Origin: an uncultured virus (IMG/VR IMGVR_UViG_3300028569_000010)
Lineage: Duplodnaviria; Heunggongvirae; Uroviricota; Caudoviricetes
Reading direction: 5' to 3' (one strand)
DNA: 64,000 nt
IMG/VR virus record: IMGVR_UViG_3300028569_000010
Part shown: positions 1 through 64,000 of the stretch, one piece after another
Position numbering within the stretch: the stretch's first letter is position 1
How the letters are laid out: every line of letters begins with the position of its first letter
Notes under the pieces: model-generated
Seen by the model: the letters and a program-made list of their open reading frames with translations, nothing else
The model's database searches: none
What the model was told of the DNA's origin: nothing
Translations under genes and position numbers: made by a program

Positions 1-1
1 T

Positions 2-853
2 ATATGGAAGTGTTGGACTAGAGATTGTCAGCATGATTTTAGTAACGATGTGTTTGGATTAATAATGGGCGCATTATCTAAAAAATATGGTTACAATGTT
101 GATTTTAAAGAAATGCTGAAATGGGTTAACGCAAATATAAAACAGTTGGACAATAAGAAAGTCAAGCAATTTAAAAAAGAAAACTTGGAAGAGAATGAAT
201 TTTTTGACATAGTGAGAATATTTAGCCCCAAAACATCACAATGCAACGATAACGTAATAGATTATGAATATACAAAACCGTCAAAGTACTTTATAAGTAG
301 AGGATTTCTGCCAAAGACTTTAGAGTATTTTAGTGTAAGCGATTATTGTAATCATGATGCTTTAAAAGATAGGGCTATAATACCAATACATAATAGCGAT
401 GGATCAAGCGTGGTAGGTCTACTGGGAAGATCTACAAAAGAGTATAAAGACCCAAAGTTTTTATTTTATCCCAGTGGATTTAACAAAAATCAGTATGTCT
501 ATAACTACCATAGAGCATATAATGAAATATGCAAGACTAGAACTGTCATTATAACAGAGGGACAAAGTGATATCTGGAGACTTTATGAGGCCGGTATTGA
601 AAATGTCATTGGGATTTTTGGAAAGTCTATTATAGAAAATCACGAAGAAATTTTACATAAGCTACCAATTACAAATATAGTCGTAGCCGCCGATAACGAT
701 CAAGCTGGCAATGAGTGTAAAATAGAAATTTTTCGCAAACTTAATCGTAGTTATAATCTTGTTTTTCCAAAGATATCAAACAAAGATCTTGGAGAGATGA
801 GTGTAGAGTTGATAAAAAGGGATTTCATTCCACAAATTAAGGGTTTAATATGA
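2..853 (+). CDS. DNA primase, DnaG-like (5' partial)
   Basis: The frame is open from the window edge (IWKCWTRDC, end of a Zn-binding domain). It has RAIIPIH..GLLGR, PKF, and TOPRIM motifs TEGQSD and ADNDQAG..KDLGE. Confidence 0.9.
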   Translation: MWKCWTRDCQHDFSNDVFGLIMGALSKKYGYNVDFKEMLKWVNANIKQLDNKKVKQFKKENLEENEFFDIVRIFSPKTSQCNDNVIDYEYTKPSKYFISRGFLPKTLEYFSVSDYCNHDALKDRAIIPIHNSDGSSVVGLLGRSTKEYKDPKFLFYPSGFNKNQYVYNYHRAYNEICKTRTVIITEGQSDIWRLYEAGIENVIGIFGKSIIENHEEILHKLPITNIVVAADNDQAGNECKIEIFRKLNRSYNLVFPKISNKDLGEMSVELIKRDFIPQIKGLI

Positions 854-1590
854 AGATCATAGGGATATCTGGAAGAAAACAGTCTGGAAAAAATACAGCG
901 GCCAATTATATCAATGGCGTAATCCTGAAGCAAAGAAACATGATAGAAGACTTCAAGATAAATAATGAGGGTGCTTTAGAGATATATACTACTAATAGTA
1001 ACGATCAAAAGGGATGGGGAATATTTGATGTGTGTAGAAAAGATAAAGAGTTTGTTCAATACGCAGATCATGAACTTTGGCCTTATATAAAAGTATATCA
1101 TTTTGCAGACGCCCTAAAGGATATGTCTTCTTCTTTATTTGGACTGAAAGCCGAAAATCTTTATGGTACAGATAAGCAAAAAAATTCTAAGACACAGATA
1201 CAGTGGAGAGACTTGCCAACTAACGAAAATAAAGATGGATATATAACATATAGGGAATTTCTAGAATATTTTGGCACCAAGATTATTCGTAAAATTAAGA
1301 ACGACGCTTGGGTTAACACCACCATTATAAAAGTATTTAATGAGAATTCTGACCTAGCTATTATTCCAGATGTTAGATTCCCCAATGAGGTTCAGGCTAT
1401 TAAAGATAACGGTGGTGCTGTAATAAGATTAACAAGAAATATATGTAAATCTACAGTAGAGTGTGAAAGCGCCTTAGATAAAGATAAGTTTGATTGGTCA
1501 ATGTTTGATCATGTAATAGACAATGAAAATTTCTCTATAACAGATACTTGTAGAGAATTAGACAAAATTAACCATATCTGGAAATCATAA
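850..1590 (+). CDS. Deoxynucleoside monophosphate kinase
   Basis: N-terminal P-loop IIGISGRKQSGKNT, FADALKD, and IPDVRFPNE, as in phage dNMP kinases. Confidence 0.85.
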   Translation: MKIIGISGRKQSGKNTAANYINGVILKQRNMIEDFKINNEGALEIYTTNSNDQKGWGIFDVCRKDKEFVQYADHELWPYIKVYHFADALKDMSSSLFGLKAENLYGTDKQKNSKTQIQWRDLPTNENKDGYITYREFLEYFGTKIIRKIKNDAWVNTTIIKVFNENSDLAIIPDVRFPNEVQAIKDNGGAVIRLTRNICKSTVECESALDKDKFDWSMFDHVIDNENFSITDTCRELDKINHIWKS

Positions 1591-2615
1591 TGCTAGTAAC
1601 ATATATAAGATCGTCTAGTTATAATAATTACGATTATTGCCAAATGCAATATTTTATTACGTATGTGCTTGGTCATCAATCAATAAGTGGCAAGAAAGCA
1701 GATATTGGCACAATTGTTCATAAAGCATTAGAGTTATTAGCATCGCTGAAAAAAACACATCAAGATAGTAATAATAAGACAAAAAAATTACTATTCAATG
1801 ATGACGCAGTAGGTAAACTTTCTATAGACAAGAAACATTTATTCTCAGATGATATAATTCCAGAGCTACTAGATAAAAGTTTTACTTATTATTCAGAAAA
1901 TTCTCATCACGACTTTACAAAACTTGATAAAGAAACGTGTGAAAAATTAGTTTGGTCTGCCCTTAAGTTTAATAACGGTCAATTTGATCCTAGAAATAGA
2001 GATATTGTGGCAGCAGAACCACATTTTGATATACCGATTGAGGAAGAGTGGGCTAAATATACATATAAACTATCAGACGGCCAAGTAGTAAATGGGCAAT
2101 TAGCAATAAAAGGCACGATAGATTTAGTAACAAAGGTTGACGAAAAGATTATTGAGGTTGTAGATTATAAAACTGGAAGAAGATTAGATTGGGCTACTGG
2201 AGCAGAAAAAGATTATGATAAACTATGTTCAGATCCACAGCTATTGTTATACAATTACGCGATTTCTAAGCTGTTTCCTGAGTACGAACAGGCTATTATG
2301 TCTATATTTTTCATTAAGGATGGTGGACCATTTTCAATGTGTTTTGATAAATCGGATCGTGATAAATTTCTTGATATGTTAAGAATAAGATTCAAAGATA
2401 TTCAGGAAAATAATAAGCCTAGACCAATATCAGAAGATAGAAGTAATTGGAAATGCACTAAATTATGCCACTTTTGTAAGAATAAGTGGAAGGATACAGA
2501 AGAAAGTATGTGTATTTATATAGACAACCACCTCAAAAAGTACGGCATGGAAAAAACTATTGCCAATTGCACAAGAGAAAACTTCAATATAGGCTTTTAT
2601 GAAGCGCCGGGATAA
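1590..2615 (+). CDS. PD-(D/E)xK exonuclease (Cas4/AddB-like, Cys cluster)
   Basis: GTIVHKALE, E..F, GTIDLV, VVDYKTG, QLLLY; N-terminal Cys plus C-terminal CTKLCHFC. Confidence 0.85.
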   Translation: MLVTYIRSSSYNNYDYCQMQYFITYVLGHQSISGKKADIGTIVHKALELLASLKKTHQDSNNKTKKLLFNDDAVGKLSIDKKHLFSDDIIPELLDKSFTYYSENSHHDFTKLDKETCEKLVWSALKFNNGQFDPRNRDIVAAEPHFDIPIEEEWAKYTYKLSDGQVVNGQLAIKGTIDLVTKVDEKIIEVVDYKTGRRLDWATGAEKDYDKLCSDPQLLLYNYAISKLFPEYEQAIMSIFFIKDGGPFSMCFDKSDRDKFLDMLRIRFKDIQENNKPRPISEDRSNWKCTKLCHFCKNKWKDTEESMCIYIDNHLKKYGMEKTIANCTRENFNIGFYEAPG

Positions 2616-2625
2616 GGAGAAAATA

Positions 2626-3600
2626 ATGCCAATACCAGAAAAAAAAGACAATGAAGAGAAAACAGCTTTTATGTCACGCTGTATGTCTGACAGCGTAATG
2701 AATAAAGAATATCCAAATGCCGATCAAAGGGTTGCTATTTGCGTATCAAAGGCTACAGAGTTTGCTGATAAAATAGAAGCTGCTGATTTTGAATTTAATA
2801 TCAATACATATGGATATGAAGAAGAAATCACAGAAGATAACTTCGAAGTGCCAGCAGAGGCAGATTATGTAGATTTTGGCGAAGAGACAGAAGAGTATGA
2901 TATTTCTGTAGCAAAGCCTGGACTTTGGGAAAATATACGCAAAAAGAAAGAGCGTGAAGGTAAAAACTATAAGCCCGCAAAGCCGGGAGATAAAGATAGG
3001 CCAAGTAAAGACGCTTGGAAGAAAGCTCAATCTGGCGATGGTGCAATGGCTGTAGAACAAATTCAGAAGATGCGCGACCAGTTAGTGGAAGTGATGGAAG
3101 TAATTATGATAGTTAAAAACTCAACTACGGAAATTGAATTTGAGGAATGGACAAAGGATATGATTTCTAAAGCAGAAATATATATTCAAAATGTTTACGA
3201 CTTTGTAAAATATTATGAGCCGGGAAAATATGAAGATGAGTATACCTCAGAAGCCAAATATCAATATAGAGATCCAGACAGTGGAGAAATTTATACGTAT
3301 AGAAAAAAGGGTTACTATGAAAAAGATGGCAATACTTTAATATACGTTGGAGAAGCAAGTGAATATCAAGGAAGAAAAGTCACTCTTAATAAGCCATTTA
3401 GGACTCCAAAAGGTCCAAAGAAATTTGCTGTTTATGTTAAAAATAATAGTGGAAATGTTATAATTGTAAGATTTGGAGATCCTAATATGTCTATTAAGAA
3501 GAGTGATCCCGCTAGACGAAAAAGTTTTAGAGCTAGACATAACTGTGACACAGCTAAAGACAAGACCACGCCAAGATATTGGTCTTGTAAAATGTGGTAA
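2626..3600 (+). CDS. Modular phage protein of unknown function (short basic modules with acidic linkers)
   Basis: SD AAGGAG precedes ATG 2626. Modules resemble those of phage hypothetical proteins: FMSRCM..QRVAIC, KPGLWENIRKK, VRFGDPNM..RRKSFRARHNC..YWSC. Confidence 0.7.
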   Translation: MPIPEKKDNEEKTAFMSRCMSDSVMNKEYPNADQRVAICVSKATEFADKIEAADFEFNINTYGYEEEITEDNFEVPAEADYVDFGEETEEYDISVAKPGLWENIRKKKEREGKNYKPAKPGDKDRPSKDAWKKAQSGDGAMAVEQIQKMRDQLVEVMEVIMIVKNSTTEIEFEEWTKDMISKAEIYIQNVYDFVKYYEPGKYEDEYTSEAKYQYRDPDSGEIYTYRKKGYYEKDGNTLIYVGEASEYQGRKVTLNKPFRTPKGPKKFAVYVKNNSGNVIIVRFGDPNMSIKKSDPARRKSFRARHNCDTAKDKTTPRYWSCKMW

Positions 3601-3602
3601 AA

Positions 3603-3612
3603 TGTGTATAAT
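3603..3612 (+). promoter_or_regulatory. TGTGTATAAT extended -10-like promoter motif
   Basis: Lies just after the upstream stop codon and 24 nt before the HNH start. Near-identical motifs recur upstream of other genes. Confidence 0.5.
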
Positions 3613-3635
3613 CCATTGAGTTCAAGAATATCGCA

Positions 3636-4211
3636 ATGGAGACAAACATGAATTGCCTAGAATGTGGAACTGATATTACAAACAAAAGAAAAAATACAAA
3701 ATACTGTAGCCTATCATGTTCTACAAAACATACAAGATCTAAAATATTACAATATGATTTACCACAAAATAATAAAAGATGTGGCAAATGCAAAGAAGTA
3801 AAAGATTTTTCTGAATTCAGAAAAAATAAAAATTCAGCTTTTGGATACTCATATTTTTGTAGACTTTGTGATAATCAGAGAGTTTATACAAGGGATAAGA
3901 GAAAAGTTTTGTATAATGCGGCAAAAAAAAGAGCAAAAGATAAAAATTTAGAATTTTCAATTACTCTTAATGATATAGTACTTCCAAAAAAATGTCCTAT
4001 TTTAAATATACAACTTGAATTTAATGAAGGAAAAGCTAAAGATAACTCATATTCTATTGATAGAATAAATAACCAAAAAGGATATATTAAAGGTAATATC
4101 CAAATCATTAGTTTTAAAGCTAATACAATAAAAAGTAATGCATCTTTACAGGAAATCAAAATGATATATGAGTATATGAGCTTGGTAAATAGATTGAACG
4201 ATAATCATTAG
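3636..4211 (+). CDS. HNH-family (His-Me finger) homing endonuclease
   Basis: N-terminal CxxC Zn motifs and C-terminal CPILNI..SIDRINNQKGYIKGNIQIISFKANTIKSN. Confidence 0.8.
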   Translation: METNMNCLECGTDITNKRKNTKYCSLSCSTKHTRSKILQYDLPQNNKRCGKCKEVKDFSEFRKNKNSAFGYSYFCRLCDNQRVYTRDKRKVLYNAAKKRAKDKNLEFSITLNDIVLPKKCPILNIQLEFNEGKAKDNSYSIDRINNQKGYIKGNIQIISFKANTIKSNASLQEIKMIYEYMSLVNRLNDNH

Positions 4212-4457
4212 TTAGAAAACTTAATAAATTTTTTGATCAACTCATGGGATCTAGAAACTGCGATAATAGGCGAACAGAGCTATAATAGCTTGATAGGAAA
4301 GGTGCTATAAGTGGGTCAATTATTTTTCTTTGTCTTATTAGTTATACTACTAGAGAGTAGTATTATTGTTTTGTCTTATTATTCTATGAAGTGGAGGCGT
4401 CAATCAAAGTTACGCCCCCTCTTTATAAGTTACAAATTTCTTAAAAAGGAGATAGAT

Positions 4458-4748
4458 ATGGGTTTAGTATACGAATTAATATGCGCCGCACCAGTAGATA
4501 ATGATGTTATGGAGCGCAGATTGACAGTAAAAATAAACGGCGCAGTAGTTGCTACAGACTTTTATGCTAACAATGTAACCAATTTAGGCGAAAGAACATT
4601 CGTACAGGGTGACAATGTTGTATTATCGCTTGTAGACGTAGACGATGTTGGTAACGTTAGTGAGCCAGCATTTTTAGAATTCGTGGCACATGATACAATT
4701 GCTCCGTCAGTTCCTGGGCTAGAAGTTAAGTTAGTTCGTGAAGAATAA
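4458..4748 (+). CDS. Small hypothetical protein, possibly Ig/FnIII-like beta-sandwich
   Basis: Strong SD AAGGAG before ATG 4458; the ORF track start of 4311 is also possible. VDVDDVGNVSEP..DTIAPSVP resembles the end of an Ig/FnIII domain. Confidence 0.55.
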   Translation: MGLVYELICAAPVDNDVMERRLTVKINGAVVATDFYANNVTNLGERTFVQGDNVVLSLVDVDDVGNVSEPAFLEFVAHDTIAPSVPGLEVKLVREE

Positions 4749-4750
4749 TT

Positions 4751-4786
4751 TTGTTTTTTTAGGGGGTGAAATATCCCCCCATTTTA
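4751..4786 (+). terminator. Putative intrinsic terminator
   Basis: GGGGGT-GAAAT-ATCCCCC hairpin (4762-4780) followed by ATTTT, directly after the stop at 4748. Confidence 0.6.
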
Positions 4787-4798
4787 TATTGAGGCTAT

Positions 4799-6379
4799 AT
4801 GTTGAATTGGTTTCCGTTAAATAATTATACTCATTACAGTTTGCTAAAAGGTTTTTCAAAACCAAAAGAATTAGCAAAGCTATGTAAAGAGAATGGATAT
4901 CCAGCTTGTGGTATTACTGACTACAAAACTATATCTGGATGCGTATCTTTTTATAGGGCTTGCAAAGACGTTGGCATAAAACCAATATTGGGATGTTCTT
5001 TTGATGAATATAATCTATACGCAAAGAATAAAGATGGATGGCATAATCTTATTGAAATTATTTCATCTATAGATGAAAATGGTAATATAGACAATAAGTT
5101 TGTTAAAACTATACTAAAGCAAAATAATCTTATTTATCTTGAGCATAGTGTAGATATACCAACAAGTTTTTATTGTTACAAAGATCAAGCTAATCTACAC
5201 AGGGTTTTGCTTTGCTCAGAATTAAAAACAACGCTGCCAAATATTGCAAAACAAATACGTAAAAATGAACTTGATAATAATATATCTCAGTTTTTTACTA
5301 ATGAAAATAATTATGTAATAGCTGGAAAACCATCAAGTATACTTGAAGATATTTATAACCAATGTGAAGACTATGATATATTGAATAAGCCAATCTTACC
5401 AAAATTTAAATGTCCAAATAATTTATCAGAAGAAGAGTATCTAAAAGAGTTATGCAGAAAGGGTTGGAAATCATTACTAATTGATAAAGGCAAAGTGTCT
5501 GATGAAGTAAATAAGCAAAAGTATTTAGATAGATTTAAAGAAGAGTTTGACGTAATAAAAAACGCAAATCTTTTTGGATATTTTTTAATTGTACAAGATA
5601 TAATAAAGCATGTTCATGATAGTAATTGGTTGTCTGGACCGGGAAGAGGATCGGCGGCTGGTTGTTTAATATCATATTTAGTCGGAATTACTCAAATAGA
5701 TCCTATTGAATTCGATCTTCTGTTTGCTAGATTTTATAACGCTGGTAGAAATACAGATGACCATATTTCTTTACCAGACATAGATATCGACGTTCCAGCT
5801 AATCATAGAGATGATGTTATCAAATATCTTAAAGATAAATACGGTAATGATAAGGTTAGTCAGATGATTACATTTGGAAGACTACAGGGTAGAAGCGCCA
5901 TAAAAGAAGTATTGAGAGTAAATGAAGCTTGCTCTTTTGCAGAAATGAATGCGATAACAAAAGTTATACCAAACGAAGCAGAAATATCAGATCAATTAGC
6001 AGAAATGGATGACGATGATAGATCTATTATTAGGTGGGCATTAATAAATAACGCAGACGAGCTTCAAGATTTTTGTAGAATAAATGATAATGGATCACTA
6101 GATGGAGACTATGCTGAATACTTTGAGCAAGCAATTAAGTTAGAGGGTACTTTTAAAACTCAAGGTAAACATGCTGCCGGTGTTGTCATTTCTAAAGAAC
6201 CATTACACAAAGTATGCCCAATGGTTAAGCAGAAGGGATCGTCAGAAAAAATTGCAGGATTAGAAATGGTAGACTTAGAAGCTCTAGGGCATGTAAAGTT
6301 TGATGTATTAGGTTTGACTTTACTTGACAAGATAATGTATATAGAATATATAACAAAAAAGGAACACGCACATGGCTAA
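4799..6379 (+). CDS. dnaE: DNA polymerase III alpha, N-terminal half (degenerate PHP + palm/thumb)
   Basis: YSLLKG, YFLIVQD, GPGRGSAAGCL, LLFARF, PDIDID, GKHAAGVVI, KFDVLGL. Confidence 0.95.
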   Translation: MLNWFPLNNYTHYSLLKGFSKPKELAKLCKENGYPACGITDYKTISGCVSFYRACKDVGIKPILGCSFDEYNLYAKNKDGWHNLIEIISSIDENGNIDNKFVKTILKQNNLIYLEHSVDIPTSFYCYKDQANLHRVLLCSELKTTLPNIAKQIRKNELDNNISQFFTNENNYVIAGKPSSILEDIYNQCEDYDILNKPILPKFKCPNNLSEEEYLKELCRKGWKSLLIDKGKVSDEVNKQKYLDRFKEEFDVIKNANLFGYFLIVQDIIKHVHDSNWLSGPGRGSAAGCLISYLVGITQIDPIEFDLLFARFYNAGRNTDDHISLPDIDIDVPANHRDDVIKYLKDKYGNDKVSQMITFGRLQGRSAIKEVLRVNEACSFAEMNAITKVIPNEAEISDQLAEMDDDDRSIIRWALINNADELQDFCRINDNGSLDGDYAEYFEQAIKLEGTFKTQGKHAAGVVISKEPLHKVCPMVKQKGSSEKIAGLEMVDLEALGHVKFDVLGLTLLDKIMYIEYITKKEHAHG

Positions 6380-7052
6380 TAGAGACTATATAATTTTTGA
6401 TTTTGAAACTGGATCTCGTAATCCTCATAAAACTCAACCCACACAAATTGCCGCAATAGCATTAGATGGTAGAGATTTATCTGTAAAAGGCACATTTAAC
6501 AGTGAGATCAAGCCATTACTAAATGACGAAGAGGCTATTGCTGCTGGGGTAGATCCAATCGAAGATGGAGCTTTAAAAGTAACTGGAAAAACTAGAGAAA
6601 AGTTAGGAGAGGCACCAGCATTAAAGTCAGTATGGAATAAGTTTACTAAATTTGTAGATCAATACAACTGGAAAGGTGAGCCATTTTTTAATCCTATACC
6701 AGTTGGATATAATATCATAGGATTTGATCTAATTATTGTAAATAGATTGTGTAAAGAGTTTGGCCCTTGGGACAAAACAAAGGATCAACCAAAACTATTT
6801 AGTAAGGTTTATAAAGTAGATTTAATGGATAATGTTTTTATGTGGACAGAAGCAGATCCTAGTGTTAGATCTATTAGTATGGATTCCCTAAGAGAAAAAA
6901 TGGGATTGAGTTTAGAAAATGCTCACGACGCTTTACAAGATGTAAAGGATACAGCTAACATATTTATTAAACTTTTGAAAACACATAGAGCGGTATATCA
7001 GAACATAGAATTTGATAAAGCTTTCGCTAATGGCAACTTGTATGTTAAGTAA
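6372..7052 (+). CDS. DEDDh 3'-5' exonuclease (DnaQ/epsilon-like)
   Basis: ExoI DFETG, ExoII GYNIIGFD, ExoIII HDALQD. Confidence 0.9.
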   Translation: MANRDYIIFDFETGSRNPHKTQPTQIAAIALDGRDLSVKGTFNSEIKPLLNDEEAIAAGVDPIEDGALKVTGKTREKLGEAPALKSVWNKFTKFVDQYNWKGEPFFNPIPVGYNIIGFDLIIVNRLCKEFGPWDKTKDQPKLFSKVYKVDLMDNVFMWTEADPSVRSISMDSLREKMGLSLENAHDALQDVKDTANIFIKLLKTHRAVYQNIEFDKAFANGNLYVK

Positions 7053-7377
7053 GATATGTATTTACTGTAAACAGAAAAAAAATGTAAATCAATTTCCTAA
7101 ACATAGCATGTACAAGGATAAGCTTGACATGAGATGTAGAAGCTGTATAAAAGAACATGCATCTATAAGAAGGGATTTACATAAAAAGGCACCAAGTAAA
7201 CCAAAATTATGCGAATGTTGCAAAAAGATTCCAATCAAGTGGTGTTTAGATCATGATCACGAAACTAATGAATTTAGAGGATGGCTATGCGAACGTTGCA
7301 ATACAGGACTTGGTAAATTGGGTGATAACATAGAAGGCATAGTAAGCGCATTGAATTATTTATTGGATAAAAAATAA
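7042..7377 (+). CDS. Endonuclease VII-family HNH endonuclease
   Basis: CECC..CLDHDHETNEFRGWLCERCNTGLGKLGDN. The ATG at 7042 is the likely start (ORF track gives 7012). Confidence 0.85.
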   Translation: MLSKICIYCKQKKNVNQFPKHSMYKDKLDMRCRSCIKEHASIRRDLHKKAPSKPKLCECCKKIPIKWCLDHDHETNEFRGWLCERCNTGLGKLGDNIEGIVSALNYLLDKK

Positions 7378-8936
7378 TGGAATATAATGATAAAAAAACG
7401 TGGAAGCTTTTTGCTGAAGGAAGAACTAAAGGTATTTTTCAGTTAGAAAGCAATCTAGGTAAATCTTGGTCTAAGAAATTGGCACCAAACAACCTAGAAG
7501 AACTTTCTGCATTAATAGCTATTATAAGACCGGGAACTCTTAAATCTATGCTAGATGGTAAGTCTATGACTCAACACTATGTAGATAGAAAGAATGGCAG
7601 AGAAGAAGTAACGTATCTACATTCAGCGTTAGAAGATATATTAAAACCAACATACGGAGTATTAGTATATCAAGAACAGTCTATGCGTATTGCAGAGAAA
7701 ATAGCTGGCTTCAACCTACAAGAAGCTGACGTTCTTCGTAAGGCGATTGGAAAAAAGAAGGCTGACCTTATGAATGAAGTCAAAAAATCATTTATAGCGG
7801 GTGCAGAGCGCGTTGGAATCGTTTCTAAGGAAGAGGCAGAGCAGATTTTCGGATGGATTGAAAAGTCATCAAGATACGCATTCAATAAATCACATAGTAT
7901 ATCATATGCAGCTTGTTCGTACTGGAGCGCCTATTATAAGGCTCATTACACAGACGAGTTTTTCTTATCATATCTATATCATGCTATAGAAAAACAAGAT
8001 CCACATCAAGAAATATATGAATTAGTTTCAGAGGCAAAACTGTTTGATATTCAGGTAGCAACGCCTAGTCTAAAACATTTTGAAGAAAAGTTTAACCTAA
8101 AAAATGGGAAGATTTTCTTTGGCATAAAAGATATTAAATCTCTTTCTGGTAAAACTGGAGACGCTGTAGTAAATGCAATAAGCTTAGTGGAAAAAGAACA
8201 AAAGAAAGCAATAACAGAATTTACGTGGCTAGAGATATTATTATATCTTGGTAGCAATATAGGTTCTACAGCATTTAAATCTTTAGCTTCTGTAGGATTT
8301 TTTAGGGATTTTAATGGTTCTATTAGTAGAACTAGGGCTTTATATGAATATGAAATTTTTAGAACATTAACTGCTTCAGAGCAAAAATGGCTATCAGAAG
8401 AGTATAATACGATGAAGTGGCCTAATTTATTAGAAGCCATTAAGTCGTTAGCACCACTAAAAAAACTTGGTGGAGGAACTAGCAAAAAAGAAAGACAGCA
8501 AGTTGTAGAAAATGAAATTCAATTGCTTCTTAATCCACCATACGGCCTAGAAGATAGTATTAAATGGATTATTGATCAAGAAATAAAATTTCTAGGTTGT
8601 CCAATAACACTAACAAAAGTGGAAACAGCTGATACATCTTTGGCAAATACTACATGTAAAGAAATTATAAATGGTAAAAAGGGTGCTAATATTTGCATAG
8701 TAGCAAACATAAAAGCAATATCAGAATATACTGTAAAAAACGGAGAATCTAAAGGACAAAAGATGGCGTTTTTGACTATTGAAGACGATACGTGCGCATT
8801 AGATAACGTTGTAGCTTTTCCATCAGTCAAAGAAAAATATAAGTATATTCTTTACGAAGGTAATAATTTAGTATTATGTTGTAATACAAAGGGTAAGAAT
8901 GATTCATTGATCATTGAAAAAATTATGGAGACATAG
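7377..8936 (+). CDS. dnaE: DNA polymerase III alpha, C-terminal half (fingers, HhH, OB fold)
   Basis: TKGIFQLES, AIIRPG, TYGVLVYQEQ, ADVLRKAIGKKK, YAFNKSHS, MAFLTIED. Confidence 0.95.
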   Translation: MEYNDKKTWKLFAEGRTKGIFQLESNLGKSWSKKLAPNNLEELSALIAIIRPGTLKSMLDGKSMTQHYVDRKNGREEVTYLHSALEDILKPTYGVLVYQEQSMRIAEKIAGFNLQEADVLRKAIGKKKADLMNEVKKSFIAGAERVGIVSKEEAEQIFGWIEKSSRYAFNKSHSISYAACSYWSAYYKAHYTDEFFLSYLYHAIEKQDPHQEIYELVSEAKLFDIQVATPSLKHFEEKFNLKNGKIFFGIKDIKSLSGKTGDAVVNAISLVEKEQKKAITEFTWLEILLYLGSNIGSTAFKSLASVGFFRDFNGSISRTRALYEYEIFRTLTASEQKWLSEEYNTMKWPNLLEAIKSLAPLKKLGGGTSKKERQQVVENEIQLLLNPPYGLEDSIKWIIDQEIKFLGCPITLTKVETADTSLANTTCKEIINGKKGANICIVANIKAISEYTVKNGESKGQKMAFLTIEDDTCALDNVVAFPSVKEKYKYILYEGNNLVLCCNTKGKNDSLIIEKIMET

Positions 8937-8937
8937 A

Positions 8938-9252
8938 ATGAATTCTTGTTTATTTACTGGATATTTAATAGAAGATCCAATCATGAGTAAAATGGATGGT
9001 GTCAGTCTAGCTGAATTTATATTGGTAGTATATTCTTATCGCAAAGCTAAAAGCACTGGCGAAAAAACTAAAATAGCAACGCATATATATTGCGAAGCTT
9101 GGCACACTGGTGCTGAAACAATTGCAAAATTTGCTAAAAAGGGAACTAAAATTACTATTAATGCAAGCGCAAGACAAGTAGAAAAGAATGATGACAGAAT
9201 AGTATTTAGAATTAACGAATTTGATATTTGTAATCTAGAAAATAGAGAATAA
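8938..9252 (+). CDS. ssb: Single-stranded DNA-binding protein (OB fold, short tail)
   Basis: MN..FTGYL..DP and CEAW..AETIAKFAKKG pattern typical of SSB. Confidence 0.8.
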   Translation: MNSCLFTGYLIEDPIMSKMDGVSLAEFILVVYSYRKAKSTGEKTKIATHIYCEAWHTGAETIAKFAKKGTKITINASARQVEKNDDRIVFRINEFDICNLENRE

Positions 9253-9256
9253 TACT

Positions 9257-10918
9257 ATGAGGAAAAAAAGAATATTATTTTGTAGTGAAGCTACATTCTT
9301 AAACACTGGATACGCTACTTATACTAGAGAAATATTAAACTATTTACATAGTACAAATAAGTATGAGATAGCAGAAATGGCTGCATACGGAAGCAGACAT
9401 GACCCAAGGGGTACGAGTTTACCTTGGAAATATTACGGTGTTGCTCCAGACGATAAGTGTTCTAAAGAAGAGCATGATGCTTATAATTCAGTTCCTACAA
9501 ATCAATTTGGCGAATTTATCTTCAATGATGTATGCCTTGACTTTAAGCCGGATGTAGTGTGTGACATACGAGACTTTTGGATGTTAGATTTTGTTGAAAG
9601 ATCTCCATTCAGAAGCTTTTTTAAGTGGGCTATTATGCCCACTGTAGATGCCGCACCACAAGCGCGTCAATGGATTGCAACTTATGCTAACGCCGATGCG
9701 TGTTTTACATACTCTGATTGGGCTGGAAAGGTATTGATTGATCAATCTGGTGGAAAAATTAATTATCTAGGTAGTTCGCCACCATCTGCTGATCCAGCTT
9801 ATAAGCCAATAGAAAACAAAGAAGCGTTAAGACAAAGCTTAGGTCTAAATCCTAATGCAAAAATTATTGGCACCGTGATGAGAAATCAACGTAGAAAATT
9901 ATATCCAGATTTATTTAAAGCTTTTAAGAAGTTCTTATCATTAGTACCAGATCCAGAAAATTACTTCTTATACTGTCACACAAGTTATCCAGATCTAGGT
10001 TGGGATTTACCAGAGTTAATTCAGGAAAATGAATTAGCAAGTAAGGTATATTTCACATATATATGTCCAGATACAAAACAGCCATTTCCTAGTCTATTCA
10101 GGGGGGCTGTAACAGTTTCTCCATTTACGCAAAAATATGGAGCGACCGTTTCTAGCGTTAAGAATGGAGCAAGCTATGAACATCTATCAATGATAATGAA
10201 TCTTTTTGATTTGTATGTTCAATATGCTAACTGTGAAGGTTTCGGACTCCCACAAGTAGAGGCTGCGGCTTGTGGAATACCAGTTATGTCTACTGATTAT
10301 TCAGCAATGGAAAGCGTTGTACGTCAACTTGGTGGAACCCCATTAACGCCAAAGGCTTTATACAAAGAATTAGAAACTGGATGCATGAGAGCAGTTCCAG
10401 ACAATGATTTTGCTGCACAAAAATTTCTAGAATTCTTCGAAAAAACTAAAGAGGAAAGAGAAGAAATAGGAAAAAAGACAAGAGAATTATTTGAACAGCA
10501 ATTTCAGTGGCATATAAGCGGTGGTCAGTGGGAAAAGTATTTTGATAGCGTAGAAATTATTCCAGAGGAAAAGTCTTGGAAGTCGCCACCTAGGATTTCT
10601 TATCCTGCTCAACCATTAACAGAAGATCAGTTAAATAATGTTTCTAATTATCAAGAATTAGCTCAGTGGTTAATAGTCGAAGTTTTAAGAGAACCAGAAA
10701 AATTAAATACTTTTCTAGAAGCTAGATTAATTAGAGATCTAACTTATAAAACATCTACTGCGACCACCGGGGGAATGTATTATAATGAGAGTTCAGCAGC
10801 TTTTGACAATAAGCGATTAACACCATTTTCATTTGAGGATGCCTATAAGCACTTTTCATCACTTTGTGAGAGAAGAAATCATTGGGAACAAAGAAGATTA
10901 AAGGTTATTAATCAATGA
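9257..10918 (+). CDS. Glycosyltransferase, GT-B (GT4-like)
   Basis: TGYA, RNQRRK, EGFGLPQVEAAACGIP. Confidence 0.9.
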   Translation: MRKKRILFCSEATFLNTGYATYTREILNYLHSTNKYEIAEMAAYGSRHDPRGTSLPWKYYGVAPDDKCSKEEHDAYNSVPTNQFGEFIFNDVCLDFKPDVVCDIRDFWMLDFVERSPFRSFFKWAIMPTVDAAPQARQWIATYANADACFTYSDWAGKVLIDQSGGKINYLGSSPPSADPAYKPIENKEALRQSLGLNPNAKIIGTVMRNQRRKLYPDLFKAFKKFLSLVPDPENYFLYCHTSYPDLGWDLPELIQENELASKVYFTYICPDTKQPFPSLFRGAVTVSPFTQKYGATVSSVKNGASYEHLSMIMNLFDLYVQYANCEGFGLPQVEAAACGIPVMSTDYSAMESVVRQLGGTPLTPKALYKELETGCMRAVPDNDFAAQKFLEFFEKTKEEREEIGKKTRELFEQQFQWHISGGQWEKYFDSVEIIPEEKSWKSPPRISYPAQPLTEDQLNNVSNYQELAQWLIVEVLREPEKLNTFLEARLIRDLTYKTSTATTGGMYYNESSAAFDNKRLTPFSFEDAYKHFSSLCERRNHWEQRRLKVINQ

Positions 10919-11547
10919 AAGTGATATGTGTTTCAAATTATGAAGATAACTTTCAAGATATATATAACGTAGTATATCCACATAATAAAGTTTATTTTGA
11001 TAGGCACGGAATAGATTATAAGGTAGTAAAGACATCTACCGAAGAGTCTGTTAGTAAAAAATATTGGGACAAAATTTTCTTAGTTAAGCAATTACTAGAA
11101 GAAAAAACCCACGAATGGATTTTTTTACTTGATATTGATGCTATTATCGTAGATCAAAGTATCGATATAAGAAACATCATTAGTATGTCTAGGGAAAAAG
11201 CTGATATATTACTATGTCACACAAATTGTGATCCACGCGAAAGATATTGGAATATTAACATTGGGGCCGTATTGTTTAAAACAAGTCCTTATAGTTTAGA
11301 TATTATTAATGAAATGATTAGACAAGCAAATGCTACAGGGTTTACTTCTTATGAACAACCAATACTACAACGCATGTTAAAGCATAATCATAATGATATA
11401 CTCAATCATACAGAAATATTTCCAGCAGAAGCCTTCAATCACGAAGGTAAGTTTATATATCACGCATGTAATATTAGCTCAACTCATGGAAACTTAAAAG
11501 ATCAAGTTAAATTAAAAAAAGAAGCATTAAGGAATATTATCAAATGA
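10915..11547 (+). CDS. Glycosyltransferase, GT-A (GT34/galactosyltransferase-like)
   Basis: YWDKI, WIFLLDIDA (DxD), INIGAVLFK, YEQ. Confidence 0.75.
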   Translation: MKVICVSNYEDNFQDIYNVVYPHNKVYFDRHGIDYKVVKTSTEESVSKKYWDKIFLVKQLLEEKTHEWIFLLDIDAIIVDQSIDIRNIISMSREKADILLCHTNCDPRERYWNINIGAVLFKTSPYSLDIINEMIRQANATGFTSYEQPILQRMLKHNHNDILNHTEIFPAEAFNHEGKFIYHACNISSTHGNLKDQVKLKKEALRNIIK

Positions 11548-12656
11548 ACATACTATATATTGGACATTATAAAGAGGGAAGCGGCTGGTCACAGGCTGCA
11601 ATAGATTATATTTTGGCCTTAGATGCAATAGGAGAGAATGTAGTTTGTAGAAATATTACGCTAACAAGGGATAATGTTGACAATCTTCCTAAGCGTATTT
11701 TAGAACTTGAAAAGAAAAATATTAATAATATAGATGTATGCATTCAACACGTTTTGCCACACCATTTAGTTCCCACGGAAAAATTTAAAAAGAATATAGC
11801 ATACTTTGTTTTTGAATCAAGTACCATAAAACACATACCTTGGCTTGGCGCATTGAAGCAAATGGACGAGGTTTGGGTTCCAAACTCTGATGCGAAAAAT
11901 AGATTAATATCAGATGGTCTAAACAATGTTAAAGTTTTATCGCACACATTTGATATGATAAAGTATAGAGGATTTTATAATCATATAGCATTTCCAGATC
12001 TATCAACATTTAAATTTTATACCATTTTAGATTTAAATGAACGTAAGAACTTAGAGAGTATAATCAAATGTTTCCACTCTGAATTTCAGGACAATGATAA
12101 TGTAGACTTAGTATTAAAAGTAAAGAAGTATGGAGTTAGTGATGATGTGTTGTTTAGACATGTTAATGATTTTTGCTCTGATATAAAAAAGAAATTGAGA
12201 ATACACAAAGATGTTAATAGATATAAGCAAGAAATTATCATATGCGGTTCACTTAATGAGGAACAGATTCTAAGTTTACATAGCTCATGTAATTGTTTTA
12301 TAAATGTATCTCATGGAGAAGCGTGGTCTATTCCTACATTTGACGCAATGTGTTTTGGTAATACTCCGATTGCCTGTAATGAGGGTGGCCCAAAAGAATA
12401 CATAGATAACGATAAAAATTCTGGCACATTAATCAATGGTGTTTATTCAGTGTGCTGCCAACAGGACGCTGCTTTTGATTTTATATTTACTGGTAAAGAA
12501 GAGTGGTTTGTACCAAGTGAAAGAGAAATAAAAGCCGCTATGAGATATTACTATGAAAATAGAGATAATATTAATAAGGATTATGGTTTTGAACAAGGCA
12601 AAAAATTCTCATATGAAAATATTGGAAAACTTATGAAGGACTATATAAATGAGTAA
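11544..12656 (+). CDS. Glycosyltransferase, GT-B (GT4-like)
   Basis: DEVWVP, ERKN, SHGEAWSIPTFDAMCFG. Confidence 0.85.
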   Translation: MNILYIGHYKEGSGWSQAAIDYILALDAIGENVVCRNITLTRDNVDNLPKRILELEKKNINNIDVCIQHVLPHHLVPTEKFKKNIAYFVFESSTIKHIPWLGALKQMDEVWVPNSDAKNRLISDGLNNVKVLSHTFDMIKYRGFYNHIAFPDLSTFKFYTILDLNERKNLESIIKCFHSEFQDNDNVDLVLKVKKYGVSDDVLFRHVNDFCSDIKKKLRIHKDVNRYKQEIIICGSLNEEQILSLHSSCNCFINVSHGEAWSIPTFDAMCFGNTPIACNEGGPKEYIDNDKNSGTLINGVYSVCCQQDAAFDFIFTGKEEWFVPSEREIKAAMRYYYENRDNINKDYGFEQGKKFSYENIGKLMKDYINE

Positions 12657-13638
12657 ATTAAGTAAGATAATCAGTTTGGCTAATAGTGAGAAGCCAGAGA
12701 AATATAGAATACTAACATTTCCTACCCATGAGAGATATGAAACCCAGTTATGCAAAACTGGTCATGAGTTTTATTCATTTCATCTTAAGGGGAGTAAGAA
12801 ATGGAATAAAGAACAGGTAGAGGTTCCCAGCAACTACCATATTTTACCAGAGAACGAAGTATCAAGTTATCTTGACTTTGACTTTATATTAGTTCAAAGT
12901 AAATTCTGGCAATATCAAGTGGCGCAACAAATAAATGAGAGATTACAATTACCAATAATAGTATTAGAACATACAGTTCCAACGCCTCAAACTATTAGCA
13001 AAGAACAGTTTGAACAAATGAGACAAATGATTGGAAATAAAAATGTTTTCATATCTGAATATTCTAAGGACGCTTGGGGCATTACATACAATACGAAAGT
13101 CATACATCACGGCTTAGATACTGAATCGTTTAAGAGTAATGAATTAACAAAACAAGAACATATACTTACAGTAGCAAATGATTTCGTAAAGAGAGATTAC
13201 TGCCTTAATTATTCTGGATGGAAAAGAATAACTGATGGGTTATCAACAAAATTAATTGGAGATACTCAAGGTTTATCAGAACCAGCAAAAAGCACAGAGG
13301 AGCTTATCAAGGCATATAATGAATGTGGAGTATACCTTAATACTTCTACACTAAGTCCCATACCTATGTCTTTATTAGAAGCAATGTCTTGTGGCTGTGC
13401 TGTTGTGTCTACAGCAACTTGTATGATTCCAGAAATAGTAGAGAATGGCGTTAATGGCTTTATATCTAACGATGAGTCTGAATTAAGATCACACATCGTG
13501 AAGCTACTAGAAGACAAAGATTTAAGAAATACTATTGGCAACAATGCTAGACAAACAATTGAAAATAGGTTTTCTTTATCAAAATTTATAGACAATTGGA
13601 ATAATGTATTTGATGAAACTTACGAGGAACAATTATGA
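12649..13638 (+). CDS. Glycosyltransferase, GT-B (GT4-like)
   Basis: PMSLLEAMSCGCAVVST, IPEIVENGVNGF, GNNARQTI. Confidence 0.9.
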   Translation: MSKLSKIISLANSEKPEKYRILTFPTHERYETQLCKTGHEFYSFHLKGSKKWNKEQVEVPSNYHILPENEVSSYLDFDFILVQSKFWQYQVAQQINERLQLPIIVLEHTVPTPQTISKEQFEQMRQMIGNKNVFISEYSKDAWGITYNTKVIHHGLDTESFKSNELTKQEHILTVANDFVKRDYCLNYSGWKRITDGLSTKLIGDTQGLSEPAKSTEELIKAYNECGVYLNTSTLSPIPMSLLEAMSCGCAVVSTATCMIPEIVENGVNGFISNDESELRSHIVKLLEDKDLRNTIGNNARQTIENRFSLSKFIDNWNNVFDETYEEQL

Positions 13639-14063
13639 AACTATATATTACAAGTGATGTAGGTAAAAATATAAGTGGCTACGACACAATAGCATTACGC
13701 GGTGGAAAGTTTAATCTTGATGATATATCTAATAATTCATGTGAAGAAATTGTATTTATAGATGGACTTGAAACTATTAAAATTAGTGATTTGCCACAAG
13801 CATTAAATACCATATTTTCAAAAATGCGCATTGGCTGCAAGTTAGTACTAAGCGCAGTTGATTTACATACATTGTCGCAATATGTATTAAATGGAAATAT
13901 AGATATTGAAAATTATGCCAAAATAATAGAAGATAAAGCATTTATATCAGATTTATCAAAAATGAGAAATATATTAAAGTCTGCTGGTATAACAATAGAA
14001 AAAATTACCCTTAAGGATATATACTATGAAATCTCGGCAAGAAGAAAAGCAATATCAAACTAA
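13635..14063 (+). CDS. Hypothetical protein, possibly a degenerate SAM methyltransferase fold
   Basis: NNSCEEI..LE..L..IFSKMRIGCKL resembles the 'w.rvLkpGG.l' region; no GxG motif is present. Confidence 0.5.
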   Translation: MKLYITSDVGKNISGYDTIALRGGKFNLDDISNNSCEEIVFIDGLETIKISDLPQALNTIFSKMRIGCKLVLSAVDLHTLSQYVLNGNIDIENYAKIIEDKAFISDLSKMRNILKSAGITIEKITLKDIYYEISARRKAISN

Positions 14064-14778
14064 TTGCTTAGACTGCGCTTCTGCAATATATAAGGATAAC
14101 AAGCAAATTGATTGTGCGATCAAAAGATTGGATAGTTTTATTAAAAGAGATGAAGCGCAAGTCATCGCACATGAAGATAAAGAGTCGTATGTAATAACTA
14201 GAATATGTAACGCTTATAGAAGTCCAACTTGGAATAATGGAATACTAGACACAGAATTATTACTTAGAGAAGTGTCGCAAACTTTTGGTATTATAATAGA
14301 TACTAATGGGATGACAAAAGAAATAGCAGATAATATATATGATAGAATAATAGCATTAAACTATGATAAATCTAAGTTAACTATAGTATTAAGTAGTTCA
14401 GTAGCTTCTAAAAATATTCACAATGTTTTGCATCTATTTAACAAGCTGATAAACGTTCCTATAAAAGCTATTACTATGAATTATGTAGAAGATTCTTTTA
14501 ATCTATTCGTAAGACAAGTAATGAAACATAACATATCTAATAGTTTCACATATTATACTTCGACAGATATAGAACTATTTGACCTCTCAGTATTAAGTAC
14601 TATTAATGATTTAATCAGTATTAAAATGGAGAAACTTGTTGTCATCGAAACAGAAAAAAACAAATTTGTCTTCACTAAGGGCTTTAAGGATTATTTAAAT
14701 ACATGTCCTAGTTATTGGATGTCGTTAGATAATTTTGTTCAATTATCTAAAGATGTTGGATATTATAAAAAACTATGA
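14026..14778 (+). CDS. Hypothetical protein (N-terminal Cys cluster)
   Basis: 250-aa ORF overlapping both neighbours; CLDC..C..C near the N-terminus. Confidence 0.6.
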   Translation: MKSRQEEKQYQTNCLDCASAIYKDNKQIDCAIKRLDSFIKRDEAQVIAHEDKESYVITRICNAYRSPTWNNGILDTELLLREVSQTFGIIIDTNGMTKEIADNIYDRIIALNYDKSKLTIVLSSSVASKNIHNVLHLFNKLINVPIKAITMNYVEDSFNLFVRQVMKHNISNSFTYYTSTDIELFDLSVLSTINDLISIKMEKLVVIETEKNKFVFTKGFKDYLNTCPSYWMSLDNFVQLSKDVGYYKKL

Positions 14779-15485
14779 ATATAACAAAAAAACATATCCA
14801 TGTAATAAAAAATGCGAATGCCGCAAAAGAACATTTTGTAAGTATCATTATACTTGCTGATAGGATAAATAGAGATAAAAAAAATAACATCTCTTATTTG
14901 TCTACTATAAAAAATAAATGCGTTATCGATATACAATTATCACATATACTAAGTACTTTTAAAAATTTAGAAATAATAATCTCTATAAATAACGATCAAC
15001 ACGATTTATTAAATTACATTAAATCATCATATAGTTCCAAAAATATACGATTTGTAGAAAATTGTTCTTCTAGTGATACTAATGATTCAGAAAGTCTTAG
15101 ATTATGTCTTAACAATATATATAACGATAAAATCATAGTAATTAAGGGTGGCGTTTTATTCCCTATTTATGATCTATCAAAAATAGATTTAGATAAATCT
15201 GGAATTATAATTGGGCCACTAGACAGAAGATTTGAAGTTGGAGTAATATATAATGAGAAACAAAACTTAGACCATTTAGGATTTGGTCTAAATAACTCAT
15301 GGGTGGAAATATTTTGGATAAATAATATGCATAGCATAAATGCATTGAGAGGTATAGTCTCTACTAAAATGTATAAGAAAAAATTTATATTTGAAGCGCT
15401 AAACGATCTCGTAGAATTAAAAAACCATAAGCTACACACACATTTTATAAACAATATAACAACGAATAATTTTGGAGGGATTTAA
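14775..15485 (+). CDS. Nucleotidyltransferase-like (NTP_transferase fold) protein, degenerate
   Basis: SIIILAD, VIDIQL, IRFVEN..TNDSESLRL, IIVIKGG, FIFEALN echo the sugar/choline-phosphate NTase layout. Confidence 0.55.
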   Translation: MNITKKHIHVIKNANAAKEHFVSIIILADRINRDKKNNISYLSTIKNKCVIDIQLSHILSTFKNLEIIISINNDQHDLLNYIKSSYSSKNIRFVENCSSSDTNDSESLRLCLNNIYNDKIIVIKGGVLFPIYDLSKIDLDKSGIIIGPLDRRFEVGVIYNEKQNLDHLGFGLNNSWVEIFWINNMHSINALRGIVSTKMYKKKFIFEALNDLVELKNHKLHTHFINNITTNNFGGI

Positions 15486-16327
15486 TGAAGGCGATTGTAC
15501 AAAATTATGTTACAGCATTCAGTACTGAATCAATGTATATAACAGAAACTATCAATAGAATCAGTGGGTGTAGTGCGGCATATTGGAAGAATAATATAAG
15601 CGCGTATGATATTTTTGATACTGTAAAACCAGACATATTTTTTACACATGCCTCATTCTTAAAAAAGGATACGGTAGAGTATTTATCTAATAACGCTAAC
15701 ATTGAATGCGTGTTTAATATAACTGGACTTAATCAAGATGTTGTTAACAATATAAACAATCTAATCAAGGATCAAAATATCAAATGTCCACTATTATATA
15801 CCAACGAGTTAAACAAGAATCTTAAATCAAAAATTAATCTACAGTATATACCATTAGGATTTGATCAGTATAATCCAATTATACATGACATTCCTGACTA
15901 TAAAATAGATCTTGGATGTTTTAGTATAAGTAAAGAAGTAAGCATACCAGAACAATTTAAAACATATCATATTCTTGGATCAGTATCAAATGCTGATATC
16001 AAAAGTACTATCATGGAAATACCAACGCTGTGCAGTAGATATAAAAACTTTGTTATATATGATGACAGTAATATTGTATCTCAAGCATTTTATACTAGCT
16101 TATATCACGGCGTACCTACATATTATCAGACAAATAACGAAAAGATAAAGCAGGCTATCAAAAACATAACTAAATCTGAAAATACCTTTGATATAAATCA
16201 TACAGAAGAATATCAGTGGAAGGATATACAAGAACACATTAAGAGTAAGCATACGTGTGCGAATAGAGTAAAGACAATGTTTTCTAATTTCAGTCATGAT
16301 ATTGCGACTAAGATAGAAACACTATGA
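15485..16327 (+). CDS. Hypothetical protein, possibly degenerate GT-B (CgeB-like)
   Basis: KPDIFF near the N-terminus; C-terminal KHTCANRV parallels HTYKKRI in 18895..19749. Confidence 0.5.
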   Translation: MKAIVQNYVTAFSTESMYITETINRISGCSAAYWKNNISAYDIFDTVKPDIFFTHASFLKKDTVEYLSNNANIECVFNITGLNQDVVNNINNLIKDQNIKCPLLYTNELNKNLKSKINLQYIPLGFDQYNPIIHDIPDYKIDLGCFSISKEVSIPEQFKTYHILGSVSNADIKSTIMEIPTLCSRYKNFVIYDDSNIVSQAFYTSLYHGVPTYYQTNNEKIKQAIKNITKSENTFDINHTEEYQWKDIQEHIKSKHTCANRVKTMFSNFSHDIATKIETL

Positions 16328-17022
16328 AATTATTAGTACAATTTCCCACCCTGTGTAGAAAAGAAAAGTTCTTACACTGTATAGAAAAATATGACAACCT
16401 GTGCGGTAATCACAATGAGGTATTTTTTAATATCAATTGCGATATAGATGATAGCTCAATGAATAATGAGTCTACAAGGGAGTCAATAAAAAGCATAATC
16501 AATAAGGCCAAATATAGAATTAACTACCTAGAAAAGTCAAATAAAATCAGTGCTATAAATGATAGGATTGATATAGATTTTGATGTTGTGCTTTGCGCTT
16601 CTGATGATATGATACCAGTAGTTGATAAGTGGGATGAGTATATCTGTTGTGCTATGAAAGAAAACTTCCCCGATCTAGACGGCGCTTTACATTTCAACGA
16701 TGGCTATACAGAAAATAGCTTGATTACACTATCTATCTTAGGTAAAAAACTATACGATTATTTTGGTTATATTTATCATCCAGACTACAAAAGTCTTTAT
16801 TGTGACAATGAATTTACAGAAGCGGTTAAAACTTTGGGTAAAGTAAAGTACTTGCCAGACATCATAATAAAGCATGAACATTATTCTAGAGAAGGTAATG
16901 TTAATTCTGGAGATCTAGATTTTGCTGCAAAAAAGACTTTGTTCTTTTCTGGAAGAGACGGAGCAGTATATAATAAAAGAAAGGCGCTAGGATTCCCTAG
17001 AGAAAGAATTACAAATGACTAA
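16324..17022 (+). CDS. Glycosyltransferase, GT-A (GT2-like)
   Basis: FPT..R, KISAIN, ASDDM, YCDNEF, IKHEH. Confidence 0.8.
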   Translation: MKLLVQFPTLCRKEKFLHCIEKYDNLCGNHNEVFFNINCDIDDSSMNNESTRESIKSIINKAKYRINYLEKSNKISAINDRIDIDFDVVLCASDDMIPVVDKWDEYICCAMKENFPDLDGALHFNDGYTENSLITLSILGKKLYDYFGYIYHPDYKSLYCDNEFTEAVKTLGKVKYLPDIIIKHEHYSREGNVNSGDLDFAAKKTLFFSGRDGAVYNKRKALGFPRERITND

Positions 17023-17653
17023 AAAAATTATATGTTTTTCCCTATGGGGTAATAATCCAAAATATACAGTTGGCGCTGTAAGAAATGCAGAGTTAGCTAA
17101 AATAATATATCCAGATTGGATATGTAGATTTTATATTGGCAATGATGTTCCTATAGATATTATTCAACAGCTGAAGTCTTTAGATAGCGAATTGCAATTT
17201 ATGGATGATACTGGATGGAATGGTATGATGTGGAGATTTTTAGGTGCTGATTCTGATGATACATATATTTGTAGAGATACTGATAGCAGATTAAATTACA
17301 GAGAAAAGGCAGCAGTAAACGAGTGGCTAAATAGCAATAAGGACTTTCATATAATGAGAGATCATCCTTATCATAAAATTGAAATACTTGGTTGTGCTTG
17401 GGGTTGCAGGAATGGTATACTAAAAGGAATATCAAAGATGATAGAATCATACGATAAAAGAGAGTATGATAATCAGTATCAAGTTGATCAAAATTTTCTT
17501 AAGGAAATGATTTATCCATCAATTAAAAGTAAAGCTATGGTGCATGATGAATTTTTTGAGTTAAAACCATTTCCGGTCGATGCAGAAAAAAGAACTAAAT
17601 CTTATTTTGTAGGACAAGTATATGATGAAAACGAAGTGGCTCAATTTAATTAA
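17015..17653 (+). CDS. Putative GT-A-fold glycan-biosynthesis protein
   Basis: FSLWG..PKY..GA, WRF, RDTDSR (DxD), FHIMRDHPYH, DQNFL. Confidence 0.65.
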   Translation: MTKKIICFSLWGNNPKYTVGAVRNAELAKIIYPDWICRFYIGNDVPIDIIQQLKSLDSELQFMDDTGWNGMMWRFLGADSDDTYICRDTDSRLNYREKAAVNEWLNSNKDFHIMRDHPYHKIEILGCAWGCRNGILKGISKMIESYDKREYDNQYQVDQNFLKEMIYPSIKSKAMVHDEFFELKPFPVDAEKRTKSYFVGQVYDENEVAQFN

Positions 17654-17664
17654 AAGGAAATAAA

Positions 17665-18282
17665 ATGCATAATTTTTATTCGCAATATGGAGAAGAAAAA
17701 ATATTATCTCAATTCTTTGGAGATAAACAAAATGGATTTTTAGTAGATATTGGTGCTATGGATGGTGTAACGTATTCTAATTCAAGATATTTAATACAAA
17801 ACAAATCTTGGTCTGGAATATTGGTAGAGCCACATCCAGAATATTTTCAAAATCTACAAAAAATATATCAAAATAACAATAATGTTAGACTGTTAAATTA
17901 TGGATGTTTTAATATAGAAACTGAGCTAGATTTTTATCTATACTCTACTGGTATAGATGGATCAGTTTCAACTATGTCTAAAGATTTTAAAGAACACATT
18001 ACTAATAAGCATGGCGATAAATATAGAGAAACCATTAAAATTAATACTATGACATTGAATAATGTTATAAAAGATTGTGATCACATAGATTTTTTGTCAG
18101 TAGATGTTGAAGGTGTAGATATGGAAGTGCTGTCATCAAATGATTGGACAAAGAATAGACCATCCCTATTGTGTGTAGAGCATAGCATGAATATTAACAC
18201 TCTCACTGATTTCATGAGCAGCATATATTACATTAAATATGCGGAAACTGCTGGAAACACATTCTTTTCTAGAAAGTCTTAA
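17665..18282 (+). CDS. FkbM-family methyltransferase
   Basis: YSQYGEE, VDIGAMDG..SNS, GILVEP, IDFLSVDVEG, VEH. Confidence 0.9.
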   Translation: MHNFYSQYGEEKILSQFFGDKQNGFLVDIGAMDGVTYSNSRYLIQNKSWSGILVEPHPEYFQNLQKIYQNNNNVRLLNYGCFNIETELDFYLYSTGIDGSVSTMSKDFKEHITNKHGDKYRETIKINTMTLNNVIKDCDHIDFLSVDVEGVDMEVLSSNDWTKNRPSLLCVEHSMNINTLTDFMSSIYYIKYAETAGNTFFSRKS

Positions 18283-18285
18283 ATA

Positions 18286-18891
18286 ATGCTTAAAAAAATA
18301 GGATCTGATTGGGGTGGGTGGATAATAGATACAGATCTAATACGATCAAATAGTTTTGTTTTATCAGCCGGTTTGGCTCATGATATAACATTTGACTTAG
18401 GGTTGTTAGCACTAGACAATACTATAAAAATCATAGGAATAGATCCAACAAACTCATCAAAGAATAGTGTTAATAATATACCCTTACAATTTAAAGATAG
18501 GTATACTCATATAGAAAAATGTTTATATGGGACAAAAGAAAAAATAAGAATAGGTGGAGAAGCATCTTCAATAATAAATAATGGATATGGAGAATTATTT
18601 GATACAATACTTATTAATGACATATTAGATCAATATGATATATCTATACTAAAAATGGATATTGAAGGATCAGAATACTCTTGCATAAACTCAATAAACG
18701 ACCTAAAAGTAGATCAAGTATGTATAGAATGGCATCACTGGTTAGGAGATATGTTTACCATACAGGAAACTTTGTCATGTATAGATAAAATAAAGTCTTT
18801 TGGATATACAGAGGTTGTAAGAGAGTCAGAGAATCCACCTAAAAGGTATATCAAAGAGTCTATATTTATTAAAAGCTCATTGATAAGTTGA
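18286..18891 (+). CDS. FkbM-like methyltransferase
   Basis: GSDWGGW, SAG..DITFD, DPT, ILKMDIEGSEY, QVCIEWH. Confidence 0.85.
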   Translation: MLKKIGSDWGGWIIDTDLIRSNSFVLSAGLAHDITFDLGLLALDNTIKIIGIDPTNSSKNSVNNIPLQFKDRYTHIEKCLYGTKEKIRIGGEASSIINNGYGELFDTILINDILDQYDISILKMDIEGSEYSCINSINDLKVDQVCIEWHHWLGDMFTIQETLSCIDKIKSFGYTEVVRESENPPKRYIKESIFIKSSLIS

Positions 18892-18894
18892 AAT

Positions 18895-19749
18895 ATGAAA
18901 ATACTATTAATACAAGAAGCTAGTAGACATAAAGAAAACGTAGTATTTAGAGAGTGCCTTTCTTTAAGAAGGGCTTTTGAATATAATAATCATCAAGCTG
19001 ATGTATGGGGATTAGGTCACGATAATTTTATTCATACTCCAGAGTGGGAAAGTTACGACTTAATTATTAATCTAGAAAACTATGATGAAGCTGGGTGGGT
19101 GCCTAATCTTAGTAGCATACAAACAGTTAAGTGCTTATGGTCTATAGACGCACATTGTAAAGGTATTAATAGTTACTTGAAAACATTTGTTGATGGAAAA
19201 TATGATTTTATACTACAAGCAACACCAGAGTTCCTTGATGAGAACAGTGTATGGATGCCAAATGCTTATGATGACGATATAATAAAGCCACTTAACTTAG
19301 AGAAGAAATACGATGTTGGATTTTGTGGCCACATAAATAATAGAAGAACTTTAATAGATATATTACAAGGTAATTTTAATTTTAGACTAGATGAAGGTGT
19401 TCGTGGTGACAATATGGTTGAAGCTATAAATAGATATAGGATTCATTTTAATGCAAATATTTCTATTGATATTAATTATAGACACTTTGAAACCATTGGC
19501 TGCGGAACATGCCTACTAACAAGTTACAATAAGCATTTATCAACTTTGGGTTTTGAAGATGGTGTGAATTGTATCATTTATAGAAACGCGAGAGAGATGT
19601 TACAAAAAACACAAAAAATATTGGACAATCCAGAACAATTGGATACAATAGTAAGTGGCGGATTAACACTCGCAACAGATCATACATATAAAAAGAGAAT
19701 ACCTTTAATTCTCAATGCTTACAATCATTTCAAAAATAGGAATAAATAA
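18895..19749 (+). CDS. Glycosyltransferase, CgeB-like GT-B
   Basis: YDVGFCG, IHFN..DINYRHFETIGCG, HTYKKRI. Confidence 0.85.
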   Translation: MKILLIQEASRHKENVVFRECLSLRRAFEYNNHQADVWGLGHDNFIHTPEWESYDLIINLENYDEAGWVPNLSSIQTVKCLWSIDAHCKGINSYLKTFVDGKYDFILQATPEFLDENSVWMPNAYDDDIIKPLNLEKKYDVGFCGHINNRRTLIDILQGNFNFRLDEGVRGDNMVEAINRYRIHFNANISIDINYRHFETIGCGTCLLTSYNKHLSTLGFEDGVNCIIYRNAREMLQKTQKILDNPEQLDTIVSGGLTLATDHTYKKRIPLILNAYNHFKNRNK

Positions 19750-20186
19750 TGAATATAGGATTTTATATCAACGATCTAAAAGATCAAGAGTTAGTAAATA
19801 AGATAGTTACGGAAACTCAGATTAATAAAAAATATATATCAAACGTCTCTGTATTTTATGATAACGTTGGACCTTTTCCTTTTGGCTATGATACAGCCCT
19901 CTTTAATTCAACAGAGTTGTGGTCATTTACCGGGAAGCTAATTGTCTTTTCGGAAGACCTTTGGTTGAAGACAAATAATATAATCAATAAGTTTGAAACA
20001 TACTTCTACTATAATCAAGATAATATTAATAATGTGTTATCACTTTTTAAGATTATCAACAGCAACTGTAAAGTAATACCAAACTCAGAAGAGAGCGCAA
20101 AAGAGTTTTATAGATTAACTGGTTCTAGCACATTAAATAAGTGTGAAGACATGGTTGGTGTTGTGAGGGTTTTAAATGATAATTGA
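19749..20186 (+). CDS. Hypothetical protein
   Basis: 145-aa ORF coupled by overlaps to both neighbours. Confidence 0.65.
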   Translation: MNIGFYINDLKDQELVNKIVTETQINKKYISNVSVFYDNVGPFPFGYDTALFNSTELWSFTGKLIVFSEDLWLKTNNIINKFETYFYYNQDNINNVLSLFKIINSNCKVIPNSEESAKEFYRLTGSSTLNKCEDMVGVVRVLNDN

Positions 20187-20943
20187 TAATGACTTAATTA
20201 AACTATATAAAGAAGGCAATAGTCCTTATGAGATATCTAAAATTCTTAATACATATCCTAATAAGGTTAGGAGAAGACTTAAGAAATTAGGTATAGAGCT
20301 TAGAGATAAAAGCGAGGCACAGAAAAATGCTTTAGAGAAAGGTATTTCAGTCATTCCTACAACTGGTAGAAAAAGAACTGAATTAGAAAAACTAAAGATT
20401 AGCAAAAGTTTAATCAAAAACTGGGAAGCTATACCATCAGAAAAATATGAAGAGAGATGTAATAAGGCGCGTGAAAGGTGGAATAATTTATCGGAATCAG
20501 AAAAGGAAAAAATGCGTCAACGAGCATTAATAGAAATACATCGAGCGAGTAAGGAAGGGTCAAAGTTAGAAAAATTTCTAAGATCAATATTAAAACAGGG
20601 TGGATATCACGCTCTATATCATATTGACAATCTTATAACTGGCAATAAGCTGGAAGTGGATATGTACATTCCTGCACTCAAGGCTATAATAGAGGTAGAC
20701 GGGCTTTCTCACTTTGAGCCTATATGGGGTGAAGAAAAACTTAGAAAACAAATTAAGTCTGACATGGAAAAAAACGGACTTGTTTTGAGTAAGGGTTTTG
20801 TTATGATTAGAATTAAACATCTACATCACAACCTAACATATGCCAACAAAGAAAAACTAAAACGCTCCATACTAAATATATTGAGAGATATTGAGGATAA
20901 TTATCCAGAGGAATCTAAGCGCTATATTGAAATTGAATTATGA
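20176..20943 (+). CDS. HTH + Vsr/DUF559-like endonuclease (putative homing endonuclease)
   Basis: N-terminal HTH (LYKEGNSPYEISKILN..VRRRLKKLGI); C-terminal SKLE, VDMYIP, IEVDGLSHF, GFVMIRI. Confidence 0.8.
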   Translation: MIIDNDLIKLYKEGNSPYEISKILNTYPNKVRRRLKKLGIELRDKSEAQKNALEKGISVIPTTGRKRTELEKLKISKSLIKNWEAIPSEKYEERCNKARERWNNLSESEKEKMRQRALIEIHRASKEGSKLEKFLRSILKQGGYHALYHIDNLITGNKLEVDMYIPALKAIIEVDGLSHFEPIWGEEKLRKQIKSDMEKNGLVLSKGFVMIRIKHLHHNLTYANKEKLKRSILNILRDIEDNYPEESKRYIEIEL

Positions 20944-20954
20944 AAGGAAAACTA

Positions 20955-21716
20955 ATGACAGAAGAAAATTTGTTCGAACAAGTTGAAGAATTACAGACAG
21001 TATCTAATACTGATACTTCCGTTGAGAATGTGGTTTTAACCAATGCACCAAGTATGTTGTCTAAGGAGTGGCATGATTTTGCGATGCAGCTTTTTAGTGA
21101 AGATGAACTAGTTGATGGGCATCCGCTAGTTGCCGGTTTAAGGCGCGTAGCAGAGCTTGTAATAGGCCAAGTTGTCTTTAGTGGGCCTACACAGGTCTTT
21201 CCAGTTCAAACGCCAGATCATCACGGAAGAGCCACTGTAGTGTTTACCGTAACGTTTGCTAATGGGTCTACATATTCAGAAGTTGCTGACGCTTGGGAAG
21301 GCAATACCGACGATATGTTTTGTGCGTATGCAGTAGCCATTGCAAGCACAAGAGCAGAAGCTAGAGCTTTAAGAAAAGCACTAAAGATAAAGGGTGTTGC
21401 GGCAGAAGAATTAACTAAGAAAGATACAGCTAAAATAGTACGCGACATATCTAAGCAAAAGACTTCTAGTAGCGGAGATTATGATGAGCAAGGAAGAATG
21501 AGCGATGCTCAATATAATTTTATAGATATTAAGTGCAAGCAACTAAATATAAATGGAGCAAAGCTATTTAAGGAAGTTTTTAAGGTGGATAGCAATAAAA
21601 AGATATCAAAGAAGGTGGCTAGCGATATCATAGACCAGTTGAATGAATATCAGAGAGATAAAAATACAATTCCCGTTGATTTATTAGGCTATAACGAAGA
21701 TTGGAGAAATGCATGA
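20955..21716 (+). CDS. Rad52/Sak-like single-strand annealing protein (putative)
   Basis: SD AAAGGA before ATG 20955; GLRRVAE, ATVVFTV, ADA..N, AIASTRAEARALRKAL..AEE. Confidence 0.55.
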   Translation: MTEENLFEQVEELQTVSNTDTSVENVVLTNAPSMLSKEWHDFAMQLFSEDELVDGHPLVAGLRRVAELVIGQVVFSGPTQVFPVQTPDHHGRATVVFTVTFANGSTYSEVADAWEGNTDDMFCAYAVAIASTRAEARALRKALKIKGVAAEELTKKDTAKIVRDISKQKTSSSGDYDEQGRMSDAQYNFIDIKCKQLNINGAKLFKEVFKVDSNKKISKKVASDIIDQLNEYQRDKNTIPVDLLGYNEDWRNA

Positions 21717-22048
21717 AAGTTACATATACTACAAAGAATAATAGGCTCAAGGTAGAAATTGATGGTGAGTCACAAAAGGATGTTTTTGAGTCACTATCTA
21801 AATTTCAAGAGGTTTTTGACGAGAGTGTTTGTGGAAAGTGTGGATCAGAAAATCTACGATTCGTAGTTAGGAATGTTGATGATAACCTATATTACGAACT
21901 AAGGTGTTTGGATTGTGGAGCTAGATTGTCTTTTGGGGTAAACAAGAAGGGTGGCGGTCTTTTCCCAAAGAGGAAAGATGCTGAAGGAAAGTGGCTACCT
22001 GACAATGGATGGGTTAAGTGGAACCCAAAAACTGAACAGTCTGAGTAA
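21713..22048 (+). CDS. Zn-ribbon hypothetical protein
   Basis: SD GGAG; CGKC..CLDC motifs. Confidence 0.7.
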   Translation: MKVTYTTKNNRLKVEIDGESQKDVFESLSKFQEVFDESVCGKCGSENLRFVVRNVDDNLYYELRCLDCGARLSFGVNKKGGGLFPKRKDAEGKWLPDNGWVKWNPKTEQSE

Positions 22049-22061
22049 GTGTTGTTAGTTT

Positions 22062-22102
22062 AGTACTCGTAGTAGAAGAAATTTTGCTACGAGTATTTTT
22101 TT
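22062..22102. terminator. Terminator hairpin between the convergent blocks
   Basis: AGTACTCGTAGTAGAA-GAAA-TTTTGCTACGAGTATT forms a 16-bp stem (with G-U pairs on the + strand) and a GNRA loop, followed by a T-run. Confidence 0.85.
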
Positions 22103-22820
22103 ATAGATACTCTACGGTAAAATATAAACCGTAATTTGTTTTACTACCAATGCTTTGAGGTTCAGAACTGATTGCCATATACCAATCGTGTCTTAATGAA
22201 GAATGTCCTGCACCCTGAGTTGTGTTATAACCCAATGATATATTAGTATCTTGTGCTGATGTATTTTTACCACTTACCCCTGGAGAATCTGTAAATAACA
22301 TATCTACTGGAGATCCACCGTCAGTAGGATCAAATTCTACCCAAGAATTAGCAGACCTACCCCTGTATGCTAGATTGCTAACACCTTGATCTATAGATGG
22401 GTGCCTTGCTTCGTAAATATATGTTGAGACACCAGATGCGTGATTATTGATATTATTTCTATCAAATATTCTTAATTTACAATTTTGTACACGCACAGAT
22501 TCATTGTGTGTAAATCTAACATTGAGTGGACATTTATTATTTGGTAGATTATTTAAAGCAACTTCAGAAGATCTATTTATTAAGACTCTTCCGGCAACAG
22601 AACTATTTCCGTTAGTGACTTTAGAAGTATTATTTAATTCAATTCTCTCTGTAGAAGTACCATTAGAATTAGTTACGAATGTTGTAGATTGTTGATTTCC
22701 AATTGGAACTGAAGCTCCATATGTCAAACCGTAGAATCCTAGGCCAGATCCAGCAGTGTGGGCTATCTGGTAATCTCCGTTAGATCCAACTTCATTAGCA
22801 AAAAATAATATTTCAGCCAT
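22101..22820 (-). CDS. Putative virion structural protein
   Basis: S/G/N-rich, beta-rich 239-aa protein with SD AAGGGAG; last gene of the tail block. Confidence 0.6.
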   Translation of the reverse strand: MAEILFFANEVGSNGDYQIAHTAGSGLGFYGLTYGASVPIGNQQSTTFVTNSNGTSTERIELNNTSKVTNGNSSVAGRVLINRSSEVALNNLPNNKCPLNVRFTHNESVRVQNCKLRIFDRNNINNHASGVSTYIYEARHPSIDQGVSNLAYRGRSANSWVEFDPTDGGSPVDMLFTDSPGVSGKNTSAQDTNISLGYNTTQGAGHSSLRHDWYMAISSEPQSIGSKTNYGLYFTVEYL

Positions 22821-22853
22821 ATATAATCTCCCTTTTTAAGTAAACCGTAAAAT

Positions 22854-22863
22854 ATAATACACA
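22854..22863 (-). promoter_or_regulatory. TGTGTATTAT promoter-like motif
   Basis: Intergenic, about 35 nt upstream of ATG 22820. Confidence 0.45.
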
Positions 22864-25800
22864 TTAACCAATGGTTATAGTACAGTATTGAGCAAGTCCA
22901 CCACTATCCTTATTATTTCCTCTTTTCCATTCCCTCCAAGCAGATAATGTATGGGCAATATCATTGTGAAAATGAAAAAATAGATCATATTTTGAAGATG
23001 GCGTATCTTTACTGAGTGGTATAGATTTCTTATTTGTTCCTTGTATTATTCCTTCCTCCCCACCGGCACTTGGTGACGATAGACGAGTAATAGATGATAC
23101 TTCTGAAGGTCCAATGTCTTCTTCTAACCTGTCATACACTTCTCCTACTATCGGACCTACTTTCAATCCAGAAGCTTTTGTATTTTTTACTTCGATATTA
23201 TTTCCAGCTGTTACTGTTAGCGGATCTGATTTTCTATTTTCAGCAGAACCCCAGTTCTGATCTTTAAAGTTACTTGGTAAATAACCTTGTCCTTGATCAA
23301 TAACTTTGAATGTAGTGACTGATCCACCAGCACCAATAGTTAATATTTGTATTTTAGCTCCTATTCCACCGCCACCATTAACACCTATAATATCCCCAAC
23401 AGAATAATTTTTACCCCTTCCATTATCCGCACCAGTTCCAGTAACAGCATCACCGTTAGAATCTACAGAATATGAAAATCTCCAATGACTTACGTCTTTA
23501 CTAACACCTATGACACGCTTAAAATATCTAAACACTCTTTTGCTGCCAGATACTGCAAACATTTTACCTCTTCTTACAGGATTTACGCGCCACTCAGATG
23601 TTGGCCTCAGTACTGTATTTTCATGACCACACCTATCTATTAAACTTCCTTCAGGAACAATGGTGTTATCCTTGCCCCCTTTTGGGTAAGCATATGTTGG
23701 AACTCTAAAATCAACAGCGGATGTGATTTTATCTACACTTCTTTCATATTCTGGAAGTGTTGATGTTCTATAAGAATTTGTAATATTAACAGCTGGACTC
23801 CAAGTTCCAGTAAAAGGTTTTCCTTCAGATTTCATTTCTGTTTCAACAGTATCTGTTCCAGGTGCAGACATTGGGGTAAAATGTAATACTCCAAAATATC
23901 TTCCATCGAATAATGTTTGTTTTTCTGGCCACTGAGTAAAAACTCTTGCATATAAAGCGTTAGTAGAAAAACTGTATAAACCTTCGGAACCGTCTATAGT
24001 CGATCCCCAGTTTGGAGTTTCTACTCTTTTTTTCTCACCAGCAATTGGGCCAGTATTGCCGAATCCACCTAACGGCGTTATAAAAAATAAACCATCAGAT
24101 ATCGCTCCAACATCTAGAGTGTATCCTAATTGATTTAAACCGAACCTTTCAGAAACTGTAATTGGTATACTATCTTGACTCCAAGATAAACTAACTTTAG
24201 CACATATAACCCCCACACAATCTGCATTAGGTTTAGCAGTATCCATTCCACCGGGACGTACTCCTTGAGCAGAATCATCTTCATTGCTATTAATAGCATA
24301 CCAAATAACTGGATTACCATTAGCGTGTGAAGATGTCTGCTTAACTGCATAATCATATGGAATTACATCGTAACCCCTATCAATAGATCCACCATAATAG
24401 GATTTCATCCTTCTAAAAGGATTGAAACCTGTGGATTCAGAAGAAATAGCTTCTCTTTGAAAAAACTTACTACCCCAAACGTGTGGCAATGTAGATTTAC
24501 CAATTCCAGTAATCCAATATTCTTCAGCCAAAAATGGAAATCGAGATTTATAGCCATCGCCATCGTCTGCGTGACCCCACAAAACTTTGCCAGTATTAAA
24601 TCCTCTAGCTGTTCTATATAATTTTCTTAATATTGTAATACTTGGATCTAAATCTCCAGTTGAACCCTGTCTTACTGGTCCTAAAGAATCTGCAAATTTA
24701 TCTGAACTACCTACCATCTCAGCAGATAATGGCATAAAAGTTAGAGTAGTACCTCCCTGTGGCTTTACGTCATATAAGTCACTTACTAAATAATCATCAT
24801 CTGATTCATTATCTATATACAGCCAATCCCACCTTTCTGGTATACCGCTTTCATCATACCCCATAGCTTGTTTTATAAGATGATAAGCATCACCATCACC
24901 TTCAGCAATTGATGGCCCAATTCTATTTTTTATAACATTGAAACACTCTTGCGGCCCACCATTTTTAGCATTTGGCCCACCAAGTAAAGCCATCTCTGCT
25001 GGAAATTGTGACCAACCACCATCGTTAACTTGAGAAAACATATATCTAGCAGGGTCATATTGTATATTTCTTTCCGCGCTAATATCATTAATGTATATAT
25101 TACTATCATCATCACCATTAGATATGCTATTACTAAAGTATTGAGAATTATTTTTGTAGGCTTTAAATGCTACCTGACCATCTTTTATCTGTCCAATTTT
25201 ATTACCATCGTATCCACCATTAAATATCGGACCCCAAAAATGATTAAACTTATAAGCCCAATTTGCAGCATCATCTTCATCTGGATTATTATTTACCGCA
25301 ATGTTAGTTCTACCAATAATATTGTACGGATTATTTCCACCAGTATGTACGCCCATCTGATCAGCAACGGTACTTTGCCAATATCTGTCAGATGGTACAA
25401 TTATACTACCTTTTTCTATTTGATCAGCTTTTTGTGGGATTGTATATGCATCCCATTGCGTGTCTGTCCAGTTTCTTAGAGTTTCAAGTTGTAATGCTGC
25501 GTTTAGATTTGCTTTTGCAATTTTTACTTTATCATTAAGGCCATCTAACTCAGGAAAATATGAGCTTGTAGACATATCTATAAGATATAGTCTAGTCATA
25601 CTAAATTCATAAGATGAAGGACTAACATTAGCTGAATATTTTGTTTCTCCATCAGCCGCTTTTAATGTTCCATCATAATTTAAAGATTCAAAATATTTGT
25701 AGTTTTTAAAATAACTGTCAGAATCTACTATAAATTTTTGAAAACGCCACTTGTTTATAACTGGCGTAAATACTTGTGGCTTTGCCTGAGAAAGTGGAGA

Positions 25801-26859
25801 TAAAATCCATTCTCCGCAAATTCTTGCGGCTTTAGCTAATTCTCCAATTGCATAAGGTCTTGTACTTCTATTTACAACTATTATTTTTTCTTTGGTATTT
25901 TTATCATCGCAAGACTTAGTAACAAAAGCGGGCATCGCAAGACCAGGATTTTTATTTTGTGGATATATAGGAGAAGCCCAACCAGTTGTATAATTACTCA
26001 AATAAAATACGGAACCTGGATTTGCAAGTTCGTCAAACGATAGATTGTCAAAAGTCTCAACATCTAATTCAGTTTCTTCAACAGCATTAACGTTGGTCAA
26101 CAATCTAACTAATATTTGCTGTGTGCCAAATTCCCAAGTTGCTGAATTAGCACAATAGGATTTAGCAATAGGAGCAGAAACCATATTATCTGTGTTCTGT
26201 TCTCCACCATCTTGAACGGGAGATATTACGCCGGGGTGATTTTCTGAAGCTGCTTTTTGAGTACCTGTCCAGCTATATTTAGTTCCAGCTGGAGTGCTTG
26301 GTATACCAGCCATAGCATGAAATTTTTCTACCACCTCATTATTAGGATCATCATTTCTTTTGTGAAAATGCAAATTAACGTAAGTTACAATATCTTTTAC
26401 GCACCCAGCATCATTCTCTGGTGCTGTATAATCAACGCCAAGATTGCCACTAACGAGAAACGTTAAACATCCAGATAAACTATTAGATATGTTACTTAAA
26501 TGATCGCTAGCTTCTATTCTAGTAAAACCCCCCGTTGGTAAAGATGTATATCTAGGATTCTCATTAAAATATTCATGCCACTCAATAAGATTTTTTATCT
26601 TATCTTTGGGTATAGTAACCTCAAAAAATCCGCCAGTATCCTTATTAAACTTTAAATATTTTGGTTCGTTAGCAGCAGTTTTGCCTATTAAAGAATCAAA
26701 AATATTAGTGCCAGTTAGATTTAATAAGCTGTTAGAATTAATAATACCACTAAGTTGATACATACTATAACTAGAAAGTCCAACATATTCTAATTCTGGA
26801 GAATCGTTAGTAAATAAATGCGCACCGTTCTCGCCATGTGTTTGGATTCCAATTTTCAT
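22864..26859 (-). CDS. Large tail-tip/structural protein (1331 aa)
   Basis: Position in the tail block; contains the GKNYSVGDII.VNGGGGIGAKI..G.V..F.VIDQGQGY beta module seen in phage structural proteins. Confidence 0.6.
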   Translation of the reverse strand: MKIGIQTHGENGAHLFTNDSPELEYVGLSSYSMYQLSGIINSNSLLNLTGTNIFDSLIGKTAANEPKYLKFNKDTGGFFEVTIPKDKIKNLIEWHEYFNENPRYTSLPTGGFTRIEASDHLSNISNSLSGCLTFLVSGNLGVDYTAPENDAGCVKDIVTYVNLHFHKRNDDPNNEVVEKFHAMAGIPSTPAGTKYSWTGTQKAASENHPGVISPVQDGGEQNTDNMVSAPIAKSYCANSATWEFGTQQILVRLLTNVNAVEETELDVETFDNLSFDELANPGSVFYLSNYTTGWASPIYPQNKNPGLAMPAFVTKSCDDKNTKEKIIVVNRSTRPYAIGELAKAARICGEWILSPLSQAKPQVFTPVINKWRFQKFIVDSDSYFKNYKYFESLNYDGTLKAADGETKYSANVSPSSYEFSMTRLYLIDMSTSSYFPELDGLNDKVKIAKANLNAALQLETLRNWTDTQWDAYTIPQKADQIEKGSIIVPSDRYWQSTVADQMGVHTGGNNPYNIIGRTNIAVNNNPDEDDAANWAYKFNHFWGPIFNGGYDGNKIGQIKDGQVAFKAYKNNSQYFSNSISNGDDDSNIYINDISAERNIQYDPARYMFSQVNDGGWSQFPAEMALLGGPNAKNGGPQECFNVIKNRIGPSIAEGDGDAYHLIKQAMGYDESGIPERWDWLYIDNESDDDYLVSDLYDVKPQGGTTLTFMPLSAEMVGSSDKFADSLGPVRQGSTGDLDPSITILRKLYRTARGFNTGKVLWGHADDGDGYKSRFPFLAEEYWITGIGKSTLPHVWGSKFFQREAISSESTGFNPFRRMKSYYGGSIDRGYDVIPYDYAVKQTSSHANGNPVIWYAINSNEDDSAQGVRPGGMDTAKPNADCVGVICAKVSLSWSQDSIPITVSERFGLNQLGYTLDVGAISDGLFFITPLGGFGNTGPIAGEKKRVETPNWGSTIDGSEGLYSFSTNALYARVFTQWPEKQTLFDGRYFGVLHFTPMSAPGTDTVETEMKSEGKPFTGTWSPAVNITNSYRTSTLPEYERSVDKITSAVDFRVPTYAYPKGGKDNTIVPEGSLIDRCGHENTVLRPTSEWRVNPVRRGKMFAVSGSKRVFRYFKRVIGVSKDVSHWRFSYSVDSNGDAVTGTGADNGRGKNYSVGDIIGVNGGGGIGAKIQILTIGAGGSVTTFKVIDQGQGYLPSNFKDQNWGSAENRKSDPLTVTAGNNIEVKNTKASGLKVGPIVGEVYDRLEEDIGPSEVSSITRLSSPSAGGEEGIIQGTNKKSIPLSKDTPSSKYDLFFHFHNDIAHTLSAWREWKRGNNKDSGGLAQYCTITIG

Positions 26860-26868
26860 ATTTTCCCT

Positions 26869-29800
26869 TTATCCTATAGATGTATTCCAACCTTGCTGAT
26901 TAGCAAGATCATTATCTGGTAAGTATTGTTGCAAACGATATTCATTATTGACTATTTGACTTTTAACAGCACCATTTCTAGCCTGCGGATTTCTAGTTGC
27001 TATAATATCATACTTATTTTCTGGTTCTACAACAGCGTCTTGAGATTCTTTGTGATACTGTTGCTCATCTACCGCTCCAAAATTATCAGTAGTTCCTACG
27101 TAAAATTCTTGATTAATAACTTGCGTATTTGCTTTACTTGAAGAGCTAGTATTATAACGATCTTGAGTTTGACTTTGTGTACTACCTATTTTAAATTTTG
27201 TTCTATTCATAGTATCATTTATAGATTTTTCCATAGATCCTACTATATTGCCATAATTTATCGAAGTTTGCGCCTTACCTATTCCGCGTCTTATAAACTG
27301 ATTTTTTGTATCGCGTAATTTTTGTCTCTCACGACTTATTTGAGATATTTGAATTTCTTTTTGTCTATCTAGTTTACCCCATTGTGCTGTATAGGAATCT
27401 AATTTGACAGTAGTTTGAATACCAGCAGTAGATACACTTACATCAATACTCGTTACATATGCTCCACCCTCCATTAACGCTCTACCAATACTAATTCCAC
27501 TTGGAGCATCAGCATAAACAAAACCGCCACGCTCAGAATGTAACATAAGACTATTACCAAAAGAAGCTTTGAGTCTACCAGCTTCGTTCATCAAATCATG
27601 ACCTGTATAATTCCAAGGTGCTAAATTTTCATCACGAATATATTCTAGTTTTCCACCTATATTCCTATATTGTGACAAGCCGAATTGTTTAGCTAATTCT
27701 GGAGTTAAGTCACCAGAATTCATTAAAGTTGTAACCCAAGGTCCATAACATCTTTCTTTAGATTCAAGGGATAAGGATACTAAATCTGGATAAACTGGCG
27801 ACGGAACTGCCACATGCAATCTCTGAGGTAAACCAAAAGTTAGACCCTTCATTGTTTCTTTATACATATGAAATGACTGAGTTAAAGTGTTTGGACTAAA
27901 TTCATCGCAATTATCTTTAATAATATTTGTGGGTTTTTTTACAAATGCTGGTTGTTGTAATCCTATAATATTACTTGGATCTTTAATTACATCTTGCGTA
28001 AGAATATGTTTCATTTTTACTGGATTCTGACTAAAATACATAGCATCTCTAAATCTAATATCCTTTAGTGGTATAGGGCGACCCGGTAAAGTAATTAGTA
28101 CGTAAGCATTATTATAATCCAAATTTTGTTTTCTTGTATCTATTAAATTACCACTAAAAATTGGTTCATATATTTTATTGAATTCTGTCATATCAAAATC
28201 CGTTCCCATATCGGTAGGACTAGGAATATAATGAGCTAAATAATAAGAAAAACTGTTCTCAAATTCGCATGTATTTTCATTAAAAAGTTGTCTTGGGGGG
28301 GCAAAGGAGCCTATATCGATTACATTTCTACCAAAGAGCTTTACCTTTCTTTTAGTAACTTTAGGTGGCATATAAAATTTATCACTAAGATCACACTTAA
28401 CAAAGGTGCATGTCCAATTAGTTATATCTACTCCACTTTGTAGACCTTTACTATCAGCAAAAGAAAAATCTGCACCAACATTATCTAAAGTATTAGAAAT
28501 ATCTGGCATCATTCCGCCAAGTAAACCGTTAGTAGTCACAGATTGTTGAGTATAATCACTTGCAGAAAATCCCTCTAAGCTTAAATAATTACTCCAATCA
28601 AATCTAACATAAGCTGAAACTCTACCATTTTCTGAAATAAAAGGGCTTAGATCTTGCGGAACTAAAAGATTCCTAACTCCACTTGGCACTTTATCGGGAT
28701 AGTTATTCATCATATACAACATTTCATTAGAGCTAAATACATTGTCGTAAAGATCAAAATCAAAGAATCCACCTTCGGTTGATGGTATATAATTAAACTC
28801 AATAGTATCTGATATTGGTTGATAATTAGACTTCAGCGCGCCATCTTTAACCAAGCCAACTATGGGCATAGCATCATATGTTCCACTAGTAAGATAAGAT
28901 TTCATAGGTGGACATTGAGACATTAAATTAGATAATGGTGAAAATGTTTGATACCTTACCCCGTTTATTTCAAAACTACTATTCATCTGTCTAGGTTTAA
29001 ATCCAAATGGGCCTTTTGTAATACTGTGTTGATTACTTGTATTTGTATATTCAACTTTGTCTTGATAATATGAATTAGCATATACTGGTATTTTTACTAA
29101 GAATTTTTTACCTAGACATTCTTCTGCTATATTCTTAATAAAATTATAAACCTTTTTAGCATTGTCATTTTGTTTTCTTGCTAATCTTGGTAATATACTA
29201 ATCATTTTAGATGCATTGGTCATAGCATCGTCTATGAGTGCAATATGTTCTCGCTCTGGAGAAATTCTATTATTTATATCATTATTTAGAGTATTAATAC
29301 TATTATAGAACATGCTAAAACTAGATTGTGCTGCATCAATAGTAGATTGTAACTTTGGAAATGAAGTAGATCCAATTCCACGCATCGTATTAAAGGCATT
29401 ATTCCACCAAGTTATTTGTTGTTGAAAATTTTTACCCTTAAGTTGACTATTTTGTAATATATCTTCACGTACTTCTTGTTTCATTTTTGCTAAATCTGTA
29501 GTCATTTGTGTTAAATTAGAAATAACGTTTGTCAATCCACCCTCTGGTATACCTATCTTTAATGCGCGTTTATAGTAAAGTGGATAACCATAAGGTGGGG
29601 CGCAGGGGCTAGCTGGCAATCCGTCAATCTCTAAATAATTTCTATCTGATTCAAATACGCATCGCGGAACAGTGACTGCATAATTATTACTAAGATTTGG
29701 ATTATTTATCTGACCCCTTTTCGGTGTAGCTAATAAGGCCGCACCTTCAATAGCGTCATTTTCTTCTACCGATTCCATATAAACATTATTATACATTAAT

Positions 29801-31632
29801 AAAAATTCTTTCCATCTCTCAAAAGAAACAATGGCAGATCTCAACTCCATTTCGGTAGCAATATAATAACTACCTACCCCATTGACGTTTAATGATGTTG
29901 TGTCTAATAATATTTGTTGATATGCGCCAAATCCTCTTGGTATTGTAACGGCAGAGTTTTCGCCAAAACCCAACATTCCATAGTATGGAAGAATTTGCTG
30001 CGTGATCATTTCATCGTGAGTATATTGTTTAGCTTGTAAAAGGTTTCTTTGCGCAGGAGATTGATAAGTATCTCTATCAGCAGCACCCGTAAAGAAATAC
30101 ATATTAACTTCATTGGCGCCAGCAACAAATTTTTCAGTTGTAACATCAGTCAATTCAAACCCAATATCTGAACTAGTTACTGTTTGTTTTTCTGAACATT
30201 TTCTCCTATCTTCGTCACTCAAGTTGCTGGCTTGACAATCGATAATTGATCCATCGTCACGATATACATTATCTAAGTTTCTAATATATTCAGAGATCTT
30301 TCCGTACTCTTGGGCTGGAGTTTTATCTATTGCGTCAATTCTTATTATTCCAGCTACAAGTTTTTTTGGATCATTACTTTGATAATATGTATTCCAAGCT
30401 TTTATATACTGATATTTTGGATGACCGTTTACTGGCAACAAAGTCACAAATAATTCGTGATTTACTATTTCGCAAATCTCTTGTATAAAATCTAACATAG
30501 AGACTTCTTCAAAATCAACATAATACATTCGTGGAATATATGCTGTAGGCAAGCTTCCAAAGTCTATAATATAATTATAGCCACGAAATCTAATAAAAGT
30601 TTCAAATCCATTATCTACATACTCTTGTGGCAAGTTACCAAAAAGTCTCATTTGTGCAGAAATACCATCTATTATTCTGTAGAATGGAATACCAACAGAT
30701 GAACGTCTAGACATTCCAGTTCCAGTGATTGGAAAATTTCTAGGTAAGCCATTATGAATATTAGAGTGATACCCATCTTTAAAATAGTTATCATACAAGC
30801 CGCTTACGGGAGATCCCATATACGTAAACTTACCAGTGTATTTACCATTATCTTGTACAAAGTATTTTGTTAATATGCCACTTTTAGTATAATTTTGATT
30901 AAGTTCATTGAGTAAAGATGTGCTAGGATTGTGTTCTAGGAAACCGTAAACATTAATCAAATTTTCTGTTTTATATGTGCCTTCCGCATAGTTATTTAAT
31001 ATAAGCTTTACGCTAGATAATATTTGTCTTGGATCAACAACATTTACATTGTATGTAAATCCATTAGTACCTCTATTTTGAGTCCAACCTTGTAATATTC
31101 CACCAAAAGCAAAATGATAACGTCCACTGGGTGAAGTTGGGGTAAAAGATAATCCTACGTCAGACATCCAATTATCCATATATGGTAATCCACTAGATTG
31201 CCACTGGAAAATATTTTCAGCTTCAACTAATCCCCCCTTACCAAATGTAAAAAACACAGGACTTCCAATTGGTGGTGGGTTAAATCTATCTCCATTGACT
31301 CCTGAGTGATATATATCTGCACCAGTGCCAAGTGGTGTATTATCAGATTTATTATATTCATCATTTATAACACTAACTGATAATTGTGAAGCTGTATCTC
31401 CATAACCAGCAGAAATAGAAAAATCTAATATTGTAGCTCCAAGAAAAGTTTGTTGTACATAAGAATTAGAATTTGCATTAGAAAAAGAAGATGGAAATGA
31501 GCCAGACTGTACAAATGCAGCATTTTTTGGAAGATCTCTTGCTCCACTAAATTGTGGATCTTGTCCAAAGTATCCAGAATCTGGAACTACAGAATAATTT
31601 CCTAATGGATAAGTTTTATTAAATTTTGTCAT
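26869..31632 (-). CDS. Putative tail-tip hub/central tail protein (1587 aa)
   Basis: N-terminal FSIS..SQLSVSV..FGGI..VNVVDPR and C-terminal VTSIDVSV..TTVKL followed by a coiled coil fit a hub-type layout; lies downstream of the tape measure. Confidence 0.5.
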   Translation of the reverse strand: MTKFNKTYPLGNYSVVPDSGYFGQDPQFSGARDLPKNAAFVQSGSFPSSFSNANSNSYVQQTFLGATILDFSISAGYGDTASQLSVSVINDEYNKSDNTPLGTGADIYHSGVNGDRFNPPPIGSPVFFTFGKGGLVEAENIFQWQSSGLPYMDNWMSDVGLSFTPTSPSGRYHFAFGGILQGWTQNRGTNGFTYNVNVVDPRQILSSVKLILNNYAEGTYKTENLINVYGFLEHNPSTSLLNELNQNYTKSGILTKYFVQDNGKYTGKFTYMGSPVSGLYDNYFKDGYHSNIHNGLPRNFPITGTGMSRRSSVGIPFYRIIDGISAQMRLFGNLPQEYVDNGFETFIRFRGYNYIIDFGSLPTAYIPRMYYVDFEEVSMLDFIQEICEIVNHELFVTLLPVNGHPKYQYIKAWNTYYQSNDPKKLVAGIIRIDAIDKTPAQEYGKISEYIRNLDNVYRDDGSIIDCQASNLSDEDRRKCSEKQTVTSSDIGFELTDVTTEKFVAGANEVNMYFFTGAADRDTYQSPAQRNLLQAKQYTHDEMITQQILPYYGMLGFGENSAVTIPRGFGAYQQILLDTTSLNVNGVGSYYIATEMELRSAIVSFERWKEFLLMYNNVYMESVEENDAIEGAALLATPKRGQINNPNLSNNYAVTVPRCVFESDRNYLEIDGLPASPCAPPYGYPLYYKRALKIGIPEGGLTNVISNLTQMTTDLAKMKQEVREDILQNSQLKGKNFQQQITWWNNAFNTMRGIGSTSFPKLQSTIDAAQSSFSMFYNSINTLNNDINNRISPEREHIALIDDAMTNASKMISILPRLARKQNDNAKKVYNFIKNIAEECLGKKFLVKIPVYANSYYQDKVEYTNTSNQHSITKGPFGFKPRQMNSSFEINGVRYQTFSPLSNLMSQCPPMKSYLTSGTYDAMPIVGLVKDGALKSNYQPISDTIEFNYIPSTEGGFFDFDLYDNVFSSNEMLYMMNNYPDKVPSGVRNLLVPQDLSPFISENGRVSAYVRFDWSNYLSLEGFSASDYTQQSVTTNGLLGGMMPDISNTLDNVGADFSFADSKGLQSGVDITNWTCTFVKCDLSDKFYMPPKVTKRKVKLFGRNVIDIGSFAPPRQLFNENTCEFENSFSYYLAHYIPSPTDMGTDFDMTEFNKIYEPIFSGNLIDTRKQNLDYNNAYVLITLPGRPIPLKDIRFRDAMYFSQNPVKMKHILTQDVIKDPSNIIGLQQPAFVKKPTNIIKDNCDEFSPNTLTQSFHMYKETMKGLTFGLPQRLHVAVPSPVYPDLVSLSLESKERCYGPWVTTLMNSGDLTPELAKQFGLSQYRNIGGKLEYIRDENLAPWNYTGHDLMNEAGRLKASFGNSLMLHSERGGFVYADAPSGISIGRALMEGGAYVTSIDVSVSTAGIQTTVKLDSYTAQWGKLDRQKEIQISQISRERQKLRDTKNQFIRRGIGKAQTSINYGNIVGSMEKSINDTMNRTKFKIGSTQSQTQDRYNTSSSSKANTQVINQEFYVGTTDNFGAVDEQQYHKESQDAVVEPENKYDIIATRNPQARNGAVKSQIVNNEYRLQQYLPDNDLANQQGWNTSIG

Positions 31633-31641
31633 TTATATATC

Positions 31642-31998
31642 CTATCTATTTCCACTGCCTATACCATTACCGCCACTACCAGTTGGAGTAGGCGGGTTTG
31701 GTGCCGTTGGAGGACTATAAATTCCGCTACCTAATCCGCCTACAGATCTGTAAAATTGATATCCTCTATTATTAAATATATTAGATACACTAGATGGCTT
31801 TACTGTATATTGAAAAGGCGATTTATCATTAATTAAATTAAATCCGTTACTATTTGTACCATATCCTAAATAGTTAGTAAACATAAATCCTTGACCTACT
31901 CTATTCAAAACATTTCCTTGATCTTTAAGACCACTAGCATTAAAATGATAATTACCACTAGATGCTTGATTATAAATTTCTTGTGCATTGCTAAACAT
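31642..31998 (-). CDS. Small G/S/N-rich hypothetical protein
   Basis: 118-aa ORF filling the gap between tail genes; Pro/Gly-rich tail. Confidence 0.6.
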   Translation of the reverse strand: MFSNAQEIYNQASSGNYHFNASGLKDQGNVLNRVGQGFMFTNYLGYGTNSNGFNLINDKSPFQYTVKPSSVSNIFNNRGYQFYRSVGGLGSGIYSPPTAPNPPTPTGSGGNGIGSGNR

Positions 31999-32003
31999 AT
32001 AAA

Positions 32004-32312
32004 TTATCCAAAAATATTTGACATACTAGTACCGCTAGGGCTACTTTTAAAATTAATACCACTAGTATAAATTGGAAAAAAAACTTCATTGCCATTCCTT
32101 AAAGCGTCTAGATTACCATATCTTTCTTTGCCAACTACATTTTCATCCCACCCGCTAGGAAAAACTGTAATATATGACGTTCCACCTCTATTAATTTGTT
32201 CTTGTAAAGAGTCTGCAAAGTGTGCATAGCCACTTGGAAGAACGTAACCATATATGCCACTTTTAGGATATTTATTTGGATCATTAGCAAAGTGACTTGG
32301 ATTATTGGCCAT
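32004..32312 (-). CDS. Small hypothetical protein
   Basis: 102-aa ORF tightly packed in the tail operon; 5 SG dipeptides. Confidence 0.6.
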   Translation of the reverse strand: MANNPSHFANDPNKYPKSGIYGYVLPSGYAHFADSLQEQINRGGTSYITVFPSGWDENVVGKERYGNLDALRNGNEVFFPIYTSGINFKSSPSGTSMSNIFG

Positions 32313-32313
32313 A

Positions 32314-34086
32314 TTATTTATCCAATTCGTATGTCCAACTAAGATTAAGTGAATAGCGCCCCTCTTTAGGCGACCACGTTTCTGTAGTTGGATTCATAAA
32401 ATATTTTCTTATTCCAGGTTCAGACATCGGAGAAACTCCACTAATAAAATTAACAATTTGTGCGCGATATGGTTCATAGAGTATAGGTTTTTTTAAAGCC
32501 GCAAATCTACTAGCGTTTGCTTGTCCACTTGGGTAATAAGTGTCGTAATAATCTAAAACAAATTCAAGAGATACATCTCTTCTGTACTCTGTTCTAGTTC
32601 CCATAGATTGAAAGATTGGGCCTTGCTTGCGACCAATCACTGGTATCGTGGCGTAAACGTCGCCTGGATATGTATCATTTATGGAAACGGATTCGTGGGA
32701 AACGCCTGAAATAAAGTTGGTAGGACGATTATCAAACTCTACAGTATAATCTATAGTTCCTTGAATTTTATTTAATCCTATAGATATATTTTTAGGTTGA
32801 GAATTAAGAGCTACTCCTACTGCACTGTTAGCTCTTTTATAAATTGATGAACTAATACCAAAAATACCACTACCACTAATTTTACCCCAATGCTTGATTG
32901 CCATATCATATTTGCCACTTTCGCCAATTGCTGGGCGATAATCTCCAGATGGCCTTTGTGATAATCCTTGTACGCTTCCATTAATAGATACATTTAAGAA
33001 AGGGCTTTGGTGATCGCTAGTCACTTGCATAGTATATGTTTCCATAGCTCCACTATTAGAGCCACCAGAACATACTAAAAATGTTTCAGATAAAGAATAA
33101 GATCCTTCTGTAACACTAAAATTTTCACTAACTGTATGATTAAAATAATCACCGCTAGATAAAGATGAAATAAAATAACCTTTACCTAAATTACTAGAAT
33201 TAGTATAAAAATCCATCAAACTTTTAGTTGGGGCATTTACACCGCCAGATCCTAAAAGATATTCTTTTACAAAATCTTTAGCAATTATCCAGCCAGCAAT
33301 ATTAGCATTGTCAAAATATGCAGTTCTTCCTGTAGCAGATAAATTTCTTGTTACTCTATAAGTTGGCGCTTTAATGAATCCATAATCATCTATACTAAAA
33401 AATTGATCATCTTCTTCAACTGACCAATCTTCAGAGAAATCCTCTATATAAGCCCCACTAACATATCCGCGATCTGTTGACAAACCACTAGATCCATGTA
33501 AAAATGTAAAGTTTGTTGGAGAAAGTCCAGATGCGTGGGCGTCTGGATGATTAGAAGGCAAGCCAAGAGGATAATTAGCATTTCCAAACTGATTATGATA
33601 TAAAACATATGTGGTTAGTTCAATAGTATATTTACAAGTATCAAACCATATACCTTCTTCAAAATTAATAGAGTCTACTACACAATGACAACTTATAGCT
33701 GGATTGCCACCAGTATCATAGGTGTGGTATACTTTTAAGTGTAAACCGTCTGTTGCAAATAGCTCCCTTAATCCCCTTTGTTGTACTAATATGGCCCCTA
33801 ATCTTTTATCTGGATCTACATTAAATCTGCTTGGCCCTTTGTGATCCCAAGTACCATTAGTATATTCTGAATAATTTGAGCCTGTATACCACGCTGGATT
33901 TGAATCTATCAAACCACTACCAGAGGGAGTTCCTTTACCAGCAATTAAAGTCCCATTAAGTACAATCTTATATGAATTACCAAACCTAACAGAACTAGTT
34001 CTATTATTTTGCTGAGTAATAGTTATAAGTGGCGTTGGCCTTATAAAATACTCTGCACCCAATTTTGCTCCACTTACAGATATCAT
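32314..34086 (-). CDS. Putative tail-tip (distal-tail-like) structural protein
   Basis: Beta-rich 590 aa with repeated 'S.s.n...G...Y..tf' strands; located in the tail block. Confidence 0.5.
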   Translation of the reverse strand: MISVSGAKLGAEYFIRPTPLITITQQNNRTSSVRFGNSYKIVLNGTLIAGKGTPSGSGLIDSNPAWYTGSNYSEYTNGTWDHKGPSRFNVDPDKRLGAILVQQRGLRELFATDGLHLKVYHTYDTGGNPAISCHCVVDSINFEEGIWFDTCKYTIELTTYVLYHNQFGNANYPLGLPSNHPDAHASGLSPTNFTFLHGSSGLSTDRGYVSGAYIEDFSEDWSVEEDDQFFSIDDYGFIKAPTYRVTRNLSATGRTAYFDNANIAGWIIAKDFVKEYLLGSGGVNAPTKSLMDFYTNSSNLGKGYFISSLSSGDYFNHTVSENFSVTEGSYSLSETFLVCSGGSNSGAMETYTMQVTSDHQSPFLNVSINGSVQGLSQRPSGDYRPAIGESGKYDMAIKHWGKISGSGIFGISSSIYKRANSAVGVALNSQPKNISIGLNKIQGTIDYTVEFDNRPTNFISGVSHESVSINDTYPGDVYATIPVIGRKQGPIFQSMGTRTEYRRDVSLEFVLDYYDTYYPSGQANASRFAALKKPILYEPYRAQIVNFISGVSPMSEPGIRKYFMNPTTETWSPKEGRYSLNLSWTYELDK

Positions 34087-34089
34087 ATA

Positions 34090-37000
34090 TTATTTACCTT
34101 GTCCTCTAAGTAATAAAGTGGATGGCAACAGTCCTTGTCCACTAGTGTAAATATTAAGTGAATTATTAATTCCAGAAATAGTACCAGCATTATTAAATAA
34201 ATTCAACGATCTTGTGCCGCTACTAATAATACTACCTGTATAAAAATCCAATGTATTATACACATATGCACTTGAAGGTGCTACTACTTGTAGTAACATA
34301 TAACCGCTACTTTTGATATGCTGATCTGGTCCAGCATTAAACAATGCAATACCGTTTTCTATCTTAGAACCCTGTAATAACTGTCCATAAACGCTTTCTA
34401 TATATGGTCTATTTTCTATATTTCCATATTGATTTCCATCTAGCCCAGACCCCTCAAGGTAAAGCTCTCCTTCACTATTTGTAAACACAATTCCCGTAGA
34501 AATAACTTCTATATTAGATTTATCGTATTTAGACTTATCGACATCTATAACAACTTCGGATAAGTCCTTATCATCAGAAAATATTTTTGCGTTAAGCCAC
34601 ATGTTTTTATTACTAATGGCTGGAGGTTGATTTCTAATCATACCATCATATATGTGGATAGAGCCAGCTTTATCTATACCTGAACTTGAAACATTTAATC
34701 CGTACTTATGAGATGGGGCAGAAATAATGGCATTATATTTTGCGTCTACTCTATCTACTCTTTCAATTGCTACAGAATTTCCAAACATATTGTTTTCTGA
34801 ATAATTTTGTAGATTAGAATTGTAGCCTTGTGGTACTAATTTTTCTTTTAGTGTCCAACTTTGTGTTTTAAATTGCCAATTGTTGATCTCATTTTCGTAA
34901 CTAAAAACAGCGCCCCTATTCAAGACGGGTGTACCGCTATACAAAATCCTATTTTGAGATGAACCCAAATCAGTGACCTTATGTAGTGGTATGTTGAATT
35001 GAAAATCAAATTCTTTTCTTATAAATGCAGTTCCACTATTATATATATCTTCTACATAATTTGAAAAATCATGGAATGGAGCGCCAACCAAAAGCATATC
35101 TCCATCTATATCTAATGAAGCTCCAAATTTGTCGGGATGTAAGCTACTACTAAATAGTAATCCAGACGAATAGTTATGAGTCCCAATAGTACTCAAGGAG
35201 CTTTGATAGTTAGTAATATCCTGACCAGCATTAATAGTTTGTGGTCTTAGCTTTTGCTTAAAACTCCAACGGCTTGCTTGACCAATTTCATTTACTCCAC
35301 TATTATCATTCTCATAAATATATACGACACCAGCGCCACCATATTTACTTAACTGTAAATTAGAACTATTACCAGAACTCCAATTATAAACTGAGTTTTC
35401 ATTGCTAAATCCAGCAAATGGAGATCCAACTACTAATTTATTTTTATAAAGAGCTATAGAATAACCAAATAAATCTCCAACAAATCCAGAAAAGAGAATA
35501 TCATTATGCTCTATGTCAATAAAATCTTTCCCTAGTTTGCTGACAGTCCTTGGTATTTTACCGTTTATACTATCAGAGTACTGAGATCGATCTACGATTT
35601 GTTTCCTACCATCTGGCCCCTCAAAGACTACGCCAGACGCACCCCATCTTATGTAACTATTATTATTAACAATGTCACCGTAAAAATTTTCTAGATCTTC
35701 TTGTTCTTTTCCAGACTTTTGTTTTCTCTGGACAGAGCCTGGATTTATAGATGATAAATTTGTTGAATATTGATTTAAAATTAAAGTATTTTTTGTAGTA
35801 CTTCCACCGAAAGCACTATGTAAGCCTGTTAGACCACTAGCATGAAAGTATCTTACAGGACTTCCACGTTCTGGAGATATAATCTTAGAACTAATATTGA
35901 ATCTTTTCCCACCACGTTGAGTAAGTTCCGCTGGTGCGTTGTTTGGATATAGACTAGAAATAAAATTTATAACGTTGGATTTAATTAATCCATTATTCAA
36001 AGTGCATGAACCTTGAACAAGACTTTTATCACTGATTAGAATAATATTAGATCTCTTATGACCATTAAAAAATACAGAAAAATGCTCTTCTTCTTGAGCA
36101 GCTACTACCGGACCATCCTCTATCTCTTTATTGGAACAACTAATAGTAGAAATTAAAGATGGTGAATCTAAATACCCTCCTTCATTAAAGTCAAAATTTT
36201 TCTTTATCTCATACTTATCACAGTAGAAAATGAAGCTTTCTGGTGCTGGCAGACCATTAGGAGATCTTGGAGGCTCATAAAATTCACTAACAAGACCATT
36301 AGCATTGTTATAAGCACAAATGTCTTCACAATATTTTGTATTGTTATTCATTATGGGTCTAAGTTTGGCTGGTATTGTTACTGAATATTCTGCCCTTCCA
36401 CCGTATGTCATTAACCATTGTTGACCCACAATTTCTGTTATAAATGATGTTCTAGGTATTCTTCTTACAAATGACGCATTCCCTATTGGATGAAACACTC
36501 CAGAAATAGAAACTATTCTATGTGTGTGTGGTACGTAATTAGTACTATTTAATAGTCCAATGTTACCGTTACGTGTATCAAAATTTATTCTTATGAAATC
36601 ATTTCTTGCTCTACCAGTAAAAGTGCTTGTTTGTAATAAAGATCTACCAGAATTGCTTAAACTAGTATTAAAAGATATTTGATTACCTTCATCGTCTGGA
36701 TTAGGATCTGGATTATTTGAAAAATTTGGAGAATATATATTGATAGGTAATATTTCATTTTCAAATTCTGATATATAATTAATAAAGATAGTATATCCAC
36801 TGTTTTGAATAACTGGTATGTCAATACTAGCACTACCATCTATTTCCCATATTGCTGGAACATCAATAAATTCATTGTCATGTATTGGAAATGGACGAGT
36901 AATTACATCTTTTACTGTGTCTTTAGTTTGATAGTAGTATTTGCCTTGTATTGGCGTAAATGGTGAGTGTCCGAAGCCAGCATCAAATAATGAGTCTGGA

Positions 37001-40000
37001 TAAAAACTATCTATTGCAATAGTTTCATTATTTAGAGAAGATAAACAAGATTTGATGACACTGCTATCATTATTAAATCTAGGTATATCATCATTTTCTC
37101 CAGCATTTAGTCTATCATAAGAGCTAGCAAATCTACCAGCAGCATTCAAGTAAACTGGTTGAGTGTTTATATTTAACTTGTTTGAAAGATTTCTCACCGC
37201 TAATGCAGAAGCTGAACTATCATCAAATGTAACAATAAGTTTTTTGCCACCTAGATTTAACCAGTTTTTAATATTTACTATATCCAAATCAGAAGGTTGC
37301 GCATTCTTAGTGTTTGGTATCCAGCAAACATTAATATAACTAGGTATTTCACCAGTAAATACTTGAACGTCTGCTTGTATGCTATCAATATCAAAGAAAA
37401 GTTCAGCTAAGAATGATTCAATGTATCCATCTTTAAAAGAAGATCTACCCGTCCACCCACCTATAATCCCTATAATTGATGGTGTTATACACTGATAATC
37501 ATTTTTTCTTAACTTAGATACATCTGATTCATTTACTGTAATAAGATTAGTATAAAATTGAATATTAATGTCTTGACTACCACCTAATAAATTATTCTTA
37601 CTTTCGGATAATACGGTGGCTAATAATGCAACCTGTGAGTTATGACCAACGTCATCTGGCGTAGTATATATTTCTTCTGCACATAACACTTGCCTATCTG
37701 CAATTTGTCTTGGTCTTAATACTGGATCAAACTGCCTAATATCTGCCTTACCTTGAATAATTGGATCAAATCTATCACTTGGTAATGGATCAAAAAAGTC
37801 GCCATTATAAATTATTGACCCACTTTGAAAGTTATACAGAAATTGGATTTGATTATTGTAATCTTTTACGTTTTCAGCATCCCAATAATAAACTGTATTA
37901 TTTTCTATTAAATCTGGTAATTGCACAGTTCTTGTTTGATATATTGGAAACAAACCTGACTCAGCAGGCTCTGCTGGATAAAATAAAGTATACGGTTGTG
38001 TGTATTCACCGGCTACTAATAATGGTCTAGGTTCTTGATTAGGTAAATTATAAATAGAAGAATATTTCCAAGGATTATTGAAACTACTGTCTGAAGTATA
38101 ATCAGATGGTTTATATGATTTAAAAAGTCTTGCCCAATTAATAGTTGCTCCATTAAGTTTCTTTCTACCTCTTCTATCCTTAGATTCATATTTGACACTA
38201 AAAGAAGCTCTCAAATCCCCATTGTGAGCTAGTGGTAATTGACATCTATCGTTAAAAAAATCACAAAATGGCATATACAAAGTTTTATGATTTGGTACAT
38301 GCATTCTAATATCTGCTGCGCCATATCCAGTAAAATTTTGTCTATAATTTACAGTAGTTGGAGTAATATCTACTGGTTGAAATGATGGTAAAATATTAAT
38401 TTGATTACAATTATTATTTTCAGCTAATGCTTCATATTTATTTTTTGCTGGATGTAATCTCATTCTAGAATCTAATTTACTTAGAATTTTATTAATGATT
38501 TCATTAGATTGAAAATATTTACCATTATCTTCATAGATAGGATCGTTGCCGACTAAAACAAGAGTTCTATCACCTAGAGATAACCAATCTTTGATATTAG
38601 ATATTATTTCATCACTAGCGGCATCTAAGCTCGGAGTTGTAATAAATGCAAGTCCAGCATCTTTTGGTATTTCAATTTCGGAAAATTCTAATTTTTTATA
38701 ACTTGGAGTATTCAATCCACCATTAAAAATATTACCTAAAATTTCTATATCTCCAGACTCTTCACCAACATTACCAAAACGACTGAATGATACAACTTTG
38801 TTATGACTATAATAATTTCTAGATTGGAAAACTCTTACAGATCCAGCGTATTGTTCTGATGGAAACAATCCACTTTGGTTACTTGTATTTAAAGCTCCAT
38901 ACCATAGATCTGTATCGTCAAATCTATTTAAGCTATCTGTAGGAGATCCAAAAGCTATGACGCTGCCATCTTCATTAATAGCAGTACTCCAACCTAATCT
39001 GCACGTATTTATTTGTCCTAATACCCAACCTTTATATTCACCACCAGTATATGGAATATCATCATAATTATAGATAAAATTAGTTTTGTACTCTTTAGGC
39101 AAATTGCCGCCCCAAAAAGTAGTATCTTGCCTATAATCAAATTTTTCTTTTTGTGATAGCTTTCCGTATGTGTGAAAACCTTTGTTGTACTGATTGCCAG
39201 AAGTGGCATTATAAATATTTAGTAGATTGATTTTATTTCTATAGTTTAACCATGAACCTAAAGTATTATATATAGTATCTTTTACTTCTGGATCATATAC
39301 TAACATATGACAAGCTTCATTAACATATGGAGATCCAATCAAGACATTTAATGAGTCATCACTAATACTAACAGATTTACCAAATCCATTATATTTAAAA
39401 TCAGATGTATTTTTTAACTCTTGTACAATATTCCAAGAGCCGCTCTCTTTTTCAAATACGTAAACTCTGCCACCGAGACTTGGAGTAAAATTAAACTCTT
39501 GTAAATTAGTATTTATAGAACCTAATCCAAATGACTCAGCAAATAAGAATGTTTCATTATTATTTGAAATTCTACCAGTGTCTAATAAATTATTGAGTAT
39601 AATTTTAGACATAACTTTCCAATCTTCAGCAAGATTAAATGATGGGAAAAATTCATAAACATTACCACTAGTGGGCGTATTGTAAAAATTAGTTAATCCA
39701 CTAGCATAACTATATTCACGATACCAATTACTGAAATTAGTAATAAGTGGCTCTACAGCTTTTCTATTCAATGATTTACTATTATCACAATAAATTCCAA
39801 TAGTTATAGGTATATTGTTATGAACTTCCTGGTCATTTGGAGGAAAAGCTTCTAGGAATACATCAATTGTTCTTCTTAACATATCTTCATCAATAGATTG
39901 CTTATTAGATAAATATGCTTTAGTATTAGATCTAGGAATTAATGTTTGATATAGATAATTTCCCCTAGTATAATTATCATAATAGATATTTGAAAAAGAT

Positions 40001-43000
40001 CCTGTGGGTTGAATAACTAAAAGTTTGTTTTCAATCTGTAGTGGTGGATCTGCATAATATTTATACAATACATTATTTTGGTCCATGATTTGTTTTAATT
40101 CAAGATCAAAAAATGCCATAGGTTCCATATAAAAGTTATTATATGTACTTTCATTGGGATTAAATTCATCAGCAAAAACTATAACGCAAGTTTTAATCTT
40201 GTTAGTAGAAATTTGATCAAACGTTCTAGAGAATTCTGCATCTGGACCGCCAGCCACAATTATTTCTCTTTGATTAGATCCATAAGATTTAATACCTGAA
40301 TTAATAGCTGTCGCCAAAGATGAACCAAGTTTTCTTCCTTCTTGTCCAGCATTCCACTGTGTTCGCGGGATAGGAAGTCCAGCAATGGGTGATACTGGAC
40401 TTAATAAAGTCGGATAATCTAATACATATCCAGAAGGCAACGTTAACCTATCTTCAATAACCCATCCAGTTTTATCAGAACTTAAAGTGCCACTATTTAA
40501 GCTTGGCTCTGGCAAACGTCTATATACATAAACAGATCCGGCGTTAGTTACGCCGCTACCATTATCAATAAGAGTTTCATTGGGCGCTCCGATGACTAAA
40601 AGATCTTTTGACGTTGCTACAGAATAACCAAATTTTGCGTTTTCCATTCTGTTGTTTGATATTATTTTAGTTCCAGAAAATGCAACATTGTTATTAGTTC
40701 CATATTCCCATTCTTCAAATTTTGGTGGTACTAAATTAAAATTGTCGTTACCAGTTAAAGCTTTGGCTGAAATAAAATATGGGGCGGATGGAACTAATCC
40801 TTCGTACTTTTTAATTCCATAGTAATTACCACTATAGCCAACCGTGTTACCAAAACCAGAAGCCGTTGGATTAGTATATACAGTTTTCGCTCGGAATATA
40901 CCGCCGTCAACACATCTATCTTCAGTCCATTGAGTTTCGTGTGTGTATATTCCCTTTTCTATACATGTGCCGCTACTTGAACAATCTCCCTCACAGATTA
41001 AATCTACTCCGCGAATTTCATTTCCTACTGGTATGCTGGCATAGACATTATCATCAATTTTAATATTAACGCCTGGACGTATTCCATTCCATATAATTTG
41101 TCGTTCACCCGACTTTAGTATGGTATCAAGATATCCGTCTAATCTCATATCTAAAGAATTAGAAACATCATAAGTAGTAAAATAATTAGTTGTATGTAGG
41201 TTAAAATAAGAGTCAGTGACAGTTAGATCTGTGACTTCTGTATATAAATTAAATATGGTGCTATATTTTAAAATTACCGCTTCAGCTTCAGATGGTCTTA
41301 CAAACAGTGGTAAATATGAAGTCTCTTTGTTAAAGATATCATAAGTTACCATAGGCATGGAAGAGTTTTGTGCGTAAATTTGTTGTATAGGACCAACAGT
41401 ATGTAGATTTAAAAATTCATTATCTACATATTGACCAGAAATATACAAGTTAATAGCGTTTGGATCAATTGAACCAAATAACATATCGTCAGAACCAAAG
41501 CTATTACCAACAGATCCACCTATGTATATAGGTATAGAGTTTTGATCAAGGCCAGAAACAGAAGATATATACAAGCTAACTACCTGTGGGTCTACTTTAT
41601 AAATTGGCCCTCCGCTTACATTGAGAATCAAATTATCAAATGATTCTTCGTGTGGTCTTACTACTAAGTCAAGGAAATTAAATTCATATTTTTGTCCATT
41701 GGTAACAAAATCTATAAACGAATTATTGTCTTGCTGTTTAGATATATAGTTATTTAGTTTTACATTAACTGAATTAATTCTAAGTCTAGATTCATATGGA
41801 GTACCAGATGGATAAGCTATATCATACTGTATAAACATCTTGTCTAAGTCAGATGAAAAATATTTATGATTAAATTCACTAATGCGTTTTTCTTCTGGAA
41901 ATATAGACCAAGATTCAGACTCATCAACAAAAGAATCAAAATCAAATCCTGTTTGTAGTAAACCAATATAATTTTTATTTTCTAAATAATGTATCCCACG
42001 ATTTATTAGGCCAAAGTTTTTAGCACTGTAACTGCTTGGATCTTTATTAGTAGTATATAAACTAACTATGAGTTTGGGGCCGCGTTCACCATTGGGCCAT
42101 ATTATATTACCACTAGATATATGCTCAAAAACAGTTTCTACCATCAAAGAATCTTTAATAAAATTATAACCCTGTGGCAAGTTTTTATTCACTCTAATGC
42201 CAGCAGAATAAAAATTGTCTGGAGCATCGCTTAAGCTTAATCTTAAGAAATCATTTTCAATTTGTGAATGATATGATAAAGCATTAGCATTAAAGCCAGA
42301 TGGTAAAGAAATATGAGTTTTATTTGAATATGGAGATCCATTATTCTTAATGTTGTAATAGATAAAATCATATCCACTTCTTTTAGATAAAGTTCTAAAT
42401 TCGCTAGATGAAAAATCTTTGTGTCTGTAATCACCAAACGACCAATCATCTACGCCTTCGTCAATAAAAGAGTGAAGGTGATGTTTATCATTAAAATTAT
42501 AATGAGCATTAAAAGAGTCAAAAAATCTATTTACATTAATAGTTTTTTGTTGTAGAATAGTATTTCCATCAACTATATTTGCGATATTCGATATACCGCA
42601 GTTGGTAATAAAGCTATTAAAATTACCACTAGATCTTGTATCGTGGCCTAAGATAATTGGGCTAGATCCACTTGTGATAATAAAATTACCCTGAGATGTA
42701 TTTCTCTTTAAGTTCCAACTGTTATAATTTTCTAGTTCGTTGTCTACGTAAAGATTAAGCTTTCTAGAATTATCGCTATTATAAGTTACTAGTACTCCAA
42801 GTGGATATGAATAAGAATTATATGCTACACTATCCTTTACAGTAATTAAGTTTCCACTATTATCTGTAGATTGAGAATATAAATATCCTCCAGAATATCC
42901 TAATAAAAACTGTAAAGTATTATTTGCTGTATACTTAGATGCTATAATTCCAGATTGAAAATTTGCATCAATGTAAGGTGATAGTCTAACAAAAAAAGCA

Positions 43001-45615
43001 AATCCTTCTGATGGATCAAAATTATTAAAAGTTACATTATTGACACCAGATAACAACAGGCAGTTTTCAAAAGAGTCAGCTATCTTGCCGTAAAGTGGAT
43101 TATTATTATAACCACTAATAGCTGTCCAATCTATTGTTCTATAATCGGTTGGGTTATTAAATATTGAAGTTGTATTAAATCTTAATCCAAAATTAGAATA
43201 TAAATTTGCACTATGTTTTAAAACACCAGAACTACCGATTAAATCATCATAAATAACTTGCCCACTAATATTATCAAAATTAAAATAGCCATTTAAGAAT
43301 GGTGAGTCTACATATTCTCTAGTAAAAGCAAAATCTTCGAATTCTAATGTACTAAAAGATGAGTTAGATAAACCTTCTGAACCTTTCCATCTTCTTGAAT
43401 AATTTTGCTTAAAAGTTTCTGGAGAATCATAAGCGTGAGGAATTTCTGATATGGTAGATAATCTATTTGGAGTACTTGAAGTAGAACTATTTTCTTTAAT
43501 GTTTGGATATAGAATAAGATTATTTTTTTGATTATACTGTGGTTCTCCAAGCGTGTGCATAGCTAAAGCATTAGATGGCTTATAATTAATAACAATTTGC
43601 ATAGACGATATAGCAGCGCCACTTGGTAGTGGATATATGTCAAGATGTAGCTGCTCAAAGTATGTACTTAATCCATATTCTGGAGATTGACCTAATCTTC
43701 CTATGTCTGGATAAATCTTTAGTGGTATATTATATTCTCTAAACTCTGTTGAATTAACAACATTGGGGGAAAGTTTATAATGATCACCACCTATATTTAG
43801 AGGCTTAGTCTGAGAAAAATATTGAAATTTATCTGACATTGCCTCATTAGAAAAACCTAGTGAGTCTAGGGGAGCAAAACCAGATTCTTGTGGCACACTT
43901 CCGCTACCACCAATATCATTTTGTAGAAAACCACCAACATCAGATGTAACATTTAATAACTTGTCATCACTATACCCAACAATGTCTATGGCATAATCTC
44001 TAGAGCCAATAGATTTTTTAGCCTTAATTCTTAACGATATATTGTCAACAACGAAGAACTCATTTATTGGCGGTAATTTAACTAGCTCGGCAGTCCTAAA
44101 TGAACTACTTAAACTAGCAAAAGCGCCGCCCCTATAAACTAATAATGATTCTAGTGTTTTATGCGTGAATACTAAATGTAACTTACCAGAGTCTGCAATA
44201 GAACTAGATATTAATTCAATATAATCACTGTTGTCATCATTAATAATACTATTAACAAGTATATTAGAAGACGATGTTGTGTTATTTAATATTCTTGTTC
44301 CACTGCTACTTGGCGCAGACCCCCAAACCGTATCAACCTTTGGAAATACATTATTGCTATAACTAGATGGTAATAATACTTGTGGACTTAAAAATCTTTC
44401 TATCCTATCTCCAGTTTTGCGAACTTCAGTATAAAAATTTAAGTAAGTGTCATTTATTATATTTGCTGCACCAAAATTAAATATTTCAATTTCTGATATT
44501 CTTATACTATTAACTGGATTTAATGCCTCTTGCGACCTTGTAGAAAATGGAGAGCCGATGCTTAAATAATCATCATCATCAACAACTACATTATTATTTG
44601 ATATTTTATCATCAAACCCCTCATTAAATCCCGCAGTAAATGGAGCATCATTACTATCTATAACAATATCAAACGTGATAGTATAATCACCATTAGAATT
44701 TAGTATTGGATAATTTAAATCTTGAGTAGCTAATGTTGCATTATTTTTTATTGGCCTAGTTATATATGTTGTATAACTAATTTGATCTGGAGTATTATCA
44801 AAATTAGAATCACCGCGCACATCAATATCTCTATATTGGATTATTAAATTGCCGCTTGGATCTTCAAACTTAATATTTGATATAGTGTATTTATATGGGT
44901 TTTGGTCTGGATCATTAGGACTATAAAATGGGGCAGCTGCCCTAATAAATAATCTACTTTCTTTGGGTGTTAATCTAGGATTTTCTACGACTGCCTTATA
45001 TCTATAATGTCCACCAAGATAAATCGAAGATGGTAGAATATAAGATAGTGTATCGCTTATTGTTCTACCGTCGTTTCTAAAGTCACCAACAAATATGCCG
45101 CCGTTTATACTGTTAAAAAGATTTTCAGTTTGTAATTTTTCATTTACCAATACTTGACCGCTAAGAGAAGTTATTAAATCTTGCACCGGGTACAGTTTTT
45201 GAGTACCGTTGACGGGTGCAGCAAAGAAGTTATCATTATTATTTGCTTGTTCTTCTATATTGTCTAAGAATACATCCCCGCTTATTTTGTCGGCTACGCT
45301 ATTTAAACTAGATGCAGTAGATAAGATAGATTTAGAACTAAGTGTTAGACTTATATTTGGCCTAATAGATGTGCTAGTCAAAAGACTAGAAATAATATTT
45401 TGGGTAATATTGTAATTTTGTTTAGGAATACTAGCACTTGAAATAAGTTTAGTTAAACCTAAATCGCTAATATATAAACCAAATTTAGATGAAAGTGCAA
45501 TTCTTTGATTATAAGACATCTGAACAGTCAAGTCTGCCCCTAAGAAGCTAGAAGCAACTATATTAACTGGGCCTTCGCCGTTTAATCTAGATGAGCAAAA
45601 ACAGAATGTAGGCAT
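34090..45615 (-). CDS. Giant (3841 aa) adhesin-like virion protein with FG-GAP repeats and a LamG-like domain
   Basis: FG-GAP repeats FGYSVA..LVIGAP..AGSVYVY, FGKSVSI..IGSP, FGYSIAL..VVGSP, FGASLDI..LVGAP, FGNSVAI..ISAP; LamG-like segment near 42600-43060. Confidence 0.75.
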   Translation of the reverse strand: MPTFCFCSSRLNGEGPVNIVASSFLGADLTVQMSYNQRIALSSKFGLYISDLGLTKLISSASIPKQNYNITQNIISSLLTSTSIRPNISLTLSSKSILSTASSLNSVADKISGDVFLDNIEEQANNNDNFFAAPVNGTQKLYPVQDLITSLSGQVLVNEKLQTENLFNSINGGIFVGDFRNDGRTISDTLSYILPSSIYLGGHYRYKAVVENPRLTPKESRLFIRAAAPFYSPNDPDQNPYKYTISNIKFEDPSGNLIIQYRDIDVRGDSNFDNTPDQISYTTYITRPIKNNATLATQDLNYPILNSNGDYTITFDIVIDSNDAPFTAGFNEGFDDKISNNNVVVDDDDYLSIGSPFSTRSQEALNPVNSIRISEIEIFNFGAANIINDTYLNFYTEVRKTGDRIERFLSPQVLLPSSYSNNVFPKVDTVWGSAPSSSGTRILNNTTSSSNILVNSIINDDNSDYIELISSSIADSGKLHLVFTHKTLESLLVYRGGAFASLSSSFRTAELVKLPPINEFFVVDNISLRIKAKKSIGSRDYAIDIVGYSDDKLLNVTSDVGGFLQNDIGGSGSVPQESGFAPLDSLGFSNEAMSDKFQYFSQTKPLNIGGDHYKLSPNVVNSTEFREYNIPLKIYPDIGRLGQSPEYGLSTYFEQLHLDIYPLPSGAAISSMQIVINYKPSNALAMHTLGEPQYNQKNNLILYPNIKENSSTSSTPNRLSTISEIPHAYDSPETFKQNYSRRWKGSEGLSNSSFSTLEFEDFAFTREYVDSPFLNGYFNFDNISGQVIYDDLIGSSGVLKHSANLYSNFGLRFNTTSIFNNPTDYRTIDWTAISGYNNNPLYGKIADSFENCLLLSGVNNVTFNNFDPSEGFAFFVRLSPYIDANFQSGIIASKYTANNTLQFLLGYSGGYLYSQSTDNSGNLITVKDSVAYNSYSYPLGVLVTYNSDNSRKLNLYVDNELENYNSWNLKRNTSQGNFIITSGSSPIILGHDTRSSGNFNSFITNCGISNIANIVDGNTILQQKTINVNRFFDSFNAHYNFNDKHHLHSFIDEGVDDWSFGDYRHKDFSSSEFRTLSKRSGYDFIYYNIKNNGSPYSNKTHISLPSGFNANALSYHSQIENDFLRLSLSDAPDNFYSAGIRVNKNLPQGYNFIKDSLMVETVFEHISSGNIIWPNGERGPKLIVSLYTTNKDPSSYSAKNFGLINRGIHYLENKNYIGLLQTGFDFDSFVDESESWSIFPEEKRISEFNHKYFSSDLDKMFIQYDIAYPSGTPYESRLRINSVNVKLNNYISKQQDNNSFIDFVTNGQKYEFNFLDLVVRPHEESFDNLILNVSGGPIYKVDPQVVSLYISSVSGLDQNSIPIYIGGSVGNSFGSDDMLFGSIDPNAINLYISGQYVDNEFLNLHTVGPIQQIYAQNSSMPMVTYDIFNKETSYLPLFVRPSEAEAVILKYSTIFNLYTEVTDLTVTDSYFNLHTTNYFTTYDVSNSLDMRLDGYLDTILKSGERQIIWNGIRPGVNIKIDDNVYASIPVGNEIRGVDLICEGDCSSSGTCIEKGIYTHETQWTEDRCVDGGIFRAKTVYTNPTASGFGNTVGYSGNYYGIKKYEGLVPSAPYFISAKALTGNDNFNLVPPKFEEWEYGTNNNVAFSGTKIISNNRMENAKFGYSVATSKDLLVIGAPNETLIDNGSGVTNAGSVYVYRRLPEPSLNSGTLSSDKTGWVIEDRLTLPSGYVLDYPTLLSPVSPIAGLPIPRTQWNAGQEGRKLGSSLATAINSGIKSYGSNQREIIVAGGPDAEFSRTFDQISTNKIKTCVIVFADEFNPNESTYNNFYMEPMAFFDLELKQIMDQNNVLYKYYADPPLQIENKLLVIQPTGSFSNIYYDNYTRGNYLYQTLIPRSNTKAYLSNKQSIDEDMLRRTIDVFLEAFPPNDQEVHNNIPITIGIYCDNSKSLNRKAVEPLITNFSNWYREYSYASGLTNFYNTPTSGNVYEFFPSFNLAEDWKVMSKIILNNLLDTGRISNNNETFLFAESFGLGSINTNLQEFNFTPSLGGRVYVFEKESGSWNIVQELKNTSDFKYNGFGKSVSISDDSLNVLIGSPYVNEACHMLVYDPEVKDTIYNTLGSWLNYRNKINLLNIYNATSGNQYNKGFHTYGKLSQKEKFDYRQDTTFWGGNLPKEYKTNFIYNYDDIPYTGGEYKGWVLGQINTCRLGWSTAINEDGSVIAFGSPTDSLNRFDDTDLWYGALNTSNQSGLFPSEQYAGSVRVFQSRNYYSHNKVVSFSRFGNVGEESGDIEILGNIFNGGLNTPSYKKLEFSEIEIPKDAGLAFITTPSLDAASDEIISNIKDWLSLGDRTLVLVGNDPIYEDNGKYFQSNEIINKILSKLDSRMRLHPAKNKYEALAENNNCNQINILPSFQPVDITPTTVNYRQNFTGYGAADIRMHVPNHKTLYMPFCDFFNDRCQLPLAHNGDLRASFSVKYESKDRRGRKKLNGATINWARLFKSYKPSDYTSDSSFNNPWKYSSIYNLPNQEPRPLLVAGEYTQPYTLFYPAEPAESGLFPIYQTRTVQLPDLIENNTVYYWDAENVKDYNNQIQFLYNFQSGSIIYNGDFFDPLPSDRFDPIIQGKADIRQFDPVLRPRQIADRQVLCAEEIYTTPDDVGHNSQVALLATVLSESKNNLLGGSQDINIQFYTNLITVNESDVSKLRKNDYQCITPSIIGIIGGWTGRSSFKDGYIESFLAELFFDIDSIQADVQVFTGEIPSYINVCWIPNTKNAQPSDLDIVNIKNWLNLGGKKLIVTFDDSSASALAVRNLSNKLNINTQPVYLNAAGRFASSYDRLNAGENDDIPRFNNDSSVIKSCLSSLNNETIAIDSFYPDSLFDAGFGHSPFTPIQGKYYYQTKDTVKDVITRPFPIHDNEFIDVPAIWEIDGSASIDIPVIQNSGYTIFINYISEFENEILPINIYSPNFSNNPDPNPDDEGNQISFNTSLSNSGRSLLQTSTFTGRARNDFIRINFDTRNGNIGLLNSTNYVPHTHRIVSISGVFHPIGNASFVRRIPRTSFITEIVGQQWLMTYGGRAEYSVTIPAKLRPIMNNNTKYCEDICAYNNANGLVSEFYEPPRSPNGLPAPESFIFYCDKYEIKKNFDFNEGGYLDSPSLISTISCSNKEIEDGPVVAAQEEEHFSVFFNGHKRSNIILISDKSLVQGSCTLNNGLIKSNVINFISSLYPNNAPAELTQRGGKRFNISSKIISPERGSPVRYFHASGLTGLHSAFGGSTTKNTLILNQYSTNLSSINPGSVQRKQKSGKEQEDLENFYGDIVNNNSYIRWGASGVVFEGPDGRKQIVDRSQYSDSINGKIPRTVSKLGKDFIDIEHNDILFSGFVGDLFGYSIALYKNKLVVGSPFAGFSNENSVYNWSSGNSSNLQLSKYGGAGVVYIYENDNSGVNEIGQASRWSFKQKLRPQTINAGQDITNYQSSLSTIGTHNYSSGLLFSSSLHPDKFGASLDIDGDMLLVGAPFHDFSNYVEDIYNSGTAFIRKEFDFQFNIPLHKVTDLGSSQNRILYSGTPVLNRGAVFSYENEINNWQFKTQSWTLKEKLVPQGYNSNLQNYSENNMFGNSVAIERVDRVDAKYNAIISAPSHKYGLNVSSSGIDKAGSIHIYDGMIRNQPPAISNKNMWLNAKIFSDDKDLSEVVIDVDKSKYDKSNIEVISTGIVFTNSEGELYLEGSGLDGNQYGNIENRPYIESVYGQLLQGSKIENGIALFNAGPDQHIKSSGYMLLQVVAPSSAYVYNTLDFYTGSIISSGTRSLNLFNNAGTISGINNSLNIYTSGQGLLPSTLLLRGQGK
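34255..34264 (-). promoter_or_regulatory. TGTGTATAAT promoter-like motif
   Basis: Exact copy of the 3603 motif, inside the 3' end of the giant gene, about 170 nt upstream of ATG 34086. Confidence 0.35.
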
Positions 45616-45624
45616 TAATTGTCC

Positions 45625-48600
45625 TTATAATACAGATGTTCTTCCAAATTTAATATTACCAACATTATTTACTTTTACACCTTGTAACTTTTGTCCTAAG
45701 TCTTCCATCAATTGTTGTTTTAATCCATCAGCCATACTTTGTAGGAATTGACCGCCGTTAATATTTAGGTTTACATCACCCAACTTGTGTGAAACCTCAG
45801 TATTGCCCAACTTACCAACTTGCTCTGAGAAATTCTCCATAAATCCATCGAATCCTGACATGAATTTACCTAGTTGCTTAGAAAGTTTTTGTACATCAAA
45901 ATTAACGTTAGATATATTTCTTTCATTTTGAACAACTTTGTTTTGTGTATCCTGAGTTTGTAATGACTGTGGAGAGCTTGTTAATTGTTTAAATATATTG
46001 GGAATAGACGATGGGTTGTTATTTAATCTTTGTGCATTAGCTGTATATTGCCCATTATTAATAGATCTCAAGAAAGAGAGATTATCACCACGATTTACAG
46101 CACCCCTATTTACTACAAACTCGCCGGGAGTTAACATCGCTGGAACGGTATCTGTTCCCTTTGGAACAAAGTTAATAAGCTGTCCTTTACTAGCATACAC
46201 GATTCCGCCACGACTTCTGTTTTGAGGTTGGTTATTTAATATATCTGTATTTAAACCAGCATTTTGAATTTTTAATTCTGCCGTGGCTATATTCATTTCA
46301 GCGCGTGATACTTCCATAGCCGCCATTTCTGCACCAGTAGCACCGGCTTCACCTAATAATCCACCGTATTCTCTTAATCGCCTATTACTAGCCTCTTCTT
46401 CTTGGGTAGTACCAGCTAAGATTTGTGCCATTCTTGGGTTTTGTATACCTCTTGATCCTAGAGATGCTGTTGCGGAAGACTCTAGTAATCCACCAGCACC
46501 AGCAATTCTTTGACCAAATAGCTCAGTAACTCCAGCCTCTTTCTGTCTTTGTAAATTCTGATAAGCTCCACCTAAAGCCTGTCCACCAAATTGGTTAATA
46601 GCAGCTTGATTGCCAGTACCTATAGCGGCAGTTGCTCCTACAGCAGCCTGTTGTTCAAAAAACTTATCAATATCTCCAGCCAATAGTGATTCTAGAGAAT
46701 CTTTCTCTAGTTTATTTTTCTCTTTAGTTAACTTAAGCTGTTCTTCTTCTGCTGATATTAAATCTCTAATGAGTTTAACTTGATCCTGTTGAGCTTTTTT
46801 GAGATTTTCTCTAATTGCTTCATCTTTGACGCCTTGTTGGCCCGACACTTTACCCTGCAAAGCCTTTTGTTCTAGTGCAGCAAAATTACCACGAATTTGA
46901 TTTAATCCAGCGCGTAAAGATGCGGGATCTGAACCCCTTATATCACCTACGCCAGCAATTCTTCTACCAGCGTTTGCGCTTTCAATTGCCGCTTGTCTTT
47001 TTATTTCTGGAGTGACAGCCCTGCCACCGTATTTAGATTGTATTTCAAGACCTTCTAAGTTTAATGCTATAGACTGACGTTGGGCTTCAACAAAAGATCG
47101 CTCAGACTCAATTCTTTGCTTGTATAAAGTATTTAATTCAGAATTTACCTTTTGCAAATCAGATATCATCTGATTTACCTCTTTAGTCATACCAACACCA
47201 GCCTCATCTAATTTCTTAAGCAAGAAACTATAATCACCAGCAGCAATTTGCTCCCTTTCTTTGTCGCCAATCTCAATATCGCCTAAAGCATCACCAATTC
47301 TTTTACGAGCCTCATCACCAATTCCAGAATCTTTTAACTGTTGATCAACTAATGTACGAAATTTATCTCCTGCTGCTTCTGGACTCATGTTTGTAAATCC
47401 ACCAGCTTTAATGTCCTCTTTTAATTGATCAAAAATGCCACCAGCATTTCTCTGAACTTGTGCTAAAGCTGTAAGATTATCCTTAAATTTTGCAACTTGT
47501 TGATCACTAGCGCCAAGAGATTGCATAGTTCCTGTAACATCATTTAATGCGTTATTGAAATCGTTTTGGCTAATGTTTGCTCCAGCAGCGGTAAGGGCAG
47601 CTGTTAATGTATTAGCAGATTGAGCGACAGCCAAATTGCCAGCTTGTAGCCCAGCGGTAAAATTTGTAACAGAATTTACAGCAGCGCCAGTTACAGAAGT
47701 TACATTTCTCAAACCGAGATTCATTGCTTCAAATTGTTTTCTAGCAATTTCAACTTCTTTAGCGGTATTACCAAAAGCTTCTTTAAGTAATTTTAGTTCT
47801 GCTGGATTTTGATTATAAACCGCTTGTAATTCTTTTGGTAAACTAGCAAAAAAATCAGCAAAATTACCGCCAGCCACAGCTATATTTCTAGCTTGAGCAT
47901 TAATAGCTGGTGCCGCTTCTGATAATACTTTATCTTTATTTTCATTCGCTTTCTTAATTGATTCATCTCTATCTTTTTTCTCTTTGGCTGTATCTTGCGG
48001 TAAACGAGTTGCCATAGATTGAGCATTAGCAACAGATTGTGCCTGTCCAGAAAATTGGTTTAATACTTCTTTTGCACTTTTTCTACCTTCTGATAAATCC
48101 TTAAGAGCTTGGGTAGTCTGTTTAGCTTGGTCTTGCATTAACTTCATTGTATGAGAAGTAGCAGCCGTAGCTTGAGCAAACTGCTGAATGGTTGAAGTAC
48201 TCTGTATCCAACCACCAGTTAAGCTTGATAAAATATCCCTAGTTCCATTTGCAAAATTTTCCAAATTACCAGTAGCATACAATACTATTGCTCCAATTCC
48301 AACTATAGCAGCCGCAGCAATCGCTAATGGTACAACGAGAGAATATAAAGCAGTTGAAAGTCCAGCCAGTGGAGGTATCATTGATGTTACAGATGCTAAG
48401 AATAAAGGCACGATTGCAGCAACTGCCACAATACCACCAGCAAAAATACCACCACTATTAATAATATCTTCTTCAGCTGTTTTTCTAGCTGATAAAGTAC
48501 CAACTAATGCTATATTTCCATCTGCCATTGCCTTGTCATATTCTGCAACTGTTGTGCTAGTAGAATACAAAATACCAGCAGCTGCTGAAAATGCGGAAGC

Positions 48601-51600
48601 GGTAATGGTAGCAACACCAGCAACAGCACCTAAAGAAGAAAACAGTTTTTCAAATCCAACAGAAGAACTAGATATTCCAAAGAATTTTCCGACTTTTTCA
48701 TCTAATGTAGCTCCTACCTTAGCAAAAGTTTCACCTAATTTTTGTGGTATTGTAGCTATATCGCTAAAGCCTTTTATTTCAATACCAGCTACTGATTCTA
48801 ATATAGAAAGAGAACTACTAATAGCTGTAACAGAAGATAATGCGGCACTTGCAATGCGAGTAAACGCATCATCAGTACCACCAGCAGTTTGTATTAATCC
48901 ATTTAAAGCAGCACTAGCGCCAGTAAGAGCTTGACTAAACGTAAACATACTCTTATTAGATTTTTCGCCACCGCCACTGGCTGGTGTGCCAGAAGGAGCG
49001 CCAGCGTCTGGTGTCCCAGCAGGAGTACCACCGGCTGGAGTGCCACCCGATGGTATTGGAAACGGGAATGGAGTATCGCCGCGCCTTCTAGCTTCTGCAT
49101 CAAAACCTGCGGGTTGGCCACCAAATCTATATTCCATTTTTTCTTTAGCTATATCTTTTCTGCTTCTAGCGTCATCTAAAGCATTACGAGAGCTTTCTTC
49201 ATCTTTAGTAGCTTGATCTATGGTGTCAGCTAATCTGCTATAAGCAGTAACTAAAGTATCCATTTCTTTTTCAACTTCTTTTAGCTTTTGAGCAATTACA
49301 AGAGATTCATTTCCAGTTGCTGTTTTTGCTTGTTCTTTAAGCGTTTCTCTAACGTCATATAAATTGCCAATCTTTTCTCCATACGCTCCACCGCCATCCG
49401 AAAACCTAACTCTACCACCCTTATTCAATCCCAAAGCCTTAGTAGCTTTTGCTCTAACAATAAAACTACCAACTGGTAAATTAGCAGGAATACTATCACT
49501 AGTACCAGTTCCCGGCCCCTTGAATACGCTAATACCACCACCACCAGAGAATCCACTCATTCCATTACGGTCAGCTTGATTCATTCTATTTAACTTACCA
49601 TAACCAATTTTCTTAGCAATTTGTGGTGGAACATAAGCTTCACCATTACTTACTAAGGCTGGCACCGTACCGCCAGTTTCAAAACCAAGGCGACCACCAT
49701 TAGCTCTGCTAAAATACTGTAAAGCCATTGCTCCACTATTAGCATTATCTCCCATGCGTATAACAGAGTTTTTATCGTTAATTAACGATGGAGATTTACT
49801 ATAACCGCTTTGTAAAATCCAAGCCGGATCAGTTGGGGCTGGCCAAGTTTCAGGCTTACCGTAAAGTTTAGGATCAATGGCAGCTTGGTTTCTTGTCCAA
49901 TCATCTGGTTTAAGTGGAGTTTTCTTTACGTCACCCCTATTCTTAAAATAGTATTCCCAAACCTTTTTAGCTGCACCGCTTACGCTACTCCTATCAGAAG
50001 TTAACATGGCCCCCTTAGATGTAGCTTCTTCCATAACAGTATCATATAATTTTGGCCCATACCCTTGAGTTGCTTTAGATAATCCAACATAATATAAATA
50101 ATCGCGCATTTTATATGCTGATACATATCCTTCTCTTTGATCGTTCTTAAAGTATGAAGCATTGATTGTATTACCATCAGAACGTAATCCTATTTTACCA
50201 TAATTTTTCTCTTTTTTAGCTGGTACTTCTTCTGATGGTTTTCTGTTACCGTAAAGACCTTTCATTAATCCTTGCATTTGATCCGTAGAATCAGCTAATC
50301 CACCAACAGAGTATGACTGTCTTTGTATTCCAGCATTTCCTAATAATTCATTTAGTGTAGCATCAAGAGTTGAGGATAATACTCCATCAAGCTTATTTGC
50401 ATTTTGTACAAGTGTGGTTAAAAATTCTTCCTTTCCACTATCTTCTATTCTATCAATATATGATTGTTTTAAACCATTATTTAATAAAGTTTGATTTATG
50501 TCTGGATTGAGTGGCTTAAATTCACGCGCTTTTTTTATACCCATAGACTTTACCCACAGACCCAAAGCTTCTTGATGGGCAGTTTCGCTATTGGGTGTTG
50601 TTTCAAGCTTGTTTTTATTGGAACTAATAATATTATTTAGATTAGAAACTTTATAAGATTTACCATATACAACATCAGCACTTGAGTAGCTGCTATTAAG
50701 AGCATCAAAAGCCTCTGAAAGATCATCGTTATCTCCTGTGAATAACTGAAGAACTCGCTCTTTGTATTTTGTGAAACTCTCAGCGTTTCTAGTTCTTAAT
50801 CCATTAATTAGTTGGTGAGTCATTTCGTGATAGAGAGTGCTACTATCACCACCAGTTGAAGATGATCTAAAGGGGTCAGATGTTCTAACTGATATTGAAC
50901 CACGACCAGTTTTCGCGGCTTTACCTTGTATGTCTTGGATAGTTTGTTCTAAAGCCGTAGATTTCAAGGAAGAAACTTTTCCATAGTTGTTTTGCGCAGC
51001 CCCGAGTTCGTCCCATACGGCCCTGGCGGCTTCTGTATCATAGCTAAAACTCCCATCATCATAAGTCTTTACGGGAGTCTTGGTAATTTTATCAGCCTGT
51101 TTTCTTTTTTCTTCTATTAATTTTTTATATCCATATAAATCTTGTTCGTGAGCTTTTGTAAATCCGGCTCCAGATACATCAAGTGATTCTACTCCTCTTG
51201 AAGTCATACCAGTTCTATCAAATTGACCCAAACTTTTTAGATTAGGAACAAAGTCTATAATTTTTGGTAGAGCCAAGTCGATGTTTTCACTAGGCAAACC
51301 AATTAACTTTGTAAAGTCTGCCATATCTTGATAAAGTGAGTCTCTTTTTATTTTGCCAGTAAAAGTGGACAGGAATCTATTTTTATCAAAGGGCTTATCA
51401 TGAGCTTCTCTTACTTTATTCGCATCAATTGACATTGTTTCGTTTTTTGGAGAAGAGTATGTATTATTAAATATTTGTTCAGACGCTTTCTTAAGCTGGG
51501 CGTCTCTTATCTCTCGCTCATAAGCATTAGAAATTCTTTTTGGAAATTCTGTTGTACCAGTTCCAAAGCCAACTTTACCAGCTTTGGCAAATTTTCTAAC

Positions 51601-54600
51601 AGTACCACCACTATTATAACCCATCACATTCTTAAGATAAGTAACAATATTATCTTTAATAGTCGAGGGGCCAGATAGAGTTCTCTTAACGTCGGTAGGA
51701 ACATTTGGATCTATATTAAAATATTTAGCAGCGCCTTGCAATCCTTCTGGAAAATCAAATCCTTTACCCTTAACAGCGCCGGGGCCACCAAGTTGTTGAA
51801 TTATTTGCTCAATTAATCCACCCTGAATTGTCGCATTAGTATTAGCATTTAATCCCTGAAGGGGGCTTTGTGTAACAGGTGATTTGGACTTTCCAGCCGT
51901 AACTATATCAGTACCTTGACTAATAATATTACTAACGCCTTGACTCATAGTAGTGCTAAGTCTTGTAGCTGTAGCTTGATCCATTACTCCGCTAATAACT
52001 CTAACCATTCTTGAGCTAGATAATTTATCAGATTCAATTTTAATATTTTTAGCTGCAAAAGCTTTTCCAAATAATCCAGCAGCACCAAATTCTAGTCCCT
52101 TTCCTCTCAACTTAGTTGTCTGAGCTTTAGCTGATGCCCCTTGGCGTTTTACCTTTTGAACATAAGCTTCTTTTACAGCATCTTTTACCTTTTGTTCTTC
52201 TGGGGTCAATTCTCTTCTCAAGCCCATAATATCATATGTTTTAATCTGATCTACGCCAGAAGCAACAGCGGCCTCATCTCTGGATAAAACTTTAAATATA
52301 TCGCTTCTACTATTTGGGGCCACAATTTCTTTAGCTTCCTGCGGAACACTAACTTGTTCAGATTTTACTTCTTTATCAACAGCGTCCTTAACTTTTTGTA
52401 AAGTTGGAGATAACTGTATTCCATCACCATTAAAAGATAAACCGGGTCTAAAATAAGAAGATGACTTACTAGAATCAACGATGTGTTGTTTGACAGAATC
52501 TTCAGTAACTGGTATATCTATTGGCTCTTTTCTTGATGCATCTAAACCATATATATCTGGATATCTATCACTTATAATTCTAATGAGTTCGTGGGCTGGA
52601 TCTAAGAAAGTATCTCTTTGGAATATATCTCTATTTTTTCTTAGTGAAGTAATTTGCTTAACTAAATTGGGATGAGCTTCCTTAAATTTAGGAGTCATTC
52701 TTGTGAACGGGCCACCAGAAGCGTTTTGTAATATTCCATCTACTTGTTCATTTACCTTACTTGTATTTGCCTGTGTGAATATATCTAAAGCTTGTTGTAC
52801 TAGTGGAACCATCATCCTGCGATTACGCAATTGTGGTTGATTAGATTTAATAGCAGAACCAACCTTTGGCAATACCGCTAAATCTAATTTAGCGTAATCT
52901 TTATCAATTACAGCTTGCCTTGTGGCTGTACCGCTAATACTATCACCCTCAGTATCAGCTGATCTAGCTATATTATATGGAGTTAATCCAGCAGATCTAT
53001 ATCTTTCCATTACGCCTTCTGGATTTTCATTTTCTGCTTTAGATATGACAACTGGGGCATCTTTTTCCATTACGGCAAATCTTCTTCGACCAGTAGCACC
53101 CTTCTCAATTTCAGCAATTCGTGAATTAATACCAGTTTGTGATGGACTATTAGCAGATGATATCATCATCTCTGGTAAAGCTAATTTAATTAAATCTCTT
53201 CTAAATGACGCCGGATATTCCCCATATCTTGAACCATGCTCTCTACCTTGCGATCCGCCATCTAAAGATAAATCTGGGGCAAGAGCAAATAATAAATCTT
53301 TGTGGGTTGCGTCTGGATATTTTTCTCTTACCTTTTCAAGCAATGTACCTACAGCACTTTCAGCGTGTCCTCTAGTTAATGGAGAGGCGGCACCTGGAAA
53401 TTGACCTTTAGCACTAGCAAGTTCTGGTAATTCTTCTAGACGCTTTCTTCTTATTTGAAAGCGTGGAGTGCCTGCTTGGTCAGTTTTTTCACCAAGAGTC
53501 ATGACCTTACCTTTATTGGTACGATCTTCTGTTGTGCCAAATTGTGATATTAGTGACGCTGTTTGTAAACCATAGTCTGAATTCAAACCTTCGGTAGTTC
53601 CTGTTTCTCTACCATATAAAGTAGGATCTTTTTGAAGGTTGCGTTGTCTTTCAAATAACTTAACTAATTTTTGTTCATCTTCAGTAGAAGAATCTTTTAC
53701 GTAAATTCTATCAGCCATTCCCATATAGTCTAGCTTAGACTCTTTTAGAGTGGTTGTCAACGACATTACTTGATCAACATCTTTTAAATCATCTGGATGT
53801 AAAATTTGTTTTCTAGTTGTTTTCCTCAATGTGGCATTATCGTTAGCTCCACGACCAGTAGCGACACTACTTTTGCGATTAGCAGCAGCACCAGCCATAA
53901 CGCTAAACCTGCCCAATGCTCCAGACTGCCTTGCTTCTCCAGCTAGTTTAGATAACTTAATGCCATAATCAGCTTCAGACTTAGCATCTAATAACTTCAT
54001 GCCTTCAGCTACTCTTGCTGCATTTTTCTTATCTCTAAGAACGTCAGTATCTATAATTCCAACTCTGCGTTGAGCAACACCACCTTCTTCAAATCTTTGA
54101 ACAATGCCACCTGAATTTAAACCAATTTCTTTTTTAAGATTAGGATCTATTTGATAAAGAATAGTGCTACCTATATTAACTGGAGGTTTATCGTCTATAG
54201 ATGATGTAAAACCTTTTGGCAAACCAGAGTATTTTATTGTATGTCTTAATCTTTTTGCTAATATTGTTTCATCTGATGTTGGGTCTTTCCTAAATCTAAC
54301 TTCTATAGGATCTCCCCCGCCAACAAAATCTAAAGGATCATATTTATTTTTTGTCTTTCTATATCCAGATTTATTTTCTACTTTGGTTAAGTATGCTCCG
54401 ATAAAATCTTCAAAAGCTAAACCTTTTCCAAATGAGAATTCTTTGGTTCTTCCAGATTCTGTGAATTTTGTTTTAGCGTTAGAAGCTATTTGTGAAGCAA
54501 AAGTTTTTTTGGGATTGCTTGATTCGTTATAATATTTTTGAATTTTTTCTTCATCAATAGTTTTTCTATCAATATTGCCTAATATTTTATCTTTCTGATT

Positions 54601-56196
54601 TAACTCTTTATATCTAAGCATATAAGATTTAATAGGCTTACCGCTAGGAGCATCAGAAGCTTTTTCTACTGTTATAGGTCCACCCTTAGCTCTATTATTC
54701 ATTTTTACCAAATTACCAGCACCATACTTTTGTACAGCTGCACGATTCATAACAACTTCACCGGGAGTCAACATCGCCGGTACGCTATCTCTATTACCAA
54801 CACCGGGAACCATGCCACCCTTTTCAAAACCCAGCACTCTACCACCATTACTAAATCTACCAGAAGCCATTCCACGCGGTATAGAAGTCAAGAAACTACC
54901 TATGCCACGACTGATGTTAATAGCCATCATTGCGGTAAGAAGTGGAATAACTGGTGTTAAAGCTTCACCAATCTTTATAAAAGCAGAGGCAAGATTTAAT
55001 GCAGTATTAACGAATAATTGGAAACCGCGACTTTCTGTTACGCCTCTAATAAAAGCAAGAAACTCTTCTTTTACTTTGGTGATACGAATGGCTAGTGCTT
55101 GCTGTGCGGTTATGGCGTTTGTTGTTAAACCATCGCCAGCTTTTTGGGCGACATTTAATGCTTGTTGAGCAATAGCAAATTGTTGTAAGAGTGGAAGAAC
55201 TTTACCAATCTGTCTAAATCCGCCTAACTCTTCAGCAATGCGTATAAACGTTAAGTCTCCTTCTCCTAAACCATTTAATGCAGCACTTAATCTTTTAACT
55301 GCTTCAAATGGGCCAACGAATCTACCCTCTAGATCAACTAGTTCGATACCGAACTGTTTTAAGTACTCAATAGTCTTTGGTCTTTGTATACGTGTAAAAA
55401 TTGTTCTTAAGCCAGTACCAATACTCTCTGCACTTTCGCGCGTAGTAGCTCTTACGCTAGTAAAGAGGGCGAGAAGTTCATTAAGATCACCACCAGATGA
55501 TTTAAACACGCCACCAGTTCTTCTAATAACGTCAATTAAGTCAGCAGCTTCAACGGCAAATGCACCAGCGACGGCATCTATAGAAGATAGTTGACCTTCT
55601 AATGCCTGAACACCTAAACCGAACTGTGCCAAAATAGCAATAGCACCTTCAGTAGTTTCTGTAATACTATCAAAGTTAGGGGCTAATGCTGCCTTGGCTA
55701 ATGTTCTTAAAGCAATAGCGGTCTCGTTAGCAGATAAACCGGCCTGCTTTAGAATAGTAGATACTTCAAGCAAAGATTTAGACTCTACGCCCAAACTAGT
55801 AGCAAGTTCAGTTATAGTAGAAGTTAAACCTTTTAACGAAGCTATACTTTGATTACTTACCTGTGCAACTTTAATTAATTGTCTTTCAAATTCTATAGCA
55901 TCTCTAATAGCGCCAGCTAAACCGTTAGTAAATAATCCTACCGCCCGTGTGGCTATAGAAAATGAAGCGAATCGTTTTAACGAAACACCAAAAGCTGTTC
56001 CCATACGTTCTGCCGCAGTTGTGGCATCGTTGGTAGCAGCCCTAATTTGATTTATTTGTCTAGTAGCAGACGCAGCATTCTGTACATTGACGGGTATATT
56101 TACACCCGCCAATTGGCTTTGAATCTGATTTACTACTTGACGAATATTACTTGGTGCTTGTAGTTGTAATTGGGCAGTCAAAACAAATCTGGACAT
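45625..56196 (-). CDS. Tail tape measure protein with inserted enzyme-like domains (3523 aa)
   Basis: N-terminal TP901-type TMP core (FERQLIKVAQV..QAGL..ESIGTGLRTIFTR), Ala/Gly-rich hydrophobic helices near 48250-48900, coiled coils, D[ST]VPAMLTPGE.V motifs; follows the tail tube and chaperone genes. Confidence 0.92.
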   Translation of the reverse strand: MSRFVLTAQLQLQAPSNIRQVVNQIQSQLAGVNIPVNVQNAASATRQINQIRAATNDATTAAERMGTAFGVSLKRFASFSIATRAVGLFTNGLAGAIRDAIEFERQLIKVAQVSNQSIASLKGLTSTITELATSLGVESKSLLEVSTILKQAGLSANETAIALRTLAKAALAPNFDSITETTEGAIAILAQFGLGVQALEGQLSSIDAVAGAFAVEAADLIDVIRRTGGVFKSSGGDLNELLALFTSVRATTRESAESIGTGLRTIFTRIQRPKTIEYLKQFGIELVDLEGRFVGPFEAVKRLSAALNGLGEGDLTFIRIAEELGGFRQIGKVLPLLQQFAIAQQALNVAQKAGDGLTTNAITAQQALAIRITKVKEEFLAFIRGVTESRGFQLFVNTALNLASAFIKIGEALTPVIPLLTAMMAINISRGIGSFLTSIPRGMASGRFSNGGRVLGFEKGGMVPGVGNRDSVPAMLTPGEVVMNRAAVQKYGAGNLVKMNNRAKGGPITVEKASDAPSGKPIKSYMLRYKELNQKDKILGNIDRKTIDEEKIQKYYNESSNPKKTFASQIASNAKTKFTESGRTKEFSFGKGLAFEDFIGAYLTKVENKSGYRKTKNKYDPLDFVGGGDPIEVRFRKDPTSDETILAKRLRHTIKYSGLPKGFTSSIDDKPPVNIGSTILYQIDPNLKKEIGLNSGGIVQRFEEGGVAQRRVGIIDTDVLRDKKNAARVAEGMKLLDAKSEADYGIKLSKLAGEARQSGALGRFSVMAGAAANRKSSVATGRGANDNATLRKTTRKQILHPDDLKDVDQVMSLTTTLKESKLDYMGMADRIYVKDSSTEDEQKLVKLFERQRNLQKDPTLYGRETGTTEGLNSDYGLQTASLISQFGTTEDRTNKGKVMTLGEKTDQAGTPRFQIRRKRLEELPELASAKGQFPGAASPLTRGHAESAVGTLLEKVREKYPDATHKDLLFALAPDLSLDGGSQGREHGSRYGEYPASFRRDLIKLALPEMMISSANSPSQTGINSRIAEIEKGATGRRRFAVMEKDAPVVISKAENENPEGVMERYRSAGLTPYNIARSADTEGDSISGTATRQAVIDKDYAKLDLAVLPKVGSAIKSNQPQLRNRRMMVPLVQQALDIFTQANTSKVNEQVDGILQNASGGPFTRMTPKFKEAHPNLVKQITSLRKNRDIFQRDTFLDPAHELIRIISDRYPDIYGLDASRKEPIDIPVTEDSVKQHIVDSSKSSSYFRPGLSFNGDGIQLSPTLQKVKDAVDKEVKSEQVSVPQEAKEIVAPNSRSDIFKVLSRDEAAVASGVDQIKTYDIMGLRRELTPEEQKVKDAVKEAYVQKVKRQGASAKAQTTKLRGKGLEFGAAGLFGKAFAAKNIKIESDKLSSSRMVRVISGVMDQATATRLSTTMSQGVSNIISQGTDIVTAGKSKSPVTQSPLQGLNANTNATIQGGLIEQIIQQLGGPGAVKGKGFDFPEGLQGAAKYFNIDPNVPTDVKRTLSGPSTIKDNIVTYLKNVMGYNSGGTVRKFAKAGKVGFGTGTTEFPKRISNAYEREIRDAQLKKASEQIFNNTYSSPKNETMSIDANKVREAHDKPFDKNRFLSTFTGKIKRDSLYQDMADFTKLIGLPSENIDLALPKIIDFVPNLKSLGQFDRTGMTSRGVESLDVSGAGFTKAHEQDLYGYKKLIEEKRKQADKITKTPVKTYDDGSFSYDTEAARAVWDELGAAQNNYGKVSSLKSTALEQTIQDIQGKAAKTGRGSISVRTSDPFRSSSTGGDSSTLYHEMTHQLINGLRTRNAESFTKYKERVLQLFTGDNDDLSEAFDALNSSYSSADVVYGKSYKVSNLNNIISSNKNKLETTPNSETAHQEALGLWVKSMGIKKAREFKPLNPDINQTLLNNGLKQSYIDRIEDSGKEEFLTTLVQNANKLDGVLSSTLDATLNELLGNAGIQRQSYSVGGLADSTDQMQGLMKGLYGNRKPSEEVPAKKEKNYGKIGLRSDGNTINASYFKNDQREGYVSAYKMRDYLYYVGLSKATQGYGPKLYDTVMEEATSKGAMLTSDRSSVSGAAKKVWEYYFKNRGDVKKTPLKPDDWTRNQAAIDPKLYGKPETWPAPTDPAWILQSGYSKSPSLINDKNSVIRMGDNANSGAMALQYFSRANGGRLGFETGGTVPALVSNGEAYVPPQIAKKIGYGKLNRMNQADRNGMSGFSGGGGISVFKGPGTGTSDSIPANLPVGSFIVRAKATKALGLNKGGRVRFSDGGGAYGEKIGNLYDVRETLKEQAKTATGNESLVIAQKLKEVEKEMDTLVTAYSRLADTIDQATKDEESSRNALDDARSRKDIAKEKMEYRFGGQPAGFDAEARRRGDTPFPFPIPSGGTPAGGTPAGTPDAGAPSGTPASGGGEKSNKSMFTFSQALTGASAALNGLIQTAGGTDDAFTRIASAALSSVTAISSSLSILESVAGIEIKGFSDIATIPQKLGETFAKVGATLDEKVGKFFGISSSSVGFEKLFSSLGAVAGVATITASAFSAAAGILYSTSTTVAEYDKAMADGNIALVGTLSARKTAEEDIINSGGIFAGGIVAVAAIVPLFLASVTSMIPPLAGLSTALYSLVVPLAIAAAAIVGIGAIVLYATGNLENFANGTRDILSSLTGGWIQSTSTIQQFAQATAATSHTMKLMQDQAKQTTQALKDLSEGRKSAKEVLNQFSGQAQSVANAQSMATRLPQDTAKEKKDRDESIKKANENKDKVLSEAAPAINAQARNIAVAGGNFADFFASLPKELQAVYNQNPAELKLLKEAFGNTAKEVEIARKQFEAMNLGLRNVTSVTGAAVNSVTNFTAGLQAGNLAVAQSANTLTAALTAAGANISQNDFNNALNDVTGTMQSLGASDQQVAKFKDNLTALAQVQRNAGGIFDQLKEDIKAGGFTNMSPEAAGDKFRTLVDQQLKDSGIGDEARKRIGDALGDIEIGDKEREQIAAGDYSFLLKKLDEAGVGMTKEVNQMISDLQKVNSELNTLYKQRIESERSFVEAQRQSIALNLEGLEIQSKYGGRAVTPEIKRQAAIESANAGRRIAGVGDIRGSDPASLRAGLNQIRGNFAALEQKALQGKVSGQQGVKDEAIRENLKKAQQDQVKLIRDLISAEEEQLKLTKEKNKLEKDSLESLLAGDIDKFFEQQAAVGATAAIGTGNQAAINQFGGQALGGAYQNLQRQKEAGVTELFGQRIAGAGGLLESSATASLGSRGIQNPRMAQILAGTTQEEEASNRRLREYGGLLGEAGATGAEMAAMEVSRAEMNIATAELKIQNAGLNTDILNNQPQNRSRGGIVYASKGQLINFVPKGTDTVPAMLTPGEFVVNRGAVNRGDNLSFLRSINNGQYTANAQRLNNNPSSIPNIFKQLTSSPQSLQTQDTQNKVVQNERNISNVNFDVQKLSKQLGKFMSGFDGFMENFSEQVGKLGNTEVSHKLGDVNLNINGGQFLQSMADGLKQQLMEDLGQKLQGVKVNNVGNIKFGRTSVL
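48965..49060 (-). repeat. Low-complexity GTPA-type peptide repeat linker in the TMP
   Basis: PSGGTPAGGTPAGTPDAGAPSGTPASGGG; locally GC-rich. Confidence 0.7.
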
Positions 56197-56227
56197 TTTA
56201 TTCTCCGTGAAATGACTGCACTATCTA

Positions 56228-57091
56228 TTAACTGTCCGCTTCTTTTTTCTTTGATGACTTCTTCTTTGTTTTCTCTTTTACTTCGGTAGAAACTGATTCA
56301 GATTCTTCGTCCGTATATTCAGCCTGTAAAGCTAAAGCTCCGTCAGAATCTAATATGTGGCCTTCCATGTCTACTCTCTTTCCATCTTCGTTTAAGTAAT
56401 AACCCTCGTTATCTATTCTTTTACCGTCTATGTCTACTAGGTTATTCTCTGCATCCACCAAACTTAAATCACCATTGACAAAGTTAAACTTTCTAAGAAA
56501 TTTATTCTCTGGAAGTTTTTCTTCGAACTCTTTGTCTATAGAATACATCATTTGAGCTAAAGCATTAGCGGCAGCATAAGCTACTTCATCGTCCGCTTTT
56601 ACGTTGTAATCTTCTAGAGAATTATACACTTTTGTATTACCATCTTCAAGATATACGCAGTTAGCAACTAGAAAATCGAACTTAGAATTTTCAGATAAAG
56701 CTTCAGCAGTATTTTGCTCAAGACTTAATCTTTCAGATATAAGGTTACGTAGCATTAATCTAAGTCTACGCATAGAAATTGCAATTTCTTTACCGCGCTT
56801 TTTAGTTAACTTACCATCTGTACCTAGAGCGAGTTCTCTTTCTAAATTAGATATAGAATCAACTAAAGCCTGCTGCTGTTGATCTTTTTCAGAATCCCAA
56901 ATGTTTCTATTACGCATAAAAACTTCTAATTCTTTCTTTGTCATAATGCCATCGCGTGTACAGTTTGTCCACACTTTAGCACCAAGCAATTGGGCGTCTG
57001 ATAGCAACTTGTTACTTGGTTTCTTGACTAAAACCTTCTTAACTGTTCCATCTTCCAATTTAACTTCAACTTGTCTCTGTTTTTCTTTCAT
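56228..57091 (-). CDS. Putative tail assembly chaperone (paralog 2)
   Basis: Immediately upstream of the TMP; helical; similar to 57421..58455; C-terminal D-x-[DE]-G repeats. Confidence 0.6.
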   Translation of the reverse strand: MKEKQRQVEVKLEDGTVKKVLVKKPSNKLLSDAQLLGAKVWTNCTRDGIMTKKELEVFMRNRNIWDSEKDQQQQALVDSISNLERELALGTDGKLTKKRGKEIAISMRRLRLMLRNLISERLSLEQNTAEALSENSKFDFLVANCVYLEDGNTKVYNSLEDYNVKADDEVAYAAANALAQMMYSIDKEFEEKLPENKFLRKFNFVNGDLSLVDAENNLVDIDGKRIDNEGYYLNEDGKRVDMEGHILDSDGALALQAEYTDEESESVSTEVKEKTKKKSSKKKEADS

Positions 57092-57094
57092 TTT

Positions 57095-57421
57095 TTACTC
57101 CTTGTTTATAACTGGCATTGTTATATTATATCTTAGCCATTCGACATTATACTGAGATAATTCAGCATCAATATTTCTGGCTTGATGATTTCCCTTATCT
57201 AATATCTCCGAACGCATTGCTTGATATAATTCAAGCATTTTCTTTTGATCTTCTGTTAGCTTACTTGTGTCGCTATTCCATAAAAATCCAAAATATTTTT
57301 CCATAGCACTCAATGCACCAATCATGGTAGTTTGTACTTTCTTCTTCAATATTTTAGATAATCTATCTTTAGAATCAATTTGATATTTTTTATCTCTAAT
57401 AGTCTTATAATCCTTTTCCAT
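57095..57421 (-). CDS. Hypothetical protein
   Basis: 108-aa ORF with SD AGGAGG, between the chaperone-like genes. Confidence 0.75.
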   Translation of the reverse strand: MEKDYKTIRDKKYQIDSKDRLSKILKKKVQTTMIGALSAMEKYFGFLWNSDTSKLTEDQKKMLELYQAMRSEILDKGNHQARNIDAELSQYNVEWLRYNITMPVINKE

Positions 57422-58455
57422 TATTTCCTCCTAACAGTTTGTAAAAATTGTTGAGTTTGTTTAGCCTGCTGGTCTAAAATCTCATCTTGGAATTTATCTT
57501 GAGTTACAGAGCCTTGTTGATTAATTACGGCCTGTCTTTGTTTTTTAATCATCTTAGCATGGTAGGTATTAATACTTTCAATATCTTTAGCTTCATCAAC
57601 GCTAGATGCCATTAAATATACTTCAGAAGAATTTTTAACTTTACTATTCATTTTTTTATCCATATCCTGTTCTACCTTTTCCTGTTTCCTTTTACGTGAC
57701 TGAAATATTAGCCATCCATCCAACATATCGTCATCATCTATTACATCTTCGCTTGGGCAATCCATTGATTCATGTATATTATCATATGTTTGCGACCACA
57801 GAACTAAGTTTTGTTGATTTATCGTAATGTCACGCCCTAGATCTAGGAATAGATTTTGTTTATTATTACCCTTGATAAACCACAAAGATCGCCAAGGTTC
57901 ATTGCGCGCCAATTCTCTTATGATATCTTCTTGTAGGATACTTTCGCGGAAACAATCTAGAGCATAATCTAATTCATCGTCATCTAAATCACACACCCTA
58001 TCATTTCGAAAACAGTTACGTTTTATAATATATCTTAGTTTCTCTAGGTTGGCTATACTTTCACAAGTATTATAGTAATATAAGTTTTTTTTGCTTATTT
58101 GATCATTAAGTTTTTTCTCAATAGATCTAAGATATCTCTTTAGTTGACTTGCTTTGTTTTTTTCTTTATTGAGCTTGTATACTTCTACTTTGATATCCTC
58201 TATATTTTTTCTTATACCTTCTAAGTCTTTTTCTTCGTGATGGCTCCATAAATTATGTTCTATCATCCACTCTGCCATTTGATGTTCGTTCATCATCTCT
58301 TCATTAAGAGCATTAAAGTATGCTTGGTCATATATTTCACATGACTCTAATCTGTCCTCAATGGTGGGGGGATATAATTCACAGTTTAGTTTTGGTATTT
58401 TGATCTTACCAAATCTGATCTTTAATAAAAAAAGCTCTCGCTTTTGAAAGTCCAT
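57421..58455 (-). CDS. Putative tail assembly chaperone (paralog 1, with C-terminal extension)
   Basis: Directly downstream of the tail tube gene; N-terminal half resembles 56228..57091. Confidence 0.55.
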   Translation of the reverse strand: MDFQKRELFLLKIRFGKIKIPKLNCELYPPTIEDRLESCEIYDQAYFNALNEEMMNEHQMAEWMIEHNLWSHHEEKDLEGIRKNIEDIKVEVYKLNKEKNKASQLKRYLRSIEKKLNDQISKKNLYYYNTCESIANLEKLRYIIKRNCFRNDRVCDLDDDELDYALDCFRESILQEDIIRELARNEPWRSLWFIKGNNKQNLFLDLGRDITINQQNLVLWSQTYDNIHESMDCPSEDVIDDDDMLDGWLIFQSRKRKQEKVEQDMDKKMNSKVKNSSEVYLMASSVDEAKDIESINTYHAKMIKKQRQAVINQQGSVTQDKFQDEILDQQAKQTQQFLQTVRRK

Positions 58456-58481
58456 TATAGAACCTCACCAGCGAGAGCTTT
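58427..58481 (-). promoter_or_regulatory. Hairpin covering the SD and start codon of 57421..58455; terminator/attenuator-like
   Basis: Perfect 12-bp inverted repeat AAAGCTCTCGCT (58431-58442) / AGCGAGAGCTTT (58470-58481). On the - strand its 3' arm runs into U7. Confidence 0.7.
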
Positions 58482-58484
58482 CAT
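58455..58484 (-). CDS. Putative 9-aa leader peptide MKALAGEVL
   Basis: SD AAAGGA 5 nt before the ATG; stop TAA overlaps the next ATG (TAATG). Confidence 0.5.
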   Translation of the reverse strand: MKALAGEVL

Positions 58485-58522
58485 ATGTTTCCTTTATATT
58501 CCTAATTTGTTAACTTATATTA

Positions 58523-59680
58523 TCAAGCAACTATATTACCACTGGTGCTGTCTATTACCTGTAAGTCATTGAAGTTAGTGTAACTAAATGTCATAGTTGC
58601 ATTGCCACCACCAGCATCGCCACCAGCAAAATTAATTGATGATAAACGATTTCTAGTACCAAGATTAAACTCGTAACCATTGCTAATAACTAACTTAATA
58701 GTTTCGTCTAGTGTATTATTACCACTTGTTCTTGTGTTAGCATGTAAACCGGGATCACCTTCCTCTAGAGCATTTACGAAATCTCCAGAATTAGAAATAA
58801 CTTCCATTTCACAAGTCACTTCAATGGGGAAAGTAGCAGGACGATAGTAAGCAAACTTACGACCTAATTCGAAGATATCTTCACGACCAAAATCTGTGCT
58901 TACGGTAACTGACTGAATATGAACTTTGTTAGTTTTACTACTAGATTCATAACCGTTTCCAGCAACTCCCGAAATATTACCTAATACTAAATTAGGAGAT
59001 GTAGCCTTAATAATACTTGCTGGCATAATTGATGAAGCCATATTGAAGTTTTCTCTTCTTGCAACACCAAGAGTACCTACGCCGCTTGGTTGATCAGTAC
59101 CAACTCTAGAAGCTCCAGTACCACTACCAAGTAATTTAACCGTTGCCGCAGTGTCTAATAAAGTATTTGGAGTACTATCATTACTACTTGACCACTGCTT
59201 ATGATTTCCAGCTAATGTGATAGATTCTGTCATATTTCCATCTGTTGGCATTGTATAACTAACATTACTAACATACATACCCGACATATAAACTTGAGTA
59301 GTTGCGTTAACATTAGATACAGTATTAACAGTCTCATCAAAAATACCTAAATGTACGCAGCACTGGTTATTAGCTCTCTGTGCTAATCCTGCACCTTTTG
59401 CGCTGAAAAATCCACCATCTTCTGAGGCGCAAGTAGCAGCTGTATAAATAAGTGGGTGGCCGTCTAGTACTTTCTCTAGAGTAACTTCAACTTCTGGAAT
59501 ACCTTCAATGTTTTCGTAGATTTCTAGCTGACCAAATTCGAATACTTGTTCAAGGTTAAAAGCCGTATTAACTCCAACACTCTGAACGCCGTGTAAAACG
59601 TATATATCTGGACTTGCCACGTTCATTTCTGAAATGCCAACAGCTTGGCAGGCATAAAAAATTCTCTTATTATTAGGCAT
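58523..59680 (-). CDS. Major tail (tube) protein
   Basis: Strong SD AGGAG. GVQSVG..F..EQVFEFGQLEIY and IQSVTVS..REDIFELG indicate two tube-like domains. Lies between the tail terminator and the chaperones. Confidence 0.7.
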   Translation of the reverse strand: MPNNKRIFYACQAVGISEMNVASPDIYVLHGVQSVGVNTAFNLEQVFEFGQLEIYENIEGIPEVEVTLEKVLDGHPLIYTAATCASEDGGFFSAKGAGLAQRANNQCCVHLGIFDETVNTVSNVNATTQVYMSGMYVSNVSYTMPTDGNMTESITLAGNHKQWSSSNDSTPNTLLDTAATVKLLGSGTGASRVGTDQPSGVGTLGVARRENFNMASSIMPASIIKATSPNLVLGNISGVAGNGYESSSKTNKVHIQSVTVSTDFGREDIFELGRKFAYYRPATFPIEVTCEMEVISNSGDFVNALEEGDPGLHANTRTSGNNTLDETIKLVISNGYEFNLGTRNRLSSINFAGGDAGGGNATMTFSYTNFNDLQVIDSTSGNIVA

Positions 59681-59711
59681 GAGTTACTCTCCTATAGAAT
59701 ATGTTGTTAGT

Positions 59712-60662
59712 TTAAATATTATCATCGATGATTTCTGCCATTATACTTACTATACACAAAAATAAGTTACTATTAATAGTTTTAGATTCGCTAGCCGTAC
59801 ATTTATTTAGTCGAATACTATATCCTGGGAAATTTTTGATAAGTTCTGGATATCTTAGTGCATTAGAAGATAAGGTGCCATCATATTTAATTGGAAAAGC
59901 ACCACTAGAAGCTATAGTATTAGAATTAAAAGTATATATCGTTTTGTCGTTTTGCATAGAAACAATATCAACTAGTCTATTAAGATCAAAATCATTTTCA
60001 GCCATACAGTGGAATAAAATTTGATTAGTAATATACTGGCCTCCACCAAGTTGATATCCAGACATTCTTCTATTAGGTACTATCTCTACAGCTATAGCTG
60101 GAAGTTGAACTTTCATTTCGTTAGGCGTAGTTTTGTTTGGGTCTTGATCTACATTATATAGAGATTTATATTCGATTTCTCTAAGCCAAGGTAGAGAGTT
60201 TGCATACATTACATTGATGTATTTATAAGAATGTGGTATTTGGACATTAGTATTCCTATTAATACCATTAGGATTACTAGTTCCGCTAGGTTGAGTAAAA
60301 ATAATTCTACCATTATAGTAGTCTATTTTATAGTCTCTTCCGCTAGGCTGAACATTCAATTGTCCATCAATATATATTGAAGAAGGATAAACTGGGGGCG
60401 TGGAGTAGCTTATGCCACTTTGCCATACCCAATTGCCTCTAAAAGCTTGAAAGACTGTACCATCAATATGTTTTAGATCTACATAAGATAATTTGCTGTA
60501 ATCTTCATTAAGCTCATTTCTTTCATTAAGAGTTACATTAAAGTAATTGCCCTTTTGTAGCAATCCCCAATCAAAAAATTCAACAATATTATCCTGCAAC
60601 TCATTCCCAAGAGTCGTTTCAAAAACACTATTAAAACCTTTTAATGATGTATAATCGCTCAT
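59712..60662 (-). CDS. Putative tail terminator/completion protein
   Basis: QLPAIAVE..YQLGG motif and position upstream of the tail tube. Confidence 0.55.
   Translation of the reverse strand: MSDYTSLKGFNSVFETTLGNELQDNIVEFFDWGLLQKGNYFNVTLNERNELNEDYSKLSYVDLKHIDGTVFQAFRGNWVWQSGISYSTPPVYPSSIYIDGQLNVQPSGRDYKIDYYNGRIIFTQPSGTSNPNGINRNTNVQIPHSYKYINVMYANSLPWLREIEYKSLYNVDQDPNKTTPNEMKVQLPAIAVEIVPNRRMSGYQLGGGQYITNQILFHCMAENDFDLNRLVDIVSMQNDKTIYTFNSNTIASSGAFPIKYDGTLSSNALRYPELIKNFPGYSIRLNKCTASESKTINSNLFLCIVSIMAEIIDDNI
59749..59758 (-). promoter_or_regulatory. TGTGTATAGT promoter-like motif
   Basis: About 70 nt upstream of the tail tube ATG (59680). Confidence 0.4.
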
Positions 60663-61294
60663 TTGAATAATTCTGTGTTGATTATTTGAGTTATTTGATT
60701 TTCTTGCACTGAACCTGTTAAAGCTCTTGTAATAAAGTTATCAGTATCTATACCAGAATACTGTGGGGGAACTCTAAAAGAGCCACCAAATTTCATAATG
60801 CCCTGTCTAGATCTACCGCTACCAGATTGTGGAGAGTAGTTGTAATTAGCGATTATAACTGAGTTTCCCATAGTAAGTAGCCATTTTAACCAATGTAAAT
60901 CTCCGTCGCTATACACGACATGGCCGCTTTGTAATGATAGTAAATTTTGAAAATCTGATGGTTGTATTTCTATTATTAGCCCGCCATTTAACTGACTATC
61001 TATAGATGTAAAATTAAATGAGAGAGAATTGACTACTGAATTTACTATATCGTCAACTACAGTATTTGTTGATCCAGGTCTTAATCCAAATAAAGCAAAT
61101 AAAGTGTTTGGGGTTTGTGATTGTAAAGAGACTATTTCTGATTGAGATTGAATCCAACTAGGTATATAATTTTTAATTTGACTTATGGTTCGTGTTTTAT
61201 TTTTTTTGATTTTATCGTTTAGATATTGAGCTATAGCAACGTTTATATCGCCAGTGATTTTAGAAAGTGGATCTAGTAATTTAAGTGTTATCAT
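60659..61294 (-). CDS. Putative neck/tail completion protein
   Basis: WLKWLL..G and C-terminal DNFITRAL; ATG 61294 overlaps the upstream stop (ATGA). Confidence 0.5.
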   Translation of the reverse strand: MITLKLLDPLSKITGDINVAIAQYLNDKIKKNKTRTISQIKNYIPSWIQSQSEIVSLQSQTPNTLFALFGLRPGSTNTVVDDIVNSVVNSLSFNFTSIDSQLNGGLIIEIQPSDFQNLLSLQSGHVVYSDGDLHWLKWLLTMGNSVIIANYNYSPQSGSGRSRQGIMKFGGSFRVPPQYSGIDTDNFITRALTGSVQENQITQIINTELFK

Positions 61295-61773
61295 GCTCTT
61301 TTCCAAAAACAAGCAAAGTATCTATTTTGTTTTAATCCTAATGGTATATGCTCACCGACTCTTTCAAATCGCATTTCTTTTTTATCTTTAATATCTTTGT
61401 GTACTATTAAAGCTTTAGCATTTAGTATTTTCTGTAAATCAGACATAAAGCAAATAGTTTGTATGGCTGTATTTGGTGCAACTATGCCGTCTGCTACTTT
61501 TACCCACTGCTTGCTATCCCAATACACTTTTAGCTTTATATCTGTCAATACTTCTGTTTCTATAATAGTAGTATTACCAGTATTTACTATGCCGCCACCT
61601 CTCCTATGAGGATTTATTGTATCACGATTTGGATAATTGTTATTTGGATCTTTATTTATTATTTCTTTTTTTTCTATTGAAACTAATTGACAAGTAACTC
61701 CAAAAATTTCAAAAGTAGAGTCTATTACGTCAAAATATTTGTCGAATACGCTCTGTGGTATATTCACTGGCAT
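61291..61773 (-). CDS. Putative head closure (stopper) protein
   Basis: FGVTCQL..KVYW..IPLGL..YF..FWKR; size and position fit head-tail joining proteins. Confidence 0.45.
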   Translation of the reverse strand: MPVNIPQSVFDKYFDVIDSTFEIFGVTCQLVSIEKKEIINKDPNNNYPNRDTINPHRRGGGIVNTGNTTIIETEVLTDIKLKVYWDSKQWVKVADGIVAPNTAIQTICFMSDLQKILNAKALIVHKDIKDKKEMRFERVGEHIPLGLKQNRYFACFWKRA

Positions 61774-62318
61774 TATAATACTTTCCTAGACTCTATTTCT
61801 TTTATACGTTTATTATAGCACATTTGAAATAAAATACGTGCTTGATTATATTCAAACATTAATTTTTTAAAATCCTCAAATTTTATCTGTCTTGGGGTGT
61901 TCGTACTATCTAGTATCATTATTTTTGCAGAATCTTCTAAAGATGCATCTTTACTAGACACAAGAGTATTTATTAATGTGTGATAAGTATTATCATCCAT
62001 AGACAATCTATAGTTATAATTAGTTTGCCAACCATTTTTAAGTATTTCTTTTTCACGCTCAATTAATAACTCTTTAATTTGTTTAGTAATTGGCGCATTT
62101 AGGTTTAAATTATTTTTGTGAGATTCATACCAAGCGTTGCCCTTTTTACTATTAACATACTCTTCTAGATCTTTTTCACTATCAAAAACTTTTATATCGT
62201 GATTAGTAGAAACTTCTCTACCAAAATATAAATTACCAAAAGATAATATTTCTGAAGAAGTATTATGTATTACTGCGTACCAAATATTTTCAGCTTTGTA
62301 ATTATACATTAATAGCAC
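61773..62318 (-). CDS. Hypothetical protein, possibly fibre-assembly/DUF4376-like
   Basis: Follows the repeat-rich fibre-like gene; C-terminal ILDSTN..F..LMFEY pattern. Confidence 0.5.
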   Translation of the reverse strand: MLLMYNYKAENIWYAVIHNTSSEILSFGNLYFGREVSTNHDIKVFDSEKDLEEYVNSKKGNAWYESHKNNLNLNAPITKQIKELLIEREKEILKNGWQTNYNYRLSMDDNTYHTLINTLVSSKDASLEDSAKIMILDSTNTPRQIKFEDFKKLMFEYNQARILFQMCYNKRIKEIESRKVL

Positions 62319-63999
62319 CTAAATCATTTATAGTCCAATCGCTGGATAGTAAGTAATTACGAGCAGACATTAGTGAAACAGATGAGCCATCATAGTAAGA
62401 AGATGCGTGTAAAACTACGTTACGCTGAACTTGAGATGTTGACCATCTTACTAAGATATTACTATAAGTTTGTGTGCTTAAAGATGACGCATTTGTAAAC
62501 ATAAAGCTCATATCTTTGACCTTACTTATATCCCAAAATCCAATGTTTTTGTTAAAGCTTGAAGCTCCATTAAACATATTGGTCATGCTTACAACGTTAT
62601 ATGTATCCCATCCAGCTATGTCTTCGTCAAAAGATATAGCCCCAGCAAACATGGCGCTCATATCTACAACCTTGCTAGTATCCCAACTATTTAAACTTCT
62701 ATTAAATGATATAGCTCCAGCAAAACATGAATTCATACTAATCACACTAGATGTATTCCATGCGTCTATATCTACATTGAAAGATGAGCAATCTTTAAAC
62801 ATATAGCTAATATCAGTAACATTTACTACATTCCAATTTTCCAAACTGGTGGAAGAAATTGGTGGTTCATCTAATATTGATGATGTGTGGTATTCACCAA
62901 GTGACACATTACCAAAATCATTGACACTATTTAATTTAACTGGTAATTCACTATTAGTTAACTGCGACACTTGATATCCTAACTGACCGTATGTATTATC
63001 TCCCCATAGCCATAGATCTTTATTTGATTGAATGGCGGCACTGTGTCGATATCCAGCGTAAATATTTGTAAAAGTAAGATCATTTCTAATAATGCTAGGA
63101 GCATTTATCTTATTTCCACTATTTTTACCCTGCTGATTACCTAGTTGACCATAAGCATTATTACCCCAGCCATAAGCTTTATCTAGAGAATTTATAGCTA
63201 AAGAATAGAACTCTCCAGCACTGATCTTTTTCCATGTAGATCCACTTAGTAAAGTTGGAGTATTAACAGAATTGTTATGTCCTAAACCTAATTGCCCATA
63301 AGCATTATTACCCCATGAGTATAAATTATCGGAAGTATCTATTGCCAAAACGTGATCTCTACCAGCATCTACAGTCTTCCAAGTCTTAATACCAATTTTT
63401 ATAGGTACATTTCTAAGAATAGTATCACCTGTTCCTAGCTGTGAATATTCATTGTTACCCCAGCAATATAATTCATCATTGTCAGAAATTGCTATACTAA
63501 AATCATGACCAGTAGCTACATATATCCATTGTGTATCTATTTGATCTATTAATACTGGAGATAGTCTGTTATTATTAGTGCCATCTCCAATCTGACCATA
63601 AGCGTTGCTGCCGAAAGCGTATAGCTTGCCAGTATTATCTATAGCTAAACTATGATCTCTACCAGCAGCTATATGAGTCCAAGTTTTATTACTAATTCTA
63701 GCTGGAGTAATACGTGTAGTTCTATCACCGTGTCCTAATTGACCAACACTATTATTGCCCCAAGACCATAAATATCCTTGATTGTCTATAGCGAGAGTGT
63801 GATTTTTACCAGTTGCAACTTTTCTCCATCTCTTATTAGTTGATTTTCTTGGAAATGGATTAGAGGCAGTTGATGTATCATATCCTAATTGACCATTAAT
63901 ATTAAGACCAAAAGATAGAATAAAATTACTAGAAGTTTCAGTATCATCTACAGAACCCAACAACTCGCAACCATTAAAGAAACCTATAATAGAATTAGC
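62302..63999 (-). CDS. RCC1-repeat + DUF285/BspA-like repeat protein (5' partial)
   Basis: About 7 RCC1 blades (G..HSLAI..G.LY.WGNN.YGQLG) then 25-aa repeats (WDTSKVVDMSAMFAGAISF). The frame stays open to the window end. Confidence 0.9.
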   Translation of the reverse strand, partial: ANSIIGFFNGCELLGSVDDTETSSNFILSFGLNINGQLGYDTSTASNPFPRKSTNKRWRKVATGKNHTLAIDNQGYLWSWGNNSVGQLGHGDRTTRITPARISNKTWTHIAAGRDHSLAIDNTGKLYAFGSNAYGQIGDGTNNNRLSPVLIDQIDTQWIYVATGHDFSIAISDNDELYCWGNNEYSQLGTGDTILRNVPIKIGIKTWKTVDAGRDHVLAIDTSDNLYSWGNNAYGQLGLGHNNSVNTPTLLSGSTWKKISAGEFYSLAINSLDKAYGWGNNAYGQLGNQQGKNSGNKINAPSIIRNDLTFTNIYAGYRHSAAIQSNKDLWLWGDNTYGQLGYQVSQLTNSELPVKLNSVNDFGNVSLGEYHTSSILDEPPISSTSLENWNVVNVTDISYMFKDCSSFNVDIDAWNTSSVISMNSCFAGAISFNRSLNSWDTSKVVDMSAMFAGAISFDEDIAGWDTYNVVSMTNMFNGASSFNKNIGFWDISKVKDMSFMFTNASSLSTQTYSNILVRWSTSQVQRNVVLHASSYYDGSSVSLMSARNYLLSSDWTINDLGAINV

Positions 64000-64000
64000 T

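Follow-up and report, generated by a model that had tools for sequence, protein, structure and literature searches.

Tail tape measure proteins (TMPs) with embedded enzymes and injected 'polyvalent' proteins are both already known. Cutting beside Gly-Gly is likewise familiar from viral proteins: Tal of the lactococcal phages Tuc2009 and TP901-1 has a glycine-rich cleavage site, GGSSG/GG, and the polyprotein proteases of adenovirus and ASFV act at GG-X sites. Any likeness to the element described here would lie in Gly-Gly-adjacent cutting, whereas the proteins and the proteases are different ones. Polyvalent proteins (Iyer et al. 2017, PMC5512222) are very large, are delivered with the virion and carry unrelated enzymatic domains in series, including peptidase, GNAT, kinase, nucleotidyltransferase and ART domains, with extensive shuffling. 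The available part of that article contains the terms 'tape measure' and 'linker' 0 times; here, by contrast, a TMP serves as the carrier and has a defined joint motif. Small enzymatic motifs are embedded in mycobacteriophage TMPs, e.g., that of TM4 (PMC1796659); however, these are ordinary-size TMPs with one or few inserts, and no recurrent separator was found described in the accessible part of the source. The TMP of phage T5, pb2, has an enzyme domain and is cut to separate its enzymatic part, according to the portion available of 10.1101/2022.09.20.507954, but it undergoes a single cut, contains a single enzyme and gives no match to the module profile introduced below. In lambda gpH, a GG-rich stretch leads into a PA..GEFV...NL...GG.V segment (aa 727-785), an arrangement that by eye agrees with that of our module; unlike the present protein, gpH contains a single copy, close to the C-terminal end, and lacks inserted enzyme cassettes.

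The window, i.e., the whole stretch of 64,000 nucleotides analysed here, is part of a 165-kb contig of an uncultured virus of the Caudoviricetes (IMG/VR record IMGVR_UViG_3300028569_000010). A single ORF of 3523 aa (P0001; 45625..56196, minus strand, as are all features below) encodes a giant TMP. PF10145 matches aa 127-312 (E 2.3e-23; 83.6 bits) and TIGR01760 matches aa 89-377 (E 7.9e-28; 97.5 bits), both passing their cut-offs of 33.2 and 28.8, respectively, and PHROG TMP families match the ORF as well. The TIGR01760 region forms an N-terminal TP901-type TMP core (55066..55932), and the N-terminal 440 aa are common to 215/254 relatives. Towards the other end lie a hydrophobic and coiled-coil TMP body, aa 2409-3325 (46222..48972), which weakly matches phrog_1272 (TMP) and is 84.5% identical at the nucleotide level to the closest relative, L001, and a C-terminal tail after the last module, aa 3386-3523 (45628..46041). 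The gene is located within a minus-strand block of large ORFs. Family matches of the neighbouring ORFs are FG-GAP and RCC1 repeats, with none otherwise, and megablast of window positions 56000-64000 against phage records yielded no match. In our reading, this is a 'polyvalent' virion protein of the TMP type that possesses a defined joint motif.

An earlier, sequence-only reading had named six GG-containing stretches as separators of enzyme-like segments. All six are found, all inside this one ORF, and the recurrence is real: the motif GG-x-h-x(0-2)-[FYW]-x(2-3)-G has 7 copies, at every place named. The element exists in two forms. The short form of ~12 aa reads GG-h-h-x-[KR]-[FY]-x-x-GG, while the long form of ~58 aa consists of a GG strand, a core G-x-D-x-V-P-A-x-L-x-P-G-E-x-V...N and then a second GG strand. 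The earlier reading overlooked that sites A, E and G each supply the N-terminal strand of this ~58-aa module, as well as an extra copy, E2 (FSGGGGISVFKG, aa 2216-2227).

From the N-terminus, module A (aa 447-506; 54679..54858) comprises the GG strand FSNGGRVLGFEKGG, the core DSVPAMLTPGEVVMNRAAV and a closing RAKGG, and homology ends peak near it, at aa 420-459 and 500-519. Motif B (GLNSGGIVQRFEEGG, aa 691-706; 54079..54126) and motif C (GYNSGGTVRKFAKAG, aa 1525-1540; 51577..51624) are stand-alone joints; B has a self-match and marks the start of an L001 DNA block at aa 692, and C, the second GG of which is degenerate (AG), has an L001 block ending at its GG, aa 1531. Motif D (AGIQRQSYSVGG, aa 1955-1966; 50299..50334) is a degenerate joint that ends cassette 3, and homology ends cluster around it at aa 1940-1999. 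A compound stretch follows (49387..49713), composed of modules E1 (aa 2162-2210) and E2 (aa 2211-2254) and motif F (GLNKGGRVRFSDGGG, aa 2255-2270); it is matched by PHROG TMP families and contains the L001 block aa 2167-2263, which runs from GG to GG. Module G (aa 3326-3385; 46042..46221) contains, in this order, SRGGIVYASKG (from aa 3328), DTVPAMLTPGEFVVNRGAV and INNG; 64 homology ends fall at aa 3320-3339. Self-comparison with masked-segment queries relates the copies to one another (E values: A~G 1.7e-9, A~E 8.8e-6, A~E2 1e-3, B~F 7.8e-4, B~C 0.02), with no significant self-similarity of motif D to the others. Motif D nonetheless follows a pattern of its own, [GA]G-I-x-R-x-x-[FY]-x-x-GG, which relatives also have where their HExxH cassette ends on the C-terminal side. 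Invariant positions of the module are G6, G7, G15, D25, L31, P33, G34, E35, V37, L51 and N55.

The copy number far exceeds what the composition of the protein would give by chance. In 1000 shuffles of the TMP, searched with GGx[VILMA]x0-2[FYW]x2-3G, the 7 copies (0.30 expected) were reached 0 times, as were the 10 occurrences of [FY]xxGG (1.9 expected), and the two-GG form occurs 4 times against 0.03 expected. GG dipeptides overall, in a protein of 9.5% glycine, number 44 against 31.1 expected (1.4-fold). Six related giant TMPs contain 5-13 motif copies each where 0.2-0.6 are expected, and 255 proteins together contain 2174 against 122.5. The ~58-aa module matched no Pfam family, and a literature search with the core peptide string gave no match. 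A profile of the module matched 22,935 representative proteins at E <= 1e-3, with 4-14 copies in the top matches. Further copies are found in virion proteins that take the gp29 position in cyanomyophages, and in the TMP of mycobacteriophage Douge, gp16, which has two internal copies (968-1012 and 1412-1460, E 1e-5). Among cultured phages, the element is also carried by the Synechococcus phages S-SCSM1 (gp213) and S-SM2 (SSM2_012).

The positions of the motifs match the boundaries at which relatives diverge. In comparisons with 254 relatives, a biased set in which 150 were collected via the module profile and 104 via homology to aa 1960-2280, 514/1025 internal HSP ends fall inside the six named intervals or no more than 10 aa outside them, a region that makes up 9.7% of the protein, although HSP ends tend to be pulled towards conserved motifs. 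When 70 random relatives were compared all against all, 1055/8936 end bins fell within 5 aa of a motif (348 expected), and other GG dipeptides in the same proteins collected 1273 (824 expected), i.e., the breaks are enriched 3.0-fold at the motif versus 1.5-fold at ordinary GG dipeptides. The motif does not mark every boundary: homology-end peaks at aa 1220-1299, 1420-1459 and 1980-1999 are motif-free. Homologs vary precisely between the motifs. Individual cassettes are present in 3 to 215 of the 254 relatives, and in proteins otherwise 80-87% identical they are replaced, missing or reordered, so that these TMPs share the extensive domain shuffling of polyvalent proteins. One relative (P0157) carries the HExxH cassette right after motif B, followed by the post-B cassette of the window itself, whereas L001 and P0155 are devoid of the window-type HExxH cassette, and L001 has a different HExxH at aa 1920.

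The same pattern appears in DNA. Homology with L001 is confined to blocks corresponding to aa 1-500, 692-1531, 2167-2263 and 2409-end, at 83-88% identity, with no similarity between them. By eye, 6/6 transitions from homologous to unrelated sequence occur at GG codons, and a strict count places 5/6 within 4 aa. Over 21 gene pairs, 30/78 junctions have a GG no more than 4 aa away (7.6 expected); in distant pairs, most DNA junctions are away from GG (48/78). The copies share 8-11 nt, e.g., GGTGGTAGAGT in A and F, but differ in codon usage (GGT/GGC/GGA and AGA/CGC).

In an AlphaFold2 (AF2) model of aa 1960-2280, motif D, the N-strand of E and motif F have pLDDT below 50, cassette 4 has 74-95 and the module cores 62-78; in the model, the short motifs D, E and F thus appear to sit in low-confidence linkers between folded units. 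Low pLDDT is by itself not proof of disorder. The module modelled alone reached a mean pLDDT of 52.5, which is not a reliable model.

Homology ends, the DNA junctions with L001 and the AF2 model therefore agree that the motifs lie at segment boundaries, as had been claimed, and of the two roles proposed for them earlier, that of a modular joint at which cassettes are gained and lost is borne out by the homology breaks, the junctions at GG codons, the cassette swaps and the predicted linkers. The GG motif is probably the conserved joint of a mosaic protein in which a series of unrelated enzyme-like cassettes, each flanked by the short or the long form of the element, stands between an N-terminus of the TP901 type and a body that is hydrophobic and coiled-coil, and the data support the exchange of blocks at GG joints among related phages. 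Exchange could proceed by recombination at a short shared coding stretch, GGTGG with its flanks; alternatively, in-frame survivors may have been selected at the GG stretch. With G, D, L, P, G, E, V, L and N all invariant, the long module is more conserved than a passive linker would have to be, and 'joint' hence describes the location of the element rather than its whole role. The peptide may be conserved because a partner reads it, be it a maturation protease, the tail lumen or hub, or other TMP chains. In the literature searched, no description of a defined conserved joint marking cassette exchange was found. Such a joint offers a simple rule for dividing thousands of giant unannotated TMPs into functional units, and it suggests a natural plug-in site for engineered cargo in phage tails.

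The other role proposed earlier, that of a processing site, is compatible with a joint. A phage or host protease, or an embedded HExxH peptidase, may cut within the GG element or beside it, at tail maturation or after injection, freeing the cassettes as enzymes; judged mostly by analogy, we consider this possible, at less than an even chance. As far as the available part of PMC12617516 (Ur-lambda) covers it, lambda gpH is cut during tail maturation, at roughly residue 690-730, where a glycine-rich region lies close to the C-terminus, and both the cleavage site and the protease are stated there as unknown. The module-like segment of gpH, with GG pairs around aa 731-737, comes after this region and reproduces the order F..GG, G.G, PA..h..GEFV, NL and GG.V; nevertheless, the match is weak (profile alignment to aa 754-780, with E 0.33 across the PDB and 7e-5 when gpH is the only sequence searched), and PF09718 covers aa 627-701 and not this stretch. 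In T5 pb2, the cut falls between a hydrophobic segment and the motif of a metallopeptidase and splits off the enzyme domain, as given in the accessible part of 10.1101/2022.09.20.507954. For a pb2C of 92 residues, we derived a start near residue 1128, 2-3 residues ahead of the sole GG in the last ~700 residues, which belongs to PRAEGG (1126-1131); this GG adjoins the derived cut position. The lack of a module-profile match in pb2 speaks against the processing reading.

Within the family itself, HExxH occurs 108 times in 89/255 relatives against 0.8 expected, a metallopeptidase-driven release of domains has been proposed for polyvalent proteins (PMC5512222, available part), and a conserved motif within a predicted flexible linker has the appearance of a short recognition site. 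However, 166/255 relatives are without HExxH, among them P0155, L003, L007 and L008, which retain many motifs, and obligatory self-processing by an embedded HExxH peptidase is consequently rejected. Varied residues follow the second GG (V 161, S 119, L 108, I 73; also Y, K, T and others, none dominant), and no protease family was recognised among the 43 other ORFs of the window, itself only part of the contig. Neither HExxH in the relatives nor these 43 ORFs thus provided a cognate protease that always accompanies the GG sites. Intein-like self-cleavage was also considered and is rejected, as no conserved Ser/Thr/Cys nucleophile follows the second GG.

By analogy, the processing reading could be extended to gpH, for which the GG element would be a concrete candidate sequence for where and how cleavage occurs. 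The link between gpH cleavage and the GG element is one of analogy. In its widest form, the GG-PGE element would be a general maturation-cleavage signal of TMPs, with the lambda gpH site yielding gpH* and gpHC, a counterpart beside the T5 pb2 cut, and reuse as a polyprotein separator in giant TMPs. A single tail-lumen protein would in that case give rise to separate enzymes entering the host with the DNA, namely GNAT, nucleotidyltransferase-like, HExxH peptidase and nuclease-like enzymes and, in relatives, ADP-ribosyltransferase; we regard this generalisation as unlikely.

A tentative alternative, again at less than an even chance, is that of an assembly element, in which folding of the GG strands and of the PGE core would await the assembled tail, where they would act as an anchoring node that holds bulky cassettes in register, either by pairing between three or six TMP chains or by docking on the tube lumen, the hub or chaperones. 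Paralogous copies and very distant TMPs alike show strong conservation of the core, and in 251 relatives one copy is always near the C-terminus, the last module ending a median of 166 aa from it; in lambda, T5 and Douge, the C-terminal part contacts the hub, as described in the available portions of the sources. Low-confidence monomer models would also be expected for a segment that requires a partner. Against this, the Douge TMP is resolved at residues 1658-1699 only, which excludes both of its module copies, and the N-terminal part of lambda gpHC that is unresolved corresponds to residues ~690-817 (PMC12617516), as far as the accessible parts of these sources go.

It is very unlikely that the element is a recombination signal at the DNA level only, with a GGTGG-containing hotspot or microhomology and an incidental peptide. 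The junctions at GG codons and the 8-11 nt shared between copies would fit such a signal, but the codons differ between copies, conservation acts at the amino-acid level, including aromatic and basic positions, and spans the 22,935 matched proteins from many lineages, and the breaks favour the motif over ordinary GG. Chance or low-complexity glycine-rich sequence without specific meaning, to which the glycine content and the modest excess of GG dipeptides might point, has a negligible probability and is rejected in view of the shuffles, the significant self-matches between copies and the conservation of the motif in hundreds of relatives.

As to the contents of the segments between the joints, every cassette was scanned as a single sequence against Pfam and PHROG with lenient thresholds, and nothing significant was returned; cassettes 1-3 had no Pfam match at E <= 10, and the MPTase/LPD signature families of polyvalent proteins were not found in them. 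Cassette 1 (aa 507-690; 54127..54678) is variable and matches no Pfam or PHROG family; it is present in 10/254 relatives and replaced in L001, P0153, P0154 and P0155. From its D..E.K pattern, we read it as a candidate nuclease-like segment. Cassette 2 (aa 707-1524; 51625..54078) contains a degenerate Walker-A-like stretch together with PxTxGH and ISxTxxR motifs, which, along with an Atlas score of 0.75 (a lead only), provide weak leads to a putative nucleotidyltransferase-like function; the motif searches were not significant, and a PDB profile search of cassette 2a gave E of only 0.3-1.9. Two of the motif-free boundaries noted above, near aa 1220-1299 and 1420-1459, are internal to it. Cassette 3 (aa 1541-1954; 50335..51576) contains the HExxH motif HEMTH at aa 1790-1794, with Atlas leads to LPD23/LPD1/LPD5 at scores of 0.87-0.90 (leads only), and its type is present in 32/254 relatives; it may be either a peptidase that processes proteins or a hydrolase of the cell wall, of the T5 pb2 kind. 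In cassette 4 (aa 1967-2161; 49714..50298), AF2 predicts a folded core at aa 1999-2149. The top PDB rows of a Foldseek search are nearly all GNAT acetyltransferases, with a best E of 3.7e-3 and zero rows at E <= 0.001; Pfam Acetyltransf_16 gives E 0.15, and a PDB profile search of aa 1960-2280 found no match. The predicted core is tentatively called GNAT-like because these weak Foldseek rows agree. Beyond motif F, a variable coiled-coil and Pro/Gly-rich segment (aa 2271-2408; 48973..49386) is replaced in L001, and homology resumes at SGGGEKS, aa 2409. One further relative, P0209, carries PF03496.

A single open reading frame on the minus strand (window 45625-56196), located within a minus-strand block of large ORFs, encodes the tape measure protein (TMP) of 3523 aa. 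Its N-terminus carries a TP901-type tape measure core (PF10145, aa 127-312, E 2.3e-23; TIGR01760, aa 89-377, E 7.9e-28) and also matches several PHROG TMP families. The downstream neighbour (window 34090-45615, minus strand) is a 3841-aa FG-GAP repeat protein (PF14312, E 4.3e-21) without a PHROG match; its counterpart in L001, the closest relative with DNA, occupies the equivalent position and spans at least 3329 aa. The plus-strand half of the window contains replication and glycosyltransferase genes. One database row gives the TMP-bearing contig as 165,383 bases, and a Megablast search with window 56000-64000 returned no close DNA-level match in the cultured-phage collection. The G+C content of window 46001-50000, within the TMP gene, is 0.39-0.40 vs 0.27-0.36 in the remaining window, which is probably due to the Gly/Ala content of the protein.

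The GG separator is a real feature of this protein. All six GG stretches that the sequence-only reading had placed along the TMP were recovered there, together with a further copy at aa 2216-2227. Compared with 1000 shuffles of the TMP sequence, GG dipeptides number 44 (31.1 expected), [FY]xxGG occurs 10 times (1.9 expected), GG-x-[VILMA]-x(0-2)-[FYW]-x(2-3)-G seven times (0.30 expected) and the two-GG form four times (0.03 expected); the counts of the last three patterns were reached in none of the shuffles. Masked self-comparison shows, at the level of sequence, that the copies, designated A, B, C, D, E1, E2, F and G from the N- to the C-terminus, are related to one another (A with G, E 1.7e-9; A with E, 8.8e-6; A with E2, 1e-3; B with F, 7.8e-4; B with C, 0.02). 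Site D (QSYSVGGL) had no significant match to the other copies in this comparison; it is taken as a degenerate copy because relatives display the motif [GA]G-I-x-R-Q-x-[FY]-x-x-GG at the equivalent place, where it closes the HExxH cassette (cassette 3).

The motif exists in two forms. From sites A, E1, E2 and G a conserved core continues, and 21 copies of this module, taken from the window protein and from six giant TMPs related to it, are alignable across ~58 aa with the consensus xGGxVYAxxGxxVxxxPxGTDTVPAMLTPGEFVVNRxAxxxxxxxLxxINxG, in which G6, G7, G15, D25, L31, P33, G34, E35, V37, L51 and N55 are invariant. Sites B, C, D and F represent the short form, which lacks the core. In 255 related proteins, 705 occurrences of the pattern form the N-terminal strand of a module, 522 come directly after one, 543 stand alone, with the consensus [FLKY]-[AN]-x-GG-[LIV]-[IV]-Q-[KR]-F-[AM]-x-GG, and 40 are located within a module. 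Family scans of the window TMP revealed no Pfam or NCBIfam family covering the module; it is matched by PHROG TMP families of cultured phages, mostly close to their C-terminal ends.

Homology among the relatives breaks preferentially at these motifs. BLASTP against 254 relatives yielded 1049 HSPs, of which 625 of at least 100 aa were kept. Once ends 20 residues or less from the terminus of either protein had been removed, 1025 internal ends remained, and 514 of them (50%) fell within 10 aa of the six intervals of the sequence-only reading. Including the 10-aa margin, these intervals make up 9.7% of the TMP, so the enrichment is 5.2-fold. The set of relatives is biased, since the module profile supplied 150 of its members and homology to aa 1960-2280 the other 104. 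Peaks of HSP ends without a motif occur at aa 1220-1299, 1420-1459 and 1980-1999. As a check, 70 randomly chosen proteins were compared all-vs-all, with self-hits and HSPs shorter than 120 aa removed and ends collected in 5-aa bins: 1055 of 8936 end bins lay within 5 aa of a motif vs 348 expected (3.0-fold), 1273 lay near other GG dipeptides vs 824 expected (1.5-fold), and a break within ~15 aa accompanied 520 of 569 motifs vs 1463 of 2845 random positions. A first test on seven proteins had placed 75 of 206 HSP ends near motifs (25.1 expected).

The same pattern is evident in DNA. The TMP genes of L001 and the window are 83-88% identical at the nucleotide level in four shared blocks (aa 1-500, 692-1531, 2167-2263 and 2409 to the end), and the stretches between them are unrelated to the window sequence. 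Read by eye in the printed alignments, all six transitions lie at GG codons (RAKGG/SASGG, GL(N/S)xGG, NSGG, (N/M)GGRLGFETGG, GLN(K/R)GG and SGG(G)EKS); by a strict count, five of the six are within 4 aa of a GG. In the 21 pairings of seven genes, counting blocks of 200 nt or more and leaving out ends no further than 15 aa from a terminus, 30 of 78 junctions are within 4 aa of a GG vs 7.6 expected, and those off GG stem mostly from gene pairs ~70% identical, with imprecise block ends. The motif copies encode equal residues with differing codons, and the DNA common to them is limited to short stretches, e.g., GGTGGTAGAGT in A and F.

The blocks between the joints are distributed independently among the relatives. 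At a coverage of at least 70%, 215 of 254 relatives have the N-terminal core; the counts for the other blocks are 10 (cassette 1), 57, 6 and 114 (cassettes 2a, 2b and 2c, respectively), 28 (cassette 3), 118 (cassette 4) and 103 (the unit formed by modules E1 and E2 with motif F). Cassette 1 is swapped for two other sequences (in P0153/P0154 and in P0155) in proteins that are elsewhere 80-87% identical. The window-type HExxH cassette is missing from P0155 and L001, the latter containing a HExxH of another kind at aa 1920. In P0157, the window-type cassette comes directly after motif B, and is followed in turn by a ...YVEGG joint and the cassette that comes after motif B in the window. Since cassettes are replaced, absent or reordered there, the homologs do vary at the motifs.

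Modelling of aa 1960-2280 with AlphaFold2 from a 19-sequence alignment (mean pLDDT 69) predicts a well-folded cassette 4 (pLDDT 74-95) and two small hairpin-plus-helix units for the E1 and E2 cores (pLDDT 62-78), with pLDDT below 50 for the stretches containing motif D, the E GG strand and motif F. As this pattern separates the motifs from the folded units, the proposed location of the motifs at segment boundaries holds in the modelled region, where D, E and F fall between folded units and no mismatch with predicted boundaries appears. A model of the isolated module is unreliable (mean pLDDT 52.5). A role as a modular joint between cassettes, one of two put forward for the motif, is thus supported by independent lines of evidence, namely enrichment, structure prediction, breakpoints in protein and DNA, and cassette permutation; the window protein is classed as a polyvalent protein of the TMP type that has a defined and conserved joint motif.

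The other role, a processing site that would release each cassette, has suggestive precedents. According to PMC12617516, lambda gpH is cut in a glycine-rich region near its C-terminus, at a site and by a catalyst stated there to be unknown; gpH* comprises approximately residues 1-710, and the N-terminal portion of gpHC (~690-817) is not resolved. Lambda gpH aa 727-785 displays a module-like order of features; the module profile aligns weakly, at aa 754-780 (E 0.33, PDB-wide), and PF09718 is limited to aa 627-701. T5 pb2 is described as cut between a hydrophobic region and a metallopeptidase motif, separating the enzymatic domain (10.1101/2022.09.20.507954). The reported 92 residues of pb2C (PMC12617516) would place its start near residue 1128, about two residues before GG 1130-1131 (PRAEGG), the only GG within the last ~700 residues of pb2 (L012 14122-17781), yet the pb2 sequence has no match to the module profile. 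HExxH occurs 108 times in 89 of the 255 proteins (0.8 expected), in at least three recurring cassette types (TLYHEMTHQLF, TVAHETGHLAD and ILAHETFHDIQ), and domain release by a metallopeptidase has been proposed for polyvalent proteins (PMC5512222). Against such processing, 166 of the 255 relatives lack HExxH, the residue following the second GG is no conserved nucleophile, and the 43 other window ORFs include no peptidase family.

Family scans returned no significant Pfam or PHROG match for any cassette, and the assignments that follow are weakly supported. The predicted fold of cassette 4 resembles that of GNAT proteins; Foldseek gave no row at E 0.001 or better, and its top rows, from 1yx0 at 3.7e-3 downward, are nearly all GNAT acetyltransferases. 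Cassette 3 contains HEMTH, with Atlas leads to the polyvalent-protein-associated families LPD23, LPD1 and LPD5 (scores 0.87-0.90). Cassette 2a (aa 707-1000; window 53197-54078, minus strand) may be a kinase and nucleotidyltransferase pair whose kinase is inactivated in the window: GAAANRKSS stands at the P-loop position in the window and L001, an intact P-loop GxAGSGK[ST] is found in the related loci L004 and L008, and PxTxGH and ISxTxxR, reminiscent of NMNAT/PPAT-type nucleotidyltransferases, persist in all four. A PDB profile search with this cassette gave only non-significant rows (glucokinase P-loop, E 0.92; PPAT, 1.8), and the Atlas lead is CTP_transf_like (score 0.75). Cassette 1 has, on our own reading, a possible nuclease-like D..E.K pattern. 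P0209, a TMP relative of 2471 aa, bears PF03496 (ADP-ribosyltransferase exoenzyme) and PF10145 in precomputed labels; on account of the former, cassettes of the TMP family include ART-like domains.

TMPs of mycobacteriophages can carry embedded enzymatic motifs (PMC1796659), and injected 'polyvalent' proteins contain shuffled enzymatic domains (PMC5512222, PMC7824862); PMC5512222 contains neither 'tape measure' nor 'linker'. Full-text literature searches, with subscription-only papers outside their scope, found no description of such a TMP joint element, and the core peptide strings of the module gave no hit in them.

The module is widespread. A profile of the 21 copies, searched against 1.84 billion representative proteins, matched 22,935 at E <= 1e-3, 6,702 at <= 1e-10 and 1,048 at <= 1e-30. 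Among the top 150, most have lengths of 3000-7900 aa, a few being as small as 935 aa, and each is matched in 4-14 places. Searching by word index with aa 1960-2280 retrieved 215 proteins, 1937-6166 aa in length and mostly with PF10145, from contigs as large as 238 kb; the TMPs of eight related loci from viral contigs, two cut by contig ends, range from 3435 to 6560 aa. At least one module is present in 251 of the 255 proteins (median 4), and in these 251 the last module ends a median of 166 aa before the C-terminus. The TMP of mycobacteriophage Douge contains two internal copies (E 1e-5), and T4-like cyanophage virion proteins carry the module at aa 592-645 (S-SCSM1_213) and aa 334-381 (S-SM2_012). 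The latter two, encoded at L010 2264-5116 (S-SCSM1) and L011 2996-5296 (S-SM2), follow gp26 and gp51-like hub genes and by gene position look like gp29-type tape measures; they are labelled 'lysozyme' and 'transmembrane protein' in their records, and the module is mid-protein.

Elsewhere in the window, a DNA polymerase III alpha homologue is encoded in two parts (4799-8936, plus strand), with 4799-6379 (+) coding for the PHP and NTPase domains and 7377-8936 (+) for the finger domain; the intervening genes are those of an RNase_T-like exonuclease (6372-7052, +) and of endonuclease VII (7012-7377, +). Glycosyltransferase genes (GT1 family, GT34-like) form a series in window 9257-19749 (+), together with two FkbM-type methyltransferases. 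On the border of the structural block, window 62302-63963 (-) encodes seven RCC1 repeats fused to DUF285 in one protein.

Follow-up and report, generated by a model that had tools for sequence, protein, structure and literature searches.

The tape measure protein encoded in the window, a 64,000-nucleotide stretch of DNA from an uncultured virus of the Caudoviricetes, carries within its chain a divergent nucleotidyltransferase of the HIGH family. The best explanation of the data, and one to which we attach moderate confidence, is a two-domain enzyme cassette embedded in the tape measure protein, and the assignment of its transferase part to this family is real. The ORF in question comprises 3523 aa (45625..56196) and lies, like all of its features described below, on the minus strand. 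Near its N-terminus it contains a PhageMin_Tail domain (aa 127–312; 55261..55818; Pfam, E 2.3e-23), which at 83.6 bits lies well above the curated cut-off (33.2). A PHROG scan of the complete ORF returned seven families at E<=0.1, six of which are annotated as tape measure protein. A library of 1.84 billion proteins yielded 78 representative relatives at E<=0.001; the N-terminal segment of the ORF is common to 66 of these 78, and PhageMin_Tail was found in nine of the 11 giant relatives that were scanned. The genomic surroundings are similar as well: at three related loci, four ORFs of 301–374 aa come before the giant ORF, and a comparable row of ORFs (316, 385, 344, 108 and 287 aa) lies upstream of it in the window. 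Family scans of the neighbouring ORFs gave no match.

The cassette corresponds to a conserved module of 520 aa (aa 707–1226; 52519..54078), consisting of a P-loop domain, the nucleotidyltransferase domain and a helical tail. It was detected in 60 of the 78 relatives, the majority of them giant tape measure proteins, in which the order of the modules is shuffled and its position varies from one protein to the next. The module is flanked by a conserved linker of the form GGxxQKFxxGG, which a regular expression located in the window as GGIVQRFEEGG directly upstream of the module (aa 696–706; 54079..54111), and a GG-containing linker precedes 54 of the 58 copies that align from the module start. 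A second module of this linker-bounded cassette (aa 1227–1526; 51619..52518) occurs in 46 of the 78 relatives, where it stands before, after or without the kinase-transferase module. It ends in the pattern E..DFP..[DE]xKRT, which is invariant in its alignment, and returned no PDB profile match. Comparison of the whole kinase-transferase module with two close relatives gave dN/dS values of 0.077 and 0.088; by domain, the values are 0.045–0.080 for the transferase and 0.084–0.111 for the P-loop part, at dS of 0.39–0.88. Moreover, of the 56 columns with at least 90% conservation in the other copies, the window copy retains 47, among them every motif residue except G772 and G774 of the Walker A loop. 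The cassette is mobile and is kept under purifying selection. A globular block of 520 aa is, however, sterically awkward inside a tail tube.

The original prediction had pointed to three peptides, all of which the 3523-aa ORF encodes in a single frame of the minus strand: FPGAASPLTRGH (aa 933–944; 53365–53400), VMAGAAANRKSS (aa 766–777; 53866–53901) and ISGTATR (aa 1087–1093; 52918..52938). The first had been matched to the pattern GxFxPx[HT]xGH. The motif is indeed there, but its register has to be corrected: the canonical alignment runs G935-A-A937-S-P939-L-T941-R-G943-H944 (GAASPLTRGH, aa 935–944; 53365..53394), so that the canonical F position is occupied by A937, and F933 is not the motif phenylalanine. 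The relatives read GGFxPxTxGH at this site, and the exchange of F for A is found only in the lineage of the window (with G to M in the relative P0004). A six-frame translation of the 64-kb window contains a single match to each of P.[HT].GH and IS[SGA]T..R, and both fall in the frame of the cassette, in canonical order and 148 aa apart. Shuffling the residues of the protein never reproduced both motifs in this order at a distance of 90–220 aa (0 of 20000 shuffles); the two-motif match exceeds chance. Conservation reaches at least 90% in PxTxGH and in ISGTxxR alike. G935, P939, G943, H944, S1088 and R1093 are present in all 46 copies outside the window's lineage; of these 46, 42 have T941 and 44 have T1090. 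The window copy also retains R990 and R999.

For the structural comparison with NMNAT and PPAT that had been proposed as a check, aa 707–1226 were modelled with AlphaFold (pLDDT 90.7, pTM 0.86), using a 36-sequence alignment that is dominated by relatives with canonical motifs and on which the model depends. The nucleotidyltransferase domain (aa 925–1127; model residues 219–421; 52816..53424) is predicted to adopt the Rossmann-like HUP fold, matching its counterparts at Z 11–13; the absence of such a fold, named beforehand as an outcome that would refute the original prediction, was thus not what the modelling gave. In the model, P939-L-T941-R-G943-H944 sits between strand E225–229 and helix H236–253, and ISGTATR precedes helix H384–392. 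Foldseek placed NMNAT1, NadM and many PPATs at the top of the PDB matches with a probability of 1.00. A wide VIA search independent of Foldseek returned 24 representatives at Z of at least 8, all of them HIGH-family enzymes, and scored NadM at 12.7, archaeal NMNAT at 12.3 and PPAT at 11.8. A second look with VIA found 174 chains at Z of at least 8, and the best 50 of these 174 are all PPAT or NMNAT (Z 11.4–13.0, rmsd ~3.0 Å), with 143–168 residues aligned from model residue 222 to 415–421 and nearly whole targets covered. Matches in BFVD (22 at E<=0.001, probability ~1.00) are nearly all phage 'cytidyltransferase-like' proteins.

Profile searches against the PDB led to the same family. The whole domain matched 9x6f (E 5.3e-4, chain residues 9–157), the ISGT region matched 3gmi (MJ0951; E 2.8e-6), and the alignments to 3op1 and 1f9a run through both motifs; in 3gmi, 9x6f, 3op1 and 1f9a alike, ISGTATR aligns to the same motif. 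When the profile was restricted to the domain, 21 of 23 matches at E<=1 were HIGH-family nucleotidyltransferases. The predicted fold, the profile matches and the conservation of both motifs thus bear out the original prediction of a HIGH-family nucleotidyltransferase in a tape measure cassette. With NMN adenylyltransferases of the archaeal/NadM type (1f9a, 1m8f, 2qjo) and CoaD-type PPATs (1o6b, 6ccq, 3x1k), the domain has in common the HUP fold and the order of (T/H)xGH and ISxTxxR at similar spacing. It differs from them in sequence (10–19% identity), in its motif F, which is Ala in the window's lineage, and in its setting inside a 3523-aa tape measure protein, with a P-loop domain before it and ~100 aa of helices after it.

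A further difference from NMNAT and PPAT is that no curated threshold is reached, either by the window copy or by any of ten relatives scanned singly. No Pfam, PHROG or NCBIfam model matched the window copy even at loose thresholds (0 Pfam families at E<=10), and no family model matched the close relatives L006 and L007. In the set of ten relatives that were scanned one at a time, PF01467 (CTP_transf_like) scored at best 19.7 bits, below its cut-off of 21, and PF16581 (HIGH_NTase1_ass) at best 23.0 bits, below 26.7; the best PF01467 score in a six-frame search was 17 bits. Scanning the 36 members one by one, PF16581 was found in 32 (best E 2.3e-7), PF01467 in 13 at E<=1 and PF05636 (HIGH_NTase1) in one (E 0.05). 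The PHROG 'cytidyltransferase' families 395 and 3041 matched ten and seven of the 36 members, respectively (best E 9.9e-6), the NCBIfam models of NMN/NaMN adenylyltransferases four, three, one and one, and the CoaD model TIGR01510 one (E 0.025), the window copy giving no match to the latter. The phage 'cytidyltransferases' (PHROG 395 and 3041; in BFVD, proteins of cyanophages, Atu_ph07 and uncultured phages) share the fold, but they are free-standing or differently fused genes, and the window copy matches neither PHROG. Current family models miss this cassette family, which we define as a divergent family within the HIGH nucleotidyltransferases with 78 representatives, mostly giant tape measure proteins.

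According to the model, the N-terminal part of the module (aa 707–917; model residues 1–211; 53446..54078) is a putative P-loop, kinase-like domain with a predicted sheet of strands E2–9, E57–63, E85–91, E103–108 and E124–128. The kinase label comes from VIA matches at Z 6–7 and from ESM Atlas leads. VIA aligned the zeta toxin kinase 6epg_B over 161 residues (Z 7.2, rmsd 4.1) and the adenylate kinase 6ln3 over 128 (Z 6.2), both with the 520-residue model, against which single domains score low; the Atlas leads are the AAA_33, APS kinase and Zeta families (0.82–0.84). PDB profile matches of this domain are confined to the surroundings of the Walker A loop. The first strand coincides with an invariant RxxGxIDxD sequence (aa 710–718; 54043..54069), whose R710, G713, D716 and D718 are present in all 46 other copies. 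A decayed P-loop had been proposed for VMAGAAANRKSS, and the alignment confirms it: 46 of 49 aligned copies read GxxxxGK[ST] at exactly this position, in the form GxxGxGK[ST], and the exceptions are the window together with P0002 (GAAANRKS; in the window aa 769–776, 53869..53892) and P0004 (GAAGNRKT). The altered loop is also present in the close relatives L006 and L007. In the window, Arg774 replaces the glycine before K775, a departure from the Walker A pattern. The lysine itself, K775, is invariant, and G772A and G774R are found in no other lineage than that of the window.

It is conceivable that the block has lost catalysis in the window's lineage altogether and serves as a folded spacer or as a nucleotide-binding plug for length, assembly or channel formation. 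Both nucleotide-binding motifs are changed only here (G772A and G774R in Walker A; F to A in the HIGH motif, with G to M in P0004), and the copies of this lineage match no family model. However, dN/dS of 0.045–0.11 across both domains indicates more than conservation of length, the residues T941, G943, H944, R990, R999, S1088, T1090, R1093 and K775 are all retained, and the absence of the cassette from 18 of the 78 related proteins indicates that it is not needed for building the tail. We regard a non-catalytic block as rather unlikely.

The reading that we favour is an enzyme: aa 707–1226 would form a self-contained two-domain cassette between GGxxQKFxxGG linkers, in which the C-terminal domain, judging from its motifs, should bind ATP (or CTP) via PxTxGH and ISGTxxR and pass the nucleotidyl group on to an acceptor that is phosphorylated or carboxylated, attaching it at an oxygen. 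In relatives with an intact Walker A loop, the kinase-like domain presumably supplies or consumes the intermediate, and the two domains could work as a two-step kinase plus adenylyltransferase by analogy with NadR or CoA synthase. The lineage of the window lacks two of the Walker A glycines, which makes the two-step mechanism doubtful there; phosphotransfer has probably been lost or changed, with the domain still held under selection. Conversion of NMN to NAD is our leading guess for the acceptor, and readings of the NAD type, the CoA type and the TmcAL-like type are tied.

If the transferase makes NAD+, as the original prediction suggested, it would be an NMN/NaMN adenylyltransferase, coupled in the relatives to a nicotinamide-riboside-type kinase and brought in ready-made to maintain or restore NAD+ in the face of NAD-depleting defences, a reading to which we attach low confidence. 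The best whole-domain sequence match in the PDB, 9x6f (E 5.3e-4), represents Bas30_86, an NMNAT-kinase resembling NadR from NARP3, a phage pathway directed against Sir2-HerA (PMC13464706), and the top VIA scores include NadM at 12.7–13.0 and archaeal NMNAT at 12.3. The NCBIfam matches among the 36 members likewise lean towards NMN/NaMN (four, three, one and one against one for CoaD), and free-standing phage HIGH transferases fused to a P-loop kinase or to Nudix are described in connection with NAD synthesis in PMC7824862. PPATs, however, are tied in Z (11.4–12.5). The NadR chains reach Z values of 9.6 and 8.9 in VIA, compared with 11.8–12.7 for PPAT, NMNAT and NadM; by sequence, 9x6f is the best whole-domain match. 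The decayed Walker A loop and the Ala at motif F in the window's lineage also speak against NAD+ synthesis, NMN-binding residues could not be mapped, and, reasoning from the pathways named in PMC13464706, an NMNAT by itself cannot restore NAD+ from ADP-ribose and nicotinamide.

Bas30_86 (9X6F/9X6H) is a close parallel in composition, since in this phage counter-defence protein, too, a HIGH transferase and a P-loop domain share a single chain. According to PMC13464706, it is a free chain of 357 residues in the order NMNAT then kinase and works with a PnuC-like transporter gene; in the cassette, by contrast, the order is reversed, the Walker A loop is decayed, the enzyme lies within a tape measure protein, and the Pfam scan of the window shows no transporter gene. 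More precisely, none of the 41 window ORFs matched a PnuC-like family in Pfam and neither of two related records contained such a gene (32–38% completeness; the genome is incomplete), and a NAMPT-like gene was likewise absent from the window Pfam scan and from both fragmentary records, which would argue against NAD+ synthesis, as does a domain order opposite to that of NadR. The K10A/F11A double mutant of Bas30_86 was found to lower NAD+ regeneration (PMC13464706); by our count these residues map on the GKF of its motif, the aromatic position being Ala in the window's lineage. Two findings set the window copy apart from a NadR-type enzyme, namely the P-loop domain (aa 707–917) placed before the transferase (aa 925–1127) and the Walker A sequence GAAANRKS in place of an intact one.

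TxGH is the PPAT-type variant of the first motif, and Thr occupies this position in 42 of the 46 other copies and in the window. The acceptor could be another small molecule. The enzyme would then be an adenylyl- or cytidylyltransferase that is either PPAT-like, converting 4'-phosphopantetheine to dephospho-CoA, or acts on the phosphate of a sugar, a polyol or a flavin, and in the relatives the kinase-like domain would perform a neighbouring step. PPATs account for 13 of the 23 PDB profile matches at E<=1 and dominate the best 50 VIA chains (Z 11.4–12.5, within one unit of NMNAT and NadM; 143–154 of ~157 residues), and the matching phage families are labelled only 'cytidyltransferase'. On the other hand, the PPAT sequence matches are restricted mainly to the N-terminal motif, the NCBIfam CoaD model finds one member of 36 (E 0.025), and we know of no biological rationale for the injection of a CoA-pathway enzyme. 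Such an acceptor seems doubtful to us.

The C-terminal helical region (aa 1128–1226; 52519..52815; model helices H414–452, H470–490 and H493–505), has R1126, P1131, R1186, P1213 and Y1216 conserved in or near it. A TmcAL-like enzyme would form an acyl- or phospho-adenylate on or for RNA, for instance at a base of a tRNA or at an end that carries a 5'-phosphate; the helical tail would bind the RNA and the kinase-like domain of the relatives may prepare its end. The strongest local sequence signal of all is to the ISGT helix region of MJ0951 (3gmi, E 2.8e-6), and HIGH_NTase1_ass recognises 32 of the 36 members, at best with E 2.3e-7. We take MJ0951 and TmcAL to be one family (TmcAL/UPF0348: 5y0n of B. 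subtilis, 5y0r of T. maritima, 3gmi). The TmcAL chains align over transferase plus helical tail (model residues 222–510, 220–224 residues, Z 10.3–11.0; 5y0r 11.0 with 224 residues, 5y0n 10.3), and Pnkp1 (4xrp) is a weak match for the P-loop part. However, the ~70 additional helical residues do not lift Z above that of the transferase by itself (rmsd 4.7–4.9 Å), and so the match of the tail may reflect generic helices. PF05636 reached one of 36 members (E 0.05), and GGFxP is nearer to NMNAT/PPAT than to the N-terminal motif region of 3gmi, to which there is no significant alignment (-0.6 bits). TmcAL acetylates C34 of tRNA-Met from acetate and ATP (PMC11109946). All in all, we find a TmcAL-like activity of the cassette improbable.

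For the enzyme cassette that we favour, presence in the virion follows from its being part of the tape measure protein, and it most likely reaches the host cell along with the DNA, to act ahead of the expression of any phage gene. Catalysis, delivery and the timing of its action are inferred, delivery from the tape measure context and the precedent of phage P23-45. P23-45 gp96 is likewise a giant tape measure protein (5002 residues) with a cytoplasmic enzyme acting at the start of infection (PMC10770324); there the enzyme is N-terminal and an active RNA polymerase, whereas here it is a predicted one in an internal, linker-fenced and swappable cassette. Polyvalent proteins of phages and conjugative elements, too, combine unrelated enzyme domains in an injected or virion polypeptide at the earliest stage of infection (PMC5512222), but their nucleotidyltransferases are of the Pol-beta type, unlike the HIGH-family cassette, and 'tape measure', 'adenylyltransferase' and 'HUP' do not occur in the main text of that paper.

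One may speculate that the tape measure protein is a delivery vehicle, in which kinase-like domain and adenylyltransferase make NAD+, a different adenylylated cofactor or an adenylylated RNA end prior to the expression of phage genes as an answer to NAD-depleting or similar abortive defences. The kinase half would then have been turned, in the window's lineage, to a non-canonical role kept under selection, and exchange of cassettes at the linker would turn the tail tube into a reconfigurable cargo bay. We consider this whole scenario unlikely as it stands. Phage answers to NAD-depleting and other metabolite-directed defences, such as NARP1–3, have so far been described as expressed genes (PMC13464706). 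An enzyme of this class embedded in a tape measure protein would already be on hand in the first second after infection begins. If true, metabolic enzymes in a modular architecture with swappable parts would join the P23-45 virion RNA polymerase, so far the only cytoplasmic enzyme whose fusion to a tape measure protein has been demonstrated by experiment (PMC10770324). Literature searches turned up no paper on an adenylyl- or cytidylyltransferase embedded in a tape measure protein, none of the listed papers combining both terms in its title or abstract.

Other enzyme cassettes of the tape measure protein are suggested by the motif HEMTHQ, by E..D..[DE]xK patterns and by a QGYG stretch, and these found neither a family nor a PDB match. 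The one cassette of the 3523-aa ORF for which an enzyme fold is confirmed is the kinase-like plus nucleotidyltransferase cassette. Further towards the C-terminus, at aa 2518–2645, the ORF contains hydrophobic segments of the membrane type.

The region at 52800-54070, which the original prediction had read as a HIGH-family nucleotidyltransferase preceded by a degenerate P-loop, falls within a single minus-strand ORF (45625..56196) of 3523 aa. This tape measure ORF matched six PHROG tape-measure families and contains a PhageMin_Tail domain at aa 127-312 (minus strand; Pfam 83.6 bits versus a cut-off of 33.2), and hydrophobic segments are found at aa 2518-2645 in its C-terminal third. A plus-strand ORF of 160 aa (52922-53404) was taken as spurious, because dN/dS in the minus frame is ~0.08. 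The peptides quoted from the sequence are all present in one minus frame, that is the frame of the 3523-aa ORF: FPGAASPLTRGH at aa 933-944 (53365-53400), ISGTATR at aa 1087-1093 (52918-52938) and the P-loop peptide VMAGAAANRKSS at aa 766-777 (53866-53901). The cassette is thus real and consists of a HIGH-type transferase (aa 925-1127) with an upstream P-loop domain (aa 707-917), both belonging to a 520-aa module (aa 707-1226).

The two transferase motifs are unlikely products of composition. In the six frames of the window, P.[HT].GH and IS[SGA]T..R occur once each, in the same frame, in canonical order and 148 aa apart. When the residues of the protein were shuffled, the former arose in 0.35% and the latter in 1.7% of trials, and both in order at a spacing of 90-220 aa in none of 20000 shuffles. 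Motif conservation was assessed in a local alignment of 49 copies, 46 of which lie outside the window's own lineage (represented in the alignment by the window copy and the related proteins P0002 and P0004; the related loci L006 and L007 share the altered motifs). All 46 keep G935, P939, G943, H944, S1088 and R1093, and T941 and T1090 are kept in 42 and 44 of them, respectively. In the family consensus the two sites are KIGxxxGGFxPxTxGH and GISGTxVR, which we regard as the classical versions of the superfamily motifs.

AlphaFold prediction of the module from the single sequence was uninformative (pLDDT 38.8); supplied with a 36-sequence alignment, it yielded a model of all 520 aa with a pLDDT of 90.7 and a pTM of 0.86. 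Foldseek comparison with the PDB ranked NMNAT1, PPATs and NadM first, each with a probability of 1.00. A second look with VIA returned 174 chains at Z>=8, the best 50 of which were all PPAT or NMNAT (Z 11.4-13.0; rmsd about 3.0 Å; 143-168 residues aligned; model positions 222..415-421). A Foldseek-independent VIA search listed NadM (Z 12.7), archaeal NMNAT (12.3, 155/164 residues), PPAT (11.8), TmcAL (11.0 and 10.3; 220-224 residues, model positions 222-510), FAD synthetase (10.3) and NadD (about 10), followed at lower scores by NadR (9.6 and 8.9), ATP sulfurylase (8.7) and MJ0951 (8.5). In BFVD, nearly all of the 22 matches at E<=0.001 are phage 'cytidyltransferase-like' proteins. The model therefore shows a Rossmann-like transferase fold of the HUP type with both nucleotide-binding motifs conserved, and the objection considered at the outset, namely that no such fold would be predicted, falls away.

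At the sequence level the assignment is more distant. When a set of 36 members was scanned one by one, PF16581 (HIGH_NTase1_ass) matched 32 (best E 2.3e-7) and PF01467 (CTP_transf_like) 13 (best E 0.0037), and the window member matched no Pfam family in the same scan. In ten relatives scanned singly, the PF01467 match covers model positions 2-132 of 133 and the PF16581 match spans the ISGT helix and beyond, both staying below the curated cut-offs (19.7 versus 21 bits and 23.0 versus 26.7 bits, respectively); a six-frame search gave 17 bits for PF01467. The PHROG 'cytidyltransferase' families 395 and 3041 matched 10/36 and 7/36 members, and NCBIfam returned scattered weak matches of the transferase part to generic adenylyl/cytidylyltransferase, NMN/NaMN adenylyltransferase, CoaD and NadR models. 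Searched as a single sequence, the 820-aa cassette, that is the module plus a second module at aa 1227-1526, and its pieces had no match in Pfam (E<=10), PHROGs (E<=0.1) or NCBIfam (E<=10); phmmer against PDB sequences gave a single irrelevant match (E 1.8), and tblastn and megablast against an annotated phage collection gave none. The alignment profile reached further into the PDB sequences, matching MJ0951 (3gmi, E 2.8e-6, in the ISGT region), 9x6f (E 5.3e-4, whole domain, chain 9-157), the RibF-like 3op1 (0.013) and, further down, many PPATs; M. jannaschii NMNAT (1f9a) was aligned through both motifs. With a transferase-only profile, 21 of the 23 PDB matches at E<=1 were HIGH-family transferases. 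Judged by predicted fold and motifs, the domain is a HIGH nucleotidyltransferase, and since the curated sequence thresholds are missed it represents a divergent, unnamed branch.

The P-loop domain upstream appears kinase-like, an assignment that is moderately supported. Its model resembles zeta toxin kinase (Z 7.2, 161 residues) and adenylate kinase (Z 6.2, 128 residues), and the ESM Atlas leads for this domain are AAA_33, APS kinase and Zeta families (0.82-0.84). NCBIfam returned weak matches to TsaE and to nucleoside/nucleotide kinase models; PDB matches of the domain profile were confined to the Walker A of UvrA-type ATPases and one glucokinase (E 1.7). The module opens with an invariant RxxGxIDxD strand (54043-54069, minus strand; aa 710-718) located ~50 aa ahead of Walker A, in which D716 and D718 are kept in 46/46 other copies. 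In the AlphaFold model this segment forms the first beta strand of that domain, possibly a Walker-B-like acidic strand sited before Walker A. The invariant IDxDV (aa 715-719) could also be read as the signature of a HAD phosphatase; this reading was dropped because of the short spacing of just ~50 residues from Walker A and the position of IDxDV in the model.

The 'decayed P-loop' noted in the original prediction is borne out by comparison: GxxxxGK[ST], mostly as G[VA]AGSGK[ST], occupies this position in 46/49 copies, so that Walker A is intact in most relatives and altered in the window. The site reads GAAANRKS in the window's lineage and GAAGNRKT in P0004, K775 being invariant. The HIGH-type motif of the window has the register G-A-A-S-P-L-T-R-G-H, in which the aromatic residue is replaced by Ala, a substitution shared only with P0002, P0004, L006 and L007. 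The missing pair of Walker A glycines and the missing motif aromatic point to an altered or lowered activity in this lineage. Of 56 columns with >=90% conservation elsewhere, the window copy retains 47. In comparisons with a 93%-identical and an 89%-identical close relative (dS 0.39-0.88), the module gave dN/dS values of 0.077 and 0.088, with 0.111 and 0.084 in the P-loop domain and 0.045 and 0.080 in the transferase domain. Purifying selection thus acts on both domains, which marks the altered loops as stable and selected rather than the beginning of general decay. Two distant module copies (L020:3001-4482 and L021:3001-4143) have P.T.AH in place of P.T.GH, and the first glycine of Walker A is missing from one of the two as well; by their sequences they constitute another lineage, independent of the window's, in which nucleotide motifs are altered.

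HMMER, run in full against 1.84 billion representative proteins, retrieved 78 relatives at E<=0.001 (50 of them at E<=1e-30), nearly all matches to the cassette being contained in proteins of 3000-7000 aa. The N-terminal tape-measure segment of the window protein is common to 66/78, and Pfam detected PhageMin_Tail in nine of the eleven relatives examined for it, the remaining two looking N-terminally cut. The 520-aa module is present in 60/78 relatives and the second module in 46/78, and their order, relative to one another and to other cassettes, varies among the 78 proteins. Linkers of the GGxxQKFxxGG type are found at aa 451, 696, 2167, 2260 and 3330 of the window protein, with a variant at about aa 1527-1530; correspondingly, a GG[RIT]V..F..GG peptide bounds the tape measure cassettes at six sites (54814-54846, 54079-54111, ~51577-51618, 49669-49698, 49387-49419 and 46180-46209). 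Such a linker precedes the 520-aa module in 54/58 copies. The cassette fenced by these linkers thus moves between tape measure proteins, and the linker peptide may serve as a joint for recombination or as a structural hinge. Just past the linkers, a D[ST]VPAMLTPGE motif followed by V[VM]NR.AV occurs in two or three copies (54757-54789, aa 470-480; 46120-46152, aa 3349-3359; a looser one near aa 2179), and it is matched by phrog_35029 (unknown function) and by the tails of several tape-measure PHROGs. The module is encoded at three viral and sixteen metagenomic loci; at the viral loci, four ORFs of 301-374 aa precede the giant ORF, and a comparable row lies upstream in the window. Among cellular genomes (one per prokaryote species), 151 stretches matched the pattern and none was a relative. 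Free-standing relatives were not seen at 261-917 aa in a profile search that depends on shared words, the partial protein P0003 being the only match.

Mechanistically, the transferase would bind ATP or CTP and use it to nucleotidylate an acceptor. The two domains would catalyse adjacent steps in the relatives, much like NadR, in which a kinase step leads to an adenylyltransferase step, or like CoA synthase. Clues to the acceptor point in several directions: NMNAT and NadM head the fold list, with PPATs tied, and a phage NadR-like enzyme heads the whole-domain sequence list. The TxGH variant of the motif is PPAT-like. The strongest local sequence signal comes from the MJ0951/TmcAL group, two proteins that we take to belong to one family. 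TmcAL ligates acetate to tRNA (PMC11109946). The NadR-like enzyme, Bas30_86 (9X6F), belongs to the phage NARP3 pathway and, together with a PnuC-like transporter, restored NAD+ against Sir2-HerA, and its K10A/F11A double mutant lowered NAD+ regeneration (PMC13464706); by our count, these residues correspond to GKF at the altered motif site of the window's lineage. NadR identity for the module itself was rejected, as domain order and Walker A are unlike those of NadR. Pfam scans for PnuC (PF04973) and NAPRTase/NAMPT (PF04095) were negative in the window and in both fragmentary related records (0/2). The module would enter the cytoplasm together with the tape measure protein, by analogy with P23-45 gp96, an RNA polymerase fused to the tape measure protein that transcribes pre-early genes (PMC10770324). 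Free-standing phage HIGH transferases fused to kinase or Nudix domains (PMC7824862, section 3.4.8) and injected multi-enzyme 'polyvalent proteins' (PMC5512222) are already known. The terms 'tape measure', 'adenylyltransferase' and 'HUP' do not occur in the main text of PMC5512222, and a literature search at title and abstract level found no description of a tape-measure-embedded transferase.

Further cassettes of the tape measure ORF carry candidate enzymatic cores. At the end of the second module (51619-51834, aa ~1455-1526), I[EQ]G..[LIF]E, DFP.G and PT[DE].KRT are invariant in nine copies, an arrangement that looks like a PD-(D/E)xK nuclease core; the profile of this module (aa 1227-1526) had no match in the PDB. 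Cassette 1 (54286-54414, aa 595-637) contains, read by eye, FEDF ... DPLDF ... IEVRFRK, that is E..D..ExR, which may be a second nuclease-like core, and had no match in Pfam or NCBIfam. Cassette 3 has an HExxH site, HEMTHQ (50812-50829, aa 1790-1795), and ~250 aa past it a QGYGPKLY stretch (50044-50067, aa 2044-2051) that is, in our estimation, reminiscent of acetyltransferase motif A; for aa 1541-2164, phmmer against the PDB returned irrelevant matches only and Pfam none.

The remainder of the window is clearly of phage origin, and Pfam identified in it a primase, a dNMP kinase, a split DnaE-type polymerase and many glycosyltransferases. The polymerase is divided between two plus-strand ORFs (4799-6379, PHP and DNA_pol3_alpha; 7377-8936, finger and HhH), with a plus-strand RNase T-like exonuclease ORF (6372-7052) between them. 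The stretch 9257-19749 on the plus strand contains five or more glycosyltransferase ORFs together with two FkbM-type methyltransferase ORFs, a run that is unusual in a phage and, by its gene content, hints at elaborate modification of glycans or of the DNA or virion. The tape measure gene is followed immediately downstream by a second giant minus-strand ORF of 3841 aa (34090-45615), whose only family matches are FG-GAP repeats (E 4.3e-21). Finally, a minus-strand ORF (62302-63963) encodes a 553-aa protein with seven RCC1 repeats and DUF285 repeats, whose PHROG neighbours include tail proteins.

Follow-up and report, generated by a model that had tools for sequence, protein, structure and literature searches.

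A conserved RNA hairpin encloses the start of the gene that follows the tail tube gene in an uncultured aquatic phage lineage

Introduction

In phages with long tails, tube subunits are required by the hundred for every few molecules of tape measure and chaperone protein, and to our knowledge the way in which the tube to tape measure ratio is set is understood in only a few model phages. The locus considered here raises the question of whether a single RNA element could contribute to such a ratio. It lies on the minus strand of a 64-kb stretch of DNA from an uncultured tailed virus (the whole stretch is called the window below), where the tail tube gene gives way to the next tail gene. A first-pass annotation, made from the sequence alone, described a leader mini-ORF and a hairpin over the start of the next gene, and suggested an attenuator or translational-coupling switch in which translation of the leader would open the hairpin and thereby hold chaperone and tape measure output below that of the tube. 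Here we examine the genes on either side of this junction, the structure and conservation of its RNA, and the regulatory strategies with which they are consistent.

Results

A tube gene precedes the element and a tape measure gene follows it

The gene upstream of the element had been taken for the major tail tube gene, and structure prediction agrees: judged by its modelled fold, its product is a duplicated-domain siphophage tail tube protein of the T5 pb6 / P74-26 type. Foldseek gave the AF2 model (pLDDT 79.7, pTM 0.81) 11 PDB matches at E ≤ 0.001, of which the top ones listed comprise solely tail tube, major tail and T5-type tail-tip/baseplate chains. The best of these (8xan, 7qg9, 9iny, 8hrg and 8ed0; E 7e-8 to 4e-6) are tube proteins of the T5/DT57C/P74-26 type, the tube proteins of T5 (pb6), DT57C, P74-26 and SH-Ab15497 being matched at E 7e-8 to 1e-6, and the shared fold spans the full length of the protein (TM (query) 0.40-0.50 over about 390-430 columns). 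Sequence searches gave no Pfam or PHROG match and no useful PDB match for the tube protein; its neighbours in the ESM atlas carry PF18906 and PF26461, which we treat only as a lead.

Past the element, the same tightly packed operon encodes proteins of 344, 108 and 287 aa and then, three genes downstream, a 3523-aa ORF with a PhageMin_Tail domain (PF10145, E 2.3e-23, residues 127-312), which bears out the suggestion that the operon continues to a tape measure gene. The name chaperone, which had been given to the 344-aa protein, fits the position of its gene but finds no counterpart in its fold: the AF2 model is all-alpha (pLDDT 89.9) and has no fold match in the PDB by Foldseek (best E 0.24), and searches by sequence gave no Pfam or PHROG match and nothing useful in the PDB. 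The protein has a conserved N-terminus, M-x-x-x-(K/E)-R-E-(F/Y/L)-F. A simple consensus scan showed no plus-strand gene or convincing promoter facing the element. The features of the junction are collected in Table 1.

Table 1. Coordinates in the window of the parts of the junction and of the neighbouring genes
Feature	Position	Strand	Basis or remark
Major tail tube protein gene, 385 aa	58523..59680	-	ORF and Foldseek; strong SD TAGGAGAG ahead
Stop TGA of the tube gene	58525-58523	-	Read directly
Single-stranded motif TTAGGA-N5-AAAGGAAAC	58487..58505	-	Conserved in relatives; contains the leader SD; candidate ribosome standby/loading site
Leader SD AAAGGA (AAGGA core 58494-58490)	58495-58490	-	5-nt spacer to leader ATG
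Leader ATG	58484-58482	-	Read directly
Leader mini-ORF, 9 codons + TAA, peptide MKALAGEVL	58455..58484	-	ATG AAA GCT CTC GCT GGT GAG GTT CTA TAA
5' arm of outer stem, G + AAAGCTCTCGCT	58470..58482	-	Leader codons 1(G)-5; covaries with 3' arm
5' arm core AAAGCTCTCGCT	58481-58470	-	Leader codons 2-5; perfect complement of AGCGAGAGCTTT
Inner helix and apical loop	58445..58467	-	Contains main SD GAGG (58466-58463) and main ATG
Main ATG of the 344-aa gene	58455-58453	-	Shares its A with the leader TAA (TAATG)
3' arm core AGCGAGAGCTTT	58442-58431	-	Codons 5-9 of the 344-aa gene
3' arm of outer stem, AGCGAGAGCTTT + T	58430..58442	-	Codons 5-9 (K-R-E-L-F) of the 344-aa gene
U-tract T7	58433-58427	-	Read directly
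GC-U7-AU (GCTTTTTTTAT), U-tract with both bubble-edge dinucleotides	58425..58435	-	Predicted RNA 3' end near 58425
344-aa ORF, all-alpha model, at the tail assembly chaperone position	57421..58455	-	ORF and AF2
Giant tape measure protein, 3523 aa	45625..56196	-	PF10145

A stable hairpin lies over the next gene start

Direct reading of the junction confirmed a leader mini-ORF that has its own Shine-Dalgarno sequence (SD) and a stop overlapping the next ATG, and it equally upheld the perfect complementarity between leader codons and codons of the downstream gene that runs into the U-tract. The TAATG formed in this way is also a habit of this phage, occurring at 6 of the 43 gene junctions in the window. 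The element sits 41-98 nt past the tube-gene stop, and its 3' arm and U-tract together make up codons 5-11 of the next gene.

Folding of 131 nt with RNAfold gave a 13-bp outer stem and an 8-bp inner helix (MFE -33.6 kcal/mol, z = -4.0), and none of 200 shuffles folded as well. The inner helix pairs the GAGG SD and the AUG falls at the apical loop, in agreement with the inner pairing that had been proposed to enclose both. These coaxial helices total about 21 bp in the window, with small internal loops. The leader and SD region is predicted to be unstructured and the TTAGGA-N5 motif upstream to be unpaired; with the 3' arm removed, the region is unstructured (z = +1.07). Although the arms are the longest spaced inverted repeat in the window (arms at most 60 nt apart), a perfect 12-bp repeat is by itself not very improbable in 64 kb, and we accept the element as real because it is conserved with covariation in relatives.

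Pairing is maintained by compensatory changes in relatives

Comparison of 75 distinct junctions, taken from aquatic phages that are uncultured, shows that the stem is kept and that changes within it are compensated, which is the outcome that the first-pass annotation had asked for as a check. Pairing is kept in 92.7% of 1125 cells, compared with 38-57% in slid controls in which the partners were shifted by 1-3 columns, and double-sided changes occur at 10 of the 15 pairs (80 cells); 0 of 500 shuffles reached the covariation score. Pairs of the G-U and U-G type are frequent (UG:20 at pair 49-96, GU:26 at 64-93, GU:22 at 41-104), and because the opposite strand would have A-C mismatches at these places, the structure is one of the sense-strand RNA. 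Codon changes in the 3' arm, both synonymous and non-synonymous, are compensated (CGG/CGA/AGG Arg, GAG/GAA/GAT, TTT/TAT/CTT). The middle helix is well supported (96.9% paired) and the innermost less so (68-81% per pair). Hairpin energies range from -17 to -30 kcal/mol, with a median of about -24.5, and the main SD and AUG are enclosed at every one of the 75 junctions.

Most relatives have shorter helices with interruptions (8-11 bp, plus 4, plus 4-5). The stem core is near-invariant, with a U-A and a C-G pair present in 75/75 junctions and the next three pairs in 71/75, although the tube proteins of those phages are only about 45-50% identical. Some of the conservation of the 3' arm, which is coding sequence, could reflect constraint on the protein; in some lineages the core changes with compensation (AAUCCC/GGGAUU, UUCCC/GGGAA, CUCUCG/CGAGAG). 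The TTAGGA-N5-AAAGGAAAC motif is present in short-form relatives and has one exact copy in the window. Long-form relatives have an extra conserved loop motif upstream (GAUAGC...AGGAYA), which was read from per-sequence folds; RNAalifold missed its outer stem, where bulges shift the register.

The lineage is large: a survey of protein space gave over 3600 relatives of the tube protein, and a single metagenome scan yielded 546 loci that were confirmed. The window sequence itself occurs in 24 listed runs, all of lake or freshwater DNA. A scan of a genome collection gave 13 loci, but every one lay on a metagenome-assembled bin and the bins belonged to unrelated phyla, so that the host was not hinted at. 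A search of IMG/VR for arms of the window type (GCTCTCGC...GCGAGAGC) returned at least 119 unrelated hairpins and no member of the family among the matches listed; a tighter pattern matched only the contig of one relative, L001. Against 50,697 GenBank phage records, neither blastn in distant mode with positions 56000-61000 nor tblastn with the tube protein gave a match. No covariance model of Rfam 15 matched the window at its gathering score, and among 12 relatives the sole match at E ≤ 1 was a chance one to U6atac (E 0.6). We found no described equivalent of the element in the literature, of which subscription journals lay outside coverage, and this is not proof of absence.

Leader ORFs recur, but in changing frames

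A leader with SD and ATG that crosses the 5' arm is present at 59 of the 75 junctions, where 10.2 are expected from shuffles, and a leader is present at 19 of 31 family-like IMG/VR junctions that were found by DNA pattern and are new to the locus set. The leader ORFs comprise 5-18 codons, and every one stops within -15 to +14 nt of the main AUG: 13 at TAATG, 5 at ATGA, 32 at a UGA 11 nt downstream and 9 at other stops within -15 to +8. This placement is not independent evidence of coupling, because it is partly forced by the conserved ATGA and CATGAG. On the tube-protein tree the leader frame flips at least 20 times, whereas its presence changes only about 5 times; the frame being unconserved, any selection acts on translation and not on the peptide. 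MKALAGEVL is restricted to the window, L001 and a further relative, L010.

The leader that had been singled out in the window is a recurring feature of the family, but its peptide is not conserved and 16 of the 75 junctions have no leader with SD and ATG. Contrary to the expectation of weaker hairpins at those junctions, their hairpins are equally stable (medians -24.2 kcal/mol and, with leader, -24.6 kcal/mol; p = 0.92). Leader translation therefore cannot be obligatory, and by this sequence comparison the leader is dispensable, at least in one clade. The geometry of the proposed attenuator or coupling switch, with a leader running into a hairpin, likewise recurs in relatives, but its trp-type form is not supported because folding revealed no alternative (antiterminator) pairing for the 5' arm. 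The leaders also contain no regulatory codons that are conserved across relatives.

The window has an ideal terminator tail that most relatives do not share

With a 13-bp stem that is directly followed by U7, the element has the form of an intrinsic terminator, and its stability of -28.9 kcal/mol exceeds that of every other hairpin-plus-T-tract in the window, both strands considered. The runner-up, at -19.5 (22064-22104), is an obvious convergent-operon terminator. The simple consensus scan, which allows loops of 3-8 nt only, for that reason does not list the element. In the hairpin/U-tract/bubble-edge (HUB) model, the strongest terminators have the consensus GC(U)7RU, in which (U)7 is flanked by the dinucleotides GC (-11/-10) and RU (-2/-1) (bioRxiv 10.64898/2026.05.29.728758). 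The GC-U7-AU of the window is an exact GC(U)7RU and one of 3 matches in the window against 0.27 expected, by a preprint rule that was derived using the RNA polymerase (RNAP) of B. subtilis and that of E. coli and may not fit the RNAP of the host.

This ideal tail is confined to the small subclade of the window, where the window and L010 have it and L001 has GC-U5-GU. Most relatives have AG-U6-AU or GUA-U4-GU, which fall outside the HUB rule though the stem is kept; for this reason, termination need be neither the ancestral nor the general function of the element. After the stem, U is preferred at synonymous sites, both for Phe (TTT 63 : TTC 8, where 46.3 TTT are expected from flanking genes) and for Tyr (TAT 29 : TAC 2, against a background of 65%). 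This preference could stem from AT-rich codon bias at the 5' ends of genes, and the binomial test ignores phylogeny.

Discussion

In regard to mechanism, the reading that we favour, and consider slightly better than even, is that the element combines a leaky intrinsic terminator with a hairpin that occludes the ribosome binding site (RBS), and that it is relieved by leader translation or ribosome standby. A three-helix RNA hairpin of about 50 nt would then work on the sense transcript at two levels. In transcription, its strong-terminator form in this phage would cause many transcripts to end about 31 nt into the 344-aa gene, leaving much more mRNA for the tube than for the 344-aa, 108-aa, 287-aa and 3523-aa proteins. 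In transcripts that read through, burial of the GAGG SD and placement of the AUG at the apex would block direct initiation, and the single-stranded tract containing AAGGA just 5' of the hairpin would load ribosomes. In the window, such ribosomes would translate the nine-codon leader through the 5' arm and end on UAAUG, melting the hairpin and giving the main AUG either the ribosome or a site that is now exposed, by termination-reinitiation or translational coupling. Where relatives have no leader AUG, the AAGGA tract would serve as a standby site. The order of tube gene, element and tape measure gene fits the need for a large step-down in expression, and the purpose of the element may be stoichiometric.

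Other regulatory strategies deserve consideration. The element could be only an intrinsic terminator of the tube transcript, with the mini-ORF and the enclosure of the SD and AUG arising as by-products of a compact genome and the downstream genes being expressed by read-through and ordinary initiation. Such a role would accommodate the perfect hairpin with its GC-U7-AU, the preference for U at synonymous sites, the leaderless clade and the automatic placement of stops near the AUG by ATGA and CATGAG. We consider it unlikely because leaders with SD and ATG are enriched about sixfold and kept through those many changes of frame, the SD and AUG lie within the hairpin without exception, the stem is retained in most relatives despite sub-optimal U-tracts, and translation cannot be indifferent to a -24 kcal/mol hairpin that covers an RBS, given the established relation between RBS structure and initiation. 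That relation is reportedly the subject of work by de Smit and van Duin. For structured RBSs, a model of ribosome standby has been described (PMC5934652). A strict ribosome-mediated attenuator, in which a leader ribosome behind RNA polymerase blocks the terminator stem so that read-through reports translation capacity, would likewise draw on the good terminator form and on a leader that covers the 5' arm and stops in the loop, where the ribosome would physically exclude the stem. With only about 55 nt from the leader SD to the end of the U-tract, however, timely ribosome loading would be rare unless there were a programmed pause, of which none is evident; together with the missing antiterminator pairing, the leader's unconserved frame and codons, and the hairpins of the leaderless clade, this makes such an attenuator very improbable.

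Some observations point instead to recognition by a protein. A translational operator, whose hairpin with its apical AUG is bound by a phage repressor (the 344-aa protein itself or a tail component), would have precedents in the MS2 coat-protein/replicase operator and the autogenous repressors of T4. The position of the AUG, a stem core that is near-invariant in sequence and not merely in pairing, and the extra upstream loop of long-form relatives, which suggests recognition by a factor, are consistent with this idea. Yet the conserved R-E codons fall on this invariant core and explain its sequence more simply, it does change with compensation in some lineages, and searches with Pfam, PHROG and Foldseek found no RNA-binding domain in the proteins neighbouring the element; we therefore regard an operator as quite unlikely. 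Least probable, and in our judgement hardly to be expected, is a site for RNase III or another endonuclease whose cleavage would give the tube mRNA a protective 3' hairpin and detach it from the downstream message. The RNase III sites of T7 are a precedent for processing between messages, and the combined helices of the window approach the size of an RNase III substrate, but those of most relatives are shorter and interrupted, a cut within the hairpin would destroy the downstream RBS or start, and nothing specific to RNase III sites was found.

A broader possibility, which we doubt, is that the window holds a reduced form of a lineage-wide regulatory RNA module that sits at the junction of tube and assembly genes in very long-tailed aquatic siphophages and is read by a trans factor. 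Its parts would be a hairpin that has GGA after it, a long stem that covaries and bears the invariant apical loop GAUAGC...AGGAYA, a strong SD with leader, and the start-codon hairpin; in the window, this last hairpin would also have become a terminator. The factor might be an autogenous phage tail protein or a GGA-binding host protein of the CsrA kind, and tube, chaperone and tape measure output would be actively balanced while tails of roughly 0.5 micrometre assemble.

Several further candidates were rejected. The hairpin is far too stable for an RNA thermometer and, being a plain hairpin with no pocket, is not a riboswitch; its strand-specific G-U pairs exclude a DNA-level operator or cruciform, and its arms are complementary and not repeats, as a duplicated gene start would require. 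A promoter was likewise rejected for the upstream motif, of which the window has a single copy and which lacks spacing of the sigma-70 type.

Under the favoured combination of terminator and occluding hairpin, one compact RNA element appears to unite a terminator, an RBS mask and a leader ORF in a large uncultured aquatic phage lineage, and it offers a testable model of stoichiometry control. It would be a new conserved RNA motif of the cis-regulatory kind, with no family in Rfam. As a natural element of terminator form with a coding 3' half, it may also be useful for annotation and for the prediction of terminators and RBSs.

Our findings can be compared with several known systems. T7 has an intrinsic terminator, T-phi, after capsid gene 10, and the element resembles such phage structural-gene terminators in its GC-containing stem, its U7 with GC/AU edges, and its place just past the gene for the most abundant tail protein. 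Unlike in ordinary terminators, the 27-nt "loop" is itself structured and holds the SD and AUG of the next gene; because the 3' arm and U-tract are codons of that gene, terminated RNAs would carry the truncated, stop-less start of an ORF. In pyrBI, the regulated genes are preceded by a terminator hairpin whose 5' half is overlapped by a leader ORF, as is the case here, but the phage element has no pause hairpin or metabolite-sensitive step, its leader is much shorter and unconserved in frame, and the combination of antiterminator or pause with regulatory codons that marks trp and pyrBI attenuators is not seen.

Start codons can reportedly be reached by ribosomes that terminate within a few nucleotides, as Adhin and van Duin are said to have found in 1990 for the MS2 coat and lysis genes; the present element, unlike MS2, belongs to a dsDNA phage operon. 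A stable hairpin over an RBS with an unstructured tract immediately 5' is also the arrangement of ribosome standby (PMC5934652). Unlike at such standby sites, the 5' tract here is an SD-like AAGGA and not CA/AU repeats, and a real start codon usually follows it.

Coupling by plasmid leader peptides provides a further comparison, for which the primary papers are said to be those of Blomberg in 1992 and of Praszkier and Pittard in 2002. It is described in a later source for tap/repA of R1, repY/repZ of IncI1/IncB and repR/repA of IncI2, where a short SD-bearing leader ORF runs through an RBS-sequestering stem-loop, ends at or over the main start and activates it (PMC8053102). The phage element differs from these in that no antisense RNA or pseudoknot is evident, its hairpin is terminator-shaped, with a 3' arm and U-tract that lie within the coding sequence of the main gene, it serves a tail operon and not replication control, a leaderless clade exists, and leader dependence is only predicted. 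In common with them, it has a leader with an SD, a sequestering stem-loop that the leader overlaps, and a stop at the main start. The arrangement is neat but not unprecedented for making far more tube than tail-assembly protein.

Structure of the junction

The tail operon is tightly packed, with TAATG at 6 and a 4-nt overlap at 8 of the 43 same-strand junctions in the window, and the 67-nt gap between the tail tube gene and the 344-aa gene is the second largest among them. The first-pass annotation had described a leader ORF, two complementary arms, a U-tract and an enclosed Shine-Dalgarno (SD) sequence and AUG at this junction, and reading the sequence and folding it with RNAfold bore out that description in all details. 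The leader stop and the downstream start share one A, the last base of TAA and the first of ATG (UAAUG). Over 131 nt, RNAfold gives an outer stem of 13 bp and an inner helix of 8 bp, with the GAGG SD paired in the inner helix and the main AUG in the apical loop; the minimum free energy is -33.6 kcal/mol (z = -4.0), and 0 of 200 shuffled sequences folded as well. No spaced inverted repeat in the window is longer than this hairpin, and no other hairpin with a T-tract, on either strand, is as stable (-28.9 kcal/mol, against -19.5 kcal/mol for the runner-up at 22064-22104). The runner-up is a clear terminator where plus- and minus-strand gene blocks converge, with a 13-15-bp stem and T7 on the plus strand.

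Features of the junction between the tail tube gene and the 344-aa gene
Feature	Position	Strand	Remark
385-aa tube ORF	58523-59680	minus	stop TGA at 58525-58523
Spacer, tube stop to 344-aa ORF		minus	67 nt; main ATG at 58455
TTAGGA-N5-AAAGGAAAC	58505-58487	minus	first feature in spacer
Leader ORF	ATG at 58484	minus	ATG AAA GCT CTC GCT GGT GAG GTT CTA TAA
5' arm	58481-58470	minus	leader codons 2-5; perfect complement of 58442-58431
3' arm	58442-58431	minus	codons 5-9 of the 344-aa gene
GC-U7-AU	58435-58425	minus	immediately 3' of stem

Neighboring genes

The window belongs to a lake phage of roughly 135 kb that has no relative among GenBank phages, and neither the 385-aa nor the 344-aa protein has a match in Pfam, PHROGs or, by sequence, the PDB. 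An AF2 model of the 385-aa protein built from 56 homologues (pLDDT 79.7, pTM 0.81) matches duplicated-domain siphophage tail tube proteins at E 7e-8 to 4e-6 in structure comparison, among them the SH-Ab15497 major tail protein, T5 pb6 and tail-tip core chains, DT57C and P74-26; judged from this model, it is a siphophage-type tail tube protein. ESM-atlas clusters neighboring it carry Phage_tube_2 or Phi812_tail_tube, which we treat as a lead only. The AF2 model of the 344-aa protein is all-alpha (pLDDT 89.9) and has no fold match (best E 0.24), so the earlier label of chaperone is a positional guess.

Three genes downstream of the tube gene lies a 3523-aa ORF with PF10145 (minor tail/tape measure, E 2e-23), and the element lies between the tube and tape measure genes. 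This tape measure gene (45625-56196) and a gene for a 3841-aa protein with FG-GAP repeats (34090-45615) are adjacent giants on the minus strand. Tail length follows tape-measure length at about 1.5 Å per residue, so that 3523 residues point to an unusually long tail, some 0.5 µm, and, as a rough estimate from this rule, to several hundred copies of the tube subunit for every three of the tape measure.

Elsewhere in the window, DNA polymerase III alpha (DnaE; 4799-8936, plus) is split into a PHP and NTPase part of 526 aa and a finger/HhH part of 519 aa, with a 226-aa RNase T-like exonuclease gene and a 121-aa ORF between them. At least five glycosyltransferase and two FkbM-type methyltransferase genes cluster at 9257-19749 (plus). 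Heading the tail gene block is a 553-aa protein with an RCC1-repeat beta-propeller and DUF285 repeats (62302-63963, minus), which may be a fibre or adhesin.

Conservation of the hairpin

The tube family is very large: of the 8000 candidates scored, 3643 proteins reach E<=0.001. We compared junctions from 8 IMG/VR loci, 13 genome-bin loci and 80 metagenome loci, the latter taken from 546 confirmed among 597 pattern matches in one metagenome scan. An anchor on the 3'-arm Arg codon could be set in 80 loci, yielding 75 distinct 86-nt junctions; three loci (L008, L063 and L065) have no hairpin at the junction, and five whose sequence stopped too early (L004, L030, L031, L068 and L087) were left out. 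With the window, the alignment (A4) holds 76 rows, 75 of them distinct, and from it a 15-pair structure was written by hand for the covariation analysis.

The hairpin is a real and conserved feature, and the expectation that relatives would retain it held up, compensatory changes included. Standard pairs fill 92.7% of 1125 cells, compared with 38.0-57.1% after the 3' side of each pair is shifted by 1-3 columns; double-sided changes occur at 10 of the 15 pairs (80 cells), and 0 of 500 column shuffles matched the observed covariation score. Where Arg is CGA, C-G becomes U-A (three rows, including the window); where it is AGG, G-C becomes U-A (L048); where Glu is replaced by GAT or GAA, C-G becomes A-U or U-A; and at pair 41-104, U-A, G-U and A-U alternate with Tyr/Phe codons. 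The frequency of G-U pairs places the selection on the sense RNA rather than on the DNA or the antisense strand. The innermost helix is more weakly supported (68-81% paired per pair), and the hairpins are very stable throughout, all lying between -17 and -30 kcal/mol (median near -24.5). Since the hairpin is missing in distant relatives at tube identity <=44% (L008, L063/65, L097-L099, L101), it marks a subfamily. An IMG/VR scan with the exact-arm pattern returned 88 stretches, 78 distinct, comprising 47 with the family layout and 31 chance matches in GC-rich contigs.

The leader ORF

An SD-like motif with an ATG occurs in 59 of the 75 distinct junctions, where mononucleotide shuffles give 10.2, both figures ignoring phylogeny. 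The ATG lies 7-21 nt upstream of the 5'-arm core, and every one of these ORFs, 5-18 codons long, crosses the 5' arm. The stop falls at the UGA within cAUGAgcggg (main nt 12-14) in 32 junctions, forms UAAUG as in the window in 13 and AUGA in 5, and lies elsewhere (-15 to +8) in 9; the conserved ATGA and CATGAG partly dictate this placement, which therefore carries no independent weight here. Across the 75 junctions the ORF is conserved and the peptide is not. On a FastTree phylogeny of 74 tube proteins, leader presence changes about 5 times and frame class at least 20 times, sister taxa often differing, a turnover that fits a need for translation across the arm whatever peptide results.

The proposal that relatives keep the leader thus holds for most junctions and fails for 16 (13 lacking any ATG, 3 lacking an SD by regex), 14 of which fall in one half of the tube tree. 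Their hairpins are equally stable (median -24.2, against -24.6 with a leader; Mann-Whitney p = 0.92), which disfavors an obligatory role for the leader. The leaderless junctions retain the AAGGA tract, which could be a standby site in the sense of the ribosome standby concept (PMC5934652). Leaderless relatives (L002, L003, L005, L007, L011, L024, L054, L057, L061) share CATGAGGTTTTTATGA. Within it, a 4-codon ORF (ATG AGG TTT TTA TGA) begins in the hairpin and runs into the main ATG in an ATGA overlap; no SD stands at a workable distance from this ORF, which is probably incidental.

Terminator features and upstream elements

The window's element has the complete form of a terminator: its stem runs to 13 bp and its tail fits GC(U)7RU exactly. 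This motif is reported to mark the strongest intrinsic terminators, and a hairpin and U-tract without the edge dinucleotides to terminate hardly at all, for B. subtilis and E. coli RNA polymerases, which may differ from the host's (bioRxiv 10.64898/2026.05.29.728758). The window has 3 matches (0.27 expected); the other two, at 42989-42999 (minus) and 50528-50538 (plus), lie inside or antisense to giant genes and outside the 25 best hairpin-plus-T-tract sites, so the element's is the only copy after a strong hairpin. In the relatives, U is favored at synonymous positions 3' of the stem: Phe is TTT:TTC 63:8 (46.3 TTT expected) and Tyr is TAT:TAC 29:2 (65% background), ratios subject to 5'-end AT codon bias and phylogenetic non-independence. 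Because most relatives have tails of AG-U6-AU or GUA-U4-GU, and some deep-branching ones (L063/65, L073) a separate canonical terminator right behind the tube gene, the hairpin's general, ancestral role is more safely described as occlusion of the ribosome-binding site. The window's subclade, a long branch on the tube tree from which the upstream hairpins have been lost, seems to have refined the start-site hairpin into a terminator.

In long-form relatives (L018, L042, L046, L047, L059, L066 and others) a first hairpin stands right behind the tube stop codon, consistently followed by GGA(C/T); in L063/L065 and L073 it is a canonical terminator with a G5-6 stem and T7. A second conserved RNA element, not present in the window, lies between the tube gene and leader in 36 of 102 loci (e.g. 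L046:2718-2793, L050, L066, L077). Its long stem differs wholly in sequence from phage to phage, and its apical part is near-invariant (UUGC-GAUAGC-N4-8-AGGA(Y/A)A-GC(R)AG), in one copy per locus at constant position; z is below -2 in 18 of 40 per-sequence folds, T5-T8 follows the stem in deep-branching L063, L089 and L099, and Rfam holds no matching family. Counting the GGA behind the first hairpin, the AGGA of the loop that follows and the AAGGAAGGA SD, long-form relatives have three successive single-stranded GGA motifs, which may resemble CsrA-type binding sites.

Proposed mechanism and relation to known systems

A sense-strand hairpin enclosing the SD and AUG, terminator-grade features in this phage and a recurrent translatable leader are established. 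We infer that many transcripts would end near 58425, and that in read-through RNA the hairpin would block direct initiation at the main AUG. Ribosomes would instead load at the AAGGA tract, translate the leader and melt the stem, and termination on UAAUG would then permit initiation at the main AUG. The net outcome would be a large step-down from tube protein to the assembly proteins and tape measure.

The first-pass annotation had proposed an attenuator or translational-coupling switch, an outline that is largely right as to the conserved hairpin over the SD and AUG and the recurrent, though not universal, leader. A trp-type switch is unsupported, since there is no antiterminator alternative: without the 3' arm the region is unstructured (z = +1.07). 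Kinetic attenuation of the pyrBI type is conceivable, though unlikely with only some 55 nt between the SD and the U-tract.

The element matches no Rfam family, and we found no equivalent described in the main text of open-access articles. Functionally, its closest counterparts would be the coupling by leader peptides known from plasmid R1 tap/repA and from the IncI/IncB/IncI2 analogues of that system (PMC8053102), together with the intrinsic terminators behind abundant structural genes. Unlike either, it merges both in one hairpin whose 3' half and U-tract are coding, and unlike the tap/repA-type systems it is located in a tail operon, with no antisense RNA or pseudoknot evident. By this comparison, the element combines known kinds of regulation in a new variant form, with a putative mechanism.
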